Below, piece after piece: positions 1 to 64,000 of a stretch of 64,000 bases of DNA. The translations under genes and the position numbers were made by a program. Position 1 is the first letter of the stretch; each line of letters begins with the position of its first letter. The DNA is taken from NCBI GenBank assembly GCA_041389105.1, contig JAWKSO010000004.1:20652-84651 (forward strand). Direction: 5' to 3'. Source of the stretch: Minisyncoccota bacterium. GTDB lineage: Bacteria; Patescibacteriota; Minisyncoccia; Phycocordibacterales; CSBR16-119. A model generated the notes under the pieces. It saw only the letters and a program-made list of their open reading frames with translations. It ran no database searches and was not told the DNA's origin.

Positions 1-396
1 AACAGCAGATAGTAGTTCGAACGCCTTGTTCTCTGTACTATTTCCCTTTACCTGAGATCCAACATGCCGAACAACGAACCTTTCGCAAGCCTTGCGGAAA
101 TCTCGTTCGTGTCTTGAAATACTAACCCTAAAAACAACCGTACGGTTTGATTGGTCCAAGGATTCTTCTCGCAACTCTGGAATGTGCCATTTATTTTTAT
201 TTGACCTTGTAAAAGTAAAATACGAATTTCTCTATACCAGCAATTGGTTCATCGAAATCAACGTTGCATTGTTTATAATATCTGGGCCCTCTTCAAATGA
301 AATAGAGCTCAGATGACTGAACACACGTTCGAAGTTTTCGAGTTTTTCATTTGAACAGTTTTATCAACCATACCAGTAAAAATATTATACGTCAAT

Positions 397-941
397 CTAA
401 ATCTGCATTAACTTCTCATAAACCAAAAAAAGTGGTTTTTGGCATTCGCGAGCGCAGTGTGGGCTCTTTCATTTTTAATTCCAAAATATTCACAAAGCTT
501 TTGAAGTCGGAATTTTTCTACTTGAGGATTGGCGTGGAGTCAGTACGCGCGACCGAGATTGTATCTATTTTGGGATAAAACATTTTATTTTCTATTCCTG
601 TTTTTTTGAAAGCGTGATCGATAAAAGAATAGTCAAAGGTCAGATTATGCAGCAAAAATAGCACCCTGTTTTATTAGAGAAAATAGTCATTGCTTCTTTT
701 AAAGTATTAGCGAAAATCCACTGACTTGGATCATAGCCATTTACTTTTTAAAGCTTGAGGGTCTGCGTCTTCTATTCTTTCTGGTTTTATTTTTAGTTCT
801 ATTTCTTCTAGAATTTCAAACTTTTTTACCTTCTGTGCCAAGTTGTTTTACAATCACGATACCTATTTCTATCATCTCGTGTTTGTCTGGATCAAAACCT
901 GTTGTTTCTATGTCTACAAATGCTAAATTATGTTTTTTCAT
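397..941 (-). pseudogene. DEDD-family 3'-5' exonuclease (DnaQ/Pol III epsilon-like), frameshifted
   Basis: Minus-strand translation starts MKKHNLAFVDIETTGFDPDKHEMIEIGIV (Exo I D-x-E motif). It ends ...ERAHTALANAK..EKLMQI* (Exo III-like). Several frame changes are needed. Confidence 0.6.
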
Positions 942-961
942 TTTATCTTAAGTAATTATTT

Positions 962-1935
962 TTATTTTGAATATGTCCGTCGTGATCTGTCGGCTAATAC
1001 ACCTTGACCTGAATTACTGTGAAGATAAAAAAGATAAGGCGAAGAAACAGGATAGAGCGCGGCTCGTATGGCTTTTATACTTGGAGAACCGATTGGTCCT
1101 GGTGGTAAGCCATAATTTTTATAAGTATTATAATCATGCTCCATTGAAAGATCTGGATTTTGTTAATTTAGAAGATGGTTTTCCTGTTAGTGTATTTTAA
1201 TGTTACATCGACTTGAAGTCTCATTTTTATATTTATTCTTTTCCATAAAATCCCAGAAATGGTTTGTTGTTCACTGTAAATATTGTAAGCCTCTTTTGAA
1301 TAATAGAAGCCATGTTTACAATTTCTGACAATGTTTTGGCCAGATTTTTCTATATATCAGATAAAAGTGGCGACTTTTATATCGAAGTTGGTTAACATTT
1401 TATCTACAACATCCGCCGTCTTTACAGTTTCAAAAAATATATATGTGTCTGGAAAAAGATAACCTTCTAAATCTTTTGTTAAAGTAAGAAAATCTCTTTC
1501 GTTGAAGTTTTCAAATTTAGCGCTAAAGATTTTAGATATTTCTTCTCTTGTAGACCCTTCAGGAATCGTAACACGAACAAGATCTATTCCGTGTATGCCG
1601 TTTATAATCCTATGAGCGACTTCAAACACGGTCAAAGGTCTTTCGAAAGAATATTCTCCAGCGACAATACTTTTGTCTCCGCCAAAAATTATCACAAAAG
1701 CGTCTAAAGTCCTTGGGAATTTAATAACTCCTTTTTCTTTCAATGTTTGAGATACTTTTATTAAACTACTTCCTTTTTCTATTTCGATAACTTCGTTTTT
1801 AGGGAAATTAGCTGGCGGCGCAAAAAAAACTCCGAAAGCCAAAACGACAACCAAAAACAAAAAAACCACTACAACAAAAATCTTTTGTCTGGAAGATATT
1901 TTATTTTCTGGTTTTTTATAAGTAAAGTTGTTCAT
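962..1935 (-). pseudogene. mltG: endolytic murein transglycosylase MltG (YceG-like), frameshifted
   Basis: ORF 1357..1935 gives a TM anchor plus YceG-like N-domain. ORF 962..1144 has YNTYKNYGLPPGPIGSPSIKAIRAAL. The middle reads ISGILWKRINIKMRLQVDVTLKY in another frame. Confidence 0.8.
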
Positions 1936-1937
1936 AA

Positions 1938-3181
1938 TTAAATTGGTAGATTTGTCGGAGGTTCTGATTTGTTAGATTCTATTCTACCAAGACTTGGAGT
2001 TTCGGAAACCCGACCAGGAAAGTGAAAGACTGTCGCCAACTCTTCAGATGTTAGCACAAAGTGAGGTCTGACATAAGGTGGATAAAACCAAGATCTTTCA
2101 GCATAAGCATCTAGCATTTCTCGCTTTTTTTGAACTCTTTTGACACCACTTCTGTCTTGCCAAGGATATTCGAAATCTGTAACGTTTGTCGGCGCAAAAC
2201 CATTTAAAGAAAAAGAATTGTATTGCTTCATCATTCCTGTAAGTCCGGCAATATTTATTCCGTCAAAATTATCTTTTGGTGCTAAATAAATAGCCCTCAT
2301 TCCACAATCGAAACCTTGCTTATCTAAAGTCCTAGCTATTGCAGCCATCGTCTTTTTATCTTCTTCTGTCATCGCCAGTCTTTTAAACTGGTCGCCTTCG
2401 CTTGGTTCGAATTTCTTCCTCATTTCTTCTAATACTTTTTGATTTTGCACGATAATCATCATAACCACCCATTAACCCACCTTTTCTATAAGTCCATTTT
2501 TGAAACCCTTACAATTATCTGGAACAGATTTGCTCTTTAGGACCTATCTCCATCCATTCTATCATCGGTGTTATTGGGTCTATTCTTTCGTTTTCTTCAG
2601 TAGAGCCGACAGCTTTGTCTAATCCATAATCTGTGTAGGTTTTAATAGGATACGCATCTTCTTTTGTTAGTTTAAATTCTGTGCCCCAAAGAGCCCATTC
2701 TTGCTTATGATGTCTTTAATAGCTTCTCGTAATCCTCAACTTCAAAAATTTCGCTTCGGATATTGAGCGTAGATCTGTGATTCAATAACCCGACGGAAAT
2801 TCACAGGAGTTCTAATAAGAAAATGTATTTCACCACCCAAAGAAACTATTTCAAAGAGAACCAATTAAGAACTCTTCCTTGCCAATATTTTGATAATTAT
2901 TTCCTCCACCACCTTGAGAAAGCGCGTTTGAAAGAGCCAGCTCCATAGCGGCAGGAATTTGGAAAACTCTTTTGGAACACGGATTCGAGTAAAACCCATT
3001 TCACACTAGAAAGCCAATCTTCTCTGACATAATTTACCCAAAGTCTCCAACCCAAAATAACCAAAACCAAAGGAAGCCAAAAACCAGCTGTCTTTGCAAT
3101 AATACTGAATGTTTTGAAATGTTGTAAGAAAGATTTGTGTTTCCATTTATTATATAATACTAAACTTGGTTTGTATTTCAT
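1938..3181 (-). pseudogene. conserved membrane protein of unknown function, frameshifted
   Basis: ORF 2897..3184 has two TM helices followed by WVLLE. ORF 1938..2468 ends ...LTSEELATVFHFPGRVSETP. The middle is readable only after frame changes. TGATGA start/stop overlap with the upstream gene. Confidence 0.4.
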
Positions 3182-3679
3182 CAACTTTCCGGAAGTGTAA
3201 TCTTCAGGAACACGAAGCGTTTTTTCGATAACTCAAAATTTTCAAAAACAAATTCAACTTCACCTTCTTTTTATCGGTAAATCGTTTATTGTCAGGATTA
3301 AATTGTGAGAAACAGGAGAATTATTTAGGGCTTTTATTCACCAGATAAGGTCGGCCAATGAGTTTCTTTTCATTGTCAAAATTTTTAAAACAGCAACATA
3401 ATTTAAATAAGGATCCCAACCGCAACCACTAACATATCCTGAAATATTTAATGGATAAGAAACCTCTGAACCGATAGCTGGACTCGTGACAGAAATACCA
3501 CAATAAAGTTCGTTTGTGTCGACGGAGACAACTGGCACAGAACTCTTTTCATCTATCTTTGAATTTGTAAAAATAAAAAGCAAAAATCCAAACAAAATAA
3601 CCACCAAAAGTGTAAGGAAAAGCTCGATGGTTATTAGTGTTTTTTTCACCCTTTTATTATACAACAAAATTCCCCACAA
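3181..3679 (-). pseudogene. membrane-anchored Gmad2 Ig-like domain protein, frameshifted
   Basis: TM anchor, then ISVTSPAIGSEVSYPLNISGYVSGCGW, typical of Gmad2 domains. The C-terminal part continues in other frames to the TGA at 3181. Confidence 0.45.
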
Positions 3680-3703
3680 AGCTGTGGGGAATTTTTGTTT
3701 TAG

Positions 3704-4735
3704 TTATTTAGCAACTGTGTATTTTCCGTCTGCTAATTTTTTAAAGTATTTTGAGTTTTGTAGGTTTACTAAAATAGTATTTCTCTTTAAGAATCTTTCT
3801 TTTAGAACAGCGTCTACAATTTCGTCTTTTTTCATTGGTCCGTTTGCAAGTAAGATCTCTTTGATTACGTCTCTTACGATTCCTGGTTTATATCCCCATT
3901 CTCGAAGAGCATATTTCCCACGACCAACCAACACAAATCTTGGATCTTTTATAAGTTCGTTGTGAGTTGTAGCAGCTAAAGTTTTTCTTCCGAAAGTTTT
4001 AGTTATGGCTTCTGCTACTTCTTTGAAGTGCATAGGTTCTCCGTGTTTTCTCAAAACCAAAAAAGTATAATCCTTTACACCTCTTGTTTTTACGTTTTTA
4101 GATTCTGCTCTTCCCCATTCGTTTAGAGGATTCTTAGCAACTTTCTTTGAAAGTCTAAGCCATCTTCGCAAAATCTCTTCGTCTCGGTGTTCTTCAGATA
4201 AATCTTTTATGTTTTTCAAAAATCTGTTTATCATTTCGCCTTCGACAACAAGTTCGTCTGTGCTTAGAGATTTGTAAAGACTTCTAAGGGCGTCGTGAAT
4301 CTTGTCTACGACTTGATGTTCGACAACCCATCGAGTTTTGAATTGGTCATCTTCTTTGTGTTGAGTAAATGCATCACCCAAAACCAAATAAAAGTTTATG
4401 TGGTTTTGAATAGATTCATCGTCAGAAATATGAGAAAGAAATTCATCTTCATGAACAACAGAACCAAGAGAATGCATTAATTCTTTAAGTTCCTCAAAAA
4501 CCTGTTCTTCTGACTTCATAACATCTGATTTTCGAATAGACGAAAGAGCGGCATTTTCTATTTGCCTTACTCTCTCTCGTGTTATTCCGTACTTTTGTCC
4601 AATAGCTTCAAGAGTTTTTCTCTTTGTATCATCTCCTAGGCCGTATCGATTTGAAATAATATCAAGCGATCGGTCTTTCAAGACAGATAGAAGCTTTTTG
4701 CTTACGTGCTTTGGTCTAAATGAAATAATTGCCAT
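3704..4735 (-). CDS. sigma-70 region-4-like HTH protein with C-terminal HARE-HTH-like domain
   Basis: Intact 343-aa ORF. N-terminus LSVLKDRSLDIISNRYGLGDDTKRKTLEAIGQKYGITRERVRQIENAAL resembles sigma region 4. C-terminus MHFKEVAEAI...VLVGRGKYALREWGY. Confidence 0.55.
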   Translation of the reverse strand: MAIISFRPKHVSKKLLSVLKDRSLDIISNRYGLGDDTKRKTLEAIGQKYGITRERVRQIENAALSSIRKSDVMKSEEQVFEELKELMHSLGSVVHEDEFLSHISDDESIQNHINFYLVLGDAFTQHKEDDQFKTRWVVEHQVVDKIHDALRSLYKSLSTDELVVEGEMINRFLKNIKDLSEEHRDEEILRRWLRLSKKVAKNPLNEWGRAESKNVKTRGVKDYTFLVLRKHGEPMHFKEVAEAITKTFGRKTLAATTHNELIKDPRFVLVGRGKYALREWGYKPGIVRDVIKEILLANGPMKKDEIVDAVLKERFLKRNTILVNLQNSKYFKKLADGKYTVAK

Positions 4736-4810
4736 AACTAATTAACTTTTACTATAAAGTTAAATTATTCTATCATCAATACAATTTTATGTCAAATGTT
4801 TTTGGGAAAT

Positions 4811-5893
4811 CTAAAAAAGCTTCACAATATCTCGGAAAGTTATGAAAATCATGAGAACTATCAAGATAAGAAAACCGATTGAGTTTAAGGTGTTCGCAAC
4901 CTTTGGAGAAATAGGTCCGCCTTTTATTTTCTCGATAATCAAGAAGAGGATTCTTCCCCCGTCGAGAGCTGGAAATGGTATTAAGTTTATAACTCCAAGG
5001 TTCACAGAAATAAGAGCGATGAACATCAGAAGATATACAATCCCAAGACTACTCGCATCCCCAACAAGAGAAACTATCCCTACTGGACCTGTAAGGTTTG
5101 AGACATCTGCTTGTCCACGAAACGCATCAACAATAAAGATTTCCGAGTCCGAAAGTGATTTGGTAAATCATCTCTCCAGTAACTTTTAAAACTCTCTAAT
5201 ATTGCTTTGAAAAAAGGTGGTTTGTAAATCCCGACAGATTGAATACCAACACCTATCGCTGGTTTTTCGTTTACCATAAAGTCACCAATCAAAATTTCTT
5301 TTTCAGAGTTTCTCCATCTTCTTTCTAGAACGATATTTAAAGCTTTTATTGTTTGAATTAGATAAAGAGTAATCAATATCTTGAATTGATCCGTATTCAA
5401 CTCCTTCAAATTCTACTTTCTTTATAGAGTCTCCCACCATTACCTTTGAGATTTCCCGCTGGTGAATCATTCAAAACTTCTGTGACCAAACCTTTATTCA
5501 GAAATATATTTTCGTTGTTTGTGTCGACAGCAGAAGGAAGTCCGATAAACAAAGTCGCTAAAACAATAATCCAAGCGAAAAGGAAGTTAAAAAGCGGACC
5601 AGCAAACATCACAGTGGCTTGAGCAAATCTTGATTTACTTGTAAGAGCGACAGCTCTGTTTTCGCCGTTTAAAGATTCGTGTTTGGATCTTCTCGAAAAA
5701 TTTTGCAAACTCAAAGGAACCCAGTTTAAAGTAAAAAAGAGTTCCTTTTCTCTTAAAAGAACTTTGCGCGTGAGAGGATAACCAAGACCAAATTCATCAA
5801 CCTGATTCCCCATTTTAGCAACAATAATAAAATGCCCGTATTCGTGAAATTATCAAAACTGCCAATATTAAAATAAAAATTATGACAGAACAT
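4811..5893 (-). pseudogene. rseP: RIP site-2 metalloprotease RseP (M50), frameshifted
   Basis: FHEYGHFIIVAKMG (HExxH motif) near 5830. C-terminal ORF 4811..5026 has NLIPFPALDGGRILF. Several frame changes. Confidence 0.8.
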
Positions 5894-5920
5894 TTATCCA
5901 AAACGATAGCTTCTTTTTTG

Positions 5921-6446
5921 CTAAATATTTCTTCCTAAGTCTTTGTTGGATTCGTCGACTATTCTTTTGACTTCTGCTTTTGCAAATTTGATGTCATCTT
6001 CTTGACATTCCACCTTCGCCTTCTTTGCGTCGATATCTTTCATTGCTGATTCTCTTTTTTTCGCACGGAAACTCTAGCGTCTTCTAGTTTACCTTTTAAG
6101 ACTTTTACTAGTTTTTTTTCTCGTGTTTCTCCTGTGAGTTGAGGGAAAATAACTCGAAGTCCTGCGTCGTCTGTCGCCACAGAAAGACCGATGTCAGATG
6201 TGATAATAGAGTTTTCGACTTCTTTAAGCTGGCTTTTGTCCCAAGGAACGACTCGAAGAGTTTTAGGATCTTCAATAGAAATAGATGCAATATTTTAATA
6301 GGCTGACGTGTTCCATAAGAACTGACAGTAATACCATCTAAAACAGAAGGGTTTGCTTGACCTGTGTGTAAAGAAGAATATTCTCTTTTAAGCCATTCAG
6401 AGACTTTTACCAAAGCCTCTTTTAGTTGTGTTGTGTTGTATGCCAT
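5921..6446 (-). pseudogene. frr: ribosome recycling factor, frameshifted
   Basis: MAYNTTQLKEALVKVSEWLKREYSSLHTGQANPSVLDGITVSSYG, then frame-shifted WDKS/LGL-type and coiled-coil regions. Length fits ~175 aa. Confidence 0.8.
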
Positions 6447-6485
6447 ATGTAAACATTCTATCAGAAAAGAAGATTTTAAAAGAAT

Positions 6486-6510
6486 AGCCCGGCTCGCTAC
6501 GCTCGCCGGG
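6486..6510. repeat. REP-like GC hairpin, copy 1 (inverted relative to copy 2)
   Basis: AGCCCGGCTCGCTACGCTCGCCGGG. Its reverse complement matches 7108..7134 except for 3 positions. Confidence 0.8.
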
Positions 6511-6587
6511 ATTAAACTCCACACATAACCCTAAACGAAAAGCCACCTGAACGCCGGATGGCTTTCGAGTGGGTTGTACACGCTTCG

Positions 6588-7020
6588 CTAGGAAGCGGGT
6601 TGGCTTTGTGCTTCGGGTTCTTTTTTGACGGCTTTGAATTCATCAGAGAGACCATCAATGAGACCCACGATGAGACACGTGATGAGACCTAGTGAGGCCC
6701 CCGGTGAGACCCAAGATGAGATCCAAGATGAGACCAAAGATGATACATGAGACCTGTAGTGAGGCCCCCATGAGACCATTATCCTCATAGATTTCAGTGG
6801 TCTTTTGGCGAAGATCATCACGATGCTACGGCCGCCGCACACCAGACGTATGCCAAGATAAGCGCGGGAATGAGCCATACATACTCATTGCAACGTTTCT
6901 TTCTTTCTCGGCAAGTTGTCGCCGATGTGATAAGACTGCATCCGAAAAATACAAGGACCGAGGTGATCACCACCATCGCTAGCGCCCGGTAAGGGCTTTT
7001 GACGAATTTTCGAGGCTCAT
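6588..7020 (-). pseudogene. small membrane protein with GLI/glycine-zipper-like repeats, frameshifted
   Basis: N-terminal frame gives two TM helices (AMVVITSVLVFFGCSLI, YVWLIPALILAYVW). The C-terminal part reads GLILDLILGLTGGL / GLITCLIVGLIDGL in different frames over a GATGAGACC-type DNA repeat. Confidence 0.35.
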
Positions 7021-7107
7021 GGTTGGTTGTGTTGTGTCAGGAAAACCCAACGATGGAACGATTTGATTCTGGTGTAATTTAGCATATTTAATGTGTTTTG
7101 TCAAGTA

Positions 7108-7134
7108 AGCCCGGCGAGCACAGCGAGCCGGGCT
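7108..7134. repeat. REP-like GC hairpin, copy 2
   Basis: AGCCCGGCGAGCACAGCGAGCCGGGCT, i.e. GCCCG + GCGAGC-ACA-GCGAGC + CGGGC. Followed by ATGTCCTAAAT, as for copy 3. Confidence 0.8.
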
Positions 7135-7149
7135 ATGTCCTAAATACAA

Positions 7150-7180
7150 GAACAGCCCCGCCCGAAGGGCGGGGCTGTTC
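7150..7180. terminator. bidirectional intrinsic terminator
   Basis: GAACAGCCCCGCCC-GAA-GGGCGGGGCTGTTC: perfect 14-bp stem overlapping the stop of the holB-like gene. Confidence 0.7.
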
Positions 7181-7853
7181 TATTTACACCTAAAAGTCAA
7201 CGCCAGCGTCTCCAAAAGATTTTTTACCGAAGCGCCTTGGTCGTGAATATAATCTTTCACTTTCCAAAGAGTTTCTAAATCAAACTTACTTTTATCTTCT
7301 AATTTTGAAATTTTAAATTCTATTTCGTTTAAAAAAGAAACAACGTAAACCTTAAGCGGAGTACTTGTTTCCTCCTTATCAAACTCTTTCAGAATTTTAG
7401 AAACCATCGCAAGTCTTTCTTCTTTGTCAGCTTTTAAAAATTGCTCTGCTCTTTTTTGCAAATCCAGATTTTCTTCATTCTCTTCCCTGTTTAAAATAAA
7501 AGTCTAGATTTTAAGGTCGGAAGCAAAACAGAAACAACAGGAGTAATCAAGAAAAAATGAACATCCTTCGCTGGCTCTTCAAAAACTTTTTAAAGCGCGT
7601 GCTGTGACTGATGCGACAAATATCTGTGACGATGAGTATTATTTTTTTGTCACCTTTGACAGCGCGCTCGACTGAAAACTTTTTATTTCTTCAGCGTCGT
7701 CTATCGTAAAAGTCTCTGCAGTCTTTATAAAAAATCTGGATTGCCAGACGCGACAAATCCAAGCTCTTCTAAATATTTTAGAAAGTTTGGCAAGATACTG
7801 TATCAGACGAAAAGTATTTGTGATGAAGATTTTTCTTTTTCTAATTTAAACAT
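7180..7853 (-). pseudogene. holB: DNA polymerase III delta-prime-like protein (short form), frameshifted
   Basis: After frame corrections: SGNPDFLIKTAETFTIDDAEEIK ... AQNALLKVFEEPAKDVHFFLITPVVSVLLPTLKSR. ORF 7180..7461 is the C-terminal part. Confidence 0.5.
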
Positions 7854-7855
7854 TT

Positions 7856-8853
7856 TTAACGTTTAGTTATAATCGAACGTTTGTATGTGTCTAAGTGCTC
7901 AAGGCAATACCTGTCCCTTTCACAACACAGAAAAAGCGGGTCTTCATAGACGAGCCTTCTCCTGTTCTTCGATAAACGAGTTCTGGTAGATTTCGGAGCA
8001 TCGAAGATCCTCCTGTTTATACCTTTGGTCGATAATATCACTTGCTAGTTCTGCGGAGTTTCTTGAAGAACATCTTTTATCGCTTTTTATTATAAGCTTC
8101 AACTCTTTGTCGATAGCTGTGACTATTTCGTTTGTTGTGATGCGTGCTGTCCGTGGTAAACCTTGAACAAAGTCACGACCTTTATTGTCGCCACCAAAGG
8201 ATCTTCCATTAAAATAGCTGAACCGATTTTTTATTTCACCTGTTCTGCTGTCCTGGTCACCAATAGCGAGGTTAAAAGTTTTTTTAATATAATCCGCAAT
8301 AGCGTGATCTATTTTGTTTCCTGTCAATTTTACAGGTTGGCAGCCACGATACCTCCAAGAGAAATCACTGCGACGTCTGTCGTACCACCACCAATGTCTA
8401 CCACCATATGACCTTTTGATTCATGAATGGGAATACCTGCGCCGATAGCAGCCAAGATAGGTTCTTTCACCACGTAAGCATTTTTTGCTCCAGCTTTTAT
8501 CGCAGCTTCAACCACCGCTCGGCGCTCTGTCGAAGTCACTCCAGCTGGCACAGAAATCATAACTTCTGGTTTGATTAAACTAAAATTTCCTAAAGCTTTG
8601 TTCATAAAATATCGAAGCATAGCTTCTGTCACACGATAGTCTGCGATAACTCCATCTTTCATCGGACGATAAGCGATAATATTTTCTGGTGTTCTTCCGA
8701 TCATTTGTTTTGCTTCAATTCCGATAGCTAAAATTCTGTTGTCTTGTTCGAAAGGTCACTGCTGGCTCGTTTAGGACTATTCCTTTCCAGGAACAAAACA
8801 AGCGTATTTGCCGTCCCAAGGTCTATCCCAAGTTTTTTATTGAAAAATCCCAT
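7856..8853 (-). pseudogene. mreB: rod-shape protein MreB, frameshifted
   Basis: MGFFNKKLGIDLGTANT at the start. ORF 8330..8704 contains VVDIGGGTTDVAVISLGGIV. ORF 7944..8327 contains KIDHAIADYIKKTFNLAIGDQ. The end reads DPLxCVVKGTGIALEHLD in another frame. Confidence 0.85.
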
Positions 8854-8893
8854 AAGTAGAGGGATTATAGCATTTTAAAAAAATACGAACACA

Positions 8894-9085
8894 TTGACAT
8901 TAAACAAGATTAACATTTTACTCAGAAACCAAAAGTACACCATGAAAGAACTCACGGCAGACGAACAACTCTCAACCAAAGCACTTTACGAATTCTTCAC
9001 CACAGACTCTCTACTCAATTTTGAAAGGGTAAACACCGACAAAAAAGAAGAGTATCGGGAGACTGATGAACAAAACAGATGGTAA
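8894..9085 (+). CDS. hypothetical protein (probably starts at 8942 and continues to ~9270 after a frameshift)
   Basis: ORF only. The downstream frame GKPVILTFEESDKLGITKEPLEIILFVDIRVAKW runs up to the terminator at 9275. Confidence 0.25.
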   Translation: MTLNKINILLRNQKYTMKELTADEQLSTKALYEFFTTDSLLNFERVNTDKKEEYRETDEQNRW

Positions 9086-9274
9086 GCCTGTGATTCTTAC
9101 TTTTGAGGAGTCAGATAAGCTTGGTATTACCAAAGAGCCCCTAGAGATTATTCTTTTTGTTGATATCAGGGTTGCAAAGTGGCTCGTTTTGTATCATTTT
9201 TCATCTCCATAAGAACATTGCTATCCGGTTTTGTTCAGATCATCGAGGAAGGTTCAACTTTTCGAACATGTTAA

Positions 9275-9305
9275 GCACCCCGATTAGTCGGGGTGTTTAT
9301 TTTTT
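9275..9305 (+). terminator. intrinsic terminator
   Basis: CACCCCG-ATTAGT-CGGGGTG followed by a T-run. Confidence 0.5.
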
Positions 9306-9378
9306 ATTTCTTAAAATTATGCTTTTTTAATATCTGGTCCGTTTTCTGTTTTGAATTTTTCGAATTCTTCTATATTTT

Positions 9379-10037
9379 TTATTTTAGCACTTTAAATTTT
9401 ACACAGTTGTCACAGCCCAAAACACGCGCTGGATCCACCACGATAATCTGACCTTTTTCATTTCTAAACTCAATCTGCAAATGAAGATGAACATGAATTC
9501 CCTCTGAAATACCCGTGCTCCCCATCAGACCGATTTCCTTTTCTTTTAATAGGAATACTTGGATAATGATTAAAACTTATCTGACGAAGCATTTTTTGAT
9601 AGGAATTGAATTTCACTAAAGGTTGCTTTAGATGCATATATAGGAATACATTTTAAAACCATCTTCTGTGATAATCTCTGGATGAAAGAAAAACATAGTG
9701 TCCGTTTACGTGACCAAAAACCAGAATATTCTAACACCCCATCTAAAATAGGTTTGATTGGAGTTTTTGATTTATCGCTCACGTCAAGCCCAAGATGAAA
9801 ATAATCTTTTAGTTTAACTGGGTGAAATCGAAAACCAAAGTTTCCAAAATATGGATTTATTTTTTAGTAAAATCGAAACTGGTGCAGAAAAATTAAAATG
9901 CGTTCTTAAAGTTTCGTAGAACGCTTCCCAAATTCATTGTATTCTTCGTCCGAACCATGTGTTTGTCTTTTCCTGAATCGGCCCCCGGTCTTTTTTTCCA
10001 TATCTAAAATGGCCCGTCATCGAGTAAATTTTAACAT
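9379..10037 (-). pseudogene. M23 family metallopeptidase, frameshifted
   Basis: FGFRFHPVKLKDYFHLGLDV ... PILDGVLEYSGF ... LIGLMGSTGISEGIHVHLHLQIEFRNEKGQIIVVDP (the HxGxD and G.TG.S.G.HLH motifs of LytM/M23). Confidence 0.7.
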
Positions 10038-10083
10038 ACTGTCAATCTATTTAAAACACACTCTTTAGTGCTAAGATGGATAT

Positions 10084-11994
10084 ATGAAAATCGTCACGAT
10101 AATCCCATTTTTAAAGACTTTGCAGTTAGAAACTCTAACTTATTTCTCTGGAAAAGATGTTTGTATTGGGGATATAGTCTCGGCTCCGATAAGAAAAAAA
10201 GATGTTGACGGAATAGTTATTAATGTCGAAGATGCAAGTCTTCAAAAGGGTGATATCAAAGAGCGGATTTTAATTTTAAAAATAAAGCAAAAGCGTAAAA
10301 GGTTCTTCTATTTTTTTTAAATCTTTTTTAGATTCTTGTGAATATATTAAAGATTATTTTGTCGCTAGCACAGGACAAATTTTAAACACACTTATTCCAG
10401 CAATACTTTTTGCAAACTATGACGAAATAGTGAAAGACAAAATAGAAGATCACAAACGCGGTGAGCTCGCCAGAGAAAAATATGCATTCCAAGCACCAAC
10501 AGAAGACCGGTTGGTTATATACAAAACATACACATCAGAGAATCTTTCGCAAAAAGAATCTGTCTATATTTGTTTCCCGACGATAAGCGAAGCAAAAATT
10601 TCTACGAAAATCTATCAAAAGGTGTAGAAGATTATTCTTTTTATCTTTGCACGCTGGTTTACCTAAAAAAAAGATTTCATAAAAAAATACAACTCCCTAG
10701 TAAAAGAAGAACATCCTATCGTCGTGTTTAGCACTCCTAGCTTTTTCTTTTTACCCAGAAAGGATTTCGGAACAATAATAATAGAACGCGAGAGTTCGGA
10801 TCTTATGTTCAATGCAAAAACCTTATTTAGATGGGCGGATTTTTGCAGAAGTTCTTTCTTATAAAACAAAAATATAAAATAATTTCGCAGATTTTATACT
10901 TCGCACAGAAACTATTTGGCGAGTAAAAAACGCAGAGAGCTTTCAAATTTCGTCCGCTGAACTTTAGACTTCAGAAAAAAGAAGAGGGAGGAGATCATAG
11001 ATATGGAGAAATCAAAAAAGCCAAGATTTCAAAAATAATCTCAAAAAGTTTTTCTAAAAATAAAAGAACGATAGACCTTGGAGGACATATGTTTTTGTTT
11101 ACCTTGCGAAAAGGATATGCCACCACCACAATCTGCAACGACTGCGGAACAATAGCCACCGAAGATGGCGAACCTTTGATACTTTTTGAAGATAGAGAAA
11201 AAAATATTAGATATTTCAAAACAATAAAAAGTAAGAAAATCTTGAACGCCAGAAAGAACATGTACAAATTGCAAAAGCTGGAATCTTGTACCACTTGGTA
11301 TCGGCACAGAAAAAAAGTTTATGAAGAAGTTTTGAGATTAGCAAAAAGAAAATGTTTTTCTTTTGGATAAAAACGAAGCAAAAAAAACGAAAAAACCGCA
11401 AAGAAAATAATTGCTAATTTTGAAAATACTCCCGGATCTATTCTTGTCGGAACAGAAATGGCTCTTTTCTATCTTACAAAAGAAATAGAAAGCGTGGCTG
11501 TTGTTTCTTTCGACAGTCTTTTTAACATTCCACATTACAATGTTTACGAAAAATAATCGACTTAATTGTTATTCTAAATTCCTTCACAAAAAGAAGTCTT
11601 TTAGTTCAGACGCGCCAACCAGAAGAAAAACATACTCAAACATATCCAAAACAGAAACTTAATACAGTTTTATAAAGACGACATCCAAAACCGAAAACAA
11701 TACAAATATCCTCCTTTTTTCAATGTAATAAAAGTGACTTACGAAAGTTCTTTAAAAGAAAGATGAGGTTATCGAATATTTAAAGAATACTTACAAGACT
11801 ATAGTCCAGTGATAAATCAAATCAGAACTGGATCAAATAAATTTAAAATAGTGATGATTATAAAAATAGAACGTAAAAATGGTCGAACGTCGCACTACTT
11901 ATAGAAAGTTCTCCAAAGATAAAGAGCTTCTCGAAAAACTAAAAACACTTCCCTCTTATTGGTCTATTCAAATAAATCCGGACAACTTTTGTAA
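10084..11994 (+). pseudogene. priA: primosomal protein N' (PriA helicase), heavily frameshifted
   Basis: N-terminus MKIVTIIPF..LTYFSGKDVCIGDIVSAPIRKKDVDGIV. Zn-finger region ICNDCGTIA. Also ILVGTEMALFYL and an end like YWSIQINPDNF(L*). The stop needs T5 instead of T4 at 11987-11990. Confidence 0.75.
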
Positions 11995-12040
11995 TCTTGT
12001 GCATACATTAAAAGTATGTAGAATGATAAAAACAAACACC

Positions 12041-12393
12041 ATGGAGGCTTTTGCCAAACATTTCCACACGCGACGTTCTTTTTCAATTGTTGGTCTTGTT
12101 TTTTATTATTTGCCGTATTCTTGCGAATGCGCCAACTACGTAAAAACAAGTTTATCTACCACGCAGTAACCTTTATTCCTCGTGGAAAGTTATGGAATAA
12201 AGAATACACATTTATAGATACGTTAGAAGGTGAGGTAATCAGGAAACATAAGAAAACTGGAGCATGGGAATTTCTTAGTTACAAAAAAGTATGGAAGTCA
12301 TTGAAGGGTGATAGGGTTGAGAAATTGGAGAAAATACTTTACGAACAAAAGCCGATCCGACTCAGTGTAGATATAATACAGAACTTATTGTAG
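12041..12393 (+). pseudogene. hypothetical single-TM protein (one frameshift)
   Basis: MEAFAKHFHTRRSFSIVGLVF.. joins ORF 12121..12393 after one frame change. Followed by a strong terminator. Confidence 0.3.
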
Positions 12394-12417
12394 ATATAGA
12401 CACTTAAACACGGACGT

Positions 12418-12456
12418 AACCGCTTGTTTTCATGAATGAAAACAAGCGGTTTTTTA
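12418..12456 (+). terminator. intrinsic terminator
   Basis: AACCGCTTGTTTTCA-TGAA-TGAAAACAAGCGGTT (15-bp stem) followed by TTTTT. Confidence 0.75.
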
Positions 12457-12528
12457 AAAAAAGATTATCCATTAATTAAATACAGGCTCTTGCATTCCTA
12501 AAAATACTATGTTAATCTAGTCCAACAT

Positions 12529-12764
12529 ATGGCAAAAGCTTTAATACAAGTAACCAAAAAAGAGTGGAGAAAACAGCGCAAGTTTAATGCGCCGATTTTC
12601 CTCGTAAATCAAAAGATTCAGGACTTATTAGAAAAGTTAGATCTCTAAGATACGCAGAAAGAAAATTATCTGATTTCGTTCTAAAGAAAAACGCATTGAA
12701 AAGAATAGCAAATGCAGCAACTCGAGAACATCTTCAAAAAATGGGTAAAATAAAAGAACGATAA
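12529..12764 (+). pseudogene. small basic hypothetical protein (one frameshift)
   Basis: MAKALIQVTKKEWRKQRKFNAPIF.. continues as ..RSLRYAERKLSDFVLKKNALKRIANAATREHLQKMGKIKER*. No family recognised. Confidence 0.25.
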
Positions 12765-12779
12765 AATAAACTGCATATA

Positions 12780-13175
12780 ATGCAAAGTATTGAATCAAAA
12801 AATCTAACAGTAAAAAGAATGACAAAAGGCAAGCTTCCTAGCTTGCCTTTTGTTCGCATAAAAAATGAAATAATCGGAAAAGACTACGATTTAAGCATAA
12901 CTTTTGTCGACAAAAAAACAATCGAGGGTTTAAGTAAACGATTCAAAGGAGACAAAAGTCATAAAAATATTTTAAGCTTCCCTCTCACAAAAAATTCTGG
13001 AGAGATAATTTTAAATTTACAAACCATAAGATTGGAGGCAAAAAACTTTGATAAAAAATATATCGAATATTTGGGTTTTTTAGTTATCCACGGAATCTTG
13101 CATTTGAAGGGATTCGTACATAGTAGTAAAATGGAAGTTGAGGAAAAAAAATTCGTAAAGATGTTTCATCTTTAA
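12780..13175 (+). CDS. ybeY: rRNA maturation endoribonuclease YbeY
   Basis: Intact 131-aa ORF with LVIHGILHLKGFVH (the H-x-x-x-H-x-x-x-x-x-H motif). Confidence 0.85.
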   Translation: MQSIESKNLTVKRMTKGKLPSLPFVRIKNEIIGKDYDLSITFVDKKTIEGLSKRFKGDKSHKNILSFPLTKNSGEIILNLQTIRLEAKNFDKKYIEYLGFLVIHGILHLKGFVHSSKMEVEEKKFVKMFHL

Positions 13176-13196
13176 TTTTTTCTTTTCAAAACCATA

Positions 13197-14360
13197 ATGT
13201 CTAAAAATATAACAGTTGGAATAGACCTCGGTAGCCATCTTGTAAAAGTGATGGTTATTGAACATTTAAAAGAACGAGACAAAAAAACTTCTCGAATAAT
13301 CGGCACAGGAAAAGCCGAAGCCAGAGGGATTAAAAACGGATACATAAATGAACCAGAAGAAGTCATAAGAAGTATAGTGAAATCTGTCAGAGAAGCAGAG
13401 CATCGTTCTGGAATAAAAATCCGACAAGCCACACTTGCTGTCGGTGGTGTTAGTCTTGAATCCAAGCTAGCAAAAGGTACATCTATCATCTCTCGTGCAG
13501 ACAACGAAGTTTCATCTCTCGATGTCCAAAACGCTGTCAGAGAAAGTGAGCAAGGTTTAAAACTCCTAAACAGACACGTCATAGATTCTATTCCCTATGC
13601 ATACAAACTAGACGGAAAAGATTTATACGCAAGACCAGAAGGACTTCGCGGGGTAAAGCTCGAAGTCACAAGTCTTTTTGTAACTTGTATAAACCGGCAC
13701 CTCGAAGCTCTTGTTAACTCTGTAAACAACGCAGGAGTCGATGTCGTCGATGTTATCGCCGCACCGCTGGCTTCTAGTGTGGCCGTGCTTTCAAACCAAC
13801 AAAAAACAGCTGGATGTATTTTAGTAGATATCGGTGCAGAGACCATTTCTCTTTCTGTCTTCGAAGATGGAGATATAATTTCTATAAAAGTTTTACCTAT
13901 TGGAGGAATAGACATAACCCGAGATTTGGCTTTGGGACTTAAAATAACTTTAGACGAAGCCGAGAAAATTAAAAAAGGTGAAATAACTGGCAACTTCGAT
14001 CCAAAAGACGTAAGCGAAATAGTAGAAGCTCGTGTTACAGAATTTTTCGAAATAATCCAAAAGTTTCTAAAGAAAATAAACAAAGACGGAAGACTTGCTG
14101 GAGGAGCGATAATAGTCGGCGGTGCGACCAACAACGACACCACAGAAAGAATCGCTAAAAATATTTTAAACTTACCGATCACAATGTCTGGATCTCTTGG
14201 TTCTGGAGTTTTAAAAGATCCAGCTTGGTATGTGGTTTACGGACTTTGTATGTCTGGAAGATACAATCAAGGCCACAACAACTACTCAAACCCAGTCACA
14301 AAAGTTTTTAAATCACTGGGAGATTTTTTCAAAAATGTTGCGAAGCAACTAATGCCGTAA
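13197..14360 (+). CDS. ftsA: cell division protein FtsA
   Basis: Intact 387-aa actin-fold ORF (ITVGIDLGSHLVKVMV, ILVDIGAETISLSVF) directly upstream of ftsZ. Confidence 0.9.
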   Translation: MSKNITVGIDLGSHLVKVMVIEHLKERDKKTSRIIGTGKAEARGIKNGYINEPEEVIRSIVKSVREAEHRSGIKIRQATLAVGGVSLESKLAKGTSIISRADNEVSSLDVQNAVRESEQGLKLLNRHVIDSIPYAYKLDGKDLYARPEGLRGVKLEVTSLFVTCINRHLEALVNSVNNAGVDVVDVIAAPLASSVAVLSNQQKTAGCILVDIGAETISLSVFEDGDIISIKVLPIGGIDITRDLALGLKITLDEAEKIKKGEITGNFDPKDVSEIVEARVTEFFEIIQKFLKKINKDGRLAGGAIIVGGATNNDTTERIAKNILNLPITMSGSLGSGVLKDPAWYVVYGLCMSGRYNQGHNNYSNPVTKVFKSLGDFFKNVAKQLMP

Positions 14361-14382
14361 GGGTTTAAATTAATTAAATAAG

Positions 14383-14401
14383 AAAAGGGCGCGCCCTTTT
14401 T
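14383..14401. terminator. intrinsic terminator after ftsA
   Basis: AAAAGGGCGCGCCCTTTT palindrome. Confidence 0.6.
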
Positions 14402-14462
14402 CCATTAAAAACATACAAAAACAAAGCGCCCCGCATGACGGAGCGCTTTTTGTTCTCAAGCC

Positions 14463-14667
14463 TTAGGCTTTGACCACAGTCATACCTGAGTACTGTTGAC
14501 GTTTTGGCAAAAATTGTAATACCACCAAAAGTGCTGAAAAGAAGGTACAGGGTAGGACCACGAACCATTGAGGTAAAGCCTCAATGTAAAAGTATAGTCC
14601 ACAACTCACAACCAGCAACAAGCTGAGAATCACGGAAACATAGATCAGTTTTTTTTAGAGTGTTCAT
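14463..14667 (-). pseudogene. small two-TM membrane protein (frameshift in an A8 run)
   Basis: MNTLKK-LIYVSVILSLLLVVSCGLYFYIEALPQWFVVLPCTFFSALLVVLQFLPKRQQYSGMTVVKA*. G+C-richer than its neighbours. Followed by hairpin AAAGCGC..GCGCTTT. Confidence 0.35.
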
Positions 14668-14792
14668 GGTTTTTATTATGTTCGTTTAATAAAATTTAGA
14701 ACAAAAAACACATAATGTCAACCCTTTTCCCTATTTTCCTTTTCTGGTATTATGTGAGGGACACGATTATTACTAGAAATTCGAATTCAAAT

Positions 14793-16028
14793 ATGGCAAA
14801 AATAACAACTGACGTCGAAACGTTTGCGAGAATCAAAGTCGTTGGAGTTGGCGGTTCTGGAGGAAATGCGGTAAATCACATGATAGCTTCTAAAGTAAAA
14901 GAGGTTGGCTTTATCGTAATGAACACAGATACTCAAGACTTACACAAATCTTTAGCAGACAGAAAAATACACTTAGGAAAAAACTTAACAAAAGGTCTCG
15001 GTGCAGGAATGAATCCAGAGATTGGTAAAAAAGCTGCAGAAGAAACAAAATCTGAAATCCAAGATATTTTGAAGGGAACAGACATGGTTTTCATTGCTTG
15101 TGGTATGGGAGGTGGAACAGGAACAGGTGCAGCACCTATCGTTGCCCGTGCAGCGAAAGAACAAGGTATCTTAACTGTTGCTGTCGTTACCAAACCATTT
15201 TTCTTTGAAGGACAACACCGACAAAGACTCGCAGAACAAGGTATCAAAGAACTTGAAAAAGAAGTTGATGCTATTGTCATAATCCCAAACGACCGTCTGT
15301 CTGCCATAACAGAAAAAGAAACAACTCTTAAAGACGCTTTCGCAATGTCTGACGACATACTACGACAAGCTGTAGAAGGAATTTCAGACCTAATCACAAC
15401 TCCTGGAATAATCAACGTAGACTTTGCCGACATAAAAGCGATCATGTCAGATGCTGGTTCTGCTCTTATGGGTATCGGGCGTGCTGCTGGAGACAACAGG
15501 GCCGAAGAAGCAGCTCTTAAAGCTATTAATTCCCCACTACTTGAAATCTCTATAAACGGAGCTAGAGGAGTTCTATTCTCTGTCGCAGGTGGCGAAGATT
15601 TAGGACTGCAAGAAGTTCAATCAGCTGCAAAGATAATCACAGAATCAATAGACAAAGACGCGAGAGTTATTTTCGGAACAACAAAAGACGAAAAACTAAA
15701 GAAAGGAGAAATCCAAATCACAGTTATTGCGACTGGATTCCCTACTGGAAGCCCGAAGAAAAGTATTTCACAATCTCAAAACGAAGTTAGTATTCAAAAA
15801 CAACTAAGCTCTATTCGCGAAGAAAAGAAAGATGACCAAGTCGCAACAAAACAAAAGAAGACTATCGAGGAGTTTGATTTGGAAGATATAATGCCAAAAC
15901 ATAACTCACGAGAAGCAATTGAGATTATCGATGGCGATGCTTTTGAAGATGATGAGGAAGACGAAGATGATGATGACGATAAAGATGACTGGAGCGCTGT
16001 TCCAGCATTCTTACGAAGGAAGAAGTAG
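14793..16028 (+). CDS. ftsZ: cell division GTPase FtsZ
   Basis: KVVGVGGSGGNAVNHM, GMGGGTGTGAAP, an acidic linker and the C-terminal VPAFLRRKK peptide. Start taken at MAKITTD (internal Met of ORF 14715..16028). Confidence 0.95.
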   Translation: MAKITTDVETFARIKVVGVGGSGGNAVNHMIASKVKEVGFIVMNTDTQDLHKSLADRKIHLGKNLTKGLGAGMNPEIGKKAAEETKSEIQDILKGTDMVFIACGMGGGTGTGAAPIVARAAKEQGILTVAVVTKPFFFEGQHRQRLAEQGIKELEKEVDAIVIIPNDRLSAITEKETTLKDAFAMSDDILRQAVEGISDLITTPGIINVDFADIKAIMSDAGSALMGIGRAAGDNRAEEAALKAINSPLLEISINGARGVLFSVAGGEDLGLQEVQSAAKIITESIDKDARVIFGTTKDEKLKKGEIQITVIATGFPTGSPKKSISQSQNEVSIQKQLSSIREEKKDDQVATKQKKTIEEFDLEDIMPKHNSREAIEIIDGDAFEDDEEDEDDDDDKDDWSAVPAFLRRKK

Positions 16029-16117
16029 GATAATAAAAACAAGCAAAAGAACCTCACCAGCGGGGTTCTTTTTCTTTATGCTATAATACAAAAGTTATAA
16101 ATTTAGATAATCCAAAT

Positions 16118-17041
16118 ATGTTTGACTTAATAATAATCGGTGGTGGTCCAGCAGCAGCTTCTGGGGCCGTATACGCAGCAAGAAAACAACTCAAAACACT
16201 TTTAATCGCAGGAGAATTTGGCGGACAATCTGTTGTTTCAGATAAGATTTTCAACTGGATAGGAACTCCGGAAATCTCTGGTGCTGATTTGGCAAAAAGT
16301 TTTAAAGAGCACGTAAAATATTACGAAGGAGAATTTTTAGAAATCAAAGAAGGAAGTTTGGTTGAAAAAGTCACAAAAACAGAAGATGGATTTTCTGTAA
16401 AAACAAACAAGGGAGAATCTTTTGAAACAAAAACAATTCTTGTTGCATCAGGAAGCTCGCGCAGAAAACTCCCTGACTCGGTTATAAAAGCTGCTGAACT
16501 TGAACACAAAGGACTCACCTACTGCGCGACTTGCGACGGCCCACTATTTTCTGGAATGGATGTCGTGGTTCTAGGTGGAGGAAATGCCGGTTTTGAAACA
16601 GCGGCGCAACTTCTAGCATACACAAAAAGCGTTACCCTAATCCACAGAAGTTCTGAATTCAAAGCAGACCAAATAACAGTAGACAAGGTTCTAAGTCACC
16701 CAAACATGACCGCTGTTTTGAATGCAGATGTCACAGAGATCTTAGGAGATAAATTTGTTTCTGGAATAAAATACAAAGTCGACGGCGAAGAAAAAACATT
16801 AGAAGCAAAAGGAATCTTTGTAGAAATCGGCCAAATTCCAAATACTGAATTTTTAAGTGATGTTCTTAAATTAGATGATTACAAAAGAGTTACCATCGAC
16901 CCATGGAGAAAATCTTCAGAAGTTCCTGGTATTTGGGCGGCTGGGGATTGCACAAATATTCTCTATCACCAAAACAATATCGCCGCAGGAGACGCGGTGA
17001 CAGCTATCGAAGATATTTATATGTATCTTCATACGAGATAG
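16118..17041 (+). CDS. trxB: thioredoxin-disulfide reductase
   Basis: IIIGGGPAAASGA, the CATCDG redox motif, and a second GGGNAG dinucleotide fold. Intact 307 aa. Confidence 0.9.
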   Translation: MFDLIIIGGGPAAASGAVYAARKQLKTLLIAGEFGGQSVVSDKIFNWIGTPEISGADLAKSFKEHVKYYEGEFLEIKEGSLVEKVTKTEDGFSVKTNKGESFETKTILVASGSSRRKLPDSVIKAAELEHKGLTYCATCDGPLFSGMDVVVLGGGNAGFETAAQLLAYTKSVTLIHRSSEFKADQITVDKVLSHPNMTAVLNADVTEILGDKFVSGIKYKVDGEEKTLEAKGIFVEIGQIPNTEFLSDVLKLDDYKRVTIDPWRKSSEVPGIWAAGDCTNILYHQNNIAAGDAVTAIEDIYMYLHTR

Positions 17042-17050
17042 AAATTAAAA

Positions 17051-17077
17051 GGCCCGCAGCTTCGCTGCGGGCCTTTT
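17051..17077 (+). terminator. intrinsic terminator
   Basis: GGCCCGCAG-CTTCG-CTGCGGGCC followed by TTTT. Confidence 0.7.
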
Positions 17078-17301
17078 AATTTATTTTAAAGTTTAAATTA
17101 ACAAATAAGTGGAAAACTTAAGTCAATATTTTGCTATAATAATAATCGATTAACATGATCAAAAGAAAAATAAAATTCTGATTCTCTTAAGTATCGTGGC
17201 ATTATTTGCGACTGCCTTTTCAGGCTTTTTCTATTCTTCAAAAGTTGCGATTGGACCGAATGTGACTTTTTTCAATCGACAATACTTATAACAGCGTTGT
17301 T

Positions 17302-19734
17302 TTGGTTGGAGATGAATTATATATTCCAAGTTTAGACACAGTTTCTGTTATAGATGTCTCAACAAATACATTATTAGAGACAACAATATCTACTGAGGGT
17401 ACAGCCCTTGATCAGGCTGTTGTAGTTGGTGATGATATCTATTGGGCAGACTATAACGGTAATGTAATTGTTATAAATACTATTGATAAAAATGTAATTG
17501 CAACTATTCCTACAGGAAACTCTCCTACGGCTATTGTCACAAATGATACTTTTGTGTATGTAACTAATTATGTCGATGGGACAGTTACCGTTATCGACGT
17601 TGCTACTAATACCGTTACAGATACAATCGTAGTCGGATCTGCACCATCAAACATGGTCTTGGTTGGAAGTGATGTATACGTACTCAATTCTTCTTCCGAT
17701 ACGATTTCAGTCATAAGCACACTTACCAACACAGTAACCGACACAATCGTAGGTGTATTAGATGGACCGTATACAGCTGCTTTAGCGGGAGATAAGCTCT
17801 ATATTGCATCTTATTTCGCTGGTCAAAGCCTCTTATCAATAGTTGATACAACAACTAAAACTTTTATTGAAACTATAGATATAGAGTTAGATTTGCAATC
17901 CCCGCCTGCTATTGTATTAGGAAATAAAATTTATTTTGGCGGAAATCAATTTATTGCAGTATTAGACACTCTTACAAATACGGCAACTTCTATTCCTGCA
18001 ACTAACGAGGTAGCCAACGTTTATCAATACATGATTATGGTAGGAGATAGTTTGTATGCATCAAGTCAATATGCTGGTGGACGAATAGTAGAGATCGACA
18101 CACAAACGGATACATTAGTTGAAATATTCACTCTTGGTACACCAGTTTTTGATATGTCAGAAAATAATAATTTTTTGTACGTTGTATCGCAAAATGTCGG
18201 TGTGTATGTTGTTGACCCTGAAACAAATACAAAAGTAAGTATTTGTGGGCCAACCCTTCAAAGCTTGGAAATCGACACTGATACAATAACTCTTACCTAT
18301 GACAAAGAACTAGACGAAGATTCGATACCGGACGTTACCGATTTTGATGCCACAGTAAATGATTTAAGTGTTAATGTTACTGGTATTGTAATTTCAGGTC
18401 AGACCGTGGTTCTCACAATTGAATCTGATGTCGTATATGGTGACGACGTAAAACTTTCATATACTGTACCTGAAACGGGAAACATTAGAGACCCGTGGAC
18501 AAAACCAGCCGCCGCATTTGAGGAAGAAGCAGTAGAAAATATAACAAAAAACTGCGGGGTTATCCCACTGACTGGGACAAATCCTTTTTCTGGAGCAATT
18601 GTCGGCAACTATCTCTATACAAATGACACAGGATCTGAAACCATTTCTGTCGTCAACCTTGTTACGAGTGAAGTAGATGAGACAATAGATGTAGGCACAG
18701 CTATTTACCAATCAACCTTGGTTGGTGACAAACTGTACCTGAGTTCGTATGAAGACGGAGAAATTCTTATTTTTGATACATCTGACAACACACTCACCGG
18801 TGAGACAATTGAAGTCTCAAGTGCATTTTATTCAACACTTGTTGGAACAGATTTATACGTAACTCAACTCGACAACGCGTCTGTAGCAGTAATAGACACG
18901 CTTACCAACACCGTAACCGACACAATAAATGTCGGTAATTCTCCGTACCACTTAGTTTTGGGAGGAACAGAGTTATTTGTTTCAAATTCGGGTGCGATTT
19001 CGATTTCAGTTATCGACACGCTTACCAACACCGTAACCGACACAATTTTTACTGGCTCCCAGCCTTATTCCGCAACAATTGTCGGAGATAAATTATACGT
19101 AAACGATTACGGCGCAGAAGCTTTTTATGTTATCGATATTCCAACAAAGACGAATGATGTTGATTACTACGTCGGAGGCAACCCGTTGTACTCGATACTT
19201 ATCAATGGAAAACTTTATACAACACTCGAAGGCCAAACCGGTATTTTCATTATTGATCCCGCAGATGGATCGACGCTCGATATAATCTCGACTGACGACG
19301 CACCGTTTTATTTGGCTTATAAAACAAACACGCTGTACGCTATCAGTTTGGACGCATCTACGGTGACAGTTATCGATACTGAAACTGACACTCTCTATGT
19401 TTGTGAACCCATATTTTCGGTCACGTACGCGGCTGGTGAAGGTGGCTCTATTAACGGTGATGTAGATCAAATCGTTGGTATTAACCAAGACGCTACACCT
19501 GTTACCGCTGTGCCAGACGAAGGTTACGAATTCGTAGACTGGTCTGACAATTCAACCGCCAACCCTCGAACAGATACTGCAATAGTCACAACAATTTCCG
19601 TCACCGCAAATTTCTCGCTCATCGGCGCCGAAGAAGAAGTTGAAGAAGAAAATACAAACTTCAGACAACCAACCAGGACAGGTACAACACTAGCGGCTCG
19701 ATTTGCGAATCTAGTAAATATGGGCAAAACATGA
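17302..19734 (+). CDS. large surface protein: YVTN-type beta-propeller repeats, Ig-like segment, InlB B-repeat-like domain
   Basis: Dozens of ~40-aa repeats of the form G..P....(V/L)GD.LYV.N....T(V/I)SVID..TNTVTDTI. C-terminus FSVTYAAGEGGSINGD..GYEFVDWSD. A signal/TM start (MIKRKIK..LSIVALFATAF) lies at 17156 in another frame. Confidence 0.7.
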   Translation: MVGDELYIPSLDTVSVIDVSTNTLLETTISTEGTALDQAVVVGDDIYWADYNGNVIVINTIDKNVIATIPTGNSPTAIVTNDTFVYVTNYVDGTVTVIDVATNTVTDTIVVGSAPSNMVLVGSDVYVLNSSSDTISVISTLTNTVTDTIVGVLDGPYTAALAGDKLYIASYFAGQSLLSIVDTTTKTFIETIDIELDLQSPPAIVLGNKIYFGGNQFIAVLDTLTNTATSIPATNEVANVYQYMIMVGDSLYASSQYAGGRIVEIDTQTDTLVEIFTLGTPVFDMSENNNFLYVVSQNVGVYVVDPETNTKVSICGPTLQSLEIDTDTITLTYDKELDEDSIPDVTDFDATVNDLSVNVTGIVISGQTVVLTIESDVVYGDDVKLSYTVPETGNIRDPWTKPAAAFEEEAVENITKNCGVIPLTGTNPFSGAIVGNYLYTNDTGSETISVVNLVTSEVDETIDVGTAIYQSTLVGDKLYLSSYEDGEILIFDTSDNTLTGETIEVSSAFYSTLVGTDLYVTQLDNASVAVIDTLTNTVTDTINVGNSPYHLVLGGTELFVSNSGAISISVIDTLTNTVTDTIFTGSQPYSATIVGDKLYVNDYGAEAFYVIDIPTKTNDVDYYVGGNPLYSILINGKLYTTLEGQTGIFIIDPADGSTLDIISTDDAPFYLAYKTNTLYAISLDASTVTVIDTETDTLYVCEPIFSVTYAAGEGGSINGDVDQIVGINQDATPVTAVPDEGYEFVDWSDNSTANPRTDTAIVTTISVTANFSLIGAEEEVEEENTNFRQPTRTGTTLAARFANLVNMGKT

Positions 19735-19739
19735 TGAAG

Positions 19740-20111
19740 CTTACCAACTTGTCGTAGATTTTCCGCACATGTTTACCAAAAGAAACAAATCCAGATTTTC
19801 CATTTTGCAGTGGAGAGATTTTTCAATGACAACATGAAGCAAGGAGACAAAGACGGGATTTTCAGTTTATACAATAATGGCATAGTAGCTTGTAAATATC
19901 TTATCTTCAAACTTTTATCAATAAACTGCTTATTCTAAAATATCCGCAAGCATCTGGACCAATTGACGGTATCTTTGGGCCGCTTACTCCCAAGGTGTAT
20001 ACCGCTTACAAGGTTTTTTAAATATTTTTTGTAAAACAACAAACTGACCTTTCCATCGACGGCATTGTTGGACCGTTTACCAAAGAAGCTATAAAAGATT
20101 TGTGTAGGTAG
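19740..20111 (+). pseudogene. peptidoglycan-binding-domain remnant, probably the frameshifted C-terminus of the surface protein
   Basis: Across frames: PIDGIFGPLTPKVYTAYKVF and LSIDGIVGPFTKEAIKDLCR*, the DG.FG..T/DGIVG..T signature of PG_binding_1. Confidence 0.45.
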
Positions 20112-20229
20112 GTTTTTGGTGAGGCGTTCTAGAGAAAACTCTCAGGGTTATCTTTTATACAGTTAAGTAAGGAATGTCCTTACTTTACTTAATAACTTAT
20201 TTTCTTAAAATTTAGTATAATTTACATCT

Positions 20230-21246
20230 ATGAAAAATGTGAAGGAAAATCTATCTGACCTTATTGGAAACACTCCAATGCTCGAGGTTAAAACTGTGAG
20301 GCCCGACTGGATGGTTTACCTTAAACTTGAATATTTCAGCCCAGCAGGAAGTTTCAAAACCGCACAGCCAAAGCCTTAATCGAGGCGGCAGAAAATCAGG
20401 CAAACTGAAAAAAGGTATGAGTCTGTATGAGTCGTCTTCCGGCAACTAGCCAAAGCTCTGGCGATGCTCTCTGGCAAAGGGTTACCAATTCGTGGCTGTT
20501 GTAGACAAACATGCCCCACCGACAAATTAAATTCTATTTTAGCTTACGGTGGGAAGCTTCATTTTGCACCGACCAGCAAGACGAAAAAGGTGGACATTTG
20601 GTGGACGTTCATGGACTACAGCAAGACAGCTGGCTAAAGAAAATGGCGGCATCAATCTAGATCAATACGACAACCCGGAAAACCCACTCGGTTTTTACAA
20701 CAGCTTAAGGAAAAGAATTGAGGCAAGTTCCTGGAATTGATTATCTTATCGGAACAATAGGCACAGGAAGTTCTCTTTCTGGAACAGGAAAATATCTAAA
20801 AGAAAATGGGCCTACTAAAGTTATCGCTCTAGAACCACAAGGTTCGAGTCATTTCTCCCCTCACGGTCACGGGTATTTTATCTCAGGCCCGGGTTATCCT
20901 GCCGGAGCTGTTTTACCGAAAAACATAGATCACAGCGTTTTTGATTTACATGACTACGTTTCAGACAGTCAGGCTTTTAACACTATTAGATTTTTCTCTC
21001 ACAAAAAGGTTTACTCTTCGGAGACTCGAGTGGTATGTTGCTTTATTATGCGATGAAATTTATTCAAAAAGCCCCGAAGATGATAAAAACAAAACAATGG
21101 TGTTGATAATAGGCGACAGCGGAGAAAGCTATCTCTCTCATGCATTTTCAGATGCCTGGATGATAGAAAAAGAACTTTTGGATGAAGGTGTCGGACAAGA
21201 GTTGGAAGGGTTTATTTGTAATTTAACTTTAGATATTTTTATATAA
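20230..21246 (+). pseudogene. cysteine synthase / cystathionine beta-synthase family PLP enzyme, heavily frameshifted
   Basis: MKNVKENLSDLIGNTPMLEV..YLKLEYFSPAGSFK at the start. Later GTIGTGSSLSGTGKYLKE and LIIGDSGESYLS in other frames. Confidence 0.7.
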
Positions 21247-21384
21247 AAGAAAATCTCTTTGGTGAACCAAGTACTTAGTTTTTCATAACATAGCAAATCA
21301 CTCTTTAATTAAAACAAATATTGCTAATTTTCAAAGCTTGAAGGTTTTTGTTTAAAATTAGATAAAATATATTAACACATCTTA

Positions 21385-21416
21385 TTGACAATATTAAATA
21401 TATCTTATATTATAAT
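21385..21416 (+). promoter_or_regulatory. sigma-70-type promoter
   Basis: TTGACA, 17 nt, then TATTAT (TATAAT 3 nt further on), 35-60 nt upstream of the ATG at 21452. Confidence 0.4.
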
Positions 21417-21451
21417 CCCGAAAACATTCACAAACCAAAACCCTAGACAAG

Positions 21452-21989
21452 ATGAACTGGTACTCAATCTTTTACTGGCTCACTGTTGCTGACAAGGTCA
21501 AGGTTTTTGACAAGCAAGCACATATTCCCTTTCTTCGCCGTCGTCTCTTTCATCATCATGGTGATCTTGGCAATAGGTAAGAACATTGTGATTGAGAATG
21601 ACGAAATTGAAGTAAACCAAGAAAATGACAACCCGAAAGTAAAGGGCTGGGAATCATTAAAGAGTTTTACCAAAAAGCTCTTTTACATCTCCCTACCACT
21701 TTCATTGGTAACTTGGGCCGGATATGTTCTTACACCATCGAAAAAGGATTGCCTATTGATAGTAGCCGGAGGTTCCGTTGGAAACTTCATGACTACAGAC
21801 AAGGCCGCAAAAGAGATACCTTCTGACGTGGCTCAATTTCTTCACCTGAGCCTCCGAGAGGAAATTCAGAAGCTTGGAACTGAAGGAAAGAAGGAAATAG
21901 GTATCCTCACCACAGAGAAAGACTCACTGATTCAAAAAGCGAGAGAGCTTTCAAAGGAGGAGCTGATCAAGTACATTGAATCCAACTAG
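21452..21989 (+). pseudogene. hypothetical membrane protein (one frameshift near the N-terminus)
   Basis: MNWYSIFYWLTVADKVKVF joins ORF 21486..21989 (FPFFAVVSFIIMVILAIG...). G+C-richer than background, with its own promoter and terminator. Confidence 0.4.
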
Positions 21990-22012
21990 TAATGTTGGAT
22001 AAACACACGGAG

Positions 22013-22048
22013 AACGACCCTGTCGAAAGACAGGGTCGTTTTGTTTTT
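22013..22048 (+). terminator. intrinsic terminator
   Basis: AACGACCCTGTC-GAAA-GACAGGGTCGTT followed by TTGTTTTT. Confidence 0.75.
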
Positions 22049-22299
22049 ATAAAAAGTTCTGAAAAACTTTTAGGTATATCAAAAAATCCCTACCAAAAGC
22101 TAGAGATTTTTTGATTTGTGACCTTACAAAACCTGGAATGGAACACTATAGAAAATATGGTTATAAAGTGGAACCAAGTATTTAAGGACTTTATTGATAA
22201 CCCAAACGTTGTTAATAATAGCTATATTTTATAGTAAAAAATCTAAATAAGCGAATCTGTTTTAATACCCTACTGATTATAGAACCATTACAGCTATTG

Positions 22300-22328
22300 T
22301 TGACACAATCACATATTTATTTTAATAT
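22300..22328 (+). promoter_or_regulatory. sigma-70-type promoter
   Basis: TTGACA, 17 nt, then TAATAT. About 140 nt upstream of the ATG at 22470. Confidence 0.5.
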
Positions 22329-22365
22329 CACTGGGTAATTCAGCTCTTTAATAATTCAAGGATTA

Positions 22366-22420
22366 TTTTGAGACGAGCCTGTTTTTGCTGAATTTCGGCA
22401 ACGACCGGCTCGTCTCAAAA
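22366..22420 (+). promoter_or_regulatory. 5' leader hairpin (14-bp stem, 27-nt loop)
   Basis: TTTTGAGACGAGCC ... GGCTCGTCTCAAAA: perfect complement. Followed by the palindrome CGTTCGAACG at 22433-22442 and a second TTCGAA. Confidence 0.5.
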
Positions 22421-22469
22421 GAGACAGACGTCCGTTCGAACGTTTTCGAACATCAAATACAGGTGTGTC

Positions 22470-23258
22470 ATGTCTAAACATGAAGTGCCACAAACAGACT
22501 TCGGGAAAGACTTCAGTCTTGTCCACGAAGCGGTCGTCGCTGGCCGAGCAGTTGGCGCCGACAGAAAGTTCTGGAAAGCTCTCGCTAAAGATCCGCAACT
22601 TTGGCGGCGAGTAAAGGCTTTCGTAGACAACGGTAAAGAGCTTTTTACTCCACAACATCGCGCTCGAGAGATCATGGGCAGCGAGAACATCTTTGACCCC
22701 ATTTGGGTCGATGGAGATATGTGGGAGCTCACTGAAGCAGAGATGCAACTATTGGAAAGGATTCCTTTTCCTGAAGACCAGCTCATCGCTTCTAAGGACA
22801 GCCATGTCCTCGTTGCACTGGCGCCAATAACTTTTGCTGAGTTGCATAAGCACTATGGCGCTCGTTACTTCGATAGCCAATTCCGCCCAGGCAGAGATGA
22901 CAAGGATGAATTTACCAAGAAGCGACATTCAGTGGGGTGGCACCTTGTCCAAAAGGAAGCGCTATCTGGCTCGATGGGAGAAAGCCTGACAGACCAACAA
23001 AAGCTGTTGAGGGAAAATGAACTTATCCCGACCGCAACTCTCTTGGCGTACACCATGGTTGCCTATCAGAGGAAGAACCGCAAACGTCTATTTGACGGCA
23101 TCTACGTGAGAACTTCTAGTGTGAATTCTGGCGCACTTAAGATCATGCTTCACAATGTGCCAGGCGTAAAAGGCATCAACAGCATAGAGATCTGTACTTC
23201 CGGCGGCTATGCTCGAGAAGACATCGGTCTTGCCGTTGAAACCAAGCCTCTGTGGTAA
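22470..23258 (+). CDS. hypothetical protein (262 aa), G+C-rich ORFan
   Basis: Intact ORF, AGGTG upstream of the ATG, own promoter, leader and terminator. No family recognised. Confidence 0.6.
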   Translation: MSKHEVPQTDFGKDFSLVHEAVVAGRAVGADRKFWKALAKDPQLWRRVKAFVDNGKELFTPQHRAREIMGSENIFDPIWVDGDMWELTEAEMQLLERIPFPEDQLIASKDSHVLVALAPITFAELHKHYGARYFDSQFRPGRDDKDEFTKKRHSVGWHLVQKEALSGSMGESLTDQQKLLRENELIPTATLLAYTMVAYQRKNRKRLFDGIYVRTSSVNSGALKIMLHNVPGVKGINSIEICTSGGYAREDIGLAVETKPLW

Positions 23259-23279
23259 CAATCCTTGAACACGCGAAGC

Positions 23280-23314
23280 ACAGCCCCGGCGAAAGTCGGG
23301 GCTGTTTTGTTTTT
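23280..23314. terminator. intrinsic terminator
   Basis: ACAGCCCCG-GCGAAAGT-CGGGGCTGT followed by TTTGTTTTT. Shares the ACAGCCCCG/CGGGGCTGT arms with the hairpin at 7150. Confidence 0.7.
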
Positions 23315-23320
23315 AACTAT

Positions 23321-23824
23321 TTATCTTTCAGTCTTTAATAATTTACAAACCTTATCTTTAAACGATTCAAAATGATAGTGCATCGGAAAAGGTATCATTA
23401 CTTCCCTGTTTAATACATTAAAACCATCTTCTACTAATCTATCTTTTAGTAATTTCCAAACATTCGATTTAACTATTATCAAAGGAGTCTTTTGCAGACC
23501 TTCTTCTATCATGTCTTTCTTAAAAACATCATAGTTTTCCAAAATCATCTCATCTGCTGTTTTATCAGACAGTTTATTTACAGGTGTGTAGATTGGGTTA
23601 ACTAAATAGAAACCCTCTTTTTGAAAATACTCAAGCCCTTCTGTTTTAGTGTTAAAGGTTTTATTAAACAATGTCTTAATCAAAGATCGAAAAAGAAGTT
23701 CAGTAGTTCTTCCTGTTGGGTCATAAAAGTATCCTCCGTGAGCTGGAGGAGATTCGAAGATAAAACAAAACTTTACCTTTTTAGGTTTAAACTTTTTTCG
23801 TAAAGAAATGTATTCGTTTATCAT
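23321..23824 (-). CDS. hypothetical protein with a uracil-DNA-glycosylase-superfamily-like motif order (tentative)
   Basis: Intact 167 aa. FCFIFESPPAHGGYFY, GFYLVNPIYTP, PLIIVKSNVW and VMIPFPMHYH fall in the order of UDG-fold motifs. Recognised from memory only. Confidence 0.35.
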   Translation of the reverse strand: MINEYISLRKKFKPKKVKFCFIFESPPAHGGYFYDPTGRTTELLFRSLIKTLFNKTFNTKTEGLEYFQKEGFYLVNPIYTPVNKLSDKTADEMILENYDVFKKDMIEEGLQKTPLIIVKSNVWKLLKDRLVEDGFNVLNREVMIPFPMHYHFESFKDKVCKLLKTER

Positions 23825-23933
23825 TTACTGATTATATCAAAGTTAAGAATCGATGAGGTTCGATTCTCGGAAGGGTGTTGATTTTTCTGCTCTGGAAAAC
23901 CCTTATTTATAGCCTTCTAGTGCTAGCTGTTGA

Positions 23934-24008
23934 TGGTGACCCTACGGGGAGTCGAACCCCGCTTCTCACATTGAAAACGTGATGTCCTAACCGATAGACG
24001 ATAGGGCC
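23934..24008 (-). tRNA. tRNA-Glu (anticodon TTC), CCA encoded
   Basis: GGCCCTATCGTCTATCGGTTAGGACATCACGTTTTCAATGTGAGAAGCGGGGTTCGACTCCCCGTAGGGTCACCA folds as a cloverleaf. Confidence 0.9.
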
Positions 24009-24329
24009 TAAATATTTCTTAAAGCTGTGAAGAAAACGCAAGCAAGACGACGGAAAAATTTCTGAATTTGTAGCCTCGCTACAATGAAGAAATTTTAACT
24101 AGTATTGATTGTGTTTTCAATGCAGATTTTGAAATATGTGGTCATATCGTCGTTAAAGACGATAATTGGCCAATATTTAAATCTGATTTGAACGTATCCC
24201 ACAAAGCTTTACGTGTAATGGGAAACGAGAAAAGTATATCATTTTTTTATTTTTTGGCAAGAAAAAGGGCGACTCCTTTCGGAAACGCCCTTATAAGGTC
24301 TTGGATCAACGTCTTCCTCTCGGAAGTGT

Positions 24330-24731
24330 TCAGACACTGACAACGTCAGGTACGAAATACTTTACATGGATCAGCTCTGTGCCGTTAACACAGATCTCGA
24401 CAAACTTTTCGCTTCGCATGTCGATCTCATTAGCGGCCCAGTAAAGCTTGGTATCGGGGTCCACGTAAATGATGCTAGCCATCCTTCCCAACATGTACTC
24501 TTTCAGGTCGACAGTATTTTGGGTACCACCGAGGCCCATCTTTACGTTGACCGGAAAAACAATACACGGATACGCACTTGAGATCTTATCCATCTCTTTC
24601 TCTGAAGGAAGAGCCAGTTGACTAGTTCCTGTAACCCTGAAAACTATTGACCTTTTCCCTGGGTAATCAAAGCGCTCCAGTATACCCTTGTCTTCATGGT
24701 TTACTCCGAGAAAGATGTAGAACTTTTCGTT
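24330..24731 (-). CDS. hypothetical protein (133 aa from MNEKFYIF), G+C-rich ORFan
   Basis: ORF 24330..24812, with the likely start at the internal Met. Terminator-like hairpin AAGGGCG..CGCCCTT downstream at ~24270-24300. Confidence 0.5.
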   Translation of the reverse strand, partial: NEKFYIFLGVNHEDKGILERFDYPGKRSIVFRVTGTSQLALPSEKEMDKISSAYPCIVFPVNVKMGLGGTQNTVDLKEYMLGRMASIIYVDPDTKLYWAANEIDMRSEKFVEICVNGTELIHVKYFVPDVVSV

Positions 24732-24867
24732 CATGGTTTGGTTTGTTTGAGTTGGTTTTTTTGGTGAACTTTCAACATATAAATTAACATAGATAATCAA
24801 AAAGTCAATCAACTCCTTGCTGTATTGAAGTTATCTTCATTTTGTTGTATCTTATATGTACAGATAT

Positions 24868-24892
24868 GGGCCGGCGAACGCAGTGAGCCGGC
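24868..24892. repeat. REP-like GC hairpin, copy 3
   Basis: GGGCCGGCGAACGCAGTGAGCCGGC followed by ATATTTTCCTAAAT. Same layout as 7108..7134 plus its ATGTCCTAAAT tail. Confidence 0.7.
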
Positions 24893-24906
24893 ATATTTTC
24901 CTAAAT

Positions 24907-24982
24907 GCGCGGTTAGCTCAGTTGGTAGAGCGACTCATTGACGTTGAGTAGGCCAGGGGTTCGAATCCCTTATCGCGCACCA
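24907..24982 (+). tRNA. tRNA-Val (anticodon GAC), CCA encoded
   Basis: GCGCGGTTAGCTCAGTTGGTAGAGCGACTCATTGACGTTGAGTAGGCCAGGGGTTCGAATCCCTTATCGCGCACCA. Confidence 0.9.
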
Positions 24983-25549
24983 TGAAAAAGCAAATAATCA
25001 CCATAGCTGGAAAGCCAGGAAGCGGAAAAAGCACAACAGCTAAAAGACTCTCGGGTGAATTAAACTACGCTCATTTTTCTTCTGGAGATTTCTTCCGACA
25101 AGTCGGACTAGATAAGGGTCTGAACCTTATCAACCCTTTCGACTCTCGCAGAAAAAGATAAAAGTATAGACGAACTGACAGACCAAAAAGTTCGCGAGAT
25201 GGGAGAAAAAGAAAATATTATCGTCGAGTCGCGTTTGGCATTTCACTGGATACCAGATTCTTTTAAAGTTTATCTAGATTTAGACACAGACACTTGCGCA
25301 AAAAGAATGTTTGATGATTTAGAAAAAAACCCTTCAAGAAAAGCTAGCGAGGATTTTGACTCTGTCGAACAAATGAAAGAAGCTCTTTTGCAACGTTTCG
25401 AAAGTGAGAAAAAAAGATACATAGAAATGTATGACGTAAACCCTCAAGATTTATCTCAATATGATTTAGTTATAAACACGAGCGAAAATTCTGTGGAAAG
25501 TGTTTGTGAGAAAATAAAAGATTCTTATCTAGCTTGGCTTGGTTTATAA
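24982..25549 (+). pseudogene. P-loop nucleoside-monophosphate kinase (cytidylate kinase-like), frameshifted
   Basis: MKKQIITIAGKPGSGKSTTAKRLS. The rest is in ORF 25199..25549. The ATG shares its A with the last base of the tRNA-Val CCA. Confidence 0.6.
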
Positions 25550-25556
25550 TAAAATT

Positions 25557-26219
25557 ATGTCATCTTTGATTTTAAAAATTATAGCTGTCGTGACGATGGC
25601 GATAGACCATGTTGGATTTCTATTTTTTCCCGAAGAAGTAATTTTCAGAATAATCGGCAGAATCTCCTTCCCTCTTTTTGCATTTCTTATCGCCGAAGGA
25701 TTCCAAAAAACCAAAAACGTAAATGCATATCTAAAAAGACTTTCAATTTTCGCAGTGATTTCGCAAATTCCCTTTTTCTTTTTTGAAAAATCAGCGGGAA
25801 TAACAGATCTTAATTTAAATATTTTATTCACTTTGGCTTTGGGTGTGATAGCTTTAATGATCAGTGTGCGAATCAAAAACTGGCCGATAAAAATATTTAA
25901 CATAGCAATAATCTTGGCTGTCGCGTATTTGGGAAAATTCTCATACGGAATTTACGGAATACTTTCTATCATCGGAAGTTATATTTTCCTTCAAAACAAA
26001 AAAGCGGGACTTATAGGCCTTTCCATACTTCCCTTTTTAGAAAACGTCAGACTTTTTCTTTCTAATATTTTTTTCTTACAATTTTTCGCTATATTTAGCT
26101 TAGTTCCAATATATTTTTACAACGGAAAACAAGGTCCGAAAATATCTCGTTGGTGGTTTTATTGGTTTTATCCTGCTCATTTAGCTGTTTTGGTTTTGAT
26201 TTTTTTGATAATAAAATAA
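25557..26219 (+). CDS. TraX family membrane protein
   Basis: LKIIAVVTMAIDHVGFLFF..IGRISFPLFAFLIAEGFQKTKN..YLKRL: the TraX signature. Polytopic. Start taken at MSSLILK. Confidence 0.75.
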   Translation: MSSLILKIIAVVTMAIDHVGFLFFPEEVIFRIIGRISFPLFAFLIAEGFQKTKNVNAYLKRLSIFAVISQIPFFFFEKSAGITDLNLNILFTLALGVIALMISVRIKNWPIKIFNIAIILAVAYLGKFSYGIYGILSIIGSYIFLQNKKAGLIGLSILPFLENVRLFLSNIFFLQFFAIFSLVPIYFYNGKQGPKISRWWFYWFYPAHLAVLVLIFLIIK

Positions 26220-26254
26220 TTGCCCAAACCAGTCGAAACTGCTAATCTTCAAAT

Positions 26255-27377
26255 ATGAAAATACTATCTATCGAAACAAGCTGTGACGAAACAGCAATAT
26301 CTATTATCGAGGCTTCGGGTGAAATTTCGAAACCTTCTTTTCGTGTTTTAGCAAACAATCTAATCTCACAAATAAACATCCACCAAGAATTCGGCGGAGT
26401 TTACCCAAGCTTGGCAAAAAGAGAACATGCTAAAAACCTACCGATAGTCTTAGAGAAAACTCTAAAAGACGCGAACTTTTTTATAGAAGAAAAAAATACA
26501 ATAGATAAAGATAGGATAGAAAGTATCTTAGAGAGAGAAAAAGAAATGGCAGAAAATCTTTTCGACATTTTATCTAAAATTAAAAAACCTGAAATAGATT
26601 TTATCGCTGTGACCACAGGACCAGGACTCGAGCCGGCGCTTTGGGTCGGTATCACTTTTGCGAAAGCTTTAGCAAAAGCTTGGAACTTGCCTTTGGTTCC
26701 GGTAAACCACATGGAAGGCCACATACTTTCTGTGCTTTTAAAATCTAAAGAAAATGAAAGCATCGACACTTCTAAGATTAAATTCCCTCTTCTGTCACTT
26801 TTGATTTCCGGCGGACATACAGAAATTATTTTAGTTTCGAATTGGATGGAATATCAAAAGATAGGACAAACCGTGGACGATGCTGTAGGTGAAGCTTTCG
26901 ACAAAGTTGCGCGAATTCTCGGACTTCCATATCCTGGCGGACCAGAGATTTCACGTCTAGCAAAAGAAGGTAAGGAAAATAAAAAATAAAACTCCTCGCC
27001 CAAGCTCCGCACAGAAGATTATGATTTTTCTTTTTCTGGTCTGAAGACAGCTGTGCTTTATTTAGTGCGAGATATAGGAGAGCTTTCAGAACAAGACAAA
27101 AAAGACATTGCGAAAGAATTCCAAACAGCAGTCGGAGATGTTTTCGTACATAAAATAAAAAAGGCTATAGAGAAATACGGCGTATCACAAATAATAGTCG
27201 CGGGTGGTGTCGCAGCAAACGAATATCTTCGAGAAAGATTTAAAAATGAATTAAACATAGAAATATTTTTACCAGAAAAAAGATTTGTTCACAGACAACG
27301 CCATAATGATAGGTATGGCTGGATATTTCGGCGCTATTTCTGAAAAGAAACAAGCCCGGACGACAATGTCCGCCTGA
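26255..27377 (+). pseudogene. tsaD: tRNA N6-threonylcarbamoyl-adenosine transferase TsaD, frameshifted
   Basis: MKILSIETSCDETAISII, VNHMEGHILS, LLISGGHTEI, GLPYPGGPEI, then VAGGVAANEYLR and CTDNAIMIGMAGY in another frame. Confidence 0.85.
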
Positions 27378-27405
27378 GTTCTTTGTCACTCTAGGCTTTG
27401 TACAC

Positions 27406-28338
27406 CTAAAGATCTGAAGGGTTGTATACGGTATCCTTCACGATACGCTTCAACATCTCTGGCTCTGCGGAAACAAGACTTTGATCCAAATCATCATAAT
27501 TCCGGATCAGAAAATTACTCGGCAGACCTTTAATGTCGAAAATTGAAGGACTCACTATTGTCTTGCCGCTTTTTTCATGTACACCATCAACTTCCTAGCG
27601 TTAGAAAAACCATAGAGAGAGTCAGGATCGCCCCTCTTGAAGTAAACGAGGCTCACTGGCTTTTCTATTGTAGAAAGGCAAGCTGCAATCAATGCGGCTG
27701 TCACGTCGCTTCCGTCTAGTGGCAAAACTGTCGTACGAGATGGCTCGGTTGCCAAGCTTCCGATAAAACCCTGTACGATAAAAAAGCCTTCCAGACACAG
27801 GTCGAATATTCTCCTGTATTCGAATCTTTGAAGTGAACTGGTCGACTGAAGCATCGCAACACTTTCCAGATTCTGTAGCGACAATTTTCCTTGCATCAAC
27901 CACTGCCAAAGAATCACCTTCTTCAACATTCAGATATTTCTGTGGAGATACTCCGCCACTATCGTCTGCGAAAAGTCTTCACCGAAAAAGCTTAAGACAG
28001 ACGCCCTGAAAGATTCTTCGTCGATACCTCCATCCTTCAACATCATCTTGTTATACAGCCTATTGAATTTTCGAATGCGATAAAAACAAGAAATTGAAAG
28101 ATGATTCCAAAACCCAGATCTTCCACCATCTTTTTGTGATAGTCGATGAAATCTTCGAGGAAATAACGCGAATCCAAGGTGTCACACACTTTCAAAAGCA
28201 AGCGTGTTTGTCCGTAAAATGCAGACACGACCAGAATATTTACTTGGTCTGTCTCAATACATAAGGCAACCTTTATAGCTTCTTAGAGTTAAGCACTAGG
28301 CCACCCACCTTACCTACAACCCAATTTGAAATGTGCAT
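27406..28338 (-). pseudogene. amino-acid-kinase family protein (aspartokinase-like, no ACT domains seen), frameshifted
   Basis: WVVGKVGGLVL.., NILVVSAFYGQTRLLL, IVQGFIGS....TTVLPLDGSDVTAALIAA, (T)DVDGV.. in successive frames. Visibly G+C-richer. Confidence 0.5.
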
Positions 28339-28431
28339 GCGTGTTTCGTGTTTGTTCTTGTATAAACTACAATATTTAAAAAAATAAGTCAAATCAATTT
28401 TAAAAGTTATATTTTATGGTATATTTTTCAA

Positions 28432-30609
28432 ATGAATCCAATGAACGATAAATTCCTAAAACCATACAACGCAAGCGAAACAGAAGATAAGATTTACAAA
28501 ATCTGGCAAGATTCTGGTTTTTTTAATCCTGATAATTGTGTAGAAAAAGGCGCGACTCAAAAAGATGCAGAGCCTTTTTCTATAGTTCTTCCACCACCAA
28601 ACGTGACAGGGACTCTTCACACAGGACACGCTTCAATGCTTGCCATAGAAGACACAATGGTCAGATACCAAAGAATGCGAGGTAAGAGAACTCTTTGGGT
28701 CCCAGGAACAGATCACGCTGCTATCGCCACTCAATCTGTAGTCGAAAAACTTCTCTCAAAAGAAAAAATAACTCGCCACGATTTAGGTCGAGAAGAATTC
28801 TTAAAACGAGTAAACGAATTTGCACAAAACTCTCACGACACAATAGTTTCCCAAGTTAAAAAAATGGGAGCTTCTATCGACTGGTCACGAGAAGCTTACA
28901 CGCTAGATGAAACAAGGGAAAAAGCAGTTCGTACGGCTTTTAAAAAAATGTACGACAACGGACTTATTTATCGTGACTACAAAATAGTAAATTGGGATCC
29001 AAAAGGCCAAACCACCGTTTCTGATGATGAAGTAAACCATGAAGAGCGAATGAGTAAAATGTATACTTTCAAATATTCAAAAGACTTCCCTATTTATATT
29101 TCTACAACTCGTCCGGAAACAAAAGTCGGAGACGTGGCTGTGGCCGTTCACCCAGAAGACAAGCGTTACTCAAAATACGTCGGACAAGAATTTAAAGATA
29201 TTGATTTTTGTGGCGTAAAAATAGATATAAAAGTCATTGCAGATGAATCTGTAGAGAAAGATTTTGGAACAGGAGCACTTGGTGTAACTCCAGCTCACTC
29301 TCAAATAGACTGGGAAATAGCAAAACGTCACGATTTAAAATCTGTGCCAGTAATAAACGAATACGCAAAAATGTCTGTCGGCGATGAGCGACTACTCGGT
29401 AAGAAAACTATCGAAGCACGAGAAATAATAGTTGCTTGGCTACGCGAAGAAGGTTTACTTGAAAAAGAAGAAGACGTGAAGCAAAATATCGGTACAGCCG
29501 AGCGCTCTGGTGGAATTATCGAACCACTTCCTAAAATGCAGTGGTTTATAGACGTAAACAAAACAGCTCGTGATGGAAAAAGTTTAAAAGAACTTATGCT
29601 CGATGCCGTACGAAGTAAATCTATAGAAATCCTTCCAAACCAATTCGAAAAAGTTTACTTTAACTGGATTGAAAATCTACGCGACTGGAATATCTCAAGA
29701 CAGATTTGGTTCGGACATAGAATACCGGTTTGGTATAAGGGCGAAGAAATTTATGTTGGAGTAGACGCACCAAAGGGCGAAGGCTGGGAGCAAGACCCAG
29801 ACACACTCGATACTTGGTTCTCCTCTGGGCTTTGGACTTTCTCTACACTACTAGATCCTGAAAAACAAAACGAAGATTTAGAAACTTGGCTTAAAAATTC
29901 AAGAGATGCAATATATCACCCGACTTCAGTCTTAGAAACTGGACATGATTTAATATTTTTCTGGATAGCCAGAATGGTTTTAATGAGCACATATCTTGTT
30001 GGAGAAATTCCTTTTAAAACTGTTTACTTACATGGAATGGTTTTAGACAAGACCGGAAAAAAGATGAGCAAGTCTCGCCCAGAAACAGCTATTGACCCGA
30101 TTCCGACTATCGAAAAATTTGGTGCGGACGCGCTTCGTATGGCAATGCTTGTGGGAGTCGGACCAGGACAAGCTGTCACACTAACGGAAGACAAAATAAA
30201 AGCCTACTCAAAATTTGCCAACAAAATCTGGAATGCAACTCGCTTTGTTCTTGAAAACACAGCTGGTTTTGACGACACACAAAAACCAGAAATACTTCCA
30301 GTTCACCAAGAATACATAAACGAATGGCAAAATATCATAAAAGAAATCACAAAAGAAATGGAAGAATATAAACTTTATTTAGTTGGAGAAAAACTTTACC
30401 ATTTCTTCTGGCACCAATTCGCTGACATAATCATAGAAGAATGTAAAAAAGATTTAAACGATTCTGCAAAATACACCTTAATTTATCTACTAAAACAACA
30501 GCTAAAAGCACTTCACCCTTTCATGCCTTTTGTTACAGAAGAAATCTGGGGACTTATCCACGATGGAAAACCAGAAAAATTGCTTATAATTGAAGAATGG
30601 CCGGCATAG
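28432..30609 (+). CDS. valS: valine--tRNA ligase (short form)
   Basis: Intact 725 aa. PPPNVTGTLHTGHA (HIGH motif) and KMSKS motif. Confidence 0.95.
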   Translation: MNPMNDKFLKPYNASETEDKIYKIWQDSGFFNPDNCVEKGATQKDAEPFSIVLPPPNVTGTLHTGHASMLAIEDTMVRYQRMRGKRTLWVPGTDHAAIATQSVVEKLLSKEKITRHDLGREEFLKRVNEFAQNSHDTIVSQVKKMGASIDWSREAYTLDETREKAVRTAFKKMYDNGLIYRDYKIVNWDPKGQTTVSDDEVNHEERMSKMYTFKYSKDFPIYISTTRPETKVGDVAVAVHPEDKRYSKYVGQEFKDIDFCGVKIDIKVIADESVEKDFGTGALGVTPAHSQIDWEIAKRHDLKSVPVINEYAKMSVGDERLLGKKTIEAREIIVAWLREEGLLEKEEDVKQNIGTAERSGGIIEPLPKMQWFIDVNKTARDGKSLKELMLDAVRSKSIEILPNQFEKVYFNWIENLRDWNISRQIWFGHRIPVWYKGEEIYVGVDAPKGEGWEQDPDTLDTWFSSGLWTFSTLLDPEKQNEDLETWLKNSRDAIYHPTSVLETGHDLIFFWIARMVLMSTYLVGEIPFKTVYLHGMVLDKTGKKMSKSRPETAIDPIPTIEKFGADALRMAMLVGVGPGQAVTLTEDKIKAYSKFANKIWNATRFVLENTAGFDDTQKPEILPVHQEYINEWQNIIKEITKEMEEYKLYLVGEKLYHFFWHQFADIIIEECKKDLNDSAKYTLIYLLKQQLKALHPFMPFVTEEIWGLIHDGKPEKLLIIEEWPA

Positions 30610-31280
30610 GTTTTAAGACTATTTTATTTGCACTAATAGGAGGTATTTTACCAGCACTTTTGTGGCTGTGGTTTTGGCTTCGAGAAGATAGCAAAAAACC
30701 AGAACCAAAACTCCTTCTTCTTCTGACATTTCTGATAGGAATGATTTCTGTTTTGGTTGTACTTCCAATACAAAAGCTCTTCGTGGGATTTCACATAAGC
30801 GAAAATATCTTAACGATAATCTGGGCTTCGATCGAAGAAATAGTAAAATTTGGAGCTGTTTGGGTTATTGCTCTTAGTAGTAAGTCTGCCGACGAACCAA
30901 TCGACTTCGCAATGTATATGATAATCGGCGCGCTCGGTTTCGCCGCACTTGAAAACGCACTTTTCTTAATAGACCCGATAGATCTCGGCGAATCCACAGT
31001 TGCTCTTATCACCGGGAACCTTCGTTTCTTGGGCGCAATGCTTTTACACGCTGTTTCCTCTGCGACAATCGGTATAATGCTTGGGCTTTCTTTCTATCGC
31101 GGATGGTTCTCAAAGAAAATTTATCTTTTATTAGGTCTCGGTGGAGCTATCGCCTTGCATAGTACTTTTAATTTTCTTATAATTAACAACAGTGGAAGTT
31201 TACTGAATGTCTTTAGTTTACTTTGGGTGGTTACGATTATTGTTTTACTAATGTTCGAACAGCTTCGAAGAATGTCGTAG
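30597..31280 (+). CDS. PrsW family intramembrane metalloprotease
   Basis: Polytopic 227 aa with SIEEIVKFGAV and HAVSSATIG motifs. Overlaps the valS stop. Confidence 0.7.
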   Translation: MAGIGFKTILFALIGGILPALLWLWFWLREDSKKPEPKLLLLLTFLIGMISVLVVLPIQKLFVGFHISENILTIIWASIEEIVKFGAVWVIALSSKSADEPIDFAMYMIIGALGFAALENALFLIDPIDLGESTVALITGNLRFLGAMLLHAVSSATIGIMLGLSFYRGWFSKKIYLLLGLGGAIALHSTFNFLIINNSGSLLNVFSLLWVVTIIVLLMFEQLRRMS

Positions 31281-31310
31281 AGAAATTTATAAATTTTATT
31301 TTATTAAACT

Positions 31311-31820
31311 ATGTTTAAAAAGAGATCTTTTTTTGAAAAACTAACAGGAGGACTTTCGCTTCGTGACTACGATGAAGATGTTTTCGACGAAGAAGATGAT
31401 TTTGAATCAGAAGATGATTTTGAGCCTCAAAAAGAATCCAAAAAAATCTCTGTAACAAACGAAAAAGAATGGATTGAGGAAGAAGAACAAATTGGAGAAC
31501 TTTCTGTCGATGTTTATCAAACAAATAGCGATATTGTTGTTCAAGCAATGGTTGCTGGAGTTCGCCCAGAAGACTTAAACGTAGATATCACAAGAGATAC
31601 AGTAACAATCTCAGGAAGCCGAAAAGAAAGCAAGACAGTAAAAGACGACGAATATTTTACACAAGAACTTTATTGGGGATCTTTTTCAAGAACTATCGCA
31701 TTGCCAGAAGAAGTTGATCCAGACGAAGCCGAAGCGACAGAAAAACACGGACTTCTTGTTCTAAAACTCCCAAAGATAGACAAAAACAGACAAACAAAGT
31801 TAAAGATTAAATCGATATAA
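31311..31820 (+). CDS. Hsp20/alpha-crystallin small heat-shock protein
   Basis: LSVDVYQTNSDIVVQAMVAGVRPEDLNVDI..FSRTIALPEEVDPDEAEATEKHGLLVLKLPK. Confidence 0.85.
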   Translation: MFKKRSFFEKLTGGLSLRDYDEDVFDEEDDFESEDDFEPQKESKKISVTNEKEWIEEEEQIGELSVDVYQTNSDIVVQAMVAGVRPEDLNVDITRDTVTISGSRKESKTVKDDEYFTQELYWGSFSRTIALPEEVDPDEAEATEKHGLLVLKLPKIDKNRQTKLKIKSI

Positions 31821-31827
31821 ACGAAAA

Positions 31828-31851
31828 GAAGCCCTCGGTTTGGAGGGCTTC
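31828..31851. terminator. bidirectional intrinsic terminator
   Basis: GAAGCCCTC-GGTTTG-GAGGGCTTC between convergent genes. Confidence 0.6.
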
Positions 31852-31871
31852 TTCCTTGCGATGGTAAGCGA

Positions 31872-32387
31872 TCAAAGTTCCACAAACGGACCAGACTCTT
31901 CAGACTCATATACCTTGATACACCCCTCAAGAGCATCGTCAAACACTCTTGAGACTTCTCTGAAGGGTTCTGCTTCGGAATAGAAAGCGAATGCTGTACA
32001 CAAGTCACCAAGATTGTAAGCCAACACTTCTTCGTCAGTCTTCCGACTCTGTGCCATTATAGCCAAAGCGATCTTGGAACGCTTCAGCTTATCGCTATAT
32101 CGCTGAACACGTACAAGTTCGCCTTCAGTAGGCGCCAAACCTAGAGGTATTGGCAACAGCTCGCCAGTAACCATCCGTGTTAGATTAGCCATTTGAAGCA
32201 CTTCTTCGTCGAAACAACGACATTCGAAAATGTTGTTCAGATGATACCCAGAACGAAGACTGAAGTGACGACCATCAATATCCACAAGGCTAACAGCAAC
32301 ATAACCTTGCAGATGTTCCAAAATAAGCTCGAGTAGAGCCGTTTGAAAGGTTACTGTTTCAAGAGAGGTTCCGTTTACTCGGATCAT
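31872..32387 (-). CDS. hypothetical protein (171 aa), G+C-rich ORFan; N-terminal half faintly Roadblock/LC7-like
   Basis: Intact ORF. LQGYVAVSLVDIDGRHFSLRSG resembles the Roadblock pattern (weak, from memory). TTGACT-N17-TATTAT promoter-like sequence upstream. Confidence 0.5.
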   Translation of the reverse strand: MIRVNGTSLETVTFQTALLELILEHLQGYVAVSLVDIDGRHFSLRSGYHLNNIFECRCFDEEVLQMANLTRMVTGELLPIPLGLAPTEGELVRVQRYSDKLKRSKIALAIMAQSRKTDEEVLAYNLGDLCTAFAFYSEAEPFREVSRVFDDALEGCIKVYESEESGPFVEL

Positions 32388-32493
32388 GGCAGTGTACTTG
32401 TTTTGGTTGACCTGAATAATAGCATATTATAAATAAAAAGTCAATAGTATTTATAAAAAATAACCTCTTTGTTAGAGGCTATTTTTTATGTTG

Positions 32494-32565
32494 TGCTCAG
32501 AGCCAGGTTCGAACTGGCGACCCTTCCTCTTCAGGGGAATGCTCTACCAACTGAGCTATCTGAGC
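32494..32565 (-). tRNA. tRNA-Phe (anticodon GAA), no CCA
   Basis: GCTCAGATAGCTCAGTTGGTAGAGCATTCCCCTGAAGAGGAAGGGTCGCCAGTTCGAACCTGGCTCTGAGCA. One C:A mismatch in the anticodon stem and a 4-nt variable loop. Confidence 0.8.
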
Positions 32566-32643
32566 GTTGGTAATCTAGTCCTTTAAAGCTGTCCGAGAAC
32601 AGCGATAAAGAGATTTTAAACGAAAACTACTAAATAATCAACC

Positions 32644-32838
32644 CTAGAAAGGTAGCCTGTCTCGGGCTTCTTGTATCTGGTCTAGAGAAGACCTTGCAGA
32701 TTCATAAGAGTCTCTTAAATCATTTACATAAGGCATTATAAACCGATACGCCAGGACAAAAAGAGCTATCGATACTACGAGTTTTAAAAACCTCCAGAAA
32801 GCTGCACGCTTTTGAGCACCGCGCATTCTGTGAAGCAT
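32644..32838 (-). CDS. small single-TM protein (64 aa)
   Basis: ORF only, between tRNA-Phe and tRNA-Arg. RAAFWRFLKLVVSIALFVLAYRFIMPY is hydrophobic. Confidence 0.35.
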   Translation of the reverse strand: MLHRMRGAQKRAAFWRFLKLVVSIALFVLAYRFIMPYVNDLRDSYESARSSLDQIQEARDRLPF

Positions 32839-32949
32839 TTCGTTGTTTTCCTAGAAAGCCTAAGCGTCTCTCTCAACATTTTTCTTGATCTTGATCCATG
32901 ATAATATTTTAGCATAAAAATATTTAAACTCTTGCTTGCTACGCTCTTG

Positions 32950-33020
32950 TGCCCCACTCCGAATCGAACGGGGATCTATTCCTTAGGACGGAACTGTTCT
33001 ATCCATTGAACTATGGGGGC
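32950..33020 (-). tRNA. tRNA-Arg (anticodon CCT)
   Basis: GCCCCCATAGTTCAATGGATAGAACAGTTCCGTCCTAAGGAATAGATCCCCGTTCGATTCGGAGTGGGGCA. The 3' acceptor strand is one G short of pairing with the C5 run. Confidence 0.75.
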
Positions 33021-33058
33021 GATAGGTGCATTTTACATTTTATTTAAATAAAAAACTA

Positions 33059-33094
33059 GCAAAGAAAAAATCCCGCAAGGGATTTTTTCTTTGC
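33059..33094. terminator. bidirectional intrinsic terminator
   Basis: GCAAAGAAAAAATCCC-GCAA-GGGATTTTTTCTTTGC (16-bp stem). The core AAAAAATCCCGCAAGGGATTTTTT is also at 42298..42353. Confidence 0.7.
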
Positions 33095-33105
33095 TACAAA
33101 CGATA

Positions 33106-33339
33106 TTAAAGTCCTAGAAGTTCTTTTATTTTTTGTTCATTGTATCCTATTACCATTTCATTTTCGATAAAGATAACCGGAACTCCCATTTGTCCTGATC
33201 TTTCCACAACTTCAGATCTTTTAGCTTCGTCTACTGAAACATCGTAATCTGTAAAAGCTACATTATTTTCTTTAAAAAAATCTTTTGCCATGTGACAAAA
33301 ATGGCATGTTGGCGTCGAGTAAATTTCTACTTTTTTCAT
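33106..33339 (-). CDS. glutaredoxin/NrdH-like redoxin
   Basis: 77 aa. VEIYSTPTCHFCHMAKDFF (CxxC motif) and GVPVIFI. Confidence 0.8.
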   Translation of the reverse strand: MKKVEIYSTPTCHFCHMAKDFFKENNVAFTDYDVSVDEAKRSEVVERSGQMGVPVIFIENEMVIGYNEQKIKELLGL

Positions 33340-33419
33340 AAGCTCAAAGACGGCGAGATTTTACCTCTAACGTCTAACTAACATTGATAACCTCACAATT
33401 TTAGCACAAATCTTCTAGT

Positions 33420-33797
33420 TTAAAAAATATTCTTTAAAAAACCGAAGAAACCTTGGTTTTCTTCTGGAGCTGACCTTTTTACATCTTCTTCTTTTTCTAT
33501 TATTATAATAGCTTTTTCGCCTTCTTTAATAATTCCGAATTTTTCACGCAAAGATTTTTCAACTCCGAAAGACGTGTTCATATCGTTTAAAGAAGATTTC
33601 AATCCGATTTCCTGCTCTTCTAATTTTTGAAGTTCGCTTTCTACTTGTCTTGTTTTTTGTTTCGCGATTTTGCTTTTTTTGTAAGTTGAAATAGCGCTAT
33701 AGGAAAAAATCAAAGCCAAACCAATCAAAACAACATAAGTCAAAGGACTTCTGATCACCTTACTTATAAGTCTTTCTTTTGTGATACGTCTACTCAT
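33420..33797 (-). CDS. septum formation initiator family protein (FtsB/DivIC-like)
   Basis: 125 aa: N-terminal TM, coiled coil (QVESELQKLEEQEIGLKSSL), then EKSLREKFGIIKEGEKAIII. Confidence 0.6.
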   Translation of the reverse strand: MSRRITKERLISKVIRSPLTYVVLIGLALIFSYSAISTYKKSKIAKQKTRQVESELQKLEEQEIGLKSSLNDMNTSFGVEKSLREKFGIIKEGEKAIIIIEKEEDVKRSAPEENQGFFGFLKNIF

Positions 33798-33827
33798 AAT
33801 TTACATTATAGTATATAATCTAAAAAT

Positions 33828-33932
33828 ATGATTTTCAATCCAAAACACAAAAAGAAAATAAAGATTATCTGGTCTATTTTGGCGGTTTTCTTGATTTTGA
33901 GTTTTATACTCCTTTACGCACCGATTTTTTAA
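33828..33932 (+). CDS. possible 34-aa membrane peptide
   Basis: MIFNPKHKKKIKIIWSILAVFLILSFILLYAPIF*, preceded by TATATAAT. Too short to judge. Confidence 0.25.
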   Translation: MIFNPKHKKKIKIIWSILAVFLILSFILLYAPIF

Positions 33933-33939
33933 TTTGAGG

Positions 33940-35739
33940 TTAGTTATCTCCTGATTTCATCATCTTTAAGAAAACATCTTGAGGAATATTTACCTTACCC
34001 ATTCCGGCCATTTTCTTTTTACCTTTCTTTTGCTTTTCGCGGAGTTTCATCTTTCGAGTAATATCTCCTCCGTACATGTGTTGAGTCACGTCTTTTCGAA
34101 ACGCTTTTATTGTCGCAGAAGAAAGAATTCTTCCCAGAGCTTTTCCTTGGATTTTCATTTCAAACATTTGTCTTGGTAAGATCTTGTGAAGTTTTTCTAC
34201 TGCTTTTTCAGCTTCTTCTTCTGCGCGTCTTCGGGCGATAACTCTACAAAATGCAAGTATCGGTTCATCTGCAACCAAAATATCGAGTCGTGTCACATCA
34301 GCAGGTCTATCTTCTGCGATTTCATACGAAATAGAAGCGTAGCCAGAAGATGTGCTTTTTAGATTGTCGAAAAAGTTTCTCATCAATTCTCGAAGTGGCA
34401 TTTCTACAACCAAAGAAGATCGGTCTCCGAAGTTTTCTATTTCTTTTGCTTCACCTTCGTGCTCGAAAAGAAGTTGCATAATAGCTCCAATATATTCTGT
34501 CGGTGAAATTATTTTTACCAAAACCCAAGGTTCTAGAACTTCTGTTGTTTCTCCGTCGTTTGGGAAATTGTGTGGAGAATAAATCATTTCTTCTTTTCCG
34601 TTTTTGTATTTTACTTTGTAAGTGATAGATGGAGTTGTCACAACTAGCGATAAGTCGAACTCTCTTTTTATTCTTTCAGAAACAATTTCAAGGTGAAGCA
34701 TTCCTAAAAATCCACATCGAAAACCTCGCCCAAGCGCGCCAGAAGATTCTTCTTCGTAAGTTAACGAAGAATCAGAGAGTTTAAGTTTGCCTAGAGACGC
34801 TTTTAATTCTTCAAAGTCGTCTTGGCTTTCAGGATAAAGAGAAGCCCACACCACAGGCGAAGGATTCATATATCCAGGCAAAGCTGGAAGAACTTTTTTA
34901 TCTAAAGTTATCGTATCTCCAACAGAAGCAATGCCTGGTTTTTTGATTCCAGTTACGATGTAGCCGATTTCACCGGCAGAAATCTTTTCTTTTGCCACAG
35001 GATCAGGAGAAAAAGTCCCGACCTCAAGCGAGATAAATTTTTCGTTTGCGCCGTGGAATTTCAAGGACATGTTTTTTGTAATCTCACCATCGATTACACG
35101 AACATAAACGATAACGCCTTTGTGGTTTGAATATTCAAAATCGAACACCAGAGCTCGGAAACCGTCGGTTCCTGTCAGAAGCTCTTTTGGTGGTGGTATT
35201 TCTTTTACAACTCGTTCTAGGAGCTCTGGCACGCCCTCGCCAGTCTTACCAGACACACACATTATCTCTTCTTCAGAGATATTTAGAAGCATTGCGACTT
35301 CTGTCTTCACTTCGTCTACTCGAGCCAAAGGAGAGTCGATTTTCGACCGAACAGGAATAATCTTAAGACCTCCTTTTTGCGCCATAACGAGAGTCGTGAA
35401 AGTCTGAGCTTGCACACCTTGAGTCGAGTCCACAAGAAGGATAGAACCCTCCACAGCTTTTAGCGCACGAGAAACCTCATACGAGAAGTCGATGTGTCCT
35501 GGTGTGTCGATAAGATTTAAAATATAGTCTTTCCCTTCAACTTTAAAGTTCATTCGAACTGGTTGCATTTTTATCGTAATCCCGCGTTCTTGTTCGAGTT
35601 CCATTTTATCCAAAACCTGAGCGCGCATTTTACGAGCTTCTATAGTATTCGTCACTTCAAGCATTCGATCTGCAAGAGTCGATTTTCCGTGGTCAATATG
35701 GGCGATAATTGAGAAATTTCTTATATTTTCTAGATTCAT
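33940..35739 (-). CDS. lepA: elongation factor 4 (LepA)
   Basis: Intact 599 aa. IAHIDHGKSTLADR, DTPGHIDF, and the LepA C-terminal domain. Confidence 0.95.
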   Translation of the reverse strand: MNLENIRNFSIIAHIDHGKSTLADRMLEVTNTIEARKMRAQVLDKMELEQERGITIKMQPVRMNFKVEGKDYILNLIDTPGHIDFSYEVSRALKAVEGSILLVDSTQGVQAQTFTTLVMAQKGGLKIIPVRSKIDSPLARVDEVKTEVAMLLNISEEEIMCVSGKTGEGVPELLERVVKEIPPPKELLTGTDGFRALVFDFEYSNHKGVIVYVRVIDGEITKNMSLKFHGANEKFISLEVGTFSPDPVAKEKISAGEIGYIVTGIKKPGIASVGDTITLDKKVLPALPGYMNPSPVVWASLYPESQDDFEELKASLGKLKLSDSSLTYEEESSGALGRGFRCGFLGMLHLEIVSERIKREFDLSLVVTTPSITYKVKYKNGKEEMIYSPHNFPNDGETTEVLEPWVLVKIISPTEYIGAIMQLLFEHEGEAKEIENFGDRSSLVVEMPLRELMRNFFDNLKSTSSGYASISYEIAEDRPADVTRLDILVADEPILAFCRVIARRRAEEEAEKAVEKLHKILPRQMFEMKIQGKALGRILSSATIKAFRKDVTQHMYGGDITRKMKLREKQKKGKKKMAGMGKVNIPQDVFLKMMKSGDN

Positions 35740-35785
35740 AAGATATTACAGATATTACCAGAGAAATGTAAAAAGAAAAGCCACC

Positions 35786-35959
35786 CTATTTGGGTGGCAC
35801 CTTTCTCTTGGGGTCCAGCCAATTTATCACCAGACGATTTTCACCTGGCAATACTTTGACGTCATACCCAGACTCGATCATACCCCTAGGTACAACCACC
35901 ACACCTAGTGATCTCCGATTGATCACTTTTAGTGGATTAGGGTTTTTAGGTGATTTCAT
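35786..35959 (-). CDS. 57-aa hypothetical protein, G+C-rich mini-cassette
   Basis: MKSPKNPNPLKVINRRSLGVVVVPRGMIESGYDVKVLPGENRLVINWLDPKRKVPPK*. The stop lies inside the terminator GCCACCC-AAATA-GGGTGGC + TTTTCTTTTT (35766-35798). Faintly AbrB/SpoVT-like. Confidence 0.4.
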   Translation of the reverse strand: MKSPKNPNPLKVINRRSLGVVVVPRGMIESGYDVKVLPGENRLVINWLDPKRKVPPK

Positions 35960-36044
35960 TTCGTATGGCTTTGTTTAATTTTACCTAATTTAAAATAACT
36001 AATCAATTCTTTCAAAAACACTATTTTCTGGCATAATTTGGCAT

Positions 36045-37527
36045 ATGTCACAAACACCAAACGTACAAGATATTTTCGATGCATTTCCGAAAAAATGCAG
36101 CTCACCGAAAGTGATAGAACTTGGATTATTAAAGGTTTTGATTTTTCACAGAAGGCTCACGATGGACAAAAACGTGCGAGCGGTGAACCATATTTTAATC
36201 ACGTTTTCGAAGTTGCAAAACTCTAGCCAAACTCGGAATGGATCCGAAAACTGTCATCGCGGGAATTTTGCACGACACAATAGAAGACACACCGGTGACA
36301 GAAGAGCAGATAGAAGAAGAATTCGGAAAAGAGGTTTTGTTTTTAGTAAACGGAGTTACCAAACTTGGAACTCTCAAATACAGAGGTCGCGAAAGACACG
36401 TAGAATCTTTGCGTAAGTTTTTCGTCGCGATGGCAGAAGATGTCAGAGTTATTATTATTAAACTCGCAGACAGACTTCACAATGTCTCAACTTTAAAATA
36501 TTTAAAACCAGAAAAAGCAAAACGAATAGCGCTTGAGACTATCGAGATTCACGCACCGCTCGCCAACAGACTTGGTATGTGGAAACTAAAAAGGCGAGCT
36601 GAAGACCTTGCATTCCCTTTTGCTTATCCAAAAGAATCAAATGATTTAGAGAAAATCTTAAAACACAAAAGTAAGGCAGACCAAAAATATTTGGACCAGG
36701 TTTACAAATCACTACAAAAAGAACTTACCAAAAATGGAATCAAAGCTTTGAATATAAGTTACCGAGTAAAAGGCCTTTACAGTCTTTACAAAAAACTTCA
36801 AAACAAAGATATGGACATAGACAAGATTTACGACCTTGTCGCGCTTCGAGTTATCGTGCCAACTGTAGAAGACTGTTATCGTGTTTTAGGAATAATCCAC
36901 GGCACATGGACACCCATACCTGGACGTATAAAAGATTTTATCGCTCTTCCAAAACCAAATGGTTATAAAAGTATTCACACGACTATTTTTACAGGGAACG
37001 GAGGTATCGCAGAAATACAAATCAGAACACCAGAAATGCATGACCAAGCAGAATACGGAGTCGCCTCTTTCTTTGCTTATAAAGAAAATATGTTCAACAA
37101 AAAAGGTGACAACGGCGACACCAAACTTGGCTGGATAGAACAATTTAAAGATCTTCAGAAAAACGTTTCGAATCCAGACAATTTCTTAAAGAATTTAAAA
37201 ATAGATTTCTTCTCAAAAAGAATTTTCGTTTTTACTCCAGCTGGTGATGTTATAGATTTACCAGACGAATCAAACGCAATAGATCTAGCTTACGCTGTTC
37301 ACTCAGATATCGGCAACCACATCACGGGCGCGAAGATAAACGGAAAGTTTTCTAGTATTTACAGCAAGCTAAAAAATGGAGACATCGTAGAAGTAGAAAC
37401 AAATGAAAAATCAAACCCGACAAGCAAATGGCTCGACACAGCCAAGACAACTCTCGCAAGAAGACATATCAAAAAATATTTAGATGACAACAGTCTCTTA
37501 AATAAATTTATTAGTAAGTTTAAATAA
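36045..37527 (+). pseudogene. bifunctional (p)ppGpp synthetase/hydrolase RelA/SpoT family, N-terminus frameshifted
   Basis: AHDGQKRASGEPYFNHVFEVAKL and ILHDTIEDT (HD domain) lie in different frames. ORF 36238..37527 carries the synthetase and TGS parts. Confidence 0.8.
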
Positions 37528-37563
37528 CAAATAGTCCGCCGGCACAGCCGGCGGACTATTTGT
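37527..37563. terminator. bidirectional intrinsic terminator
   Basis: ACAAATAGTCCGCCGGC-ACA-GCCGGCGGACTATTTGT (17-bp stem) between convergent relA and parB. Confidence 0.75.
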
Positions 37564-37566
37564 TAT

Positions 37567-38694
37567 TTACAAAGAAAACTTAGAAATATTGTACAAATCT
37601 TCATCATCTTCTGATTCTTTGATCTCTTCTTTTGACCTATCATCTAGTAAAGAAATTTCTTCTCTACTAAAATCCTCTTCTGGTTTTTCTTCTTCTACTC
37701 CTTGATCTGATTCAGTGTTTTCTTTCACTTCTTCTTGAAAATTTTCAGAATCTCCACGTATTTCGTTTAAAACTTCTTTGACCTGGCTTTCTGATTCGTC
37801 TCCAGAGTCTTCTTGTGGTTCGTGTTTTTCCATGTGATTTTTAAGTAAATGATTTTTACCTAAAGGTTCTTTTGATTGTATTGCCTGAAAAATAGTACGC
37901 AAATCTTCTTCAGAAAAAAAGTCTATCGTAATCTTTCCACCTTTATCTTTTCTGTTTATCAAAACTCTTGTTCCTAAAGATTCTTGGAGTTTGTTTTGAA
38001 TCTCTTCTATTTCTGGATCTGGCAAGGTGTCTCTTCTTCTCACTCTGTCGGTCGCTATTTCTCTAGCAATACGTTCTGCTTCACGAACTGTGATTTTCTT
38101 GTAAACTATTTCTTTATACAAAACAGCCTGCTCTTCTGGTCTTGAAGAAAGCATTAGAAGTGGACGTGTGTGCCCTTCGCTTATTTTCCCTTGTCCTAAA
38201 CCATCCAAAATCTCTTGAGGCATTTGAAGAAGACGAAGTGAGTTGGAAACATATTCTCGACTCTTCCCTACCTTTTTACCTATTTCTTTATGAGAAAGAT
38301 CGAACTCTGAGCTAAGTCTAAGAAAAGATCTCGCTCTGTCTACAGGATTTAAATCCTCTCTTTGTAAGTTTTCAATAATAGCCAGCTCGAGTTTCAACAT
38401 CGGATCCTGGTCTTTTCTTATCACAGCAGGCACTTGTAAAAGCCCAGCCAAACGAGAAGCACGAAGACGTCGTTCTCCTGCGATAAGTTCATACTCGACA
38501 GCTATTCCACCATCTGGCTTTTCGTGTTCGACTCTAGTCACAACAAGAGGCTGGAGAACTCCATACTGACGAATAGAATCTGCTAAATCTTTAAGTCTTG
38601 CTTCATCGAACTCGCGTCTTGGTTGATAAGGGTTTGGATTGATTTTATTTACATCAATAAAAAATATTGAATCACTGTATAATTCTGATTGCAT
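37567..38694 (-). CDS. parB: ParB/Spo0J partition protein with long acidic C-terminal tail
   Basis: INPNPYQPRREF, LIAGERRLRASRLAG, HTH SHKEIGKKVGKSREYVSNSLRLL. Intact 375 aa. Confidence 0.9.
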   Translation of the reverse strand: MQSELYSDSIFFIDVNKINPNPYQPRREFDEARLKDLADSIRQYGVLQPLVVTRVEHEKPDGGIAVEYELIAGERRLRASRLAGLLQVPAVIRKDQDPMLKLELAIIENLQREDLNPVDRARSFLRLSSEFDLSHKEIGKKVGKSREYVSNSLRLLQMPQEILDGLGQGKISEGHTRPLLMLSSRPEEQAVLYKEIVYKKITVREAERIAREIATDRVRRRDTLPDPEIEEIQNKLQESLGTRVLINRKDKGGKITIDFFSEEDLRTIFQAIQSKEPLGKNHLLKNHMEKHEPQEDSGDESESQVKEVLNEIRGDSENFQEEVKENTESDQGVEEEKPEEDFSREEISLLDDRSKEEIKESEDDEDLYNISKFSL

Positions 38695-38747
38695 AATGCT
38701 ATTTTAGCATAAAACAAAATCCTCATAAATTGGGGATTTTGTTGATT

Positions 38748-38767
38748 TGTGCCGGAAGAGAGAATCG
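38748..38767. repeat. 20-nt direct repeat, copy A (copy of the tRNA-Leu 3' end)
   Basis: TGTGCCGGAAGAGAGAATCG, identical to 38947..38966. Confidence 0.95.
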
Positions 38768-38903
38768 GCGTCAAGTTTCTAAGTCGATTATTTCGCAGGC
38801 TCATAATCTCCTAAGAACTTCCTACCCGGACTGCCGACAAGTCTCGCTTGCTCGCTTGTATACCGGCTCCGTCTTTCGATTCCCTCTCCGGAAACTAAAA
38901 ATA
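38748..38903 (-). ncRNA. unclassified ~155-nt structured RNA candidate
   Basis: Lies between two minus-strand terminators. The 5' CCGGAGAGGGAAUCG pairs with the 3' CGAUUCUCUCUUCCGG (15 bp, one bulge). Inner helices GUCG/CGAC, GCAG/CUGC, ACAAG/CUUGU. No ORF. Confidence 0.4.
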
Positions 38904-38935
38904 AAAAAGCCGCCAAAACGCTGATGCGTTTTGGC
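38896..38935 (-). terminator. intrinsic terminator after tRNA-Leu
   Basis: Minus strand: GCCAAAACGC-ATCA-GCGTTTTGGC followed by GGCTTTTTTATTTTT. Confidence 0.7.
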
Positions 38936-38946
38936 TTAATATTTTA

Positions 38947-38966
38947 TGTGCCGGAAGAGAGAATCG
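38947..38966. repeat. 20-nt direct repeat, copy B (within tRNA-Leu)
   Basis: TGTGCCGGAAGAGAGAATCG. Covers the 3' acceptor strand, the 3' T-stem strand and part of the T-loop. Confidence 0.95.
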
Positions 38967-39030
38967 AACTCTCACATCTTGCGATACACGATTTTGAGTC
39001 GTGCGCGTCTACCAATTCCGCCATTCCAAA
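38949..39030 (-). tRNA. tRNA-Leu (anticodon CAA) with a defective 5' acceptor strand
   Basis: ..GGAATGGCGGAATTGGTAGACGCGCACGACTCAAAATCGTGTATCGCAAGATGTGAGAGTTCGATTCTCTCTTCCGGCA. Positions 1-3 are UUU opposite GGC (two G:U pairs plus one mismatch). Confidence 0.7.
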
Positions 39031-39059
39031 TACAAATTTGATTTACTTTAAAAGAGATT

Positions 39060-39256
39060 TATTGTCTAGAAATATGAACCCCGCGACGCCTGGAGCGTCG
39101 CGGGTCTTCACCAAACCACGGCAGGTAAACCAAACCTGCCGGGCACTTCTGAGCATGCGAACACGCTCGTCTTACTTGTACCAAGATCCGGTCAAAAAGG
39201 AGGCCTGCTCTCTCTCCTAATTCCAGACCCTGGAACACTTCATTGTCTGTTGCATT
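39060..39256 (-). other. G+C-rich structured spacer between the peroxiredoxin gene and tRNA-Leu (possible sRNA)
   Basis: Minus-strand hairpins: GAGCGUG-UUCG-CAUGCUC, GGCAGGU-UUGGUUU-ACCUGCC, GACCCGCGACGC-UCCAG-GCGUCGCGGGGUUC. No credible ORF. Confidence 0.25.
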
Positions 39257-39844
39257 TATATCTTCCCACCAAGTCAAGCCCTGGTTTTAAAGGTATCACT
39301 TCCCGGTTCCCAACTCGCAGGACACACCTGTCCACCATTCTCTCTCACAAACTTAGCAGCTCTAAGCTTCCGCAAAGCTCTTTTCGCACTTCTTGCCGAT
39401 ATCGTTGTGATTTATCTCAATCGCTTTCAAAATCCCATCTGGGTCCACCAAGAAGGTTCCTCGAAGCGAAAGTCCTTCTTCTTCAATATACGTTCCGAAA
39501 ATATGACAAAGCTCGCTTGTCGGGTCAGCAGCCATCGGGAATTTAATCTACCTATTGCAGGAGATTTGTCGCGCCAAGCTTTATGAGCAAAAACAGCATC
39601 AGTAGAAACAGAGATTATTTCAGCGCCTTCTTTTTGAAAATCTTCATACATGTTTGCAAGTTCTTCTAGCTCTGTCGGACAAACAAAAGTAAAATCAGCT
39701 GATAGAAAAAATAGATAGCCCACTTTCCGAACAAATTTTCGTGTTCATCTTTTTTTCTTTGTCTTCGTGATAGGCATTGAAAGATATTTCTGGTACGGTG
39801 TCGCCTATTTGTAATGGTATGAGAGTATCTTGTGAATCTTGCAT
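39257..39844 (-). pseudogene. 2-Cys peroxiredoxin (AhpC/Prx family), frameshifted
   Basis: [19 protein letters not shown] (read across frames), [44 protein letters not shown]. Confidence 0.8.
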
Positions 39845-39892
39845 AGAATTTATTTATTTAAAAGATTAATGTTTTTATTATAGCAAATTAAA

Positions 39893-40372
39893 AGAAGAGG
39901 CCCGTCGCTCTCCCGACGGGCTCTTGTTTCCTTTAGGCAGTCCTAGACCGCTAAAACATGCAGGTTTTCCTGCTGGCAAAGAACGATTGGATTGTTTTAA
40001 GGGAAATACATCCCACCCACGTGACTTTGTTTTTACTCCGACTCCGTAAAAAACGGTCCGTGCATACACAGGGTTTATCCAAAACAAAGAATACGATAAA
40101 TATGCTCCAAATGCAAACGGACCACCCCCAGAGGATGGTCCGTCTTGCTCGCCTGATCATCTCGCGATGACTTCTTGAAAGCGATAACGAGCAATATGCT
40201 CTTCGGCAACCAAGTTACGGGGGTAGTTCCCAATATTCCCATTAGAGGGATTTGACAATGGCTTGTGTATTAAGACTAGTACATCCAATTGCTTGGATAC
40301 TTCTGTCTATATAGACAACTATCGTCTACGCGGGTAGAACCTTTCGCTTGACTCCGGTTAGTAAAGAGCATC
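39893..40372 (-). ncRNA. unclassified ~480-nt noncoding transcription unit (large structured RNA candidate)
   Basis: Promoter at 40380-40407, terminator at 39897-39922, no ORF over 70 aa in any frame. Hairpins with GNRA loops: AUCCAA-GCAA-UUGGAU, UCAUC-GCGA-GAUGA. Also ACGGACCA..UGGUCCGU, GCAGG-AAAA-CCUGC and the palindrome GTCTATATAGAC. Confidence 0.4.
39897..39922 (-). terminator. intrinsic terminator
   Basis: Minus strand: GAGCCCGTCG-GGAGA-CGACGGGCCTC followed by TTCTTTTAATTT. Confidence 0.6.
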
Positions 40373-40379
40373 TGATTAC

Positions 40380-40407
40380 AGTATACTTCTGGTGAATTAT
40401 TTGTCAA
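40380..40407 (-). promoter_or_regulatory. sigma-70-type promoter (minus strand)
   Basis: Minus strand: TTGACA (40407-40402), 16 nt, TATACT (40385-40380). Divergent from miaA. Confidence 0.5.
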
Positions 40408-40434
40408 CTACTTACAAAAATGTATTATGTGAAT

Positions 40435-41271
40435 ATGTCAAAACCTAAAATCTATGTCGTTTGTGGTCCCACATCCACAGGTAAATCAGACTACGCTGTG
40501 AAGCTCGCACTAAAAGCAAACGGCGAGGTTATTTCTGCCGACTCTCGTCAGGTTTATATCGGTATGGATTTGGGAACTGGGAAAATAACAAAAGAAGAAA
40601 TGAAAGGCGTACCCCACCACCTTTTAGATATTAAAAACCCGAATGAAGATTTTTCTGTTGAAGAATTTCAGAGTCTAGCTTTTGAAAAAATAGAAAATAT
40701 TATTTCGCGTGGCAAAACTCCGATACTTTGCGGAGGCACAGGATACTATATTCAATCCGTCACAGATAACATCATCTTCCAAGAAATAAAGCCGAACAAA
40801 GCTCTCCGCGCAGAGCTCGAAGAAAAAACCATTGAAGAATTAAAAGAAATCCTAGAAAAAATCCCAAAAGAAGAAGGTGTGAAAGTGGACACAGAAAACA
40901 AACGCCGACTTATCCGCGCGATAGAGATTGGCGAATCTATGGGAACTCTGGCGTGCGTGAAAAAAGGCGAGCAAAAATACGACTTTGAATTTATTTATCT
41001 AGACAAACCGGACGAAGAGCTAAAAGAAAGAATAGCATTAAGACTTGAGAAAAGGCTCGAAGCTGGAATGATAGACGAGGTTAAAAACTTGCATGCAAAT
41101 GGTGTGTCTTGGGAAAGACTAGAAAGCTTTGGACTGGAATACAAATACATCGCACTTTTTCTGCAAGGACAAATGGATGAAGAGACCATGAAAGAGGAAA
41201 TAAAAACAAAAAGCCGCCAATATGCAAAAAGACAAAGGACTTGGTTTAAGAGGGTTTTACCTAAGAATTAA
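40435..41271 (+). CDS. miaA: tRNA dimethylallyltransferase MiaA
   Basis: IYVVCGPTSTGKSDYAVKLA, ISADSRQVYIGMDLGTGKIT, YAKRQRTWFKR. Start taken at MSKPK. Confidence 0.9.
   Translation: MSKPKIYVVCGPTSTGKSDYAVKLALKANGEVISADSRQVYIGMDLGTGKITKEEMKGVPHHLLDIKNPNEDFSVEEFQSLAFEKIENIISRGKTPILCGGTGYYIQSVTDNIIFQEIKPNKALRAELEEKTIEELKEILEKIPKEEGVKVDTENKRRLIRAIEIGESMGTLACVKKGEQKYDFEFIYLDKPDEELKERIALRLEKRLEAGMIDEVKNLHANGVSWERLESFGLEYKYIALFLQGQMDEETMKEEIKTKSRQYAKRQRTWFKRVLPKN
41226..41257 (+). repeat. 32-bp perfect direct repeat, copy 1 (inside the miaA 3' end)
   Basis: AAAAAGACAAAGGACTTGGTTTAAGAGGGTTT, identical to 41601..41632. Confidence 0.95.
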
Positions 41272-41600
41272 AAAGAGAGCCGCCCCGGAGGGCGGCTTAC
41301 TCGTGAAAACGTACATCATGTGGCGGGAATGCTTTACCCTTTTTCAAGTCGAGCCTCGAACCGAGCAGCAAAACCCATCGCAATAATGATCCACGGAAGA
41401 ACAACCCAGAATAGTCGGTGGTCTATCAGAAAACCATGGACTTGATTAACCAGAAGCCCGCCCTCGTGAAAGAGAAATAGTGGGCTGATCTCGGTCAAGA
41501 ACAATAAGGTGCCGAGAATGAATACGACACCCAGTATGTCGAGAAGTTTTTTTGTGTTCATCTGCGTTTCGGATTTACTTTAATATTAACAGAGATTTTT
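41258..41600. mobile_element. inserted cassette (terminator + small membrane-protein gene + its promoter region), no mobility gene
   Basis: Bounded by the 32-bp duplication of the miaA 3' end. Copy 2 would restore an alternative miaA end (..KRQRTWFKRV*) directly upstream of the hairpin at 41646. Confidence 0.45.
41334..41561 (-). CDS. small membrane protein (75 aa), G+C-rich
   Basis: MNTKKLLDILGVVFILGTLLFL..LFWVVLPWIIIAMGFAARF. Intact ORF with two or three TM segments. Confidence 0.5.
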   Translation of the reverse strand: MNTKKLLDILGVVFILGTLLFLTEISPLFLFHEGGLLVNQVHGFLIDHRLFWVVLPWIIIAMGFAARFEARLEKG

Positions 41601-41632
41601 AAAAAGACAAAGGACTTGGTTTAAGAGGGTTT
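41601..41632 (+). repeat. 32-bp perfect direct repeat, copy 2
   Basis: AAAAAGACAAAGGACTTGGTTTAAGAGGGTTT followed by AAAAATAA. Confidence 0.95.
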
Positions 41633-41645
41633 AAAAATAAAAGAT

Positions 41646-41680
41646 AAGGGGGTGTTGTATTTGCAACACCCCTTTTACTT
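41646..41680. terminator. bidirectional intrinsic terminator (probably the original miaA terminator)
   Basis: AAGGGGGTGTTG-TATTT-GCAACACCCCTT followed by TT. Confidence 0.65.
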
Positions 41681-41700
41681 TTCTCAACTTGAACAAAAGA

Positions 41701-41877
41701 TCAGCTTGTAACCTTTGGTTCTTCGTCTTTCTTGGAATCTAACGTGTTTGGCGTAGTTTTGAGAATTTGCTCATGTTGCCAACACTTCACACAGAACATC
41801 CCAGAACACACTCCAGGCATGAGCTCAAAAGAATGTTCTCCTCCTTTCGGGCACGGATTCGAGACTACGGTTTCCAT
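41701..41877 (-). CDS. 58-aa Cys-rich (zinc-ribbon-like) hypothetical protein
   Basis: METVVSNPCPKGGEHSFELMPGVCSGMFCVKCWQHEQILKTTPNTLDSKKDEEPKVTS*. Four Cys residues, G+C-rich. Ends at the 41646 hairpin. Confidence 0.4.
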   Translation of the reverse strand: METVVSNPCPKGGEHSFELMPGVCSGMFCVKCWQHEQILKTTPNTLDSKKDEEPKVTS

Positions 41878-42223
41878 CTTATTTGGTTTTGATTTGTTTA
41901 AAGAACAAAAAAAACACCAACCCCATACGAGCTGTGCTTTTTCTAATCCTTTTGTTTAATTTCGGTTTAATTAACGAGAAGAAGCACCAACCCACAAGTT
42001 GTTGATGTTCCAGTAATAAGAAAATAAATTTTTAATTTTTACGTCCATAAAAGTATTATTTCAAATTACTAAGTTTTTGTCAAAATATTTAAAACTAGAT
42101 TTTTAAGTCAAAATGATATAATATCTAACAGTTGGTTCTTTGAATTTTTTAGGATAACGGAAAGTCTGTTATCCACGATCTCGCATTCTGGAACTGCTAC
42201 GCAGGTCTATATGACGAGATCAT

Positions 42224-42294
42224 GGGCGATTAGTTTAGTGGTAGAACAGCGGTCTCCAAAACCGCTGGCGGGAGTTCGATTCTTCCATCGCCCG
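42224..42294 (+). tRNA. tRNA-Trp (anticodon CCA)
   Basis: GGGCGATTAGTTTAGTGGTAGAACAGCGGTCTCCAAAACCGCTGGCGGGAGTTCGATTCTTCCATCGCCCG. Confidence 0.85.
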
Positions 42295-42297
42295 CAT

Positions 42298-42353
42298 AAG
42301 AAATAAGTAAATCAAAAAATCCCGCAAGGGATTTTTTGATTTACTTATTTCTT
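42298..42353. terminator. 26-bp perfect hairpin with GCAA loop (bidirectional terminator)
   Basis: AAGAAATAAGTAAATCAAAAAATCCC-GCAA-GGGATTTTTTGATTTACTTATTTCTT. The rpmG stop codon lies in the right arm. Confidence 0.75.
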
Positions 42354-42500
42354 TGCCTCAGTGAAAGTAACGTGCTTTCGCAAAGTTTTGTCGTATTTTC
42401 GAAGTTTAAGCTTTTCAGGGTTTTGCTTCTTGTTTTTAACAGTCCTGATTATAAGCTTTGACTTGTCGCTCTTTAATTTTATTAGTGTATCTTGTGACAT
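42345..42500 (-). CDS. rpmG: 50S ribosomal protein L33
   Basis: MSQDTLIKLKSDKSKLIIRTVKNKKQNPEKLKLRKYDKTLRKHVTFTEAKK* (Cys-less L33 type). Not in the ORF track because it is under 60 aa. Confidence 0.8.
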   Translation of the reverse strand: MSQDTLIKLKSDKSKLIIRTVKNKKQNPEKLKLRKYDKTLRKHVTFTEAKK

Positions 42501-42563
42501 AAATCTATTTCTTAAATGATGTTGGTATATTAATACAAAATCGAAATCTTTGCAAGGGGTTTA

Positions 42564-42980
42564 CTAAAAGACAATATAAAGGAAAATCGGAAGCATCCAA
42601 GTGATAAAATCGATAATCCCCTTCTGAGGCTTTTGGTCATAGTAATGAGGATGAAGATAGAACTCTTGAGCAGTAATACAGATAATGGTTAAAACAAGAA
42701 GAGAAAACCCATTAAAGAAACTCATGTGTTTTATCATCTGATCGGCGATAAAGACAATAAGCACAGACCCAGAAAAATGAAATAAAGCTCGCCACAAAAG
42801 AAGTTTCGGAGCTTTGAGAGAATATGCGTCATCAAACTCTTTAATATTTTTTTCTTTTATATACGCATAAGCTCTTTCACCTGAGAGAACTTTGCCCTCT
42901 TTTGTTTTTTCATTAAAAGGGTAAAGTCTTTCTGGAAAAGTTATGAGGTAGTCGTAGAATTTTTTAGCTGTGTTCCACAT
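42564..42980 (-). CDS. hypothetical membrane protein (138 aa)
   Basis: Intact ORF with three hydrophobic segments. No family recognised. Confidence 0.5.
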   Translation of the reverse strand: MWNTAKKFYDYLITFPERLYPFNEKTKEGKVLSGERAYAYIKEKNIKEFDDAYSLKAPKLLLWRALFHFSGSVLIVFIADQMIKHMSFFNGFSLLVLTIICITAQEFYLHPHYYDQKPQKGIIDFITWMLPIFLYIVF

Positions 42981-42983
42981 AGT

Positions 42984-43730
42984 TTAAAAGTTTTTTCTTT
43001 TCCATTCATAAGCCACAATAGCAGCAGAGACAGAAGCGTTTAGAGATTCTACATCTCGTTCCATCGGGATTTGGATTGTATAATCGCAAGATTTTCTAAC
43101 AGAGTCTCGCATACCTTCGCCTTCGTTTCCGATAACGACCGCTGTCGGTGTGTCGTAAGCTTCTTCCCAAACATTTTTTCCTTTTTCGACATCAAGACCC
43201 ACGACCCAGAATTTATGTTCTTTAATTTTTTTGATAGCGTCATTTATATTTGAAACGATAACGATAGGAACTTTTGTTATAGTTCCTGCAGAAGTTTTGA
43301 AAACTGTTCCGTTTACTGGAGCTTGGCGGTGTTTTGAAAGTATAACTCCAGCAGCACCAGAAGCCGCAGCAACACGGATCACAGCTCCAACATTGTGCGG
43401 ATCTTCGAGTTCATCCAAAACAAAAACAAGGGGATTTGATTCAAGGTCTAGATTTTCCATCCATTCGTGAATATCTTCGCCCTTAAACTCTTTTAGCTCC
43501 GCTACGACTCCTTGATCGTTTACATCGCCCACCAGAGATTCTATTTTGTTCTTAGGAGACTTGATAAAAGGGATTTTGTGCTTTCGAACATAGTTTTTAA
43601 CTTCTTCGAAAACTTCGTCTTTTACAGATTCATGAACAATAACCTGAGCGACGTTTTTCGGGTCGTGCAAAAGAGCCTCTTCAACAGGCTTTCTTCCGTA
43701 GATATAGAAACTTGATTTCTTTTTATACAT
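42984..43730 (-). CDS. rlmB: TrmH/SpoU family RNA 2'-O-methyltransferase (RlmB-like)
   Basis: LDELEDPHNVGAVIRVAAASGA, VVIGNEGEGM, IPMERDVESLNASVSAAI. Confidence 0.8.
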   Translation of the reverse strand: MYKKKSSFYIYGRKPVEEALLHDPKNVAQVIVHESVKDEVFEEVKNYVRKHKIPFIKSPKNKIESLVGDVNDQGVVAELKEFKGEDIHEWMENLDLESNPLVFVLDELEDPHNVGAVIRVAAASGAAGVILSKHRQAPVNGTVFKTSAGTITKVPIVIVSNINDAIKKIKEHKFWVVGLDVEKGKNVWEEAYDTPTAVVIGNEGEGMRDSVRKSCDYTIQIPMERDVESLNASVSAAIVAYEWKRKNF

Positions 43731-43811
43731 AACGACACAATACAGAAAAATTTGCTTTTTAGCAAGGTTATATTGAAATCTGGTTTTTATTGTGCTATTG
43801 TATGAAAGTTC

Positions 43812-43894
43812 GCGTCGGTGGCGGAGTGGTCAATCGCACTTGACTGTAAATCAAGCGACTTATGTCTACGCAGGTTCAAATCCTGCCCGGCGCA
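43812..43894 (+). tRNA. tRNA-Tyr (anticodon GTA), long variable arm
   Basis: GCGTCGGTGGCGGAGTGGTCAATCGCACTTGACTGTAAATCAAGCGACTTATGTCTACGCAGGTTCAAATCCTGCCCGGCGCA. Confidence 0.85.
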
Positions 43895-43960
43895 CAAATA
43901 TAATTTAATATTATATAATTGAAAGTATTAAGGAGTTCTTTTATAGTTTTAGACTGGCTT

Positions 43961-44014
43961 TCTTGCGACACAAGAACCTGGAAAATAATTTTTCTTAGTT
44001 ATTGTGTCGCAAGA
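43961..44014 (+). promoter_or_regulatory. 5' leader hairpin (13-bp stem, 28-nt loop)
   Basis: TCTTGCGACACAA ... TTGTGTCGCAAGA: perfect complement, ending 22 nt before the ATG at 44036. Confidence 0.45.
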
Positions 44015-44035
44015 ATTAACCAAATCACTAATCAA

Positions 44036-44410
44036 ATGGGAACTACCATGAAGTACACACTCGAAGAAGTCCAAACAAAAGAAGGTACTGTCTTAGTACT
44101 TCTCAGCTTCACAGGCGAGAAAAAGGGTTCGATCCTGAAAGACGCAGATCTTTATCCTATCATCAAAGATGAAGGACTGCGATCAGTAAATAAATCAGAG
44201 TTCGAAAGCCTACGCCTTACAATTCGAAACACAACTGTTCCAATCGCCGCGTTTGGTAACGAAGCATCTGGAAATTCGGAAGCTCGTTTTACTGGTGTTC
44301 CATTTCTTGACACCGACGGAAAAGTAAAGGTGATGGAGAACTGGACGCGTGGGGGCAATGGTGATGAATGGTACGGGCAGTGGAAGTTCGCTTTTGCACG
44401 AACAAGCTAG
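44036..44410 (+). CDS. hypothetical protein (124 aa), G+C-rich ORFan
   Basis: MGTTMKYTLEEVQTKEGTVLVLLSFTGEKKG... Intact. The upstream part of ORF 43919..44410 overlaps the leader hairpin and is probably not coding. Confidence 0.5.
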   Translation: MGTTMKYTLEEVQTKEGTVLVLLSFTGEKKGSILKDADLYPIIKDEGLRSVNKSEFESLRLTIRNTTVPIAAFGNEASGNSEARFTGVPFLDTDGKVKVMENWTRGGNGDEWYGQWKFAFARTS

Positions 44411-44433
44411 TCTTCAGACAACGACACAGATTT

Positions 44434-44472
44434 AAGCCCCTTGTATATTCATTATTGATTTGCAAGGGGCTT
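44434..44472. terminator. bidirectional terminator
   Basis: AAGCCCCTTG (19-nt loop) CAAGGGGCTT followed by TTTTC. Confidence 0.6.
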
Positions 44473-44477
44473 TTTCT

Positions 44478-45241
44478 TTATTCTCTCACCTTATAAGTCT
44501 CTAAATCAACTCTGTCGAATTCTATTATTTTTTTCTCTGACAGGTCATACCACGCCCTTGAGTATGGATTTTCATCCCAAGAAAATTTAAATGGATTTAA
44601 TTGATAAAGATATATTACAGACTTTGGAGTTTTTCCTGGATAACAAATCAGAAGCCACTTTTGGTGATTATTTATAAACTCATTATTTATTTTAGCTTTG
44701 TTGTGAGTCAAAAAATAAGTCATTAAGGATTCTTCTAGGAAAAAGTTTATGTGATTTTCGTCAAAACTAACATTAAAAGTTTTGCAATCTTCTTTTATAT
44801 ACTCTTGGAAAACTTCGTCTTTTTGATAGATCTTTTTTAAATCAGAAAATAAATCAGAGAAATTATTTGTACCTACATAAAGCTGATTCCACACAGTGTA
44901 GTTAAAAGCATTTTGAATTTGAAACTCCATATAGTTTTTTTCTATAAATCCCTGAAAAGAATTTTTATGCCGAATAACCATATTCATAAAAGAATTTTTC
45001 ATCATACTTGCCGGACGATCTTCATTATACAGATACAAAAAGTCTGTATAAAGTAAGTTAAAGCCAACGAGGGGTTTAGAAAGTTTTGGCATGAAATTTC
45101 TGGCAAATTCCAAACAATCTTTTGAAGATTCACCGCCGTGATCCATTCTATTCATAGAAACTCCCACAACCAAAAGCCCCTTCTCCGCCGGAAGCTTATT
45201 TATATCGAAGAAAACATTTTTTTCGTCTTTGGGTTTGCCAT
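44478..45241 (-). CDS. possible tRNA-dependent cyclodipeptide synthase (CDPS, XYP-like); one frame correction needed near the 5' end
   Basis: ORF 44478..45173 plus MANPK.. start at 45241 (A7 run). LLVVGVSMN (Ser pocket), NFSDLFSDLKKIYQKDEVFQEYIKEDCKTF, INFFLEESL (Glu), LLICYPGKTP (Tyr-Pro). Size ~250 aa. Motif order matched from memory. Confidence 0.4.
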
Positions 45242-45242
45242 A

Positions 45243-47939
45243 TTAAGCCAACGTCTTTTTATTTTGAGTAACTTTTGGTTTTCTTGGTGCGCGAGATTTC
45301 TTCGCCACAACAACATCCAAATCTTCACCCTTCATATCCACCATAACTTTATCACCCGCCAAAAGAGATTCGCTGATTATTTTTCCTGCGACAGGATTTA
45401 GGATTTTAGTTTGATAAGTCTGTTTAGAGGTCGTGCGCCGTATTTTTGATCGTAACCTTCTTTTCCTAAATACGCCAAAGCCTTTGTCTGTGATATTTAG
45501 AAGAATTCCTTTTCGAGTAATCTTTCTCGAACTTTTTCCACTCGGATTTTTACAATTTCTGAAATAACTTCTGGAGAAAGCACGTCGAAAACAATAATCT
45601 CGTCGAGTCTGTTTAAAAATTCTGGTCGGAAGTGGTTTTTCAAAGCTTCCATAACTTTTTCTTTGTATTGTTGTATTCGTCTTTGTCAGAATTGTCAGAG
45701 AAAAACCAATTCGCTCCATTTTGTCGATGTATTGCGAACCGATATTTGAAGTCAAAATAATAACTGTGTTTTTGAAGTTTACAACGCGACCTTTTCCGTC
45801 TGTAAGTCGGCCTTCGTCTAGAACTTGAAGCAGTATATTGAAAACTTCTGGATGAGCTTTTTCTATCTCGTCGAAAAGTATCACAGAGTATGGTCGGTGT
45901 CGCACAGCTTCTGTAAGCTGTCCTGATTCGTCGTGACCGACGTATCCTGGTGGCGAACCGATAAGCTTAGACACGCTGTGTCGTTCCATGTATTCAGACA
46001 TATCAACTCTGATCAGCGCTTTATCGTCGTTGAACATAAATTCTGCCAAAGTTTTCGTAAGCTCTGTTTTACCAACTCCAGTCGGTCCAAGTAAAATAAA
46101 AGAACCTATTGGTTTGTTCGGGTCAGAAATACCGGCTCTGTTTCGGCGGATAGTGTCAGAGATTTTGATTATCGCTTCTTTTTGTCCGACGACTCTTTTC
46201 GCCAGCTCTTCTTCCATACGAGCTAGTTTTCTTCGCTCTTCTTCAAGCATTCTCGAAAGAGGGATTCCAGTCCATCGTGACACGACGTGTGCAATATCTT
46301 CTTCGTTAATCTCTTCACGAAGAACTCTTCGAGATTTTTGGAGTTTTTTGAGTTTTGCCATTTTTTTATCTAGCTCTTTTTGTATGAAAGGAATTTTTCC
46401 GTATCGGATTTCTGCTGCACGTCCGAGGTCTGCTTGTGTTTCAGCGCTCAGCCTCAAAACGCAAGGTTTCGAGTTTGGTTTTACATTCTTTTATTTCTCC
46501 GAGAGTTTCTTTTCGTTTTTCCACTTTAATTCTAGCTCTTTTGTTTTTTCTTTTAGTTCACCGATTTCTTTTGAGATTTCTTGCATTCTGTTTTTTGCGT
46601 TTTCAGAAGACGAAGTTTTGTTTTCCAAATCTTTTGACAATGCTTCTTTTTCAATCTCGAGTCGCATTATTTTTCTATGAGCGTCTTCTAAGACTTCTGG
46701 TTTGTTTTCGAGTTCCATTCGAAGAGCCGAAGAAGCTTCGTCTATTAAGTCCACCGCTTTGTCTGGTAGAAATCTACTAGTTAAATATCTTGTACTCAAA
46801 TCCACTGCCGTTAGGATGGCGTCGTCTGTGATTCGCACTCCGTGATACAGCTCGTACTTTTCTTTCAGTCCGCGAAGTATCGCCACCGTGTCTTCCTTAC
46901 TTGGCTCTTCAACATAAACAGGTTGGAAACGTCTTGCTAGCGCCGCATCTTTTTCGATATGTTTTTGATATTCTTTTATTGTTGTCGCACCAATAGCGCG
47001 AAGCTCTCCACGAGCAAGCGCTGGCTTTAAAAGTTGAGCCGCATCCAAAGATCCATCGGAACTCCCAGCTCCGACTATCATGTGGATTTCATCGATAAAG
47101 AGAATAAATTTTCCTTCTGACCTTTCTATTTCTTTCATTATCCCCTTTAGACGCTCTTCGAATTCTCCTCTGTATTTTGTCCCGGCGATAAGAGAACCGA
47201 TATCAAGAGACACGAGTTCTTTGTTTTTTAGAGAATCAGACACATCCCCCTTTGCTATTCTTTGCGCCAAACCTTCCACAGCGGCTGTCTTACCCACGCC
47301 CGGCTCACCGATAAGTATCGGATTGTTTTTGGTTCTTCGAGAAAGAATTTGCATGATTCGCATAATCTCAGAGTCGCGCCCGATTACAGGGTCCAACTTA
47401 TCTTCCTTTGCAAGTGAAGTTAGGTTTCTAGTGTATTTTGCTAAAAGTCTAAACTGAGATTTTACAGAAGAAACTTTTCCGTTTTCTTGGCGGAGTTCGT
47501 TTAGAGCTTTCATCACTTCTTTTTTCTCTATTTTAAATTGGTTTAAGATATCTTTCATTTCACCTTGAACATCGAGTATCGCGATGAAAAGATGTTCAGT
47601 AGAAACAAAATCGTCTTTTAAGATTTTTGCCACCTTACTTGCATTTTCTATCACACCAGCTAAGTCTGGAGTTAGGTAGAGTTGAAATGATGCAGAAACT
47701 GTGTTTGCAGATTCTGGTGGATCGATACTTTCGATTATGTGACTTGAAAGAAGTATTGTATCGACTTCAAGTTTTTCTAAAATAGACAAAACCATAGACT
47801 CATCTTGAAGTAAAAGTGCCGCAAAAAGGTGTGAAGAGTTTACGTGGTTTTGTCCGCGTTCAACAGCCAATTCGTGTGCTCGACGAATAGCTTCTTTGGC
47901 TTTTGTAGTGAAATTGTGAAATGGAGGTTGTTGTTGCAT
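45243..47939 (-). pseudogene. clpB: chaperone ClpB, C-terminal half frameshifted
   Basis: ORF 46491..47939: Clp-N, GEPGVGKTA, coiled-coil M-domain. ORF 45243..46457: [14 protein letters not shown], then the frame is lost in the last ~130 codons. Confidence 0.9.
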
Positions 47940-47960
47940 ATATTTTTTAATTACGAACGT

Positions 47961-47989
47961 ATAATAACACGGAAAATAGTTGCGGTCAA
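47961..47989 (-). promoter_or_regulatory. candidate clpB promoter
   Basis: Minus strand: TTGACC, 17 nt, TATTAT. Confidence 0.35.
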
Positions 47990-48107
47990 ATTAGTGGGTT
48001 TCAGGAGGTGTTTCTTTTATTTTAACATATAAATTATATCTTTTCTTTTCTTTTACTTTAAAATATTCTCTTACTTTTTTCATGATAAAAAAGTAACAAA
48101 AACTCTA

Positions 48108-48264
48108 GACCCACACTTCACACCTAAAACTAAGATAATTTAAGTCAAAAAACTAGTAAACTCGCCCAGCCTAGCAATGTCTATACGTTGCTAGGCTGGC
48201 CTCAAACATACTAGTTTTTAAGACAAATTACCTTAGTTTCTTAACGGTGTTCTCGTGTAGGGTC
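48108..48264. repeat. ~157-nt imperfect long hairpin (MITE-like element or structured RNA)
   Basis: Apex CCAGCCTAGCAA-N10-TTGCTAGGCTGG (12 bp), then AAAAACTAGTA/TACTAGTTTTT (11 bp), then CTAAGATAATTT..GTC/GAC..AAATTA.CCTTAG, then CACC/GGTG and CCCACAC/GTGT.GGG tiers. Confidence 0.6.
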
Positions 48265-48283
48265 GGAGGTGGTTTATTTATAC

Positions 48284-48311
48284 TTGACAAAACTAATGTA
48301 TATGCTATAAT
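48284..48311 (+). promoter_or_regulatory. sigma-70-type promoter
   Basis: TTGACA, 16 nt, TATAAT. 19 nt before the ATG at 48330. Confidence 0.55.
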
Positions 48312-48329
48312 TTTTAAAAACACATCAGA

Positions 48330-48596
48330 ATGAACAATCAAAATAAGCTGTGGATCACAGTCTTGATCCTCTCAGTCGGCGCTCTCTTCCTTCTGGCTTG
48401 CCTGCCACTGGAGGTGCACTTCGGATGGGATATGCCGTTCGTGCACCTGGACCACGAAACCCTAACCCTCTTCGGCTACAAGATCCTTGGGGTCGAACGG
48501 CAGTTGGGATTTGTGATGTTGTCGGGCATCATGATGATGTTGCCCGTCAGAACATTGCACCTTGCAATGATCAAGCTCACGAAGAAGAAGGGTTGA
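48330..48596 (+). CDS. small membrane protein (88 aa), strongly G+C-rich
   Basis: MNNQNKLWITVLILSVGALFLLACLPLEV... Intact, with consensus promoter and terminator. Confidence 0.5.
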   Translation: MNNQNKLWITVLILSVGALFLLACLPLEVHFGWDMPFVHLDHETLTLFGYKILGVERQLGFVMLSGIMMMLPVRTLHLAMIKLTKKKG

Positions 48597-48618
48597 TCAT
48601 CGCACAGACACCAATCGA

Positions 48619-48650
48619 AAGCCGCCTACATTGGGCGGCTTTCTTGTTTT
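48619..48650 (+). terminator. intrinsic terminator
   Basis: AAGCCGCC-TACATTG-GGCGGCTT followed by TCTTGTTTT. Confidence 0.7.
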
Positions 48651-48683
48651 AATTTTTGAACCGTCTGCTTTGAAGTTTTGTAT

Positions 48684-49163
48684 TTATATAAAATCTCCTA
48701 AGTCTCTTGTTCTTGCTTCTTCTTCAGAAAATACCTCAGAATTTAAATCTTTTATATTTTGAGATAATTGATTTTCCATTTCTTTAATTTGATCTTCAAT
48801 ATTAGAAATTTGTGAATCACCTTCTGCAAGCCCTCTAATATTTTATAAAGCTCATCTCTACGTGATGTGATTTTCTGTAATCTAAACACAAGTCTTTCCA
48901 CTTTAGAAAAGTTAGTTTCTTACGAACCTCAACTATCTCATCTTTTAATTTTTATAAAATTCATCATGGAATACTCTCCATGTATTTTTCTTGCTCTTTT
49001 CTATTTTTCTTTTTCTTCAGGTGTGGAAGCAGCCTTTGAATAAAACTTTTCATATGGATCTAGTAAAACATCCTTCTTTCCTCTAGTTTCTTTCATCCTT
49101 TCACTTTAATAACTCAAAAGACTCTGGTTGTCTTATATTTGGTGATTGTTCTAATCTTGTCAT
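48684..49163 (-). pseudogene. hypothetical coiled-coil protein, frameshifted
   Basis: MTRLEQSPNIRQPESFELLK.. through ..ISNIEDQIKEMENQLSQNIKDLNSEVFSEEEARTRDLGDFI*. Starts 14 nt after the iscS-like stop. Confidence 0.3.
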
Positions 49164-49176
49164 ACGTTTTATTATA

Positions 49177-50386
49177 TCACACCGTCTGTTTTGGGAAATT
49201 TTTATATTTCTCTAGAATTTGTTAGTTGATTTTATTAGATAATCTAGGTCAGACTTTTTTGTATATTTTCCAAGTGAGATCCGAAGTCCACCAATTCTCG
49301 CGTCTTCTCCAGGATAAAGCTCGTCATTACAGAACTTTCGTCGCCCGCAGATTCATCACATGCGCTTTTTGAAGAAACAGATATCTTCCTCGCGTCGAGT
49401 TCGATAACCAAAGTTCGCTTTCAAAGTTTTTAATCGTGATGTTTATATTATTTGGAATTCGCTCTTCCTGCTCCCGTTTATGCGCAATTTATCGCCAAAA
49501 ATCTCGCCTGACTTTTTGAAAAAATAATCTGTAGGTTTTTTAGTCTTACTGATTCTTTTTGTCTCTCAGACACAGCCAGCTCGATAACTTTTGTAAATCC
49601 AGAAATAGAGACTAAGTCTTCTGTCCCAGCGCGAAGTCCGAACTCTTGCGAGCCACCGAAAACAATCGGTGAGATTGGCGTACCCTTTCGCACATAAAGA
49701 AGGGCGACGCCTTTTGGTCCGTAGATTTTTGAAGAGTTAAAAGTCATAAGATCTACTGGGAAAGTATTCATCGCAATTTCAGAGAAAGTGAAAGATTGTG
49801 AAGCGTCTGTATGCAAAAGCGGATAGACGGATTTCGCATCACCTTTTTCAAACTTTTTAAAATGTCTTATCGCTTTTGAAATTTCTTTTATATCTTGGAT
49901 TGTTCCAATTTCATTGTGAGCGTGAATTATAGAAACCAAAACAGTCTCTTCTTTTAGAAGACTTTTAAGTTCTTTTAAATTCACGAAACCTTTTTCATCG
50001 ACACCAACAAAAGAAACTTCTGCCAAACCTTCTTTTTCGAGAGCTTTGCAAACTTCCAAAACTCCAGCGTGTTCGATACGAGAAGTTATAATGTGTGGTT
50101 TTTTGTTTGAATGATTTCTGGAAACCCTAAGACAGTTCCGCGGATAGCTAGATTGTCGCTTTCTGTTCCTGTGGAGGTGAAGACTATTTCGTCGGCGCGC
50201 GAGCGAAGCGAGCGCTATTCTTTTCCGGCAGTCCGCCAAAACTTTTTCGCTTCCAAGCCATCTTTATGCAAAGATCCAGGATTTGCAAACACAGAAAAAG
50301 CCAAAGAAATTTCTTTTAAAACCTCTTTCCCTGATTGGTCGCCGCAGCATAATCCAGATAGATATTCTTTTTTTGTGTTTTAAACA
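49177..50386 (-). pseudogene. cysteine desulfurase (IscS/NifS class V aminotransferase), frameshifted
   Basis: NIYLDYAAAT at the start. ORF 49478..50239 has SRIEHAGVLE, VSIIHAHNEIGTIQ, LLHTDASQSF, FNSSKIYGPKG. The 5' end is approximate. Confidence 0.8.
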
Positions 50387-50431
50387 ATTTAAAGATATTG
50401 CAAAGTAGCCTTTATTATATAATTTCCCAAT

Positions 50432-50871
50432 ATGGAACAAAACCCATTGTTGGATTTTTCATCATCGTGGTCTTTGGACTTATGGCGATGATTTTTAAAC
50501 TGAACAAAAGGATAAATAAACTCCTTGAAGGAAAAGATGCAAAAAGCTTAGAAGATACTCTAGTTCATATTATAAACGAAATCGTCGAATGAACTCTGTT
50601 CAAGAAAATACAGAATTAATAATAAAAGATATAAACAAAAGATTGAAGACAAGTTTGACTGGTGTGGGTGTTGTGCGTTTCAACTTTTACAAACTCTGAG
50701 GAAAACTAAAGCTTGCCATCGCTCTACCAACGAACATGGCAACGGAGTTATCATCTCTACCTATACGGAAGAGAAAAGACAAGTATCTTCGCAAAACCAA
50801 TCTCAAAATTCAAATCTGAATTTGAATTAACAAAAGAAGAAGCGGAGGCTCTTAAAAAGTTAGTTAGATGA
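50432..50871 (+). pseudogene. DUF4446 family protein, frameshifted
   Basis: TM start, then across frames VGVVRFN(P)F..GG.QSFAIALL.EHGNGVIISTLY.RE..IFAKPI...[18 protein letters not shown]. Confidence 0.6.
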
Positions 50872-50873
50872 GG

Positions 50874-50909
50874 CCGCGTTTTCTTGGTTTTAAAACCAAG
50901 AAAACGCGG
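50874..50909. terminator. 36-nt perfect palindrome (bidirectional terminator)
   Basis: CCGCGTTTTCTTGGTTTT|AAAACCAAGAAAACGCGG. Confidence 0.6.
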
Positions 50910-50966
50910 GTACCTTTATGTTTAGTGGCTTTTTTCCACTTTTACTGTATAAAAGCAAAGGAAACT

Positions 50967-52489
50967 ATGTCAAAAGACTCTTCCCAAAACCTAATAGAAC
51001 GCCCACCAGTGGTGGCAGTTATGGGACACGTTGATCACGGAAAATCAACGCTTTTAGACTATATCAGAAAAACAAACGTCACAGCCGGTGAAGCTGCGGT
51101 ATAACCCAACACATATCTGCTTATGAAGTAACTCACAAAAATGCCGAAGGTGTGATGAAAAAATCACATTCTTAGACACGCCAGGTCACGCCGCTTTTTC
51201 AAACATGAGAGAGCGAGGTGCAAAAGCCGCCGACATCGCTATCCTTATCGTCGCAGCCGACGACGGAGTAAACAAACAAACTCTCGAAGCGTACGAAAGT
51301 ATAAAAGAATCTGACACACCTTTCCTTGTTGCAATAAACAAAATAGACAAAAACGGAGCAGATGTCCAAAAAACTAAAAACAGTTTAGTAGAAGCTGGAA
51401 TATACATCGAAGGTTACGGTGGAAATATTTCTTTCGTAGAAATCTCTGCTAAAAACGGCACAGGTATAGACGAGCTTTTAGAAACAATCCTTCTGACAGC
51501 CGAACTAGAAGATTTGAAAGGAGATTTAAACAAACCAGCAACGGGTCTTATTATTGAATCAGACATGGATGAAAAAAGAGGAATCTCTGCGTCTTTAATA
51601 ATCAAAGATGGTGTTCTAAAAAGAGGAATGTATGTTGTCGCAGAAGAATCAATAGCTGCGACAAGAATATTCGAAGATTCTTTAGGAAAAAGTATAAACG
51701 AAGCTCAGTTCTCTTCCCCGATAAGAATCACGGGGTTTTCATCTTCTTTAAAAATCTTAGGACTAACTAAAGTTCCAAGAATAGGAGAAACTTTTTATTC
51801 TTTCGAAACTAAAAAAGAAGCTGAAAATTTTATCGAAGAAACAAAAAACCTAAAAGATTCTGCGCCAGAAGATTTAAATCATGTTCGAGAAAACATGATT
51901 CCTTTAATCTTAAAAACAGACGTTGCTGGAACTGGTGAAGCGATAGAACAAGAATTACAAAAAATAGTTTGTGATGATACTTGTTTTAAAATAGTTAGAA
52001 AAGGTGTTGGAGATATTACAGAATCAGATTTAAACTTCGCCAACGCAGATAAGGGAGTTATTATTGTCGGTTTTAATGTAAAAGTAGAAAGAACAGCTCT
52101 CGATGCCAACGAACAAATCGGAGCAACTATTAAAACTTTCAACATAATATACGAGCTAACAGAATGGTTAAACAGAGAATTCGAAACAAGAAAACCTAAG
52201 AAAGATGTTTATGAAATAAAAGGAAAAGTAAAAGTTTTGAAGTTTTTCTCTAGAACCAAAAACACACAGCTTGTAGGTGGAAGGGTTTTAGAAGGATCGA
52301 TAAAAGTCGGAGACGCTGTGCGTGTTATTCGAAATGAAGAAGAATTACTACGTGGTAAAATAGAAGGTCTTCAACAAAACAGAAGTGAGGTAGAAGTGAA
52401 AGAAGGTTTGGGTTTGGTTGTGTGATCGATATAAAATAGATCTACAACCATCTGACATTATCGAATCTTTTGAAGTAACACTAAAATAA
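50967..52489 (+). pseudogene. infB: translation initiation factor IF-2 (short form), frameshifted
   Basis: [27 protein letters not shown], then DTPGHAAF (other frame), ORF 51205..52425 (NKIDK, domains II-IV). Ends ..DIIESFEVTLK* in another frame. Confidence 0.9.
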
Positions 52490-52490
52490 T

Positions 52491-52841
52491 ATGTCTTTTC
52501 GACAAGAAAAATTAAACAATCAAATAAAAGAAGTTGTTGCGACTTTCCTAGAAGAGGAAAGCAACAACCTTTCACTTATTACGGTTACGTCTGTGGATAT
52601 TTCGCCTGATATGAAGATGCGAAAATATTAATCAGTGTTTTACCTGAAGGAAAAGAAAAAGCTGCTTTGGATTTTTGTAAAAAGAAAAAGAAGTGATATT
52701 AAAAATGAGATAAAGAAAAAGATGAATTTGCGAACTATACCTTTCGTGGATATTGAGATTGACAAAGGCGAGAAAAATCGACAAAAGATTCACGACCTAC
52801 TTTTCCCAGAACAGGTTTGGGGTAAAATATATTTTGCTTGA
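52491..52841 (+). pseudogene. rbfA: ribosome-binding factor A, frameshifted
   Basis: MSFRQEKLNNQIKEVVATFLEEESNNLSLITVTSVDISPDMK.., then SVLPEGKEKAALDF and LRTIPFVDIEIDKGEKN in other frames. Confidence 0.7.
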
Positions 52842-52861
52842 GAGTTTTTAAATTCTCGATC

Positions 52862-52932
52862 GGCTGGGTGGCGAAGTGGTAACGCTGCGGTCTGCAAAAC
52901 CGCCATGCACGGGTTCAATTCCGTCCCAGCCT
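52862..52932 (+). tRNA. tRNA-Cys (anticodon GCA)
   Basis: GGCTGGGTGGCGAAGTGGTAACGCTGCGGTCTGCAAAACCGCCATGCACGGGTTCAATTCCGTCCCAGCCT. Confidence 0.85.
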
Positions 52933-53071
52933 CAACGTTTGTGTTAAGGTGGAGTTAATGTTTTAAAAAATATTTAAATATGCTAGTATCTTTTTGTTTG
53001 AAGGATGTTTAGATATTTTAAATAAAAAAGGTTTATAAAAAATTTATAAACCTTTAAAAAATAAATATAAT

Positions 53072-53153
53072 GCCCGGATGGCGGAATTGGTATACGCGCA
53101 CGACTTAAAATCGTGTCTCGCAAGGGATGTGGGTTCGACCCCCACTCCGGGCA
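53072..53153 (+). tRNA. tRNA-Leu (anticodon TAA)
   Basis: GCCCGGATGGCGGAATTGGTATACGCGCACGACTTAAAATCGTGTCTCGCAAGGGATGTGGGTTCGACCCCCACTCCGGGCA. Confidence 0.85.
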
Positions 53154-53158
53154 CATTT

Positions 53159-53231
53159 TCTCTCGTAGCTCAGTTGGTAGAGCAGCTCCCTCTTAAGGAG
53201 ACGGTCGTAGGTTCGATCCCTACCGAAGGCA
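53159..53231 (+). tRNA. tRNA-Lys (anticodon CTT) with a poorly paired acceptor stem
   Basis: D, anticodon (CTCTTAA loop) and T arms are canonical. The 5' strand TCTCTCG against 3' CGAAGGC leaves positions 1 and 4 mismatched. Confidence 0.65.
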
Positions 53232-53297
53232 AATATTAAAAATGTGCTATGATAGCATTTGTTTTAATATTAAAGTTAAATTAAAAAAAGAAATCAT

Positions 53298-53377
53298 GCC
53301 CAGGTGGCGTAATTGGTAGCCGCGTTGGTCTTGGAACCAATGGAGCAATCCCGTGGGTTCGAGTCCTCTCCTGGGCA
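53298..53377 (+). tRNA. class II tRNA (Leu-like) with an anomalous anticodon loop
   Basis: GCCCAGGTGGCGTAATTGGTAGCCGCG TTGGT CTTGGA ACCAA TGGAGCAATCCCG TGGGTTCGAGTCCTCTCCTGGGCA. A perfect 5-bp anticodon stem leaves only a 6-nt loop. One extra A would give CTTAGGA, i.e. Leu-TAG. Confidence 0.6.
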
Positions 53378-53382
53378 CAAAG

Positions 53383-53412
53383 AAAAACACCCTTTTAGGG
53401 TGTTTTCTTTGG
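53383..53412 (+). terminator. intrinsic terminator after the tRNA cluster
   Basis: AAAACACCC-TTTTA-GGGTGTTTT followed by CTTT. Confidence 0.65.
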
Positions 53413-53449
53413 CTATGGTTAAAACCCTTTATTTACAGCGTGTTTTAGC

Positions 53450-53479
53450 TTGACAAAATGGTAATTTATGTGCTATAAT
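53450..53479 (+). promoter_or_regulatory. sigma-70-type promoter
   Basis: TTGACA, 18 nt, TATAAT. About 75 nt upstream of the ATG at 53553. Confidence 0.55.
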
Positions 53480-53552
53480 ATACCCGAAGACTAGAAGTAC
53501 TCGCGAAAGCGAAACATCTTCTGAACCTTGAAAACAAAAACCAGATAACTTA

Positions 53553-54671
53553 ATGAACAAAGCAGAAAGAATCCTGCTGAACCTCTTTTGGTTCTTAATA
53601 GTTGTGGTAATGATCATTGGATCATTCTACAATAATGTAGTGATGACGTTGACGTTTGTAGCTGCGGGCCTACTTGGTCTCTTCTATGGATTGTCATTCA
53701 CACCGTTTGGACCCTTTACTCAGATGGGTCCGGGAAGATACCTAGCTGTCAAACGCGGCCTTAACATCATAAAGTACTATCTCAACCAAGAGGGTTGGGG
53801 ATTAGCAAATGATGGAATGACATTTTTGCCTGATCCAAATGGATATTACCTGGAAAAACTCCGAAAGAATTTTCTTTTCCGGTATTTAGGTATGGTTTGG
53901 ACAGGATTTCCTGCCGGTGGGTGGAGTACAGGGAGTTCTTAAGGTGAAGAAAAAGTAAGGTTTAGCCAAAATGCAGATGGTACTCTTAAGTACTGGGTAG
54001 AAGACACTCCGGCAACCTACTATATCGCACCACCATTCATGAGGCACTTTGGCTTTGTTCTAGGTGCAATACCATCGAAAGGCAATAACACCTGGAATTT
54101 CGTAATACCTTCACGGATATTGGTGGTTAATCCAAAAGACTATGATCACCGCCTTGTCACCAACCCGGATAGTCCTATAAAAGGATCTTTTGAGTCGGCT
54201 CTTCGTCCACTCATAAAGAATCTGCAGACGCACGAGATCCTGAATCTCAAAGCAGAAGACAGGAGAGATCGAAACTCTATTGCAGCCAAGGCAAAAGAGA
54301 AGGCTAACCAGAACATGGTCTCAGAACTTTCCGGCGGATATGGATATGGGGTAATCCTCCATGACGTTGACTTCCAGGCTATAGAGCCAGCTGAGCACGA
54401 ATTTGCGAAAGCTATCCGAATGAAAGAGATAGCAGAGGAGGGTTGGAGAAGCAAGTCAGAGAAGCAGACTGGAAAGCTAAGAAAAAGCTACGAAAAAATG
54501 AAGCGGATGTTGAAATCATTCGCACCAAAGGCGAAGCTACAGCTAAAGCACAGGAGCTTTTCGTTAAAGCAACGGGAAACAATTCAGCTGTGGCTCGCCA
54601 AAGGCATACGGTGATGTGAAGGAACATGTGACACTGGTCATCGGAGACGGTGTCACAAAAAACATCCTCTA
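53553..54671 (+). pseudogene. SPFH/band-7 (prohibitin/flotillin-like) membrane protein with an in-frame TAA and C-terminal frameshifts
   Basis: ORFs 53553..53942 and 54039..54614 are in the same frame, separated only by the TAA at 53940. GVILHDVDFQAIEPAEHEFAKAIRMKEIAEE, then in another frame KNEADVEIIRTKGEATAKAQELF (Ala/Glu-rich SPFH tail). G+C-rich. Confidence 0.55.
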
Positions 54672-54715
54672 GGTGGACAAAAAGGTCACAAGGAAGAACC
54701 AAACACTGGTAAGGC

Positions 54716-55385
54716 ATGACTTGGATAACAGGAGTTCTAATCATGTTGGGGTTGTGGGCCTTAGGGTTTATTGCTGCGAGGATGAATACGTCACACAAAC
54801 CCCAGAATCTACACAGAAACCTACCGATTCAGACTCTGACGAGCATGATGAAAGTAGAGATGCGGAAGACGCCAAACCATCCTGGAGAACCAGGATGGCA
54901 GAGAGGTTTAAGCCGAAAAACAAAGTAAGGCTTGCCCTCTTTATAGGTGTTGCAATCTTCGTTGGCCAATGGGCATGGAAAGAGTTTGGAGACAAGCTCA
55001 CACATGCGAACGTTGGACCAGGAATGATGACTTACGACGGAAATCAAATCCTCGTAAAGAGACTCGCACCAGGAGAGGATGTGACGAAGCTACCACGCTT
55101 CGAAACTCCTGGCCAAGGAGAGCCCCTGTCATTTTCTTTCAATCCTCGCCGTGCAGATCTGTACGTCGTAGTGTTGGAGAAAAACGACCGCGGGGAGATA
55201 ATGCCGCGCTCGGACACCAACCCGTGCTGTACACTGGTCAGAAGTTGACCAGATGCGCAGCGATACAGATGTACGCCCTTTACCTCGGACCCAAGTCCAA
55301 GATAAAAGAGATGAATATAACCGCAGTCGTAGATACAGACTCGAAGAGATGTGATCCACTAAGCGGACTAGCAAAAAGACGTTGA
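54716..55385 (+). pseudogene. hypothetical two-TM protein downstream of the SPFH gene, frameshifted
   Basis: MTWITGVLIMLGLWALGFIAAR, an acidic linker, VRLALFIGVAIFVGQWAW, then a beta-rich region. Ends ..LSGLAKRR* in a third frame. Confidence 0.35.
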
Positions 55386-55413
55386 ATCTTTAGCTAGGTA
55401 ACACTGGACGAAA

Positions 55414-55446
55414 GAGCCCCACCAAGGTGGGGCTCACTTTTTATGG
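55414..55446 (+). terminator. intrinsic terminator
   Basis: GAGCCCCA-CCAAGG-TGGGGCTC followed by ACTTTTT. Confidence 0.7.
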
Positions 55447-55448
55447 AG

Positions 55449-55499
55449 AAATGAGAAATAACAAAACCGCCTCACGGCGGTTTTGTTATTTTCTCATTT
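55449..55499. terminator. ~23-bp long hairpin (bidirectional terminator)
   Basis: AAATGAGAAATAACAAAACCGCC-TCAC-GGCGGTTTTGTTATTTTCTCATTT (one bulge). Confidence 0.65.
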
Positions 55500-55504
55500 A
55501 TTCC

Positions 55505-55814
55505 AAATCTGGTAAGTTCACCTCTATGTCTTGAACATTTATTTGTTGTTCTATCTAATGTGCCAAGTATGAGCTGCATTATGAAAAACACAGACGCCAT
55601 AATGGCCATACCTATAAGCCTACTGCCAATATGTTGTACCCTTTTCTCTTGCGTCTGGCTTGTCTGGTGCTGCCTGACTCAAAACCAAACCGTAAGCAAA
55701 GTAGATAGCGGCAATAGCAAACAAAAGTGCTATTAGAGGATTTAGTATTGCTTTGTTGATCTTTCTTATCGTCTCATCAGCAGAAACGTATGCGGTTAAA
55801 ACAAATGGCCACAT
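55505..55814 (-). pseudogene. TrbC/VirB2-like (T4SS_pilin-type) small membrane protein, paralogue 1, frameshifted
   Basis: ..FVLTAYVSADETIRKINKAILNPLIALLFAIAAIYFAYGLVL..DAREKG, then in another frame IGMAIMASVFFIMQLILGTL. The 3' end is approximate. Confidence 0.45.
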
Positions 55815-55816
55815 AA

Positions 55817-56239
55817 TTATTGACAGAATATTGGAGAACCAGAACCAGTATAACCAATAATCGTACCTTCCGCACAATCAGTAGACTGAATGTTTTGACC
55901 TCCTTGGTTGATACCAAATGTAGAGTTAAGAACAGCCACAAGACCCCAGATAGATACGATAACGAAAAGACCGATAATACCTGTGATAATAACAACACAA
56001 CCCTCTGCTTGATCTTCTGATTCTTTGGCTGTAGCGTATTTTATAACACCCCAGATAGTGTAAAGAACAGCAAGAGTGATCAATATAGGTATAACTACAT
56101 TTAATATGGCTGAGATAGTTCCCAACAAGTTAAAAACTGTTGGTCCGCCCACCGCCATTACCAGCAGGTGTTGTAGCGAACGCCATAAAAGGAACAGCGA
56201 AAAGACTCATAACACCAAACCTTTGATTAATTTACTCAT
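55817..56239 (-). pseudogene. TrbC/VirB2-like pilin paralogue 2, N-terminus frameshifted
   Basis: Signal-like MSKLIKGLVL..FAVPFMAFA in another frame. ORF 55817..56158 has ILITLAVLYTIWGVIKYATAKESEDQAEGCVVIITGIIGLFVIVSIWGLVAVL. Confidence 0.5.
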
Positions 56240-56368
56240 AGAATAAATATTTTAATAACTAATAATAATTTATACAAATTCCGAACCAAGGGGCGACTAT
56301 TTTTTCATACTCGCGCCATGAGTGCGGAATTTATACTCGTTTAAATTATAACACTAAGTAGAATAAAC

Positions 56369-56772
56369 CTACTCCTGCAACTGTGGAATAAAAGTACTGG
56401 CCTTATTACCAAATGTTCCTTGGATCACACCGACAAGCCCCCAGACAGATATCATTACAAAAAGTGCTATAAGTCCGTATATCATAAAGTTTCTTCCTTC
56501 TGTTCTTTTGGCTTCCTCATCTGCGCCAGCGATGTACTTAATAACTCCGATGATAAACACAATGACCGCAATCGAAATCAAAAGTGGCCAAAGAGAATAT
56601 TTTAAGATACACACAACCTTATCAAACAAAACAGAAATACATTATATCTCCTGAACAAGCGCTGTTGGAATTATTACTTGTGTTGCTTAAAGAAACATTT
56701 ATTCAGTTTGAGCAAAAGAAACTAGAGGTAAAACGATCATCGCTAAAGTAAAAGCTAACTAAATATTTTCAT
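56369..56772 (-). pseudogene. TrbC/VirB2-like pilin paralogue 3, N-terminus frameshifted
   Basis: MKIFS.LAFTLAMIVLPLVSFAQ signal in another frame. ORF 56369..56629 has LLISIAVIVFIIGVIKYIAGADEEAKRTEGRNFMIYGLIALFVMISVWGLVGVI. Confidence 0.5.
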
Positions 56773-56773
56773 A

Positions 56774-57577
56774 CTAAACTATAAAATTAATTAAATTATT
56801 AATAAAAACTAAATCTATTTCATCGAAAGTTCCTTTGAGAACTTTTACCAGCGTCCAAGCTCCAAATAAAATCACTCCTCCTATTATAACCCAGAGAAGA
56901 TTTTTCTTTGCATCCGTCAGGTCTTTTTCGTTACCTCGAGCCATAACCAAACGAAGACCAGAATACACAAGGAAGATTCCAAAATTGGGATTCCTATTTT
57001 TAGAAGAGCATTTAGAAGGCCGACGACAAAGCTGTTTAAATTTCACTTACTTGAAGAGGATTTTCTATAACTTCCTGTGTAGCCTGCATAACTTCCTGTT
57101 ATTACATCATTTTCAACAGCATCCTTCATGGCGGATCTAATGGCTGACTACCACTAAGAGTTACCATTGTTGGGAGTGTTTACAGGAACAACTTCAACAT
57201 CACCTGTGATATCACCACTTGGAACTATTTTAAAAACAAAATAATAAGGAGTATTTGGACTTAAGTTTGCAGAAGGATTAAAAGATGTTCCAGAAGCACT
57301 TGTAGATATAAAGTTCAAAAGATTCGGACTATCTATCTGTTGCTGAGTCGGTGGCGTAGAGCTCTGGAAAATTTTTACACCAAGGAAAAAGTCGTCTTGT
57401 GTTGCACCTTCTAGAGAGTTATAGAACCTTGAGCTGTAACTTGAATACTGTTTGTATTATTTTGAAAAGAAATAGAAGGAACGTTTATGTAAACATCGCA
57501 GAGCCAGCAGAAAAAGAACTTTTTGGTAACAAAACCAAGAACAAAATTACTAAAAATGTATTTCTCAAATATTTCAT
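56774..57577 (-). pseudogene. pilin-module protein, paralogue 4 (~265 aa), frameshifted
   Basis: MKYLRNTFLVILFLVLLPKS signal. The middle domain is broken. ORF 56774..57046 ends SGLRLVMARGNEKDLTDAKKNLLWVIIGGVILFGAWTLVKVL. Confidence 0.5.
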
Positions 57578-57578
57578 A

Positions 57579-58550
57579 CTAACCAAAATAACTACTAATC
57601 ATAACAATACTTTCTATGGTGTCTTGTATTAACTTCGCAAAGATCCATGACCCAAGAAGCACAGCGCCACCTATAATCGCATATGTGAAAGCATTTTTGG
57701 CTGTTTCGAGTTGTTTATCATTTCCTCTAGCTGTGACAAAAAGAAGTCCGGAATAAATAATAGCAATAGCAATAATAGGAATACCGATAGTTAGCGCGAA
57801 GTTTAAGACCTTCTGTATGAAGTCTATTAGAGTCATGTCGCTAGGACCTATTGGATTTTGGATGTTTATCTCGATATCTTCTCCGGCGATTCCAGTGGAA
57901 GTTCCTGTGGAGTTATTGTTAGAATTATTTTCATTTTGTAATTCAGTATCTCCGCTGTGTACATCACCGAAGGCTATTTCTACTACATAAGACCAATTTT
58001 TATTGTCGCAACCGTTGTTGCAGTTGTAGTTAATATTCGAGGTTAAAGAATAACTACTTACATTATTTAAAACATCGTCGTTTATTCTTATATAGTATCT
58101 ACAGTCTGGATCACCGGTGCTTTCACATTCGTCGTCTCCAGCTCTGAAAACGAGAGTAAAGTTTGGAACACTAGGATTTATTGTTCTATTATCAAAGCCC
58201 GTAATATCATCATCATCCGAAGAACCAGGTGCACCCAAACCTTCAAACATATTTGAACCACCATCGTCAGTTATATCTTCTCCAACATCATATTCTGTAA
58301 TACTCAGCTCAAAAGTGTCGTTTACTCCGGTACATCCTGTAGTCTGAAAATCAATATAAACATAAGGTGGATTTGTGTCGAAATACCAACCATCTGGTGG
58401 TATTGCTGTAGTGGCGCCTTGTGCGTTTACTGTTCGGAATTGAGCGCTATTTACCACACAAGCTGCCTCGGCGTTTTCTGTGTTTATTAAAAACAGCCCG
58501 CCTAAAACAAATGTGAAAGATAAAATAAATTTTAAGAATTTAATATTCAT
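57579..58550 (-). CDS. pilin-module protein, paralogue 5 (323 aa): signal, Cys/Asp/Asn-rich domain, C-terminal TrbC/VirB2-like module
   Basis: Intact. MNIKFLKFILSFTFVLGGLFL..AEA. C-terminus LIDFIQKVLNFALTIGIPIIAIAIIYSGLLFVTARGNDKQLETAKNAFTYAIIGGAVLLGSWIFAKLI. Confidence 0.6.
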   Translation of the reverse strand: MNIKFLKFILSFTFVLGGLFLINTENAEAACVVNSAQFRTVNAQGATTAIPPDGWYFDTNPPYVYIDFQTTGCTGVNDTFELSITEYDVGEDITDDGGSNMFEGLGAPGSSDDDDITGFDNRTINPSVPNFTLVFRAGDDECESTGDPDCRYYIRINDDVLNNVSSYSLTSNINYNCNNGCDNKNWSYVVEIAFGDVHSGDTELQNENNSNNNSTGTSTGIAGEDIEINIQNPIGPSDMTLIDFIQKVLNFALTIGIPIIAIAIIYSGLLFVTARGNDKQLETAKNAFTYAIIGGAVLLGSWIFAKLIQDTIESIVMISSYFG

Positions 58551-58551
58551 A

Positions 58552-59763
58552 TTATATACCTAGGATTCCTAATAATGGTCCAGTGTATCCAAAAACAATC
58601 AAGACTGTCCTGACGATAAGCCAAGCTGCGAGAAGTATGATAAGTCCGATTACAGCATTTCCGATTATTGTTTTGGCTTGATCTTTCTTGCTTGGATTTC
58701 CTCCGCTTGTTAAGAGTAAGAATCCAGCATAGATAAACATCATTGTAATAATAGGAATACCGATAATAAATATTAGAAATCTTATAACTCTATTTACCAA
58801 TAAGAGAAGTTTCTCAAAATTACATTCTGTTTGTATACCATCACAATTTATAAGTCCACCTTCAAAATCTTCGCCAGAAGTTAAAACGACTTGACCTGAA
58901 CCGCCACCAGATGAAGAATCTTCTGTGTCAGACAAAATGAAAGGTATATCTTCAAACACAAGCGAGAGCTCTCCTGCACCTGGTTGGTCGTTTATTAGTT
59001 TTACCCAATAGAATTGATCCAAGCTTAAGTTTGCGCCAGGTGGCACTGTAACACTAATAGAACCTACTGCGTTAAATACTGCACTTCCCGCCCAAACAAC
59101 CGAGTCTTCATTTCCATCAATCCCCTGCCCAGGACTATCTTCTGTTAAAATATAAAGAGCGACCGGCATACCTTGGATGGCCACGCCTCCAGAAGAGTTG
59201 TACATGTTTACGCTTGATGGCACATCTAGAGTAAGGATGACAGATCCATTTGATTGTTGGTCTACGTTTAAATTTAGATTTTGAAGTTTTTGAGTTTCTA
59301 CTATTACATAATCCCGAACTGGATTTGCATTTCCTTGAAGCTGATGCCATTCAACAATATCAAAATAGTATCTAGTCGCAGGCCAAAGAAGGTTTTGAAA
59401 ATTGTTTGGCATGTTGAAAGAAAATTGATTACTACTTATTGGAGTAAGATTTGGTGGGGTCGATGTAAAAAGATTTGAAGTATCAGCGGGAACATAACCA
59501 AAAACATCTCCAGAGACGTTTAAGCTTCCGTTTGGATTTGTTGTCACATCTCCAGCAAAACCAACCTCAACTTGCCATCTAAAAGATGGGTTTTGGACGT
59601 CTGTTGTCATCACGCCGTTTCCTGTCACAGAGAAGACACCGGGAGTGAGGTTCCATTGAACGTCTTGTATATGTTCACTAAAAGTCTGTGCAAAAGAAAA
59701 AACAGGGAAAAATAATCCGGCCAAAAGTATTGTTATTATTTTTTTGTTTAGGAATTTTTTCAT
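58552..59763 (-). CDS. pilin-module protein, paralogue 6 (403 aa): signal, beta-rich domain, SSGGGSG linker, C-terminal TrbC/VirB2-like module
   Basis: Intact. MKKFLNKKIITILLAGLFFPVFSFAQ. C-terminus LLLLVNRVIRFLIFIIGIPIITMMFIYAGFLLLTSGGNPSKKDQAKTIIGNAVIGLIILLAAWLIVRTV. Confidence 0.6.
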   Translation of the reverse strand: MKKFLNKKIITILLAGLFFPVFSFAQTFSEHIQDVQWNLTPGVFSVTGNGVMTTDVQNPSFRWQVEVGFAGDVTTNPNGSLNVSGDVFGYVPADTSNLFTSTPPNLTPISSNQFSFNMPNNFQNLLWPATRYYFDIVEWHQLQGNANPVRDYVIVETQKLQNLNLNVDQQSNGSVILTLDVPSSVNMYNSSGGVAIQGMPVALYILTEDSPGQGIDGNEDSVVWAGSAVFNAVGSISVTVPPGANLSLDQFYWVKLINDQPGAGELSLVFEDIPFILSDTEDSSSGGGSGQVVLTSGEDFEGGLINCDGIQTECNFEKLLLLVNRVIRFLIFIIGIPIITMMFIYAGFLLLTSGGNPSKKDQAKTIIGNAVIGLIILLAAWLIVRTVLIVFGYTGPLLGILGI

Positions 59764-61078
59764 TATCTAGAGAGTAAGTTTTTTAATTCTTTGTTTGTGT
59801 CGGCAACAGAAGATGAATAATCTTTCAAACCTGACAAAACATTTTCCACCATATCACTGAAAATCTTGTTTGTCTCAGAATAACTAGGATCAACCCAAGA
59901 ACGTGAAGCGATAGCTGATTTATAATAGACGTCTGTGAATTTTGTGAGTGAAGATGAAGGAGTAAGTAAATCTCTTCTGGCTGGAGTGAGTCCTGAGACA
60001 AAAGAAAATGGTGCTGCGAGCTGTCCGTTGGCTAATTGACCTGCGACATAAAAAGCACCTTGAGGATTTTTAGATGTTTTAGGAATCGCTAAAGCATGAA
60101 TATTGGAATATGTTAAGACGTTTTGAGAACCTTCGACTTGAGGAAGATTTGCGATGTCGAAGTTTAAGTTTGGATTGATTTTTTCTATCAAAGGTATTTC
60201 GCTAGCGAATCCAAAATATATAGAAAGGTCTCCTCCGACAAAAGCCGTGAGCGAATCTGGTCTTGATTTGTTCAAGAATAAACAGATTTTAGAGGATTGG
60301 AAAACTCAAGAAAGAATTTTAGAGTTTCTTCTGCAGGTTTTGCTGAAACTAAAGATTTCCCTGAAAAAACAGGAGTGTAAACAGATTTTGCGTAATCTCT
60401 CACGACCACGCTGTTGCCCAGCTGGATGTTCATCGCTAATATTATTTCTTTGAAGTTTTGAATATTTTTTGATTCTCCAAGAGCGACTCCGCTTCTACTT
60501 ATTTCTAGAGTTCGTTTTTCTCTGTGAGCTGTGGAACAAGAGTTGCAAAATCTTTCCAGTATTTTGGAGGGGCGACTATTCCTTTTGAATCGAAATGATC
60601 TTTGTTATAAAACATAATCAAAGGATCAGATAAAAAAGGATAACCAAGGATTCCGTTTTCTCTTTTGAAAACATCGGCGGCTTGAATATATGTATCGGCA
60701 AACATTCTCTGAGTAAAACCTTGATAAGGTATTTCAATAACTTTGTCTGCGTAAATGTTTATTAAGTCGTTAGAAAGGAAGAAAATATCTGGCGTACCAC
60801 CAAAAGCAAAAGAATCTAGAAGGTCTTTTCGTAAGTTAAGGATTTTTCTCGATATAGTTTAAGGTTAGCTGTCCTCCAGATTGATTATTAAAAAAGTCTA
60901 CCGTATCTCTTAGTTTACTTTTTGATACAGTTCCCCACATTGTAACCGTACCGACAGCTCCGCCGGTCGGACTATCGGATGCTTTAGTTGGAAGTTTTAT
61001 CGCTCCAGAAAAAAATGCTGCGGCAAGAGCACCAAATATACCGAAAATAACTAGTAGTACTATTTGAAAAGTTTTCAT
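59763..61078 (-). pseudogene. ABC transporter extracellular solute-binding protein (family 1-like), frameshifted
   Basis: Signal/TM MKTFQIVLLVIFGIFGALAAAFF (60836..61078). ILGYPFLSDPLIMFYNKDHFDSKGI..PPKYWKDF (60505..60705). C-terminal ORF 59763..60275. Confidence 0.65.
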
Positions 61079-61128
61079 TATCTTATATTTTAAGCCAAAA
61101 ACATAAAAACAAGAAACAAAAGTGGGTA

Positions 61129-61665
61129 TTACGCCTTTTTGAAAATAATGCCGTAGTGATGGTTTCCGACCGGCACGCTTTCCTCGAAAACAAAACCTAT
61201 TTTCTCAAACATGTTTTTGGAAGTTTCTTCGTCTACAATATTTTCTGGTTGAGGACCGATTCCTCCGAAAGACTCTGACCAATCCACAAGAAGAACTTTT
61301 CCACCCGATTTCAAAACCCGAAAACATTCTTTAACTAAGGACTCTTTATGCTGGACTTGGAAAAGTATGTTGGAAGCTATCAAATAATCTAAAGATGAGT
61401 CGCGAAGTTTAGAACCACCTTCTTTTTCTAAATCACCCCAGACAGTCTCGATGTTTTTAATGCTTTTTTGAGTTACGTCTTTTTGAATTTTCATCAAAAG
61501 GCTTTTTTGAATATCCACAGCGTAAACCTTACCCGAATCACCGACTAAATCTGAAAGTGGAAAAATATAGTGACCAGAACCTGACCCAAAATCAGCTACA
61601 ACAGAACCTTCTCTAACTTTTAAATGCTTGATATTTTTTTCTGGATTTGAGAAATTTAAAATCAT
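61129..61665 (-). CDS. class I SAM-dependent methyltransferase
   Basis: VVADFGSGSGHYIFPLS..KVYAVDIQ (motif I / post-I). Intact 178 aa. Confidence 0.75.
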   Translation of the reverse strand: MILNFSNPEKNIKHLKVREGSVVADFGSGSGHYIFPLSDLVGDSGKVYAVDIQKSLLMKIQKDVTQKSIKNIETVWGDLEKEGGSKLRDSSLDYLIASNILFQVQHKESLVKECFRVLKSGGKVLLVDWSESFGGIGPQPENIVDEETSKNMFEKIGFVFEESVPVGNHHYGIIFKKA

Positions 61666-61721
61666 AGATACATTATATAACAGAAGATATTAAGAAAATA
61701 GACGAAGCTGTGAAGAAGTAA

Positions 61722-61752
61722 CAAAAAACACCGGGTTTTTCCGGTGGTTTTT
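61722..61752 (-). terminator. intrinsic terminator after gyrA
   Basis: Minus strand: CACCGG-AAAAAC-CCGGTG followed by TTTTTTG. Confidence 0.6.
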
Positions 61753-61770
61753 GTTTTTAGTTTATTATTT

Positions 61771-64000
61771 TTACAAACAAGTAAGAGATGCTAGTGAATC
61801 CCCTGCTCTTGGCTTCATAATTTTTACACCTTGAGTCTGCCTTCCAAGAATAGAAATAGATTCGATGTCTGTTTTGATAACCTGGCCCTTCTTTGAGATT
61901 GCGATTATTTCAGAAACTTCTGGAGTGATAAGACTCGCGACAACCAACTCACCTGTTTTTGCTGTCACTTTGGCTGTTTTTATTCCGCTTCCGCCTCTTT
62001 TTTGAGTTTTGTATTCTTCGAGTTTTGTTCTTTTTCCAAAACCATTTTCAGTCATAACTAAAAGTGTTGCGTCTTTTACGTCTTTTGTGATTACTCCAAC
62101 ACCGACAATCATATCATCTTTTCCAAGCTTCATTCCACGCACACCTCCGGCACTACGGCCCATTTCTCTGACATCTGAACTCTTAAATCTGATAGATTGA
62201 CCTTTCTTTGTTGCGACAATAACCTCGTCTGTTTTACCTAAGAAATTTGCAGAGTAAAGTTCGTCGCCCGCACCAAGTTTGATAGCGATAAGTCCGCTTC
62301 TTCGAACCTCCTTAAAGCTTTCCGCAGAAACTTTTTTCGTAACTCCTTGTCTTGTAACCAAAAGTAAAAATTCACTATTTGCCTTTTTATCTTTGTCCAT
62401 GGCGACAATAGAAGTGACTTTTTCTTCTGCTCCCAAAGATAGGAAGTTCATAATAGACTTACCTTTTGTCGCTCGACGACCTTCTGGGATTTCGTGCATT
62501 TTTATTTGATATGCTTTTCCAAGGTTTGTGAAAAATAGCAAATCAGAATGTGTAGAAGTGTTTAGAAGCTGGCTTACCACATCTTCTTCTTTAGTTTCCA
62601 AATCCACCACTCCGACTCCACCTCTTTTCTGACTTCTGTATTCTGTCGGATCTGTTCTCTTCACATATCCTCCTAGGGTGTAAACCAAAACAGAATCTTT
62701 TTCTGGAATAAGATCTTCATCAGAAATAGATTTAACTCCGCCTTTCACGACGCGCGTTCTTCTTTCGTCTCCGTATTTTTCTTTTATTTCTTTTAGTTCT
62801 TCTGAGATTACAGCTAAGATTTTCTTAGGGCTTGCAAGTAAATCTTTTAGATATTTTATCAAGGATAGTTTTTCTTTGAGTTCATCTTCAATTTCTTTTC
62901 GTTCTAGACCTGCGAGCTTTTGAAGTCGCATATCCAAAATAGCAGCAGCTTGAAGATCTGAGAATTTGAATTTCTTCATTAAGTTTACTTTTGCTTCTTC
63001 TTTATCTTTCGATGCACGGATTGTTTTTATAACCTGATCAATATGATCAAGAGCGATTTTCAAACCTTCTAAGATATGAGCGCGTGCTTCTGCTTTAGCT
63101 AAGTCGAATTTTGTTCTTCGCACCACCACGACTTGTCTATGCGAAATAAACTCAGACAAGAAATCTTTTAGAGATAGGGTTTGTGGCACACCATCTACCA
63201 AAGCAACCATGTTAAAGTTAAAATTTTGCTCGAGCTGAGTGTTTTTATATAGAGTGTTTAAAACTTTTTGTGGATGAGCTGTGCTCTTTAGGTCGATAAC
63301 AATTCTTATGTCTGTTGTAGATTCGTCTCGTAGATCTTTTAGACCTTGGATTTTTTTATCTCGAAAAAGATCAGCTATTTGAGTTATTAGGTTTGATTTG
63401 TTTACTTGATATGGGATTGAAGTTATAACGATTTGCGCTTGACCCATTTTTGATTCACCTATTTCCGCTTCTCCTCTACAAACAACCCCTCCGCGACCCG
63501 TCGAATAAGCAGCTAAAATATCTTTTTTATTGTAAACTATTCCACCTGTCGGGAAATCAGGTGCTTGAACAAACTCCACCAAATCTTCTGTTGCGGCTTT
63601 TGGATTATCTATAAGATGAAGAGTTGCATCTACAACTTCCGTTAGGTTGTGTGGAGGGATTTTAGTTGCCATACCCACAGCAATACCAAGAGTTCCATTT
63701 AGAAGAAGGTTCGGGACGGAAGCTGGCATAACAGACGGCTCTTTTAAAGTGTCATCGAAGTTTGGACGGAAGTCGACTGTGTCTTTTTCAATATCTTTCA
63801 AAAGTTCTCCTGAGATTTTAGACATTTTTGCTTCTGTATAACGCATCGCCGCTGCAGAATCTCCGTCGATAGAACCAAAATTTCCTTGCCCGATAACAAG
63901 CGGATATCTAAAAGAGAATTCTTGAACAGTGTTTACCATCGCATCATAAACAGAAGAGTCTCCATGAGGGTGATATTTACCGATCACGTCTCCGACGATT
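61771..64000 (-). CDS. gyrA: DNA gyrase subunit A (5' end lies beyond the window)
   Basis: [15 protein letters not shown]..., the frame is open to the window edge, and the C-terminal beta-pinwheel repeats are present. Confidence 0.95.

Follow-up and report, generated by a model that had tools for sequence, protein, structure and literature searches.

The interval between the peroxiredoxin gene prx (minus strand) and miaA (plus strand) in the patescibacterial genome studied here very probably encodes a real, functional non-coding RNA. We lean towards the reading that it holds stand-alone genes of an unclassified, fast-evolving RNA family located in the miaA/tRNA-Leu(CAA) spacer of a single patescibacterial family, most likely organized as two modules, RNA-1 and RNA-2. 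Our data support a new RNA class in the limited sense of an unclassified, structured RNA restricted to one bacterial family. Promoter, terminator, covarying helices and the lack of any Rfam match bear out this part of the original prediction, whereas the interval probably contains two units, the 5' one being for the most part specific to its lineage. The ultra-small genomes of CPR/Patescibacteria contain almost no spare DNA. To our knowledge, very few non-coding RNAs are known from these organisms beyond rRNA, tRNA, RNase P RNA and tmRNA, and our literature search found no description of RNAs of the present kind in Patescibacteria. With a strong promoter and a structure that is kept while the sequence turns over, the locus is a candidate for lineage-specific RNA biology. 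The source genome (G000) comprises 640 kb in 8 contigs and belongs to genus g1 of the four genera (g1 to g4) of its family; relatives carry further G numbers. The window is the whole stretch of 64,000 nucleotides analysed (G000:C4:20652-84651), and the studied interval covers its positions 39893-40407.

Both signals that had been proposed to delimit the interval, a minus-strand promoter (P1) and a terminator hairpin with T-tract (T2), are present (Table 1). Transcription from P1 is predicted to start at about 40374 on the minus strand. Each of the nine relatives examined has a P1 equivalent of the form TTGACA-N16-18-(T/A)AnnAT in this position, which agrees with the consensus at 10-12 of 12 positions. 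P1 and the divergent miaA promoter overlap face to face in their -35 elements. The miaA reading frame is listed from 40420 (plus strand), however, the true start is likely the ATG at 40435, because the MiaA N-termini of relatives (G005, G004) align with the second methionine (MSKPKIYVV); the miaA mRNA would then be leaderless or near-leaderless. At the opposite end, the T2 stem GCCCG..CGGGC is invariant while its inner pairs and loop vary, and the terminator occupies the same position in G005, G004, G001 and G002. Promoter-like sites are not enriched locally (9 in 4.1 kb against 8.1 expected), whereas terminator-like hairpins are enriched in the neighbourhood (21 against 4.2 +/- 2.2 expected). 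Strand, ends and number of transcripts are assigned here from such sequence signals. Folding energy cannot tell the strand, since the plus strand (z = -4.3) folds about as well as the minus strand (z = -3.6 against shuffles over the full interval, with -4.55 in the 5' 271 nt and -2.19 in the 3' 191 nt); it is the conserved promoter and the T-tracts that indicate the direction. The prx gene of the source genome is broken at least twice compared to the intact 193-aa gene of a congener, owing to homopolymer frameshifts in the assembly. Such indel errors mean that single-base details of the RNA are possibly wrong.

Table 1. Predicted features of the RNA locus and its borders (positions in the window)
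Feature	Position	Strand	Description
Divergent miaA promoter	40401-40437	plus	TTGTCA (40401-40406)-N16-TATTAT (40423-40428); 10/12 consensus positions
Promoter P1 of the RNA locus	40407-40380	minus	TTGACA (40407-40402), N16, TATACT (40385-40380); 11/12 consensus positions
RNA-1	~40374-40108	minus	~267 nt; z = -4.55 against shuffles; three-part predicted architecture
Hairpin B of RNA-1	40194-40145	minus	Apical UCAUC-GCGA-GAUGA
Hairpin T1	40143-40108	minus	ACGGACCA..UGGUCCGU (40143-40117) with U-rich tail UUGCAUUU
Candidate second promoter P2	40117-40088	minus	TTTGCA (40117-40112)-N18-TATTCT (40093-40088); 8/12, weak
RNA-2	~40081-39893	minus	~190 nt; core conserved in two genera (g1, g4)
Long-range helix of RNA-2	40074-40062 with 40030-40015	minus	ACCCUGUGUAUGC with ACAAAGUCACGUGGGU
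Hairpin of RNA-2	40014-40001	minus	GGGAUGUAUUUCCC
Conserved unpaired motifs of RNA-2	39988-39977	minus	CUUAAAACAAUCC and AAUCGUUCUUUG
3' end of RNA-2	39973-39960, then 39922-39893	minus	Hairpin GCAGG-AAAA-CCUGC, then terminator T2
Terminator T2	39922-39893	minus	GC-rich hairpin GAGCCCGUCG-GGAGAG-CGACGGGCCUC with T-tract
Extended -10 promoter of prx	39885-39877	minus	TGCTATAAT; downstream of T2, outside the RNA

The RNA belongs to no Rfam family, and its helices are kept by compensatory changes. At the gathering score, Rfam models match only tRNAs over the 64-kb window. When both strands of positions 39700-40600 were searched by cmscan against all 4227 Rfam families, only chance matches of the terminator type were obtained at E <= 10; no known family removed the proposed novelty, and four homologous loci had no Rfam match at E <= 1. 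RNase P RNA and tmRNA had not been recognized in the interval at the outset, and the covariance models agree. The type A RNase P RNA model (RF00010; GGAAAGUCC/ACAGAA motifs) has no match there, rnpB being found at G000:C1:173738-174044 with 120.4 bits, above the Rfam cut-off; the tmRNA model (RF00023) is likewise without a match in the interval and finds the tmRNA gene at C2:77656-78037 with 119 bits. Since both genes are located elsewhere in the genome, the interval is neither, and a divergent rnpB, which had been suggested, is refuted by these results together with the lack of an Rfam match on either strand. The RNA resembles RNase P RNA and tmRNA in its length and in its strong, housekeeping-like promoter, but differs in that no motif or covariance-model match exists at the studied locus. 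For 6S RNA (RF00013) there was no match at E <= 1 in G000, G001, G004, G005 and G007, and the predicted folds are multi-branched, not rod-like. The SRP RNA models (RF00169, RF01854) found nothing in 10 genomes from the family and 61 from the order, and neither an Ffh M domain nor an SRP54 GTPase domain was found across the order. An SRP RNA assignment for RNA-1 was dropped, as the apical loops are not conserved and the order is without SRP RNA. OLE, ROOL, GOLLD, raiA, HEARO and the other large RNAs of Rfam gave no match at E <= 10. With these the locus has in common that it is long and hairpin-rich, runs from promoter to terminator, carries GNRA-capped stems and has no ORF; however, it probably comprises two smaller units, is confined to one bacterial family and shows far lower sequence conservation.

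The genomic position of the RNA is retained more faithfully than its sequence. By BLAST and synteny, each of the other seven g1 species has an ORF-less spacer upstream of miaA, and a spacer of this kind separates miaA from tRNA-Leu(CAA) in g1, g4 and g2, that is in three of the family's four genera. In genus g3 a protein gene takes this position instead. The length of the spacer varies within the family, between about 340 and 1100 nt. The prx gene is inserted in some species only, and G005 and G002 share the arrangement of the source genome; in five congeners (G004, G001, G007, G006 and G003) the RNA locus sits beside miaA with no prx downstream and is followed by tRNA-Leu. A metagenome scan found only close relatives, namely three contigs encoding a 89% identical MiaA, on which the promoter is present and the RNA cannot be aligned. 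Our comparison shows a conserved locus whose transcribed sequence turns over very fast.

The clearest conservation is found in RNA-2, which aligns well among G000, G005, G004 and G002. The four sequences share the helix ACCCUGUGU.UGC with GCAA.GUCACGUGGGU, three hairpins, and the unpaired CUUAAAACAAUCC and AUCGUUCUUUG; RNAalifold reports compensatory changes in 11 of 45 pairs. When relatives were collected into a nine-sequence alignment, 95.4% of cells were paired and 24 of 45 pairs had changed on both sides, compared to 7.4 +/- 2.1 after shuffling and no more than 6 when partners were slid, counts that come from a model-fitted alignment of related sequences and therefore lean towards structure. 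The covariation that was to be looked for in homologous regions is thus found in the RNA-2 core, both by RNAalifold and by pair changes on both sides. A covariance model, R2, comprising a T1-type hairpin, the long-range helix, a GGACAAC-hairpin-AAAAGC block and the unpaired CGUUCUUUG, scores the source genome, a member of its training set, at 182.6 bits and recovers homologues outside this set in G001 (46.7 bits), G013 (32.9 bits) and G016 (23.2 bits). Unpaired motifs such as CGUUCUUUG and CUUAAAACAAUCC are kept between genera g1 and g4. A search of 150 other genomes of the order with R2 gave nothing convincing, and the RNA-2 family is thus narrow. The possibility that the RNA-2 core is itself another piece of rRNA was rejected, as R2 matched no rRNA in 151 genomes or in the rRNA locus of the source genome; nhmmer profiles proved too insensitive for judging rRNA likeness, missing a positive control. 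Sites complementary to the CGUUCUUUG motif are no commoner than composition predicts. No paralogues of the interval were found within the source genome, and exact patterns had no match in viral contigs that would point to a phage origin.

RNA-1 presents a different picture. A helix between 40372-40363 and 40203-40196 is predicted to close a multi-hairpin 5' domain, which is followed by hairpin B and then by T1. The layout recurs in independent folds of five to seven congeners (among them G005, G004, G001, G007 and G003) despite the unalignable sequence, with a hairpin of stem UUGCYCG/CGRGCAA placed between the closed domain and T1. All hairpins listed in the original prediction lie where they had been placed: besides UCAUC-GCGA-GAUGA (40170-40157) and GCAGG-AAAA-CCUGC (39973-39960), the interval contains AUCCAA-GCAA-UUGGAU, GAGCA-UAU-UGCUC and the palindrome GTCTATATAGAC. 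The GNRA loops of these hairpins are not kept in relatives, and the apical loop of hairpin B varies between GCGA, CUCGU, GAAA and UUCG across congeners. BLAST finds no relative of the 5' 230 nt of RNA-1 among 401 genomes of the order. Because this sequence cannot be aligned, the shared layout of the 5' domain rests on prediction; the domain, which makes up about 45% of the interval, is an orphan with a structure taken from energy alone, and it could be neutral sequence. T1 is a GC helix of 12 pairs that is 100% paired in 7-8 sequences and in which 7 of the 12 pairs have changed on both sides. It probably serves either as an intrinsic terminator or as the structured 3' part of RNA-1, and a T1-like hairpin is likewise the last element of the miaA-proximal or RNA-1-like RNA of genera g4 and g2.

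On balance, we take the interval for two units rather than one. Of the proposed promoter-to-terminator unit both signals are real, however, it probably consists of two tandem units and not of one 480-nt RNA. The reading as two modules is supported by their swapped order in genus g4, in which an RNA-2-like unit adjoins miaA and an RNA-1-like unit comes second, each behind a strong, near-consensus promoter. In the source genome the two may still be co-transcribed. The promoter of this RNA-1-like unit is almost identical to P1 of G003, its T1-like 3' hairpin is found in G019 and G013, and in G013 the RNA-1-like unit stands alone. That the interval is instead a single contiguous, large structured RNA of about 480 nt, with T1 as an internal element and without an internal promoter, is possible but doubtful. 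P2 is weak in the source genome and in most congeners (8-9/12), the T1 tail is a poor U-tract and T1 was not called by a terminator scan. The full-length fold has pairings across the interval, and T1 lies next to the RNA-2 core and is conserved together with it in G000, G005, G004 and G002. Besides the order and the separate promoters in g4 and the solitary unit of G013, a single RNA has against it that no covarying helix joins RNA-1 to RNA-2, and that a TTGAC(A/T) hexamer lies just after T1 in G003, G006 and G007. Among these three species, the hexamer belongs to the best-scoring -35/-10 pair only in G003 (10/12), where it is a perfect TTGACA. Over the congeners, P2 reaches 8-10 of 12 positions, and the 8/12 level is common in AT-rich DNA.

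A more sceptical view would hold the region for a mostly non-functional, fast-decaying spacer, a remnant of insertions and rearrangements beside a tRNA gene, transcribed solely because it follows a promoter that is kept for other reasons, with hairpins that serve as terminators or insulators between miaA, prx and tRNA-Leu. An RNA that is unalignable at 89% MiaA identity also fits weak constraint, and the variable length of the spacer, the insertion of prx in some species only, the orphan 5' domain of RNA-1 and the richness of the region in terminator-like hairpins agree with this view. Moreover, the TTGACA hexamer of P1 doubles as the -35 element of miaA. The minus-strand -10 element, however, is kept at the right spacing in nine relatives and is not needed by miaA. 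The spacer is retained in three genera with genomes of 0.5-0.8 Mb, compensatory changes maintain long-range as well as local helices, and the unpaired motifs CGUUCUUUG and CUUAAAACAAUCC are conserved between g1 and g4. In addition, rRNA-like modules carried by relatives keep the rRNA junction through covariation. We consider a decaying spacer unlikely and retain the reading as genes for structured RNAs.

That the interval is a long leader of prx, as had been considered originally, is not supported. A cis-acting 5' leader or riboswitch acting through the terminator at 39922-39893 would fit the common orientation of RNA and prx, the distance of 50 nt from the terminator to the prx start (an ATG ending at 39844, minus strand) and the arrangement common to G005 and G002. 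It is nevertheless very improbable, as the RNA ends in a terminator after which prx has its own extended -10 promoter, kept in relatives as TTTGCTATAAT (G005) and TTTGTTATAAT (G002). The homologous RNAs of the five congeners named above precede tRNA-Leu and not prx, no riboswitch of Rfam matches, and an alternative anti-terminator pairing was not seen.

The interval is not coding. No ORF exceeds 70 aa, as had been noted before (the longest three have 69, 69 and 70 aa), and Pfam matches none of the six longest. Very improbable, too, is a small hydrophobic peptide, for example a type I toxin, or a frameshifted gene remnant, encoded by the 69-aa ORF at 39951-40160 with the N-terminus MIRRARRTILWGWSVCIWSIFIVFFVL: a basic N-terminus precedes a hydrophobic stretch, 18 of 29 residues are common to ORFs of G000 and G005 and frameshift errors do occur in the assembly, but the residues in common come from the 3' arm of T1 and a T-rich linker, whose composition makes them hydrophobic, the reading frame is cut short behind GWSVCILG in G001 and at an early point in both G006 and G004, the spacing of conserved blocks differs by 71 nt between G000 and G005, with indels between them that are not multiples of three, and high-quality congeners (96-97% complete) are likewise ORF-less at the locus.

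What the RNAs might do is suggested by the relatives. In G001, G002, G004 and G005 an extra domain of about 135 nt precedes the terminator and forms a three-way junction with compensatory changes in 6 pairs. A model built from this 3' domain (R1; GAUGAAG, a GGGUAACACC-type H34 loop and GAACGAGCUGU) gives 136-159 bits for these four training loci and 49.5 bits for the locus of G019. Outside the family R1 matches one 89-nt site in eight genomes. Five of these eight loci were checked against Rfam and all five lie in 23S rRNA, four at about 760-930 nt from its start and the fifth further in. The domain (GAAG..GGGUAACAC..GGAG; AUGUUGAAAA in G019) we take to be H33-H34-H35, from its sequence and E. 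coli numbering. In the source genome R1 matches only the real 23S rRNA (32.8 bits), and alignments place no H33-H35 module at the RNA locus. Judged from these comparisons, RNA-2 of the source genome keeps the conserved core, and its rRNA-like module was either lost or never acquired. Genus g2 carries, as its miaA-proximal RNA, a copy of 23S nt 46-232, with 62-92 bits for the LSU model and 96-111 bits for a model of 23S nt ~46-170 (R3; GAUGAAGGACG..CUGCGAUAAGC..GAUUUCCGAAUGGGG), and full 23S genes lie elsewhere in the g2 genomes G014 and G011. R3 has no match, with filters off, in the RNA regions of g1 or g4, the source genome included. A split 23S rRNA was rejected as an explanation, as the main 23S rRNA of G014 and G011 also has the 5' region and that of the source genome keeps H33-35. 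Also rejected was RNA-1 as a decayed mimic of the 23S 5' domain: RNA-1 and the g2 RNA agree in position and terminator, and a GAUYCC..GGGAA hairpin is present, but R3 does not match RNA-1 even with filters off, and the visual resemblance of AAAUCCCUCUAAUGGGAA to the 23S 5' domain is not significant. H33, H34 and H35a are contacted by uL2 and by the assembly GTPase YsxC, also called EngB (PMC12560758).

If the interval holds two RNA genes, transcription would proceed from the strong sigma-70-type P1, which is arranged back to back with the promoter of the leaderless miaA mRNA, and head away from miaA. RNA-1 would then fold into a closed domain of several hairpins, followed by one more hairpin and by a GC hairpin that ends in a U-rich tail. 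RNA-2, produced from its own promoter or by read-through or processing, would combine the long-range helix with small hairpins, the two conserved unpaired motifs and the terminator. The RNAs may act in trans as folded scaffolds or decoys that bind proteins of the translation apparatus, and not as antisense regulators. We put this mechanism forward tentatively for the RNAs of the source genome; it is suggested by the homologous locus, which repeatedly carries structure-preserving rRNA copies, and since the source genome is without rRNA-like modules, the decoy idea is borrowed from its relatives. Still more speculatively, the spacer might be a cassette site for an undescribed class of modular, trans-acting 'ribosome-piece' RNAs, in which a conserved core, RNA-2, and a variable partner, RNA-1, both gain and lose literal copies of protein-binding 23S sub-domains (H33-H35, or domain I nt 46-232). 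By means of these copies uL2, EngB or other ribosomal proteins and assembly factors would be titrated off the ribosome, with the source genome representing the module-less state. The locus may serve to buffer or regulate the components of the ribosome where a genome has a single rRNA operon and few assembly factors.

A near parallel among known systems is offered by ribosomal-protein operons such as those of L20, L1 and L10, whose autoregulatory leaders mimic rRNA. RNA-2 of the sister species and the g2 locus would follow a similar logic, imitating rRNA sites off the ribosome. However, the RNAs described here appear as stand-alone genes with their own promoter and terminator, the copies in the relatives are long, near-literal paralogues and not minimal mimics, and the RNA of the source genome is without the module. 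For annotation, this means that spacers of this type should not be labelled as rnpB-like genes or as leaders of the gene that follows. Extra copies of the 23S 5'-domain module were also observed at other loci in G004, G018 and G010, and a degenerate copy lies in the source genome at C4:~93860-94140, outside the window.

RNA-2, the second of the two proposed non-coding units between miaA and the peroxiredoxin gene, includes in several relatives of the same bacterial family a stretch some 135 nt long which, judged from its sequence, copies the H33-H34-H35 three-way junction of 23S rRNA. This module lies within the RNA-2 homologues of G005, G004, G001 and G002 and in one unit of G019, which belongs to genus g4. 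Its pairs are maintained through covariation, and a model built from it recovered the genuine 23S rRNA junction in eight other families.

A different part of 23S rRNA recurs in the family as free-standing promoter-to-terminator RNAs, which are copies of nucleotides ~46-232 (5.8S-like). Their scores are 62-92 bits against the LSU model and 96-111 bits against R3, a covariance model of this 5'-domain-like module. In G014 and G011 the real 23S rRNA is located elsewhere in the genome. Additional copies were found in at least 6 of the 20 genomes of the family. The 23S rRNA gene of the source genome, G000, measures 3507 nt against a model of 2925 positions and hence carries about 580 nt of insertions.

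Locations of the rRNA-like modules and neighbouring features
Feature	Location	Strand	Remark
H33-H35-like module, relatives	L002 1300-1436	-	
H33-H35-like module, relatives	L003 1300-1439	-	
H33-H35-like module, relatives	L019 1582-1728	+	
H33-H35-like module, relatives	L017 1738-1884	+	
H33-H35-like module, relatives	L039 1101-1245	-	
23S nt ~46-232-like RNA	L048-L050		miaA-upstream RNA in G008, G011, G014
23S nt ~46-232-like RNA	L031 1470-1800		G004, between ligA and gatC
23S nt ~46-232-like RNA	G000:C4:~93860-94140	-	beyond window; degenerate copy
23S rRNA gene, G000	L030, G000:C1:182223-185729		
miaA promoter, TTGTCA-16-TATTAT	window 40401-40437		ends 6 nt upstream of ATG 40435
Peroxiredoxin gene	window 39257-39844	-	
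Third small hairpin unit	window 39060-39200	-	directly upstream of tRNA-Leu(CAA) promoter (CTAGACAATAA)
RNA locus, metagenome contig L171	L171 1700-2500	-	MiaA 89% identical

At the miaA end of the locus, the -35 elements of the miaA promoter and of the divergent RNA promoter overlap face to face. With this promoter miaA is probably leaderless, and the start given for its ORF, 40420, is likely 15 nt too far upstream.

No SRP RNA turned up in a sample of 61 genomes from the order, and none of the five genomes tested had an Ffh M domain. Searches of 41 genomes for the SRP54-type GTPase domain returned nothing beyond short matches to the P-loop. The search controls matched in 12-14 of 14 model genomes. 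The SRP pathway may have been lost in this order, or its parts may be unusually divergent.

In the third hairpin unit the motif GUGGUUUGGUG, which is conserved, comes before a terminator. A stretch equivalent to this unit precedes tRNA-Leu in G007, G006, G001, G004 and L171. In G000 the peroxiredoxin gene is inserted between this unit and RNA-2. At least two single-base homopolymer indels break its frame relative to congeners and the assembly, in 8 contigs, has a marker completeness of 63%, which together point to long-read indel errors rather than a real pseudogene. The RNA locus of L171, a contig from a close relative, has no sequence similarity to the G000 RNA and is a series of CC-GUAA-GG-capped hairpins in which CCCGUAAGG is repeated about five times.

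Follow-up and report, generated by a model that had tools for sequence, protein, structure and literature searches.

Six VirB2/TrbC-like pilin genes, three of them with large predicted outer domains, form a conserved operon with a solute-binding protein gene in a Patescibacterium

Introduction

Tandem arrays of VirB2-like genes, many of them unlinked to virB4, have already been published for Patescibacteria (McLean et al. 2018 preprint, 10.1101/258137; Wang et al. 2023, PMC10633639; Quinonero-Coronel et al. 2025, PMC12102498), so that an array such as the one described here, which the first-pass annotation had regarded as unexplained, is of a known kind. Such arrays are widespread, are unlinked to virB4 in ~40% of the assemblies having both, and are essential in Southlakia (PMC12102498, PMC10633639, PMC12857230), which has six VirB2-like pilins (PMC12857230). 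In other Patescibacteria, the array is part of the T4SS cluster or close to it (PMC10633639). The T4SS and the pilin series are essential for epibiotic growth of the sole genetically tractable Patescibacterium, and their role has been called completely unknown (PMC11665869, PMC10633639). An array has been defined as 2–11 pilin genes of low mutual identity on a Patescibacteria chromosome, in tandem or with one non-pilin gene between them (PMC12102498); by this definition, the six tandem genes studied here, with modules 15–30% identical to one another, constitute an array.

Tandem VirB2-like multiplicity is also tied to host interaction in Bartonella (Trw) and Anaplasma, where the genes are recent duplicates, vary in copy number and lie beside their own T4SS, whereas the classes described here are ancient and fixed. 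Large domains are borne by several T4P/T2SS minor or tip pilins, such as the PilY1-associated minor pilins, GspK, TcpB and CofB. In these proteins, as may be the case here, a small polymerising module carries a large outer domain that is shown on a fibre of mostly small subunits; the likeness is one of analogy only, as fold and machinery are unrelated and the present proteins have no class III signal peptide. To our knowledge, no T4SS pilus whose pilins bear 20–30 kDa domains has been described.

The array was found in a window of 64 kb, the whole stretch of DNA that was analysed. It shares with the published Patescibacteria arrays its tandem, divergent PF18895/TrbC-like genes with signal peptides, the chromosomal location, the identity of ~25% and the position away from virB4 that is frequent among them, and it has six pilins like the Southlakia array. 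In contrast to the small proteins of the published arrays, three members here carry predicted N-terminal beta-sandwich domains of 170–280 aa that are exchanged as cassettes. Furthermore, an SBP (solute-binding protein) gene precedes the array here, and the genomic setting is a gyrA...infB housekeeping context rather than the T4SS cluster of the published arrays compared. The products resemble TrbC/VirB2 pilins (PF04956) in combining a signal peptide (in A only a stub) with a two-helix hairpin and a short basic loop, but VirB3, VirB4 and VirB6 are not adjacent and the mature proteins reach 380 aa vs. ~70 aa. What appears to be new is the fusion of pilins to large outer domains, the swapping of D and E cassettes between strains ~90% identical elsewhere, and an SBP gene directly upstream of the array in all but one of the testable loci.

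Results

Organization of the operon

The pilin genes F, E, D, C, B and A are consecutive on the minus strand at 55505–59763 (Table 1), where the first-pass annotation had placed them. A local HMM searched against the six-frame translation detected no further pilin modules in the 64-kb window. The junctions within the unit are overlaps or spacers of 1–2 nt, the start of F being overlapped by the stop of the SBP gene, and terminators were found on both flanks. These two terminators delimit a conserved chromosomal operon consisting of the SBP gene, the six pilin genes and, with uncertainty, the methyltransferase gene, which is the first after the terminator and, in the majority of related loci, a neighbour of the SBP gene. 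The gap between C and B contains an extended −10-like motif (TGTTATAAT, 56353–56345); the motif by itself weakly suggests a possible internal promoter.

Table 1. Features of the pilin operon and its boundaries, with positions in the window.
Feature	Position	Strand	Length and state	Remarks
Bidirectional terminator-like hairpin	61729..61746	.		Between gyrA end and methyltransferase gene; upstream boundary of the unit
SAM-dependent methyltransferase	61129..61665	−	178 aa, intact	Pfam Methyltransf_31/11/25, Ubie_methyltran; synteny
SBP_bac_1 extracellular solute-binding protein, membrane-anchored	59763..61078	−	439 aa in relatives	Split by frameshifts here
Pilin gene F	58552..59763	−	403 aa, intact	PF18895 41.8 bits; 22 full-length orthologues
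Pilin gene E	57579..58550	−	323 aa, intact	PF18895 31.8 bits, TrbC 18.1 bits; 47 homologues
Pilin gene D	56774..57577	−	~267 aa (relatives 268–290); at least 4 frameshifts	PF18895 45.8 bits, TrbC 27.4 bits
Pilin gene C	56369..56772	−	~134 aa (relatives 136–141); 3 frameshifts in first 60 codons	PF18895 34.4 bits
Gap between C and B	56240..56368	−	129 nt (relatives 84–129 nt)	
Pilin gene B	55817..56239	−	~140 aa (relatives 140–147); two compensating frameshifts in signal peptide	PF18895 31.9 bits
Pilin gene A	55505..55814	−	~102 aa (relatives 106–110); one frameshift between helices	PF18895 13.5 bits
Strong bidirectional terminator	55455..55492	.	16–17 bp stem plus T-run	Follows gene A directly; bounds the unit downstream

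Frameshifts in four of the pilin genes

Two of the six pilin genes (F and E) are uninterrupted in translation table 11, and D, C, B and A each contain 1–4 frameshifts or in-frame stops from 1-nt homopolymer indels. The same kind of break was found in the MreB, TsaD, Cmk, ClpB, IF-2, SBP and Band_7 genes of the window, and gyrA is likewise broken in a sister assembly. Moreover, 1-nt homopolymer indels, including indels inside the SBP gene, distinguish the window from the NCBI record of this organism. The hand-checked shifts are located in short T or G runs, and at least nine related genomes (short-read assemblies) have conserved, unbroken copies of all six pilin genes. Therefore, the breaks in D, C, B and A are assembly (consensus) errors.

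Architecture of the six products

A signal-peptide-like start had been ascribed to every product. Judged by eye without a predictor, a canonical signal peptide is present in five of the six, and A begins with no more than a hydrophobic stub of 10 residues. The common C-terminal module was confirmed as two hydrophobic helices joined by a short loop with 2–5 K/R, which form helical hairpins in the AF2 models of F and E. In F, the signal peptide is followed by two tandem FN3/Ig-like beta-sandwiches (residues ~30–280), a disordered G/S-rich linker, a C-x6-C loop and the hairpin, after which the protein ends in a conserved FGYxGPLLGILG tail. The AF2 model of F has a mean pLDDT of 76 (~90 in the N-domain), and Foldseek matched this domain to tandem FN3 structures with an E value of 3e-7. 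In E, a signal peptide precedes a single beta-sandwich of ~170 aa, which contains six invariant Cys and is connected to the hairpin by a linker (AF2 model, pLDDT 80); its fold had no significant Foldseek match, the best being a Wzt carbohydrate-binding domain (E 8e-3). D combines a signal peptide and a hypervariable beta-rich N-domain (type T1) with the hairpin. Among the small members, C has a short Cys-pair segment between signal peptide and hairpin, B has a C-terminal tail with a conserved Cys pair after the hairpin, and A, the most divergent of the six, consists of the N-stub, an amphipathic helix and the hairpin.

Substantial N-domains are thus restricted to F, E and D, and the regions preceding the module in C, B and A add only ~10–40 residues. 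The N-regions of F, E and D are mutually unrelated (best cross-paralogue BLASTP E 0.05). The view of unrelated and progressively larger surface domains along the array was therefore retained for these three genes and dropped for the others. The AF2 models and Foldseek comparisons support the reading of the large N-regions as predicted extracytoplasmic, adhesin-like beta-sandwich domains, in line with the surface role first ascribed to them. In addition, Cys residues occur in even numbers, are confined to the predicted outer segments and form conserved pairs ahead of helix 1 and beyond helix 2; these flanking pairs place both protein ends outside the cell.

Family of the shared module

At gathering cut-offs of 26.6 bits for PF18895 (T4SS_pilin) and 27.9 bits for PF04956 (TrbC), F, E, D, C and B passed the former and A remained below it as a weaker homologue, its orthologues showing weak PF18895 matches and a match to NF045849 (pilin-like conjugal transfer protein) at E 1e-6. 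Sub-threshold NF045849 matches were obtained from all six products. None of them reached the PF04956 cut-off: D came closest with a borderline score of 27.4 bits (E value 3.9e-6), followed by E with 18.1 bits, and the other four had no match. Furthermore, tblastn aligned the D module with a 'TrbC/VirB2 family protein' of Macrococcus pJEK46-1 (41% identity over 70 aa, E 6e-5), which lies inside a pLS20-like Gram-positive conjugation cluster, adjoining VirD4 and a pLS20_p028 VirB6-like gene. Comparison of the six-paralogue profile with this protein using hhalign gave a probability of 95.8% (E 8e-9). The module profile had no match among the solved conjugative pilins in the PDB. The similarities to pilin profiles and to the Macrococcus protein support the membership of the module in the TrbC/VirB2-like T4SS_pilin family, as the first-pass annotation had proposed. 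Elsewhere, single polypeptides fuse 2–17 modules, and several have six (e.g. P0078).

Type IV pilus (T4P) pilins, which are marked by a G/(F,M)xxxE class III signal peptide and by one hydrophobic helix at the N terminus, were rejected as relatives. A G/FTLIE motif or class III signal peptide was absent from the N-terminal sequences read by eye, the leaders are type I-like (AxA/AQ-type sites), and the products have two C-terminal helices.

Conserved member classes and exchange of N-domains

In at least nine genomes, the six pilin genes are retained with unchanged order and sizes, so that the comparison of related genomes suggested at the outset revealed a constant six genes in the near clade and no copy-number variation. 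Distant lineages have arrays of small pilins that number five or six, show positional orthology and follow the class order of the near clade. Because these lineages keep that order, the paralogues are ancient. They fall into at least four classes in a conserved sequence of genes, three of the six members being domain carriers; the initial notion of a 'graded family' was abandoned. The conserved order across lineages argues for specialised subunits and not for antigenic variants.

The suggested turnover of N-domains, on the other hand, was observed. The DNA of two loci (L002 and L009) is ~90% identical, but identity falls to 31–38% over the D N-domain; likewise, L007 and L008 are ~93% identical, but only 43–55% over the E N-domain. 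These comparisons show that the D and E domains were swapped as cassettes between close strains, with the hairpins tracking strain phylogeny. Such replacement fits a role in host or ligand recognition, and to this extent the suggestion of host attachment made from the array was sustained.

Solute-binding protein partner and search for secretion machinery

The upstream SBP gene, closely coupled to the array, had been overlooked initially. Of the 36 loci with sufficient upstream sequence, all but a T4SS-linked one (L056) have an SBP homologue directly upstream of the first pilin gene, and the two genes overlap or abut even where SBP identity is as low as 35%. Neither here nor in related loci was an ABC permease or ATPase gene found beside the SBP gene. 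We infer that the co-transcribed SBP is part of the functional unit of the pilins.

The reported lack of secretion machinery was corroborated. Pfam and tblastn searches detected no VirB4, VirB6, VirD4, PrgI or relaxase in the 64-kb window; the Pfam search took stop-to-stop segments of at least 55 aa, chosen greedily so as to cover 88% of the window, minus 8 large ones that had been identified as housekeeping genes by eye, and the tblastn queries were CPR VirB4, PrgI and a TrsD-like protein together with Gram-positive VirD4 and VirB6-like proteins. In the part of the source genome covered, the window ± 10 kb, no VirB4, VirB6 or PrgI could be shown. Moreover, no T4SS machinery was found within 10 kb in at least nine orthologous loci or in ~30 more distant loci. 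In L056, from another lineage, the array is linked to a T4SS and includes a pilin of 465 aa.

Discussion

We propose that the operon of this Paceibacteria-type Patescibacterium specifies a fixed set of six non-redundant VirB2/TrbC-family (T4SS_pilin) subunits. The pilin-like proteins would be inserted into the membrane by Sec, and a monoderm-type T4SS (VirB4, PrgI/VirB3, VirB6) encoded elsewhere would assemble them into a surface pilus or a short stub. The small members A–C may form its body, on which F, E and D would display exchangeable binding domains for attachment to a host or ligand. To the whole account, a T4SS-assembled, six-subunit VirB2-type surface structure displaying the F, E and D domains, we give an even chance. 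Counted in its favour are the PF18895 matches, the Macrococcus homology, the topology, the domains, the conservation, the cassette exchange, the operon structure, the literature and L056; counted against it are the machinery not found in the window ± 10 kb, the absence of a PDB pilin match, the TrbC score of 27.4 vs. 27.9 bits and the fact that T4SS pili with pilin domains of 20–30 kDa are not known to have been described. Cassette-evolving, adhesin-like domains on some pilin-family members are as expected for host recognition, and ancient, ordered member classes are what a heteromeric structure would lead one to expect. The array suggests how Patescibacteria epibionts might grip their hosts.

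The SBP coupling links the array to uptake, and for the SBP partner and the 2–17-module fusions a membrane complex is no worse a fit than a filament. In such a complex, the six hairpins would associate in the cytoplasmic membrane as a hetero-oligomer of fixed composition that works with the SBP in uptake or reception, F, E and D would form its outer face, 'pilin' would be no more than the name of the family, and no T4SS would take part. The invariable SBP neighbour outside L056, the member classes and order fixed across lineages, the single chains of several modules, which suggest a stoichiometric assembly, the absence of T4SS genes within 10 kb of SBP-preceded loci and the lack of a sequence match to solved pilins all speak for it. 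However, homologous TrbC/VirB2-family proteins sit within conjugation clusters, like arrays lie in or near the T4SS cluster in other Patescibacteria (L056; PMC10633639), and the SBP has no accompanying ABC permease or ATPase gene; we regard this reading as somewhat unlikely. More speculatively, and with a lower probability still, the SBP and the six pilin-like subunits might constitute a surface organelle, so far undescribed, in very small Paceibacteria. This VirB2-type fibre or pore of several subunits would have an outer face of fused beta-sandwich domains that bind receptors and are swapped by recombination; coupled to the SBP, it would combine host tethering with the capture of nutrients from the host. 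It would be encoded apart from the T4SS ATPase machinery or even work independently of it.

It is improbable that the genes are an antigenic or host-range repertoire, i.e. alternative major pilins that arose by recent tandem duplication and are used one or few at once, like Bartonella Trw and Anaplasma VirB2. The tandem arrangement, the 15–30% identity between members and the N-domain cassettes that differ between strains would agree with a repertoire, and the analogy has been put forward previously (PMC12102498). Nevertheless, the near clade is constant at six genes with the same order and sizes, the class order shared with distant lineages points to ancient paralogues, and variation concerns the N-domains of orthologous genes and not which paralogue is present. 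A decaying array, in which four of the six genes would be true pseudogenes from a lost conjugation system, is very improbable: it would account for the frameshifts and stops and for the machinery not found nearby, but the essential infB, mreB, tsaD and clpB (and gyrA in the sister assembly) carry the same breaks, two versions of the genome disagree by homopolymer indels, and at least nine other short-read genomes have six intact, conserved genes.

Gram-positive conjugation clusters contain proteins of the TrbC/VirB2 family that resemble the Patescibacteria module, which bears on the origin of the Patescibacteria pilins. As a separate observation, the window contains a TraX-family gene (pilin-acetylase family) at 25539–26216, which had been passed over in the first-pass annotation.

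Integrity of the six-gene array

The minus strand of the window carries, at 55505–59763, six pilin-like genes in a row, designated F, E, D, C, B and A in transcription order, and a local HMM search of the six-frame translation confined their common C-terminal two-helix module to these genes within the 64-kb window. The first-pass annotation had described six consecutive genes; all six are present in tandem, but only F and E are intact, whereas in translation table 11 D, C, B and A are interrupted by one to four frame changes each or by stops. The breaks are not decay. Similar breaks split the genes for MreB, TsaD, Cmk, ClpB, IF-2, Band_7 and the adjoining solute-binding protein (SBP) in the window and shatter gyrA in the sister assembly, and those inspected by hand came down to short T or G runs whose length was off by 1 nt. 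In addition, an NCBI record of the same organism (GCA_041389125.1, JAWKSN010000001.1) showed 9 differences from the window in 6.4 kb, mostly homopolymer-length indels, and all six genes are unbroken in at least nine related genomes, several of them short-read assemblies. Little therefore speaks for the four genes being true pseudogenes, which we dismissed as extremely improbable. An alternative genetic code was also ruled out, because the breaks are frame changes and not TGA stops alone.

Single-nucleotide frameshifts split many housekeeping genes of the window (see table), and reading it at the ORF level requires frameshift-tolerant methods. A conserved membrane protein of ~423 aa, whose gene has a HARE-HTH/sigma70-r4 gene on one side and a YceG-like gene on the other, is broken here and intact in two related loci; the 381-kb NCBI record stops inside its gene, at about window 2389, and no Pfam or NCBIfam family matched it. 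Of five clustered tRNA genes, ARAGORN left the last without an identity ('tRNA-???') and gave it an anticodon of two bases; its Rfam score is only 37.5 bits, and another indel error is the probable cause.

Positions of the array genes, bounding hairpins and other features in the window and in compared loci
Feature	Record	Position	Strand	Remark
F	window	58552-59763	-	403 aa, uninterrupted ORF in table 11
E	window	57579-58550	-	323 aa, uninterrupted ORF in table 11
Terminator-like hairpin	window	61729-61746		bounds unit
Terminator-like hairpin	window	55455-55492		bounds unit
SBP	window	59763-61078	-	1-nt frameshifts
mreB	window	7947-8755		1-nt frameshifts
cmk	window	24952-25546		1-nt frameshifts
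tsaD	window	26246-27340		1-nt frameshifts
clpB	window	45246-47990		1-nt frameshifts
infB	window	50868-52422		1-nt frameshifts
~423-aa membrane protein	window	~1938-3232	-	broken
~423-aa membrane protein	L015	1439-2710		intact
~423-aa membrane protein	L016	16507-17793		intact
Five tRNA genes	window	52862-53378	+	Cys, Leu, Lys and others
Last tRNA	window	53298-53378	+
TraX-family gene	window	25539-26216	+	intact
Convergent neighbours	window	53532-55245	+
Convergent neighbours	L002	14489-16128
Convergent neighbours	L007	14435-16191
822-aa predicted surface protein	window	17266-19731	+
TrbC/VirB2 family gene, pJEK46-1	L018	13348-13578		76 aa
Region of T4SS-linked array	L056	7555-19132

Identity and topology of the module

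Against the Pfam T4SS_pilin model (PF18895, cut-off 26.6 bits), F, E, D, C and B scored 41.8, 31.8, 45.8, 34.4 and 31.9 bits, respectively, but A scored only 13.5 bits, and the best TrbC scores (PF04956; D, 27.4 bits; E, 18.1 bits) stayed below the cut-off of 27.9 bits. A PDB profile search with the module returned no solved pilin, only spurious matches to transmembrane hairpins (GPCRs and designed proteins), and independent support was therefore sought. In a tblastn search of 72,556 plasmids, the D module matched 'TrbC/VirB2 family protein' genes on Macrococcus, Virgibacillus and Enterococcus plasmids (best match 41% identity over 70 aa, E = 6e-5). The Macrococcus gene, on pJEK46-1, lies within a pLS20-like conjugation cluster that also includes a VirD4-like gene and a pLS20_p028 (VirB6-like) gene. 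When the Macrococcus product was aligned by hhalign with a 24-sequence profile covering all six paralogue classes, the probability was 95.8% (E = 8e-9, 68 columns). Moreover, NCBIfam NF045849 ('pilin-like conjugal transfer protein') gave sub-threshold matches for all six classes, including A (E = 1e-6 to 4e-3). Together with PF18895, these matches agree with the pilin affinity first proposed for the module and show it to be truly related to the VirB2-like proteins associated with the T4SS of monoderm conjugation systems, short of formal PF04956 membership.

The plasmid proteins, from Macrococcus armenti pJEK46-1 and Enterococcus faecium plasmids, are 76 aa long, reach up to 41% identity to the Patescibacteria module and are encoded in Gram-positive pLS20-like conjugation clusters. 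VirB2 homologues have been stated to be absent from MPF-FATA systems (PMC12102498), and the Gram-positive homologues may be relevant to the ancestry of the Patescibacteria pilins.

A signal-peptide-like segment had been assigned to every gene; F, E, D, C and B do have ordinary signal peptides, ending in AxA- or AQ-type sites, but A has only a 10-residue hydrophobic N-terminal stub. The hairpin comprises two strongly hydrophobic helices separated by a 13–17-residue loop with two to five Lys/Arg. Cysteines are always even in number and confined to predicted outer segments: F and C have two ahead of helix 1, the E domain has six to eight, and B has two past helix 2. This restriction to segments before helix 1 and after helix 2 puts both termini on the extracellular side, like the two ends of VirB2.

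The module matched 56,395 library clusters, among them single polypeptides with 2–17 tandem modules (within P0077–P0222; for example P0078, 552 aa; P0087, 1775 aa; P0102, 231 aa). P0078 is made up of a signal peptide and, uninterrupted by stops, six complete hairpins, and exactly six modules recur in several top matches, pointing to modules that function together in a fixed stoichiometry.

N-terminal domains and their replacement

The regions ahead of the module had been called unrelated between paralogues. This holds for F, E and D, whose N-terminal domains show no detectable mutual kinship (best BLASTP E = 0.05), but only these three carry real domains. No Pfam or NCBIfam family matched them. 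Structure prediction had been proposed for the two large intact proteins, and single-chain AlphaFold2 models of both gave N-terminal beta-sandwiches. The F model (24 sequences) has two in tandem (residues ~30–280, pLDDT ~90), followed by a disordered G/S linker that leads into a long helical hairpin; Foldseek returned hundreds of tandem FN3/Ig-like matches, including Ihog FN3 (E = 3e-7), neogenin FN5-6, cytokine receptors and Vibrio RbmA. The E model (48 sequences) is a single beta-sandwich of ~170 residues with six invariant cysteines (pLDDT 80); Foldseek gave no significant PDB match (best, the Wzt carbohydrate-binding domain, E = 8e-3) and nothing in a viral structure library.

Turnover of these domains, also raised in the first-pass annotation, was found in two pairs of near-identical strains, in each pair limited to one domain. 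Loci L002 and L009 share ~90% DNA identity, falling to 31–38% exactly over the N-terminal part of D; at the protein level, the D hairpin is 98% identical, its N-terminal domain 28%, and F and E 91–97%. Likewise, L007 and L008 are ~93% identical in DNA but 43–55% over the E N-terminal domain. Furthermore, at least two types of D domain, hardly related to each other, were distinguished, and their distribution is at odds with the strain phylogeny. Such a pattern is the hallmark of exposed domains under selection being replaced through recombination.

A Band_7/SPFH protein and a 191–228-aa transmembrane protein are encoded convergently to the array, in a position kept across lineages. Their DNA is 30–50% identical between strains that are ~90% identical elsewhere, and in the window the region has a GC content of 45% versus ~37% elsewhere. 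The conserved 205-aa transmembrane neighbour matched no Pfam or NCBIfam family.

Conservation and genomic context

Full-length homologues of F (~22) and E (47) all came from Patescibacteria metagenomes or MAGs. Copy-number variation, for which a comparison of related genomes had been proposed, was not seen: in nine independent genomes the array always has six genes in unchanged order, with F to A measuring ~385–413, 313–337, 268–290, 136–141, 140–147 and 106–110 aa. The context is also constant, namely gyrA, a methyltransferase, the SBP, the six pilins, the convergent transmembrane and Band_7 proteins and, further on, rbfA and infB; distant lineages keep it with five or six small pilins instead. 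By reciprocal best hits, F corresponds to position 1 of these arrays, with a common C-x(5-6)-C-F motif, E and D to position 2, C and B to middle members and A to the last small member, indicating that the paralogue classes are ancient and ordered. The large domains of F, E and D are lineage-specific insertions between signal peptide and hairpin. In another Patescibacteria lineage, the first pilin of a four-pilin array (L056) has 465 aa, 370 of them in an N-terminal region, so T4SS_pilin proteins with large N-terminal extensions also occur outside the clade of the window. The largest contigs of independent assemblies of this clade (380,284, 381,443, 390,783 and 402,937 bp) hint at very small genomes of ~0.4 Mb, possibly closed. 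That the window runs beyond the end of the 381-kb record is no sign of circularity, since the window stems from a second assembly of the organism, its D fragment being recorded on a 107,049-bp contig.

A gene for an SBP_bac_1 homologue precedes pilin 1 in all array loci with enough upstream DNA (36) except L056, its end lying −14 to +110 nt from the pilin start; the two genes overlap in most loci, and the adjacency persists down to an SBP identity of only 35%. The exceptional array (465, 111, 132 and 102 aa) is followed 5–9 kb downstream by PrgI, a TrsD-like gene and VirB4. In the window, two terminator-like hairpins bound the unit, and its intergenic spacing is 0–2 nt apart from a 50-nt methyltransferase–SBP gap and a conserved C–B gap of ~129 nt, which holds TGTTATAAT.

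The absence of secretion machinery from the window, noted at first reading, was confirmed. A Pfam scan of stop-to-stop segments of at least 55 aa, picked by greedy cover (88% of the window), found no VirB4, VirB6, VirD4, PrgI or relaxase; eight large segments outside the scan (FtsZ, TrxB, ValRS, LepA, RelA, ParB, ClpB and GyrA) and most of IF-2 were recognised by eye. In addition, tblastn with the CPR VirB4, PrgI and TrsD-like proteins of L056 and the VirD4- and VirB6-like proteins of Macrococcus returned nothing in the window or in ~50 related loci. Published work places virB4 of Paceibacteria mostly close to dnaA and dnaN and, among 1948 assemblies having both virB4 and pilin genes, counts only 1135 with the two near each other (PMC12102498).

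A TraX-family gene 30 kb from the array (PF05857, 144 bits) has sub-threshold matches to TrbP and the F-type TraX pilin acetylase; its product might modify pilin N-termini, although the family is broad.

Discussion

The core of the finding was already known. Arrays of four to six small signal-peptide proteins related to VirB2 were reported from Saccharibacteria in 2018 (10.1101/258137); in Southlakia, a pilin series inside the T4SS cluster, described as six VirB2-like pilins (PMC12857230), is essential (PMC10633639); and 441 arrays of 2–11 pilin genes were catalogued in 2025 (PMC12102498). Within the literature searched, four aspects appear to be new: the fusion of pilins to large adhesin-like domains, the replacement of these domains as cassettes between strains, the conserved class order, and the invariant SBP partner with its housekeeping context, no mention of the SBP link having been found there.

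The reading we favour, at about an even chance and with every step inferred, is a T4SS-assembled heteromeric surface structure displaying the F, E and D domains. Sec would export the proteins, and their hairpins would make up a membrane pool from which a distally encoded monoderm-type T4SS would build the structure. The small members would form it, and F, E and D would present exchangeable binding domains. The main rival, a T4SS-independent membrane complex acting with the SBP, draws on the linkage to the SBP, the constant membership of the array and the occurrence of 2–17 modules fused in one chain; we consider it rather unlikely. A repertoire for antigenic variation has little in its favour and is improbable.

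The window also encodes a predicted surface protein of 822 aa, a further candidate adhesin, in which beta-propeller (YNCE/PQQ-like) repeats are combined with a SWM repeat and a divergent InlB B-repeat domain.
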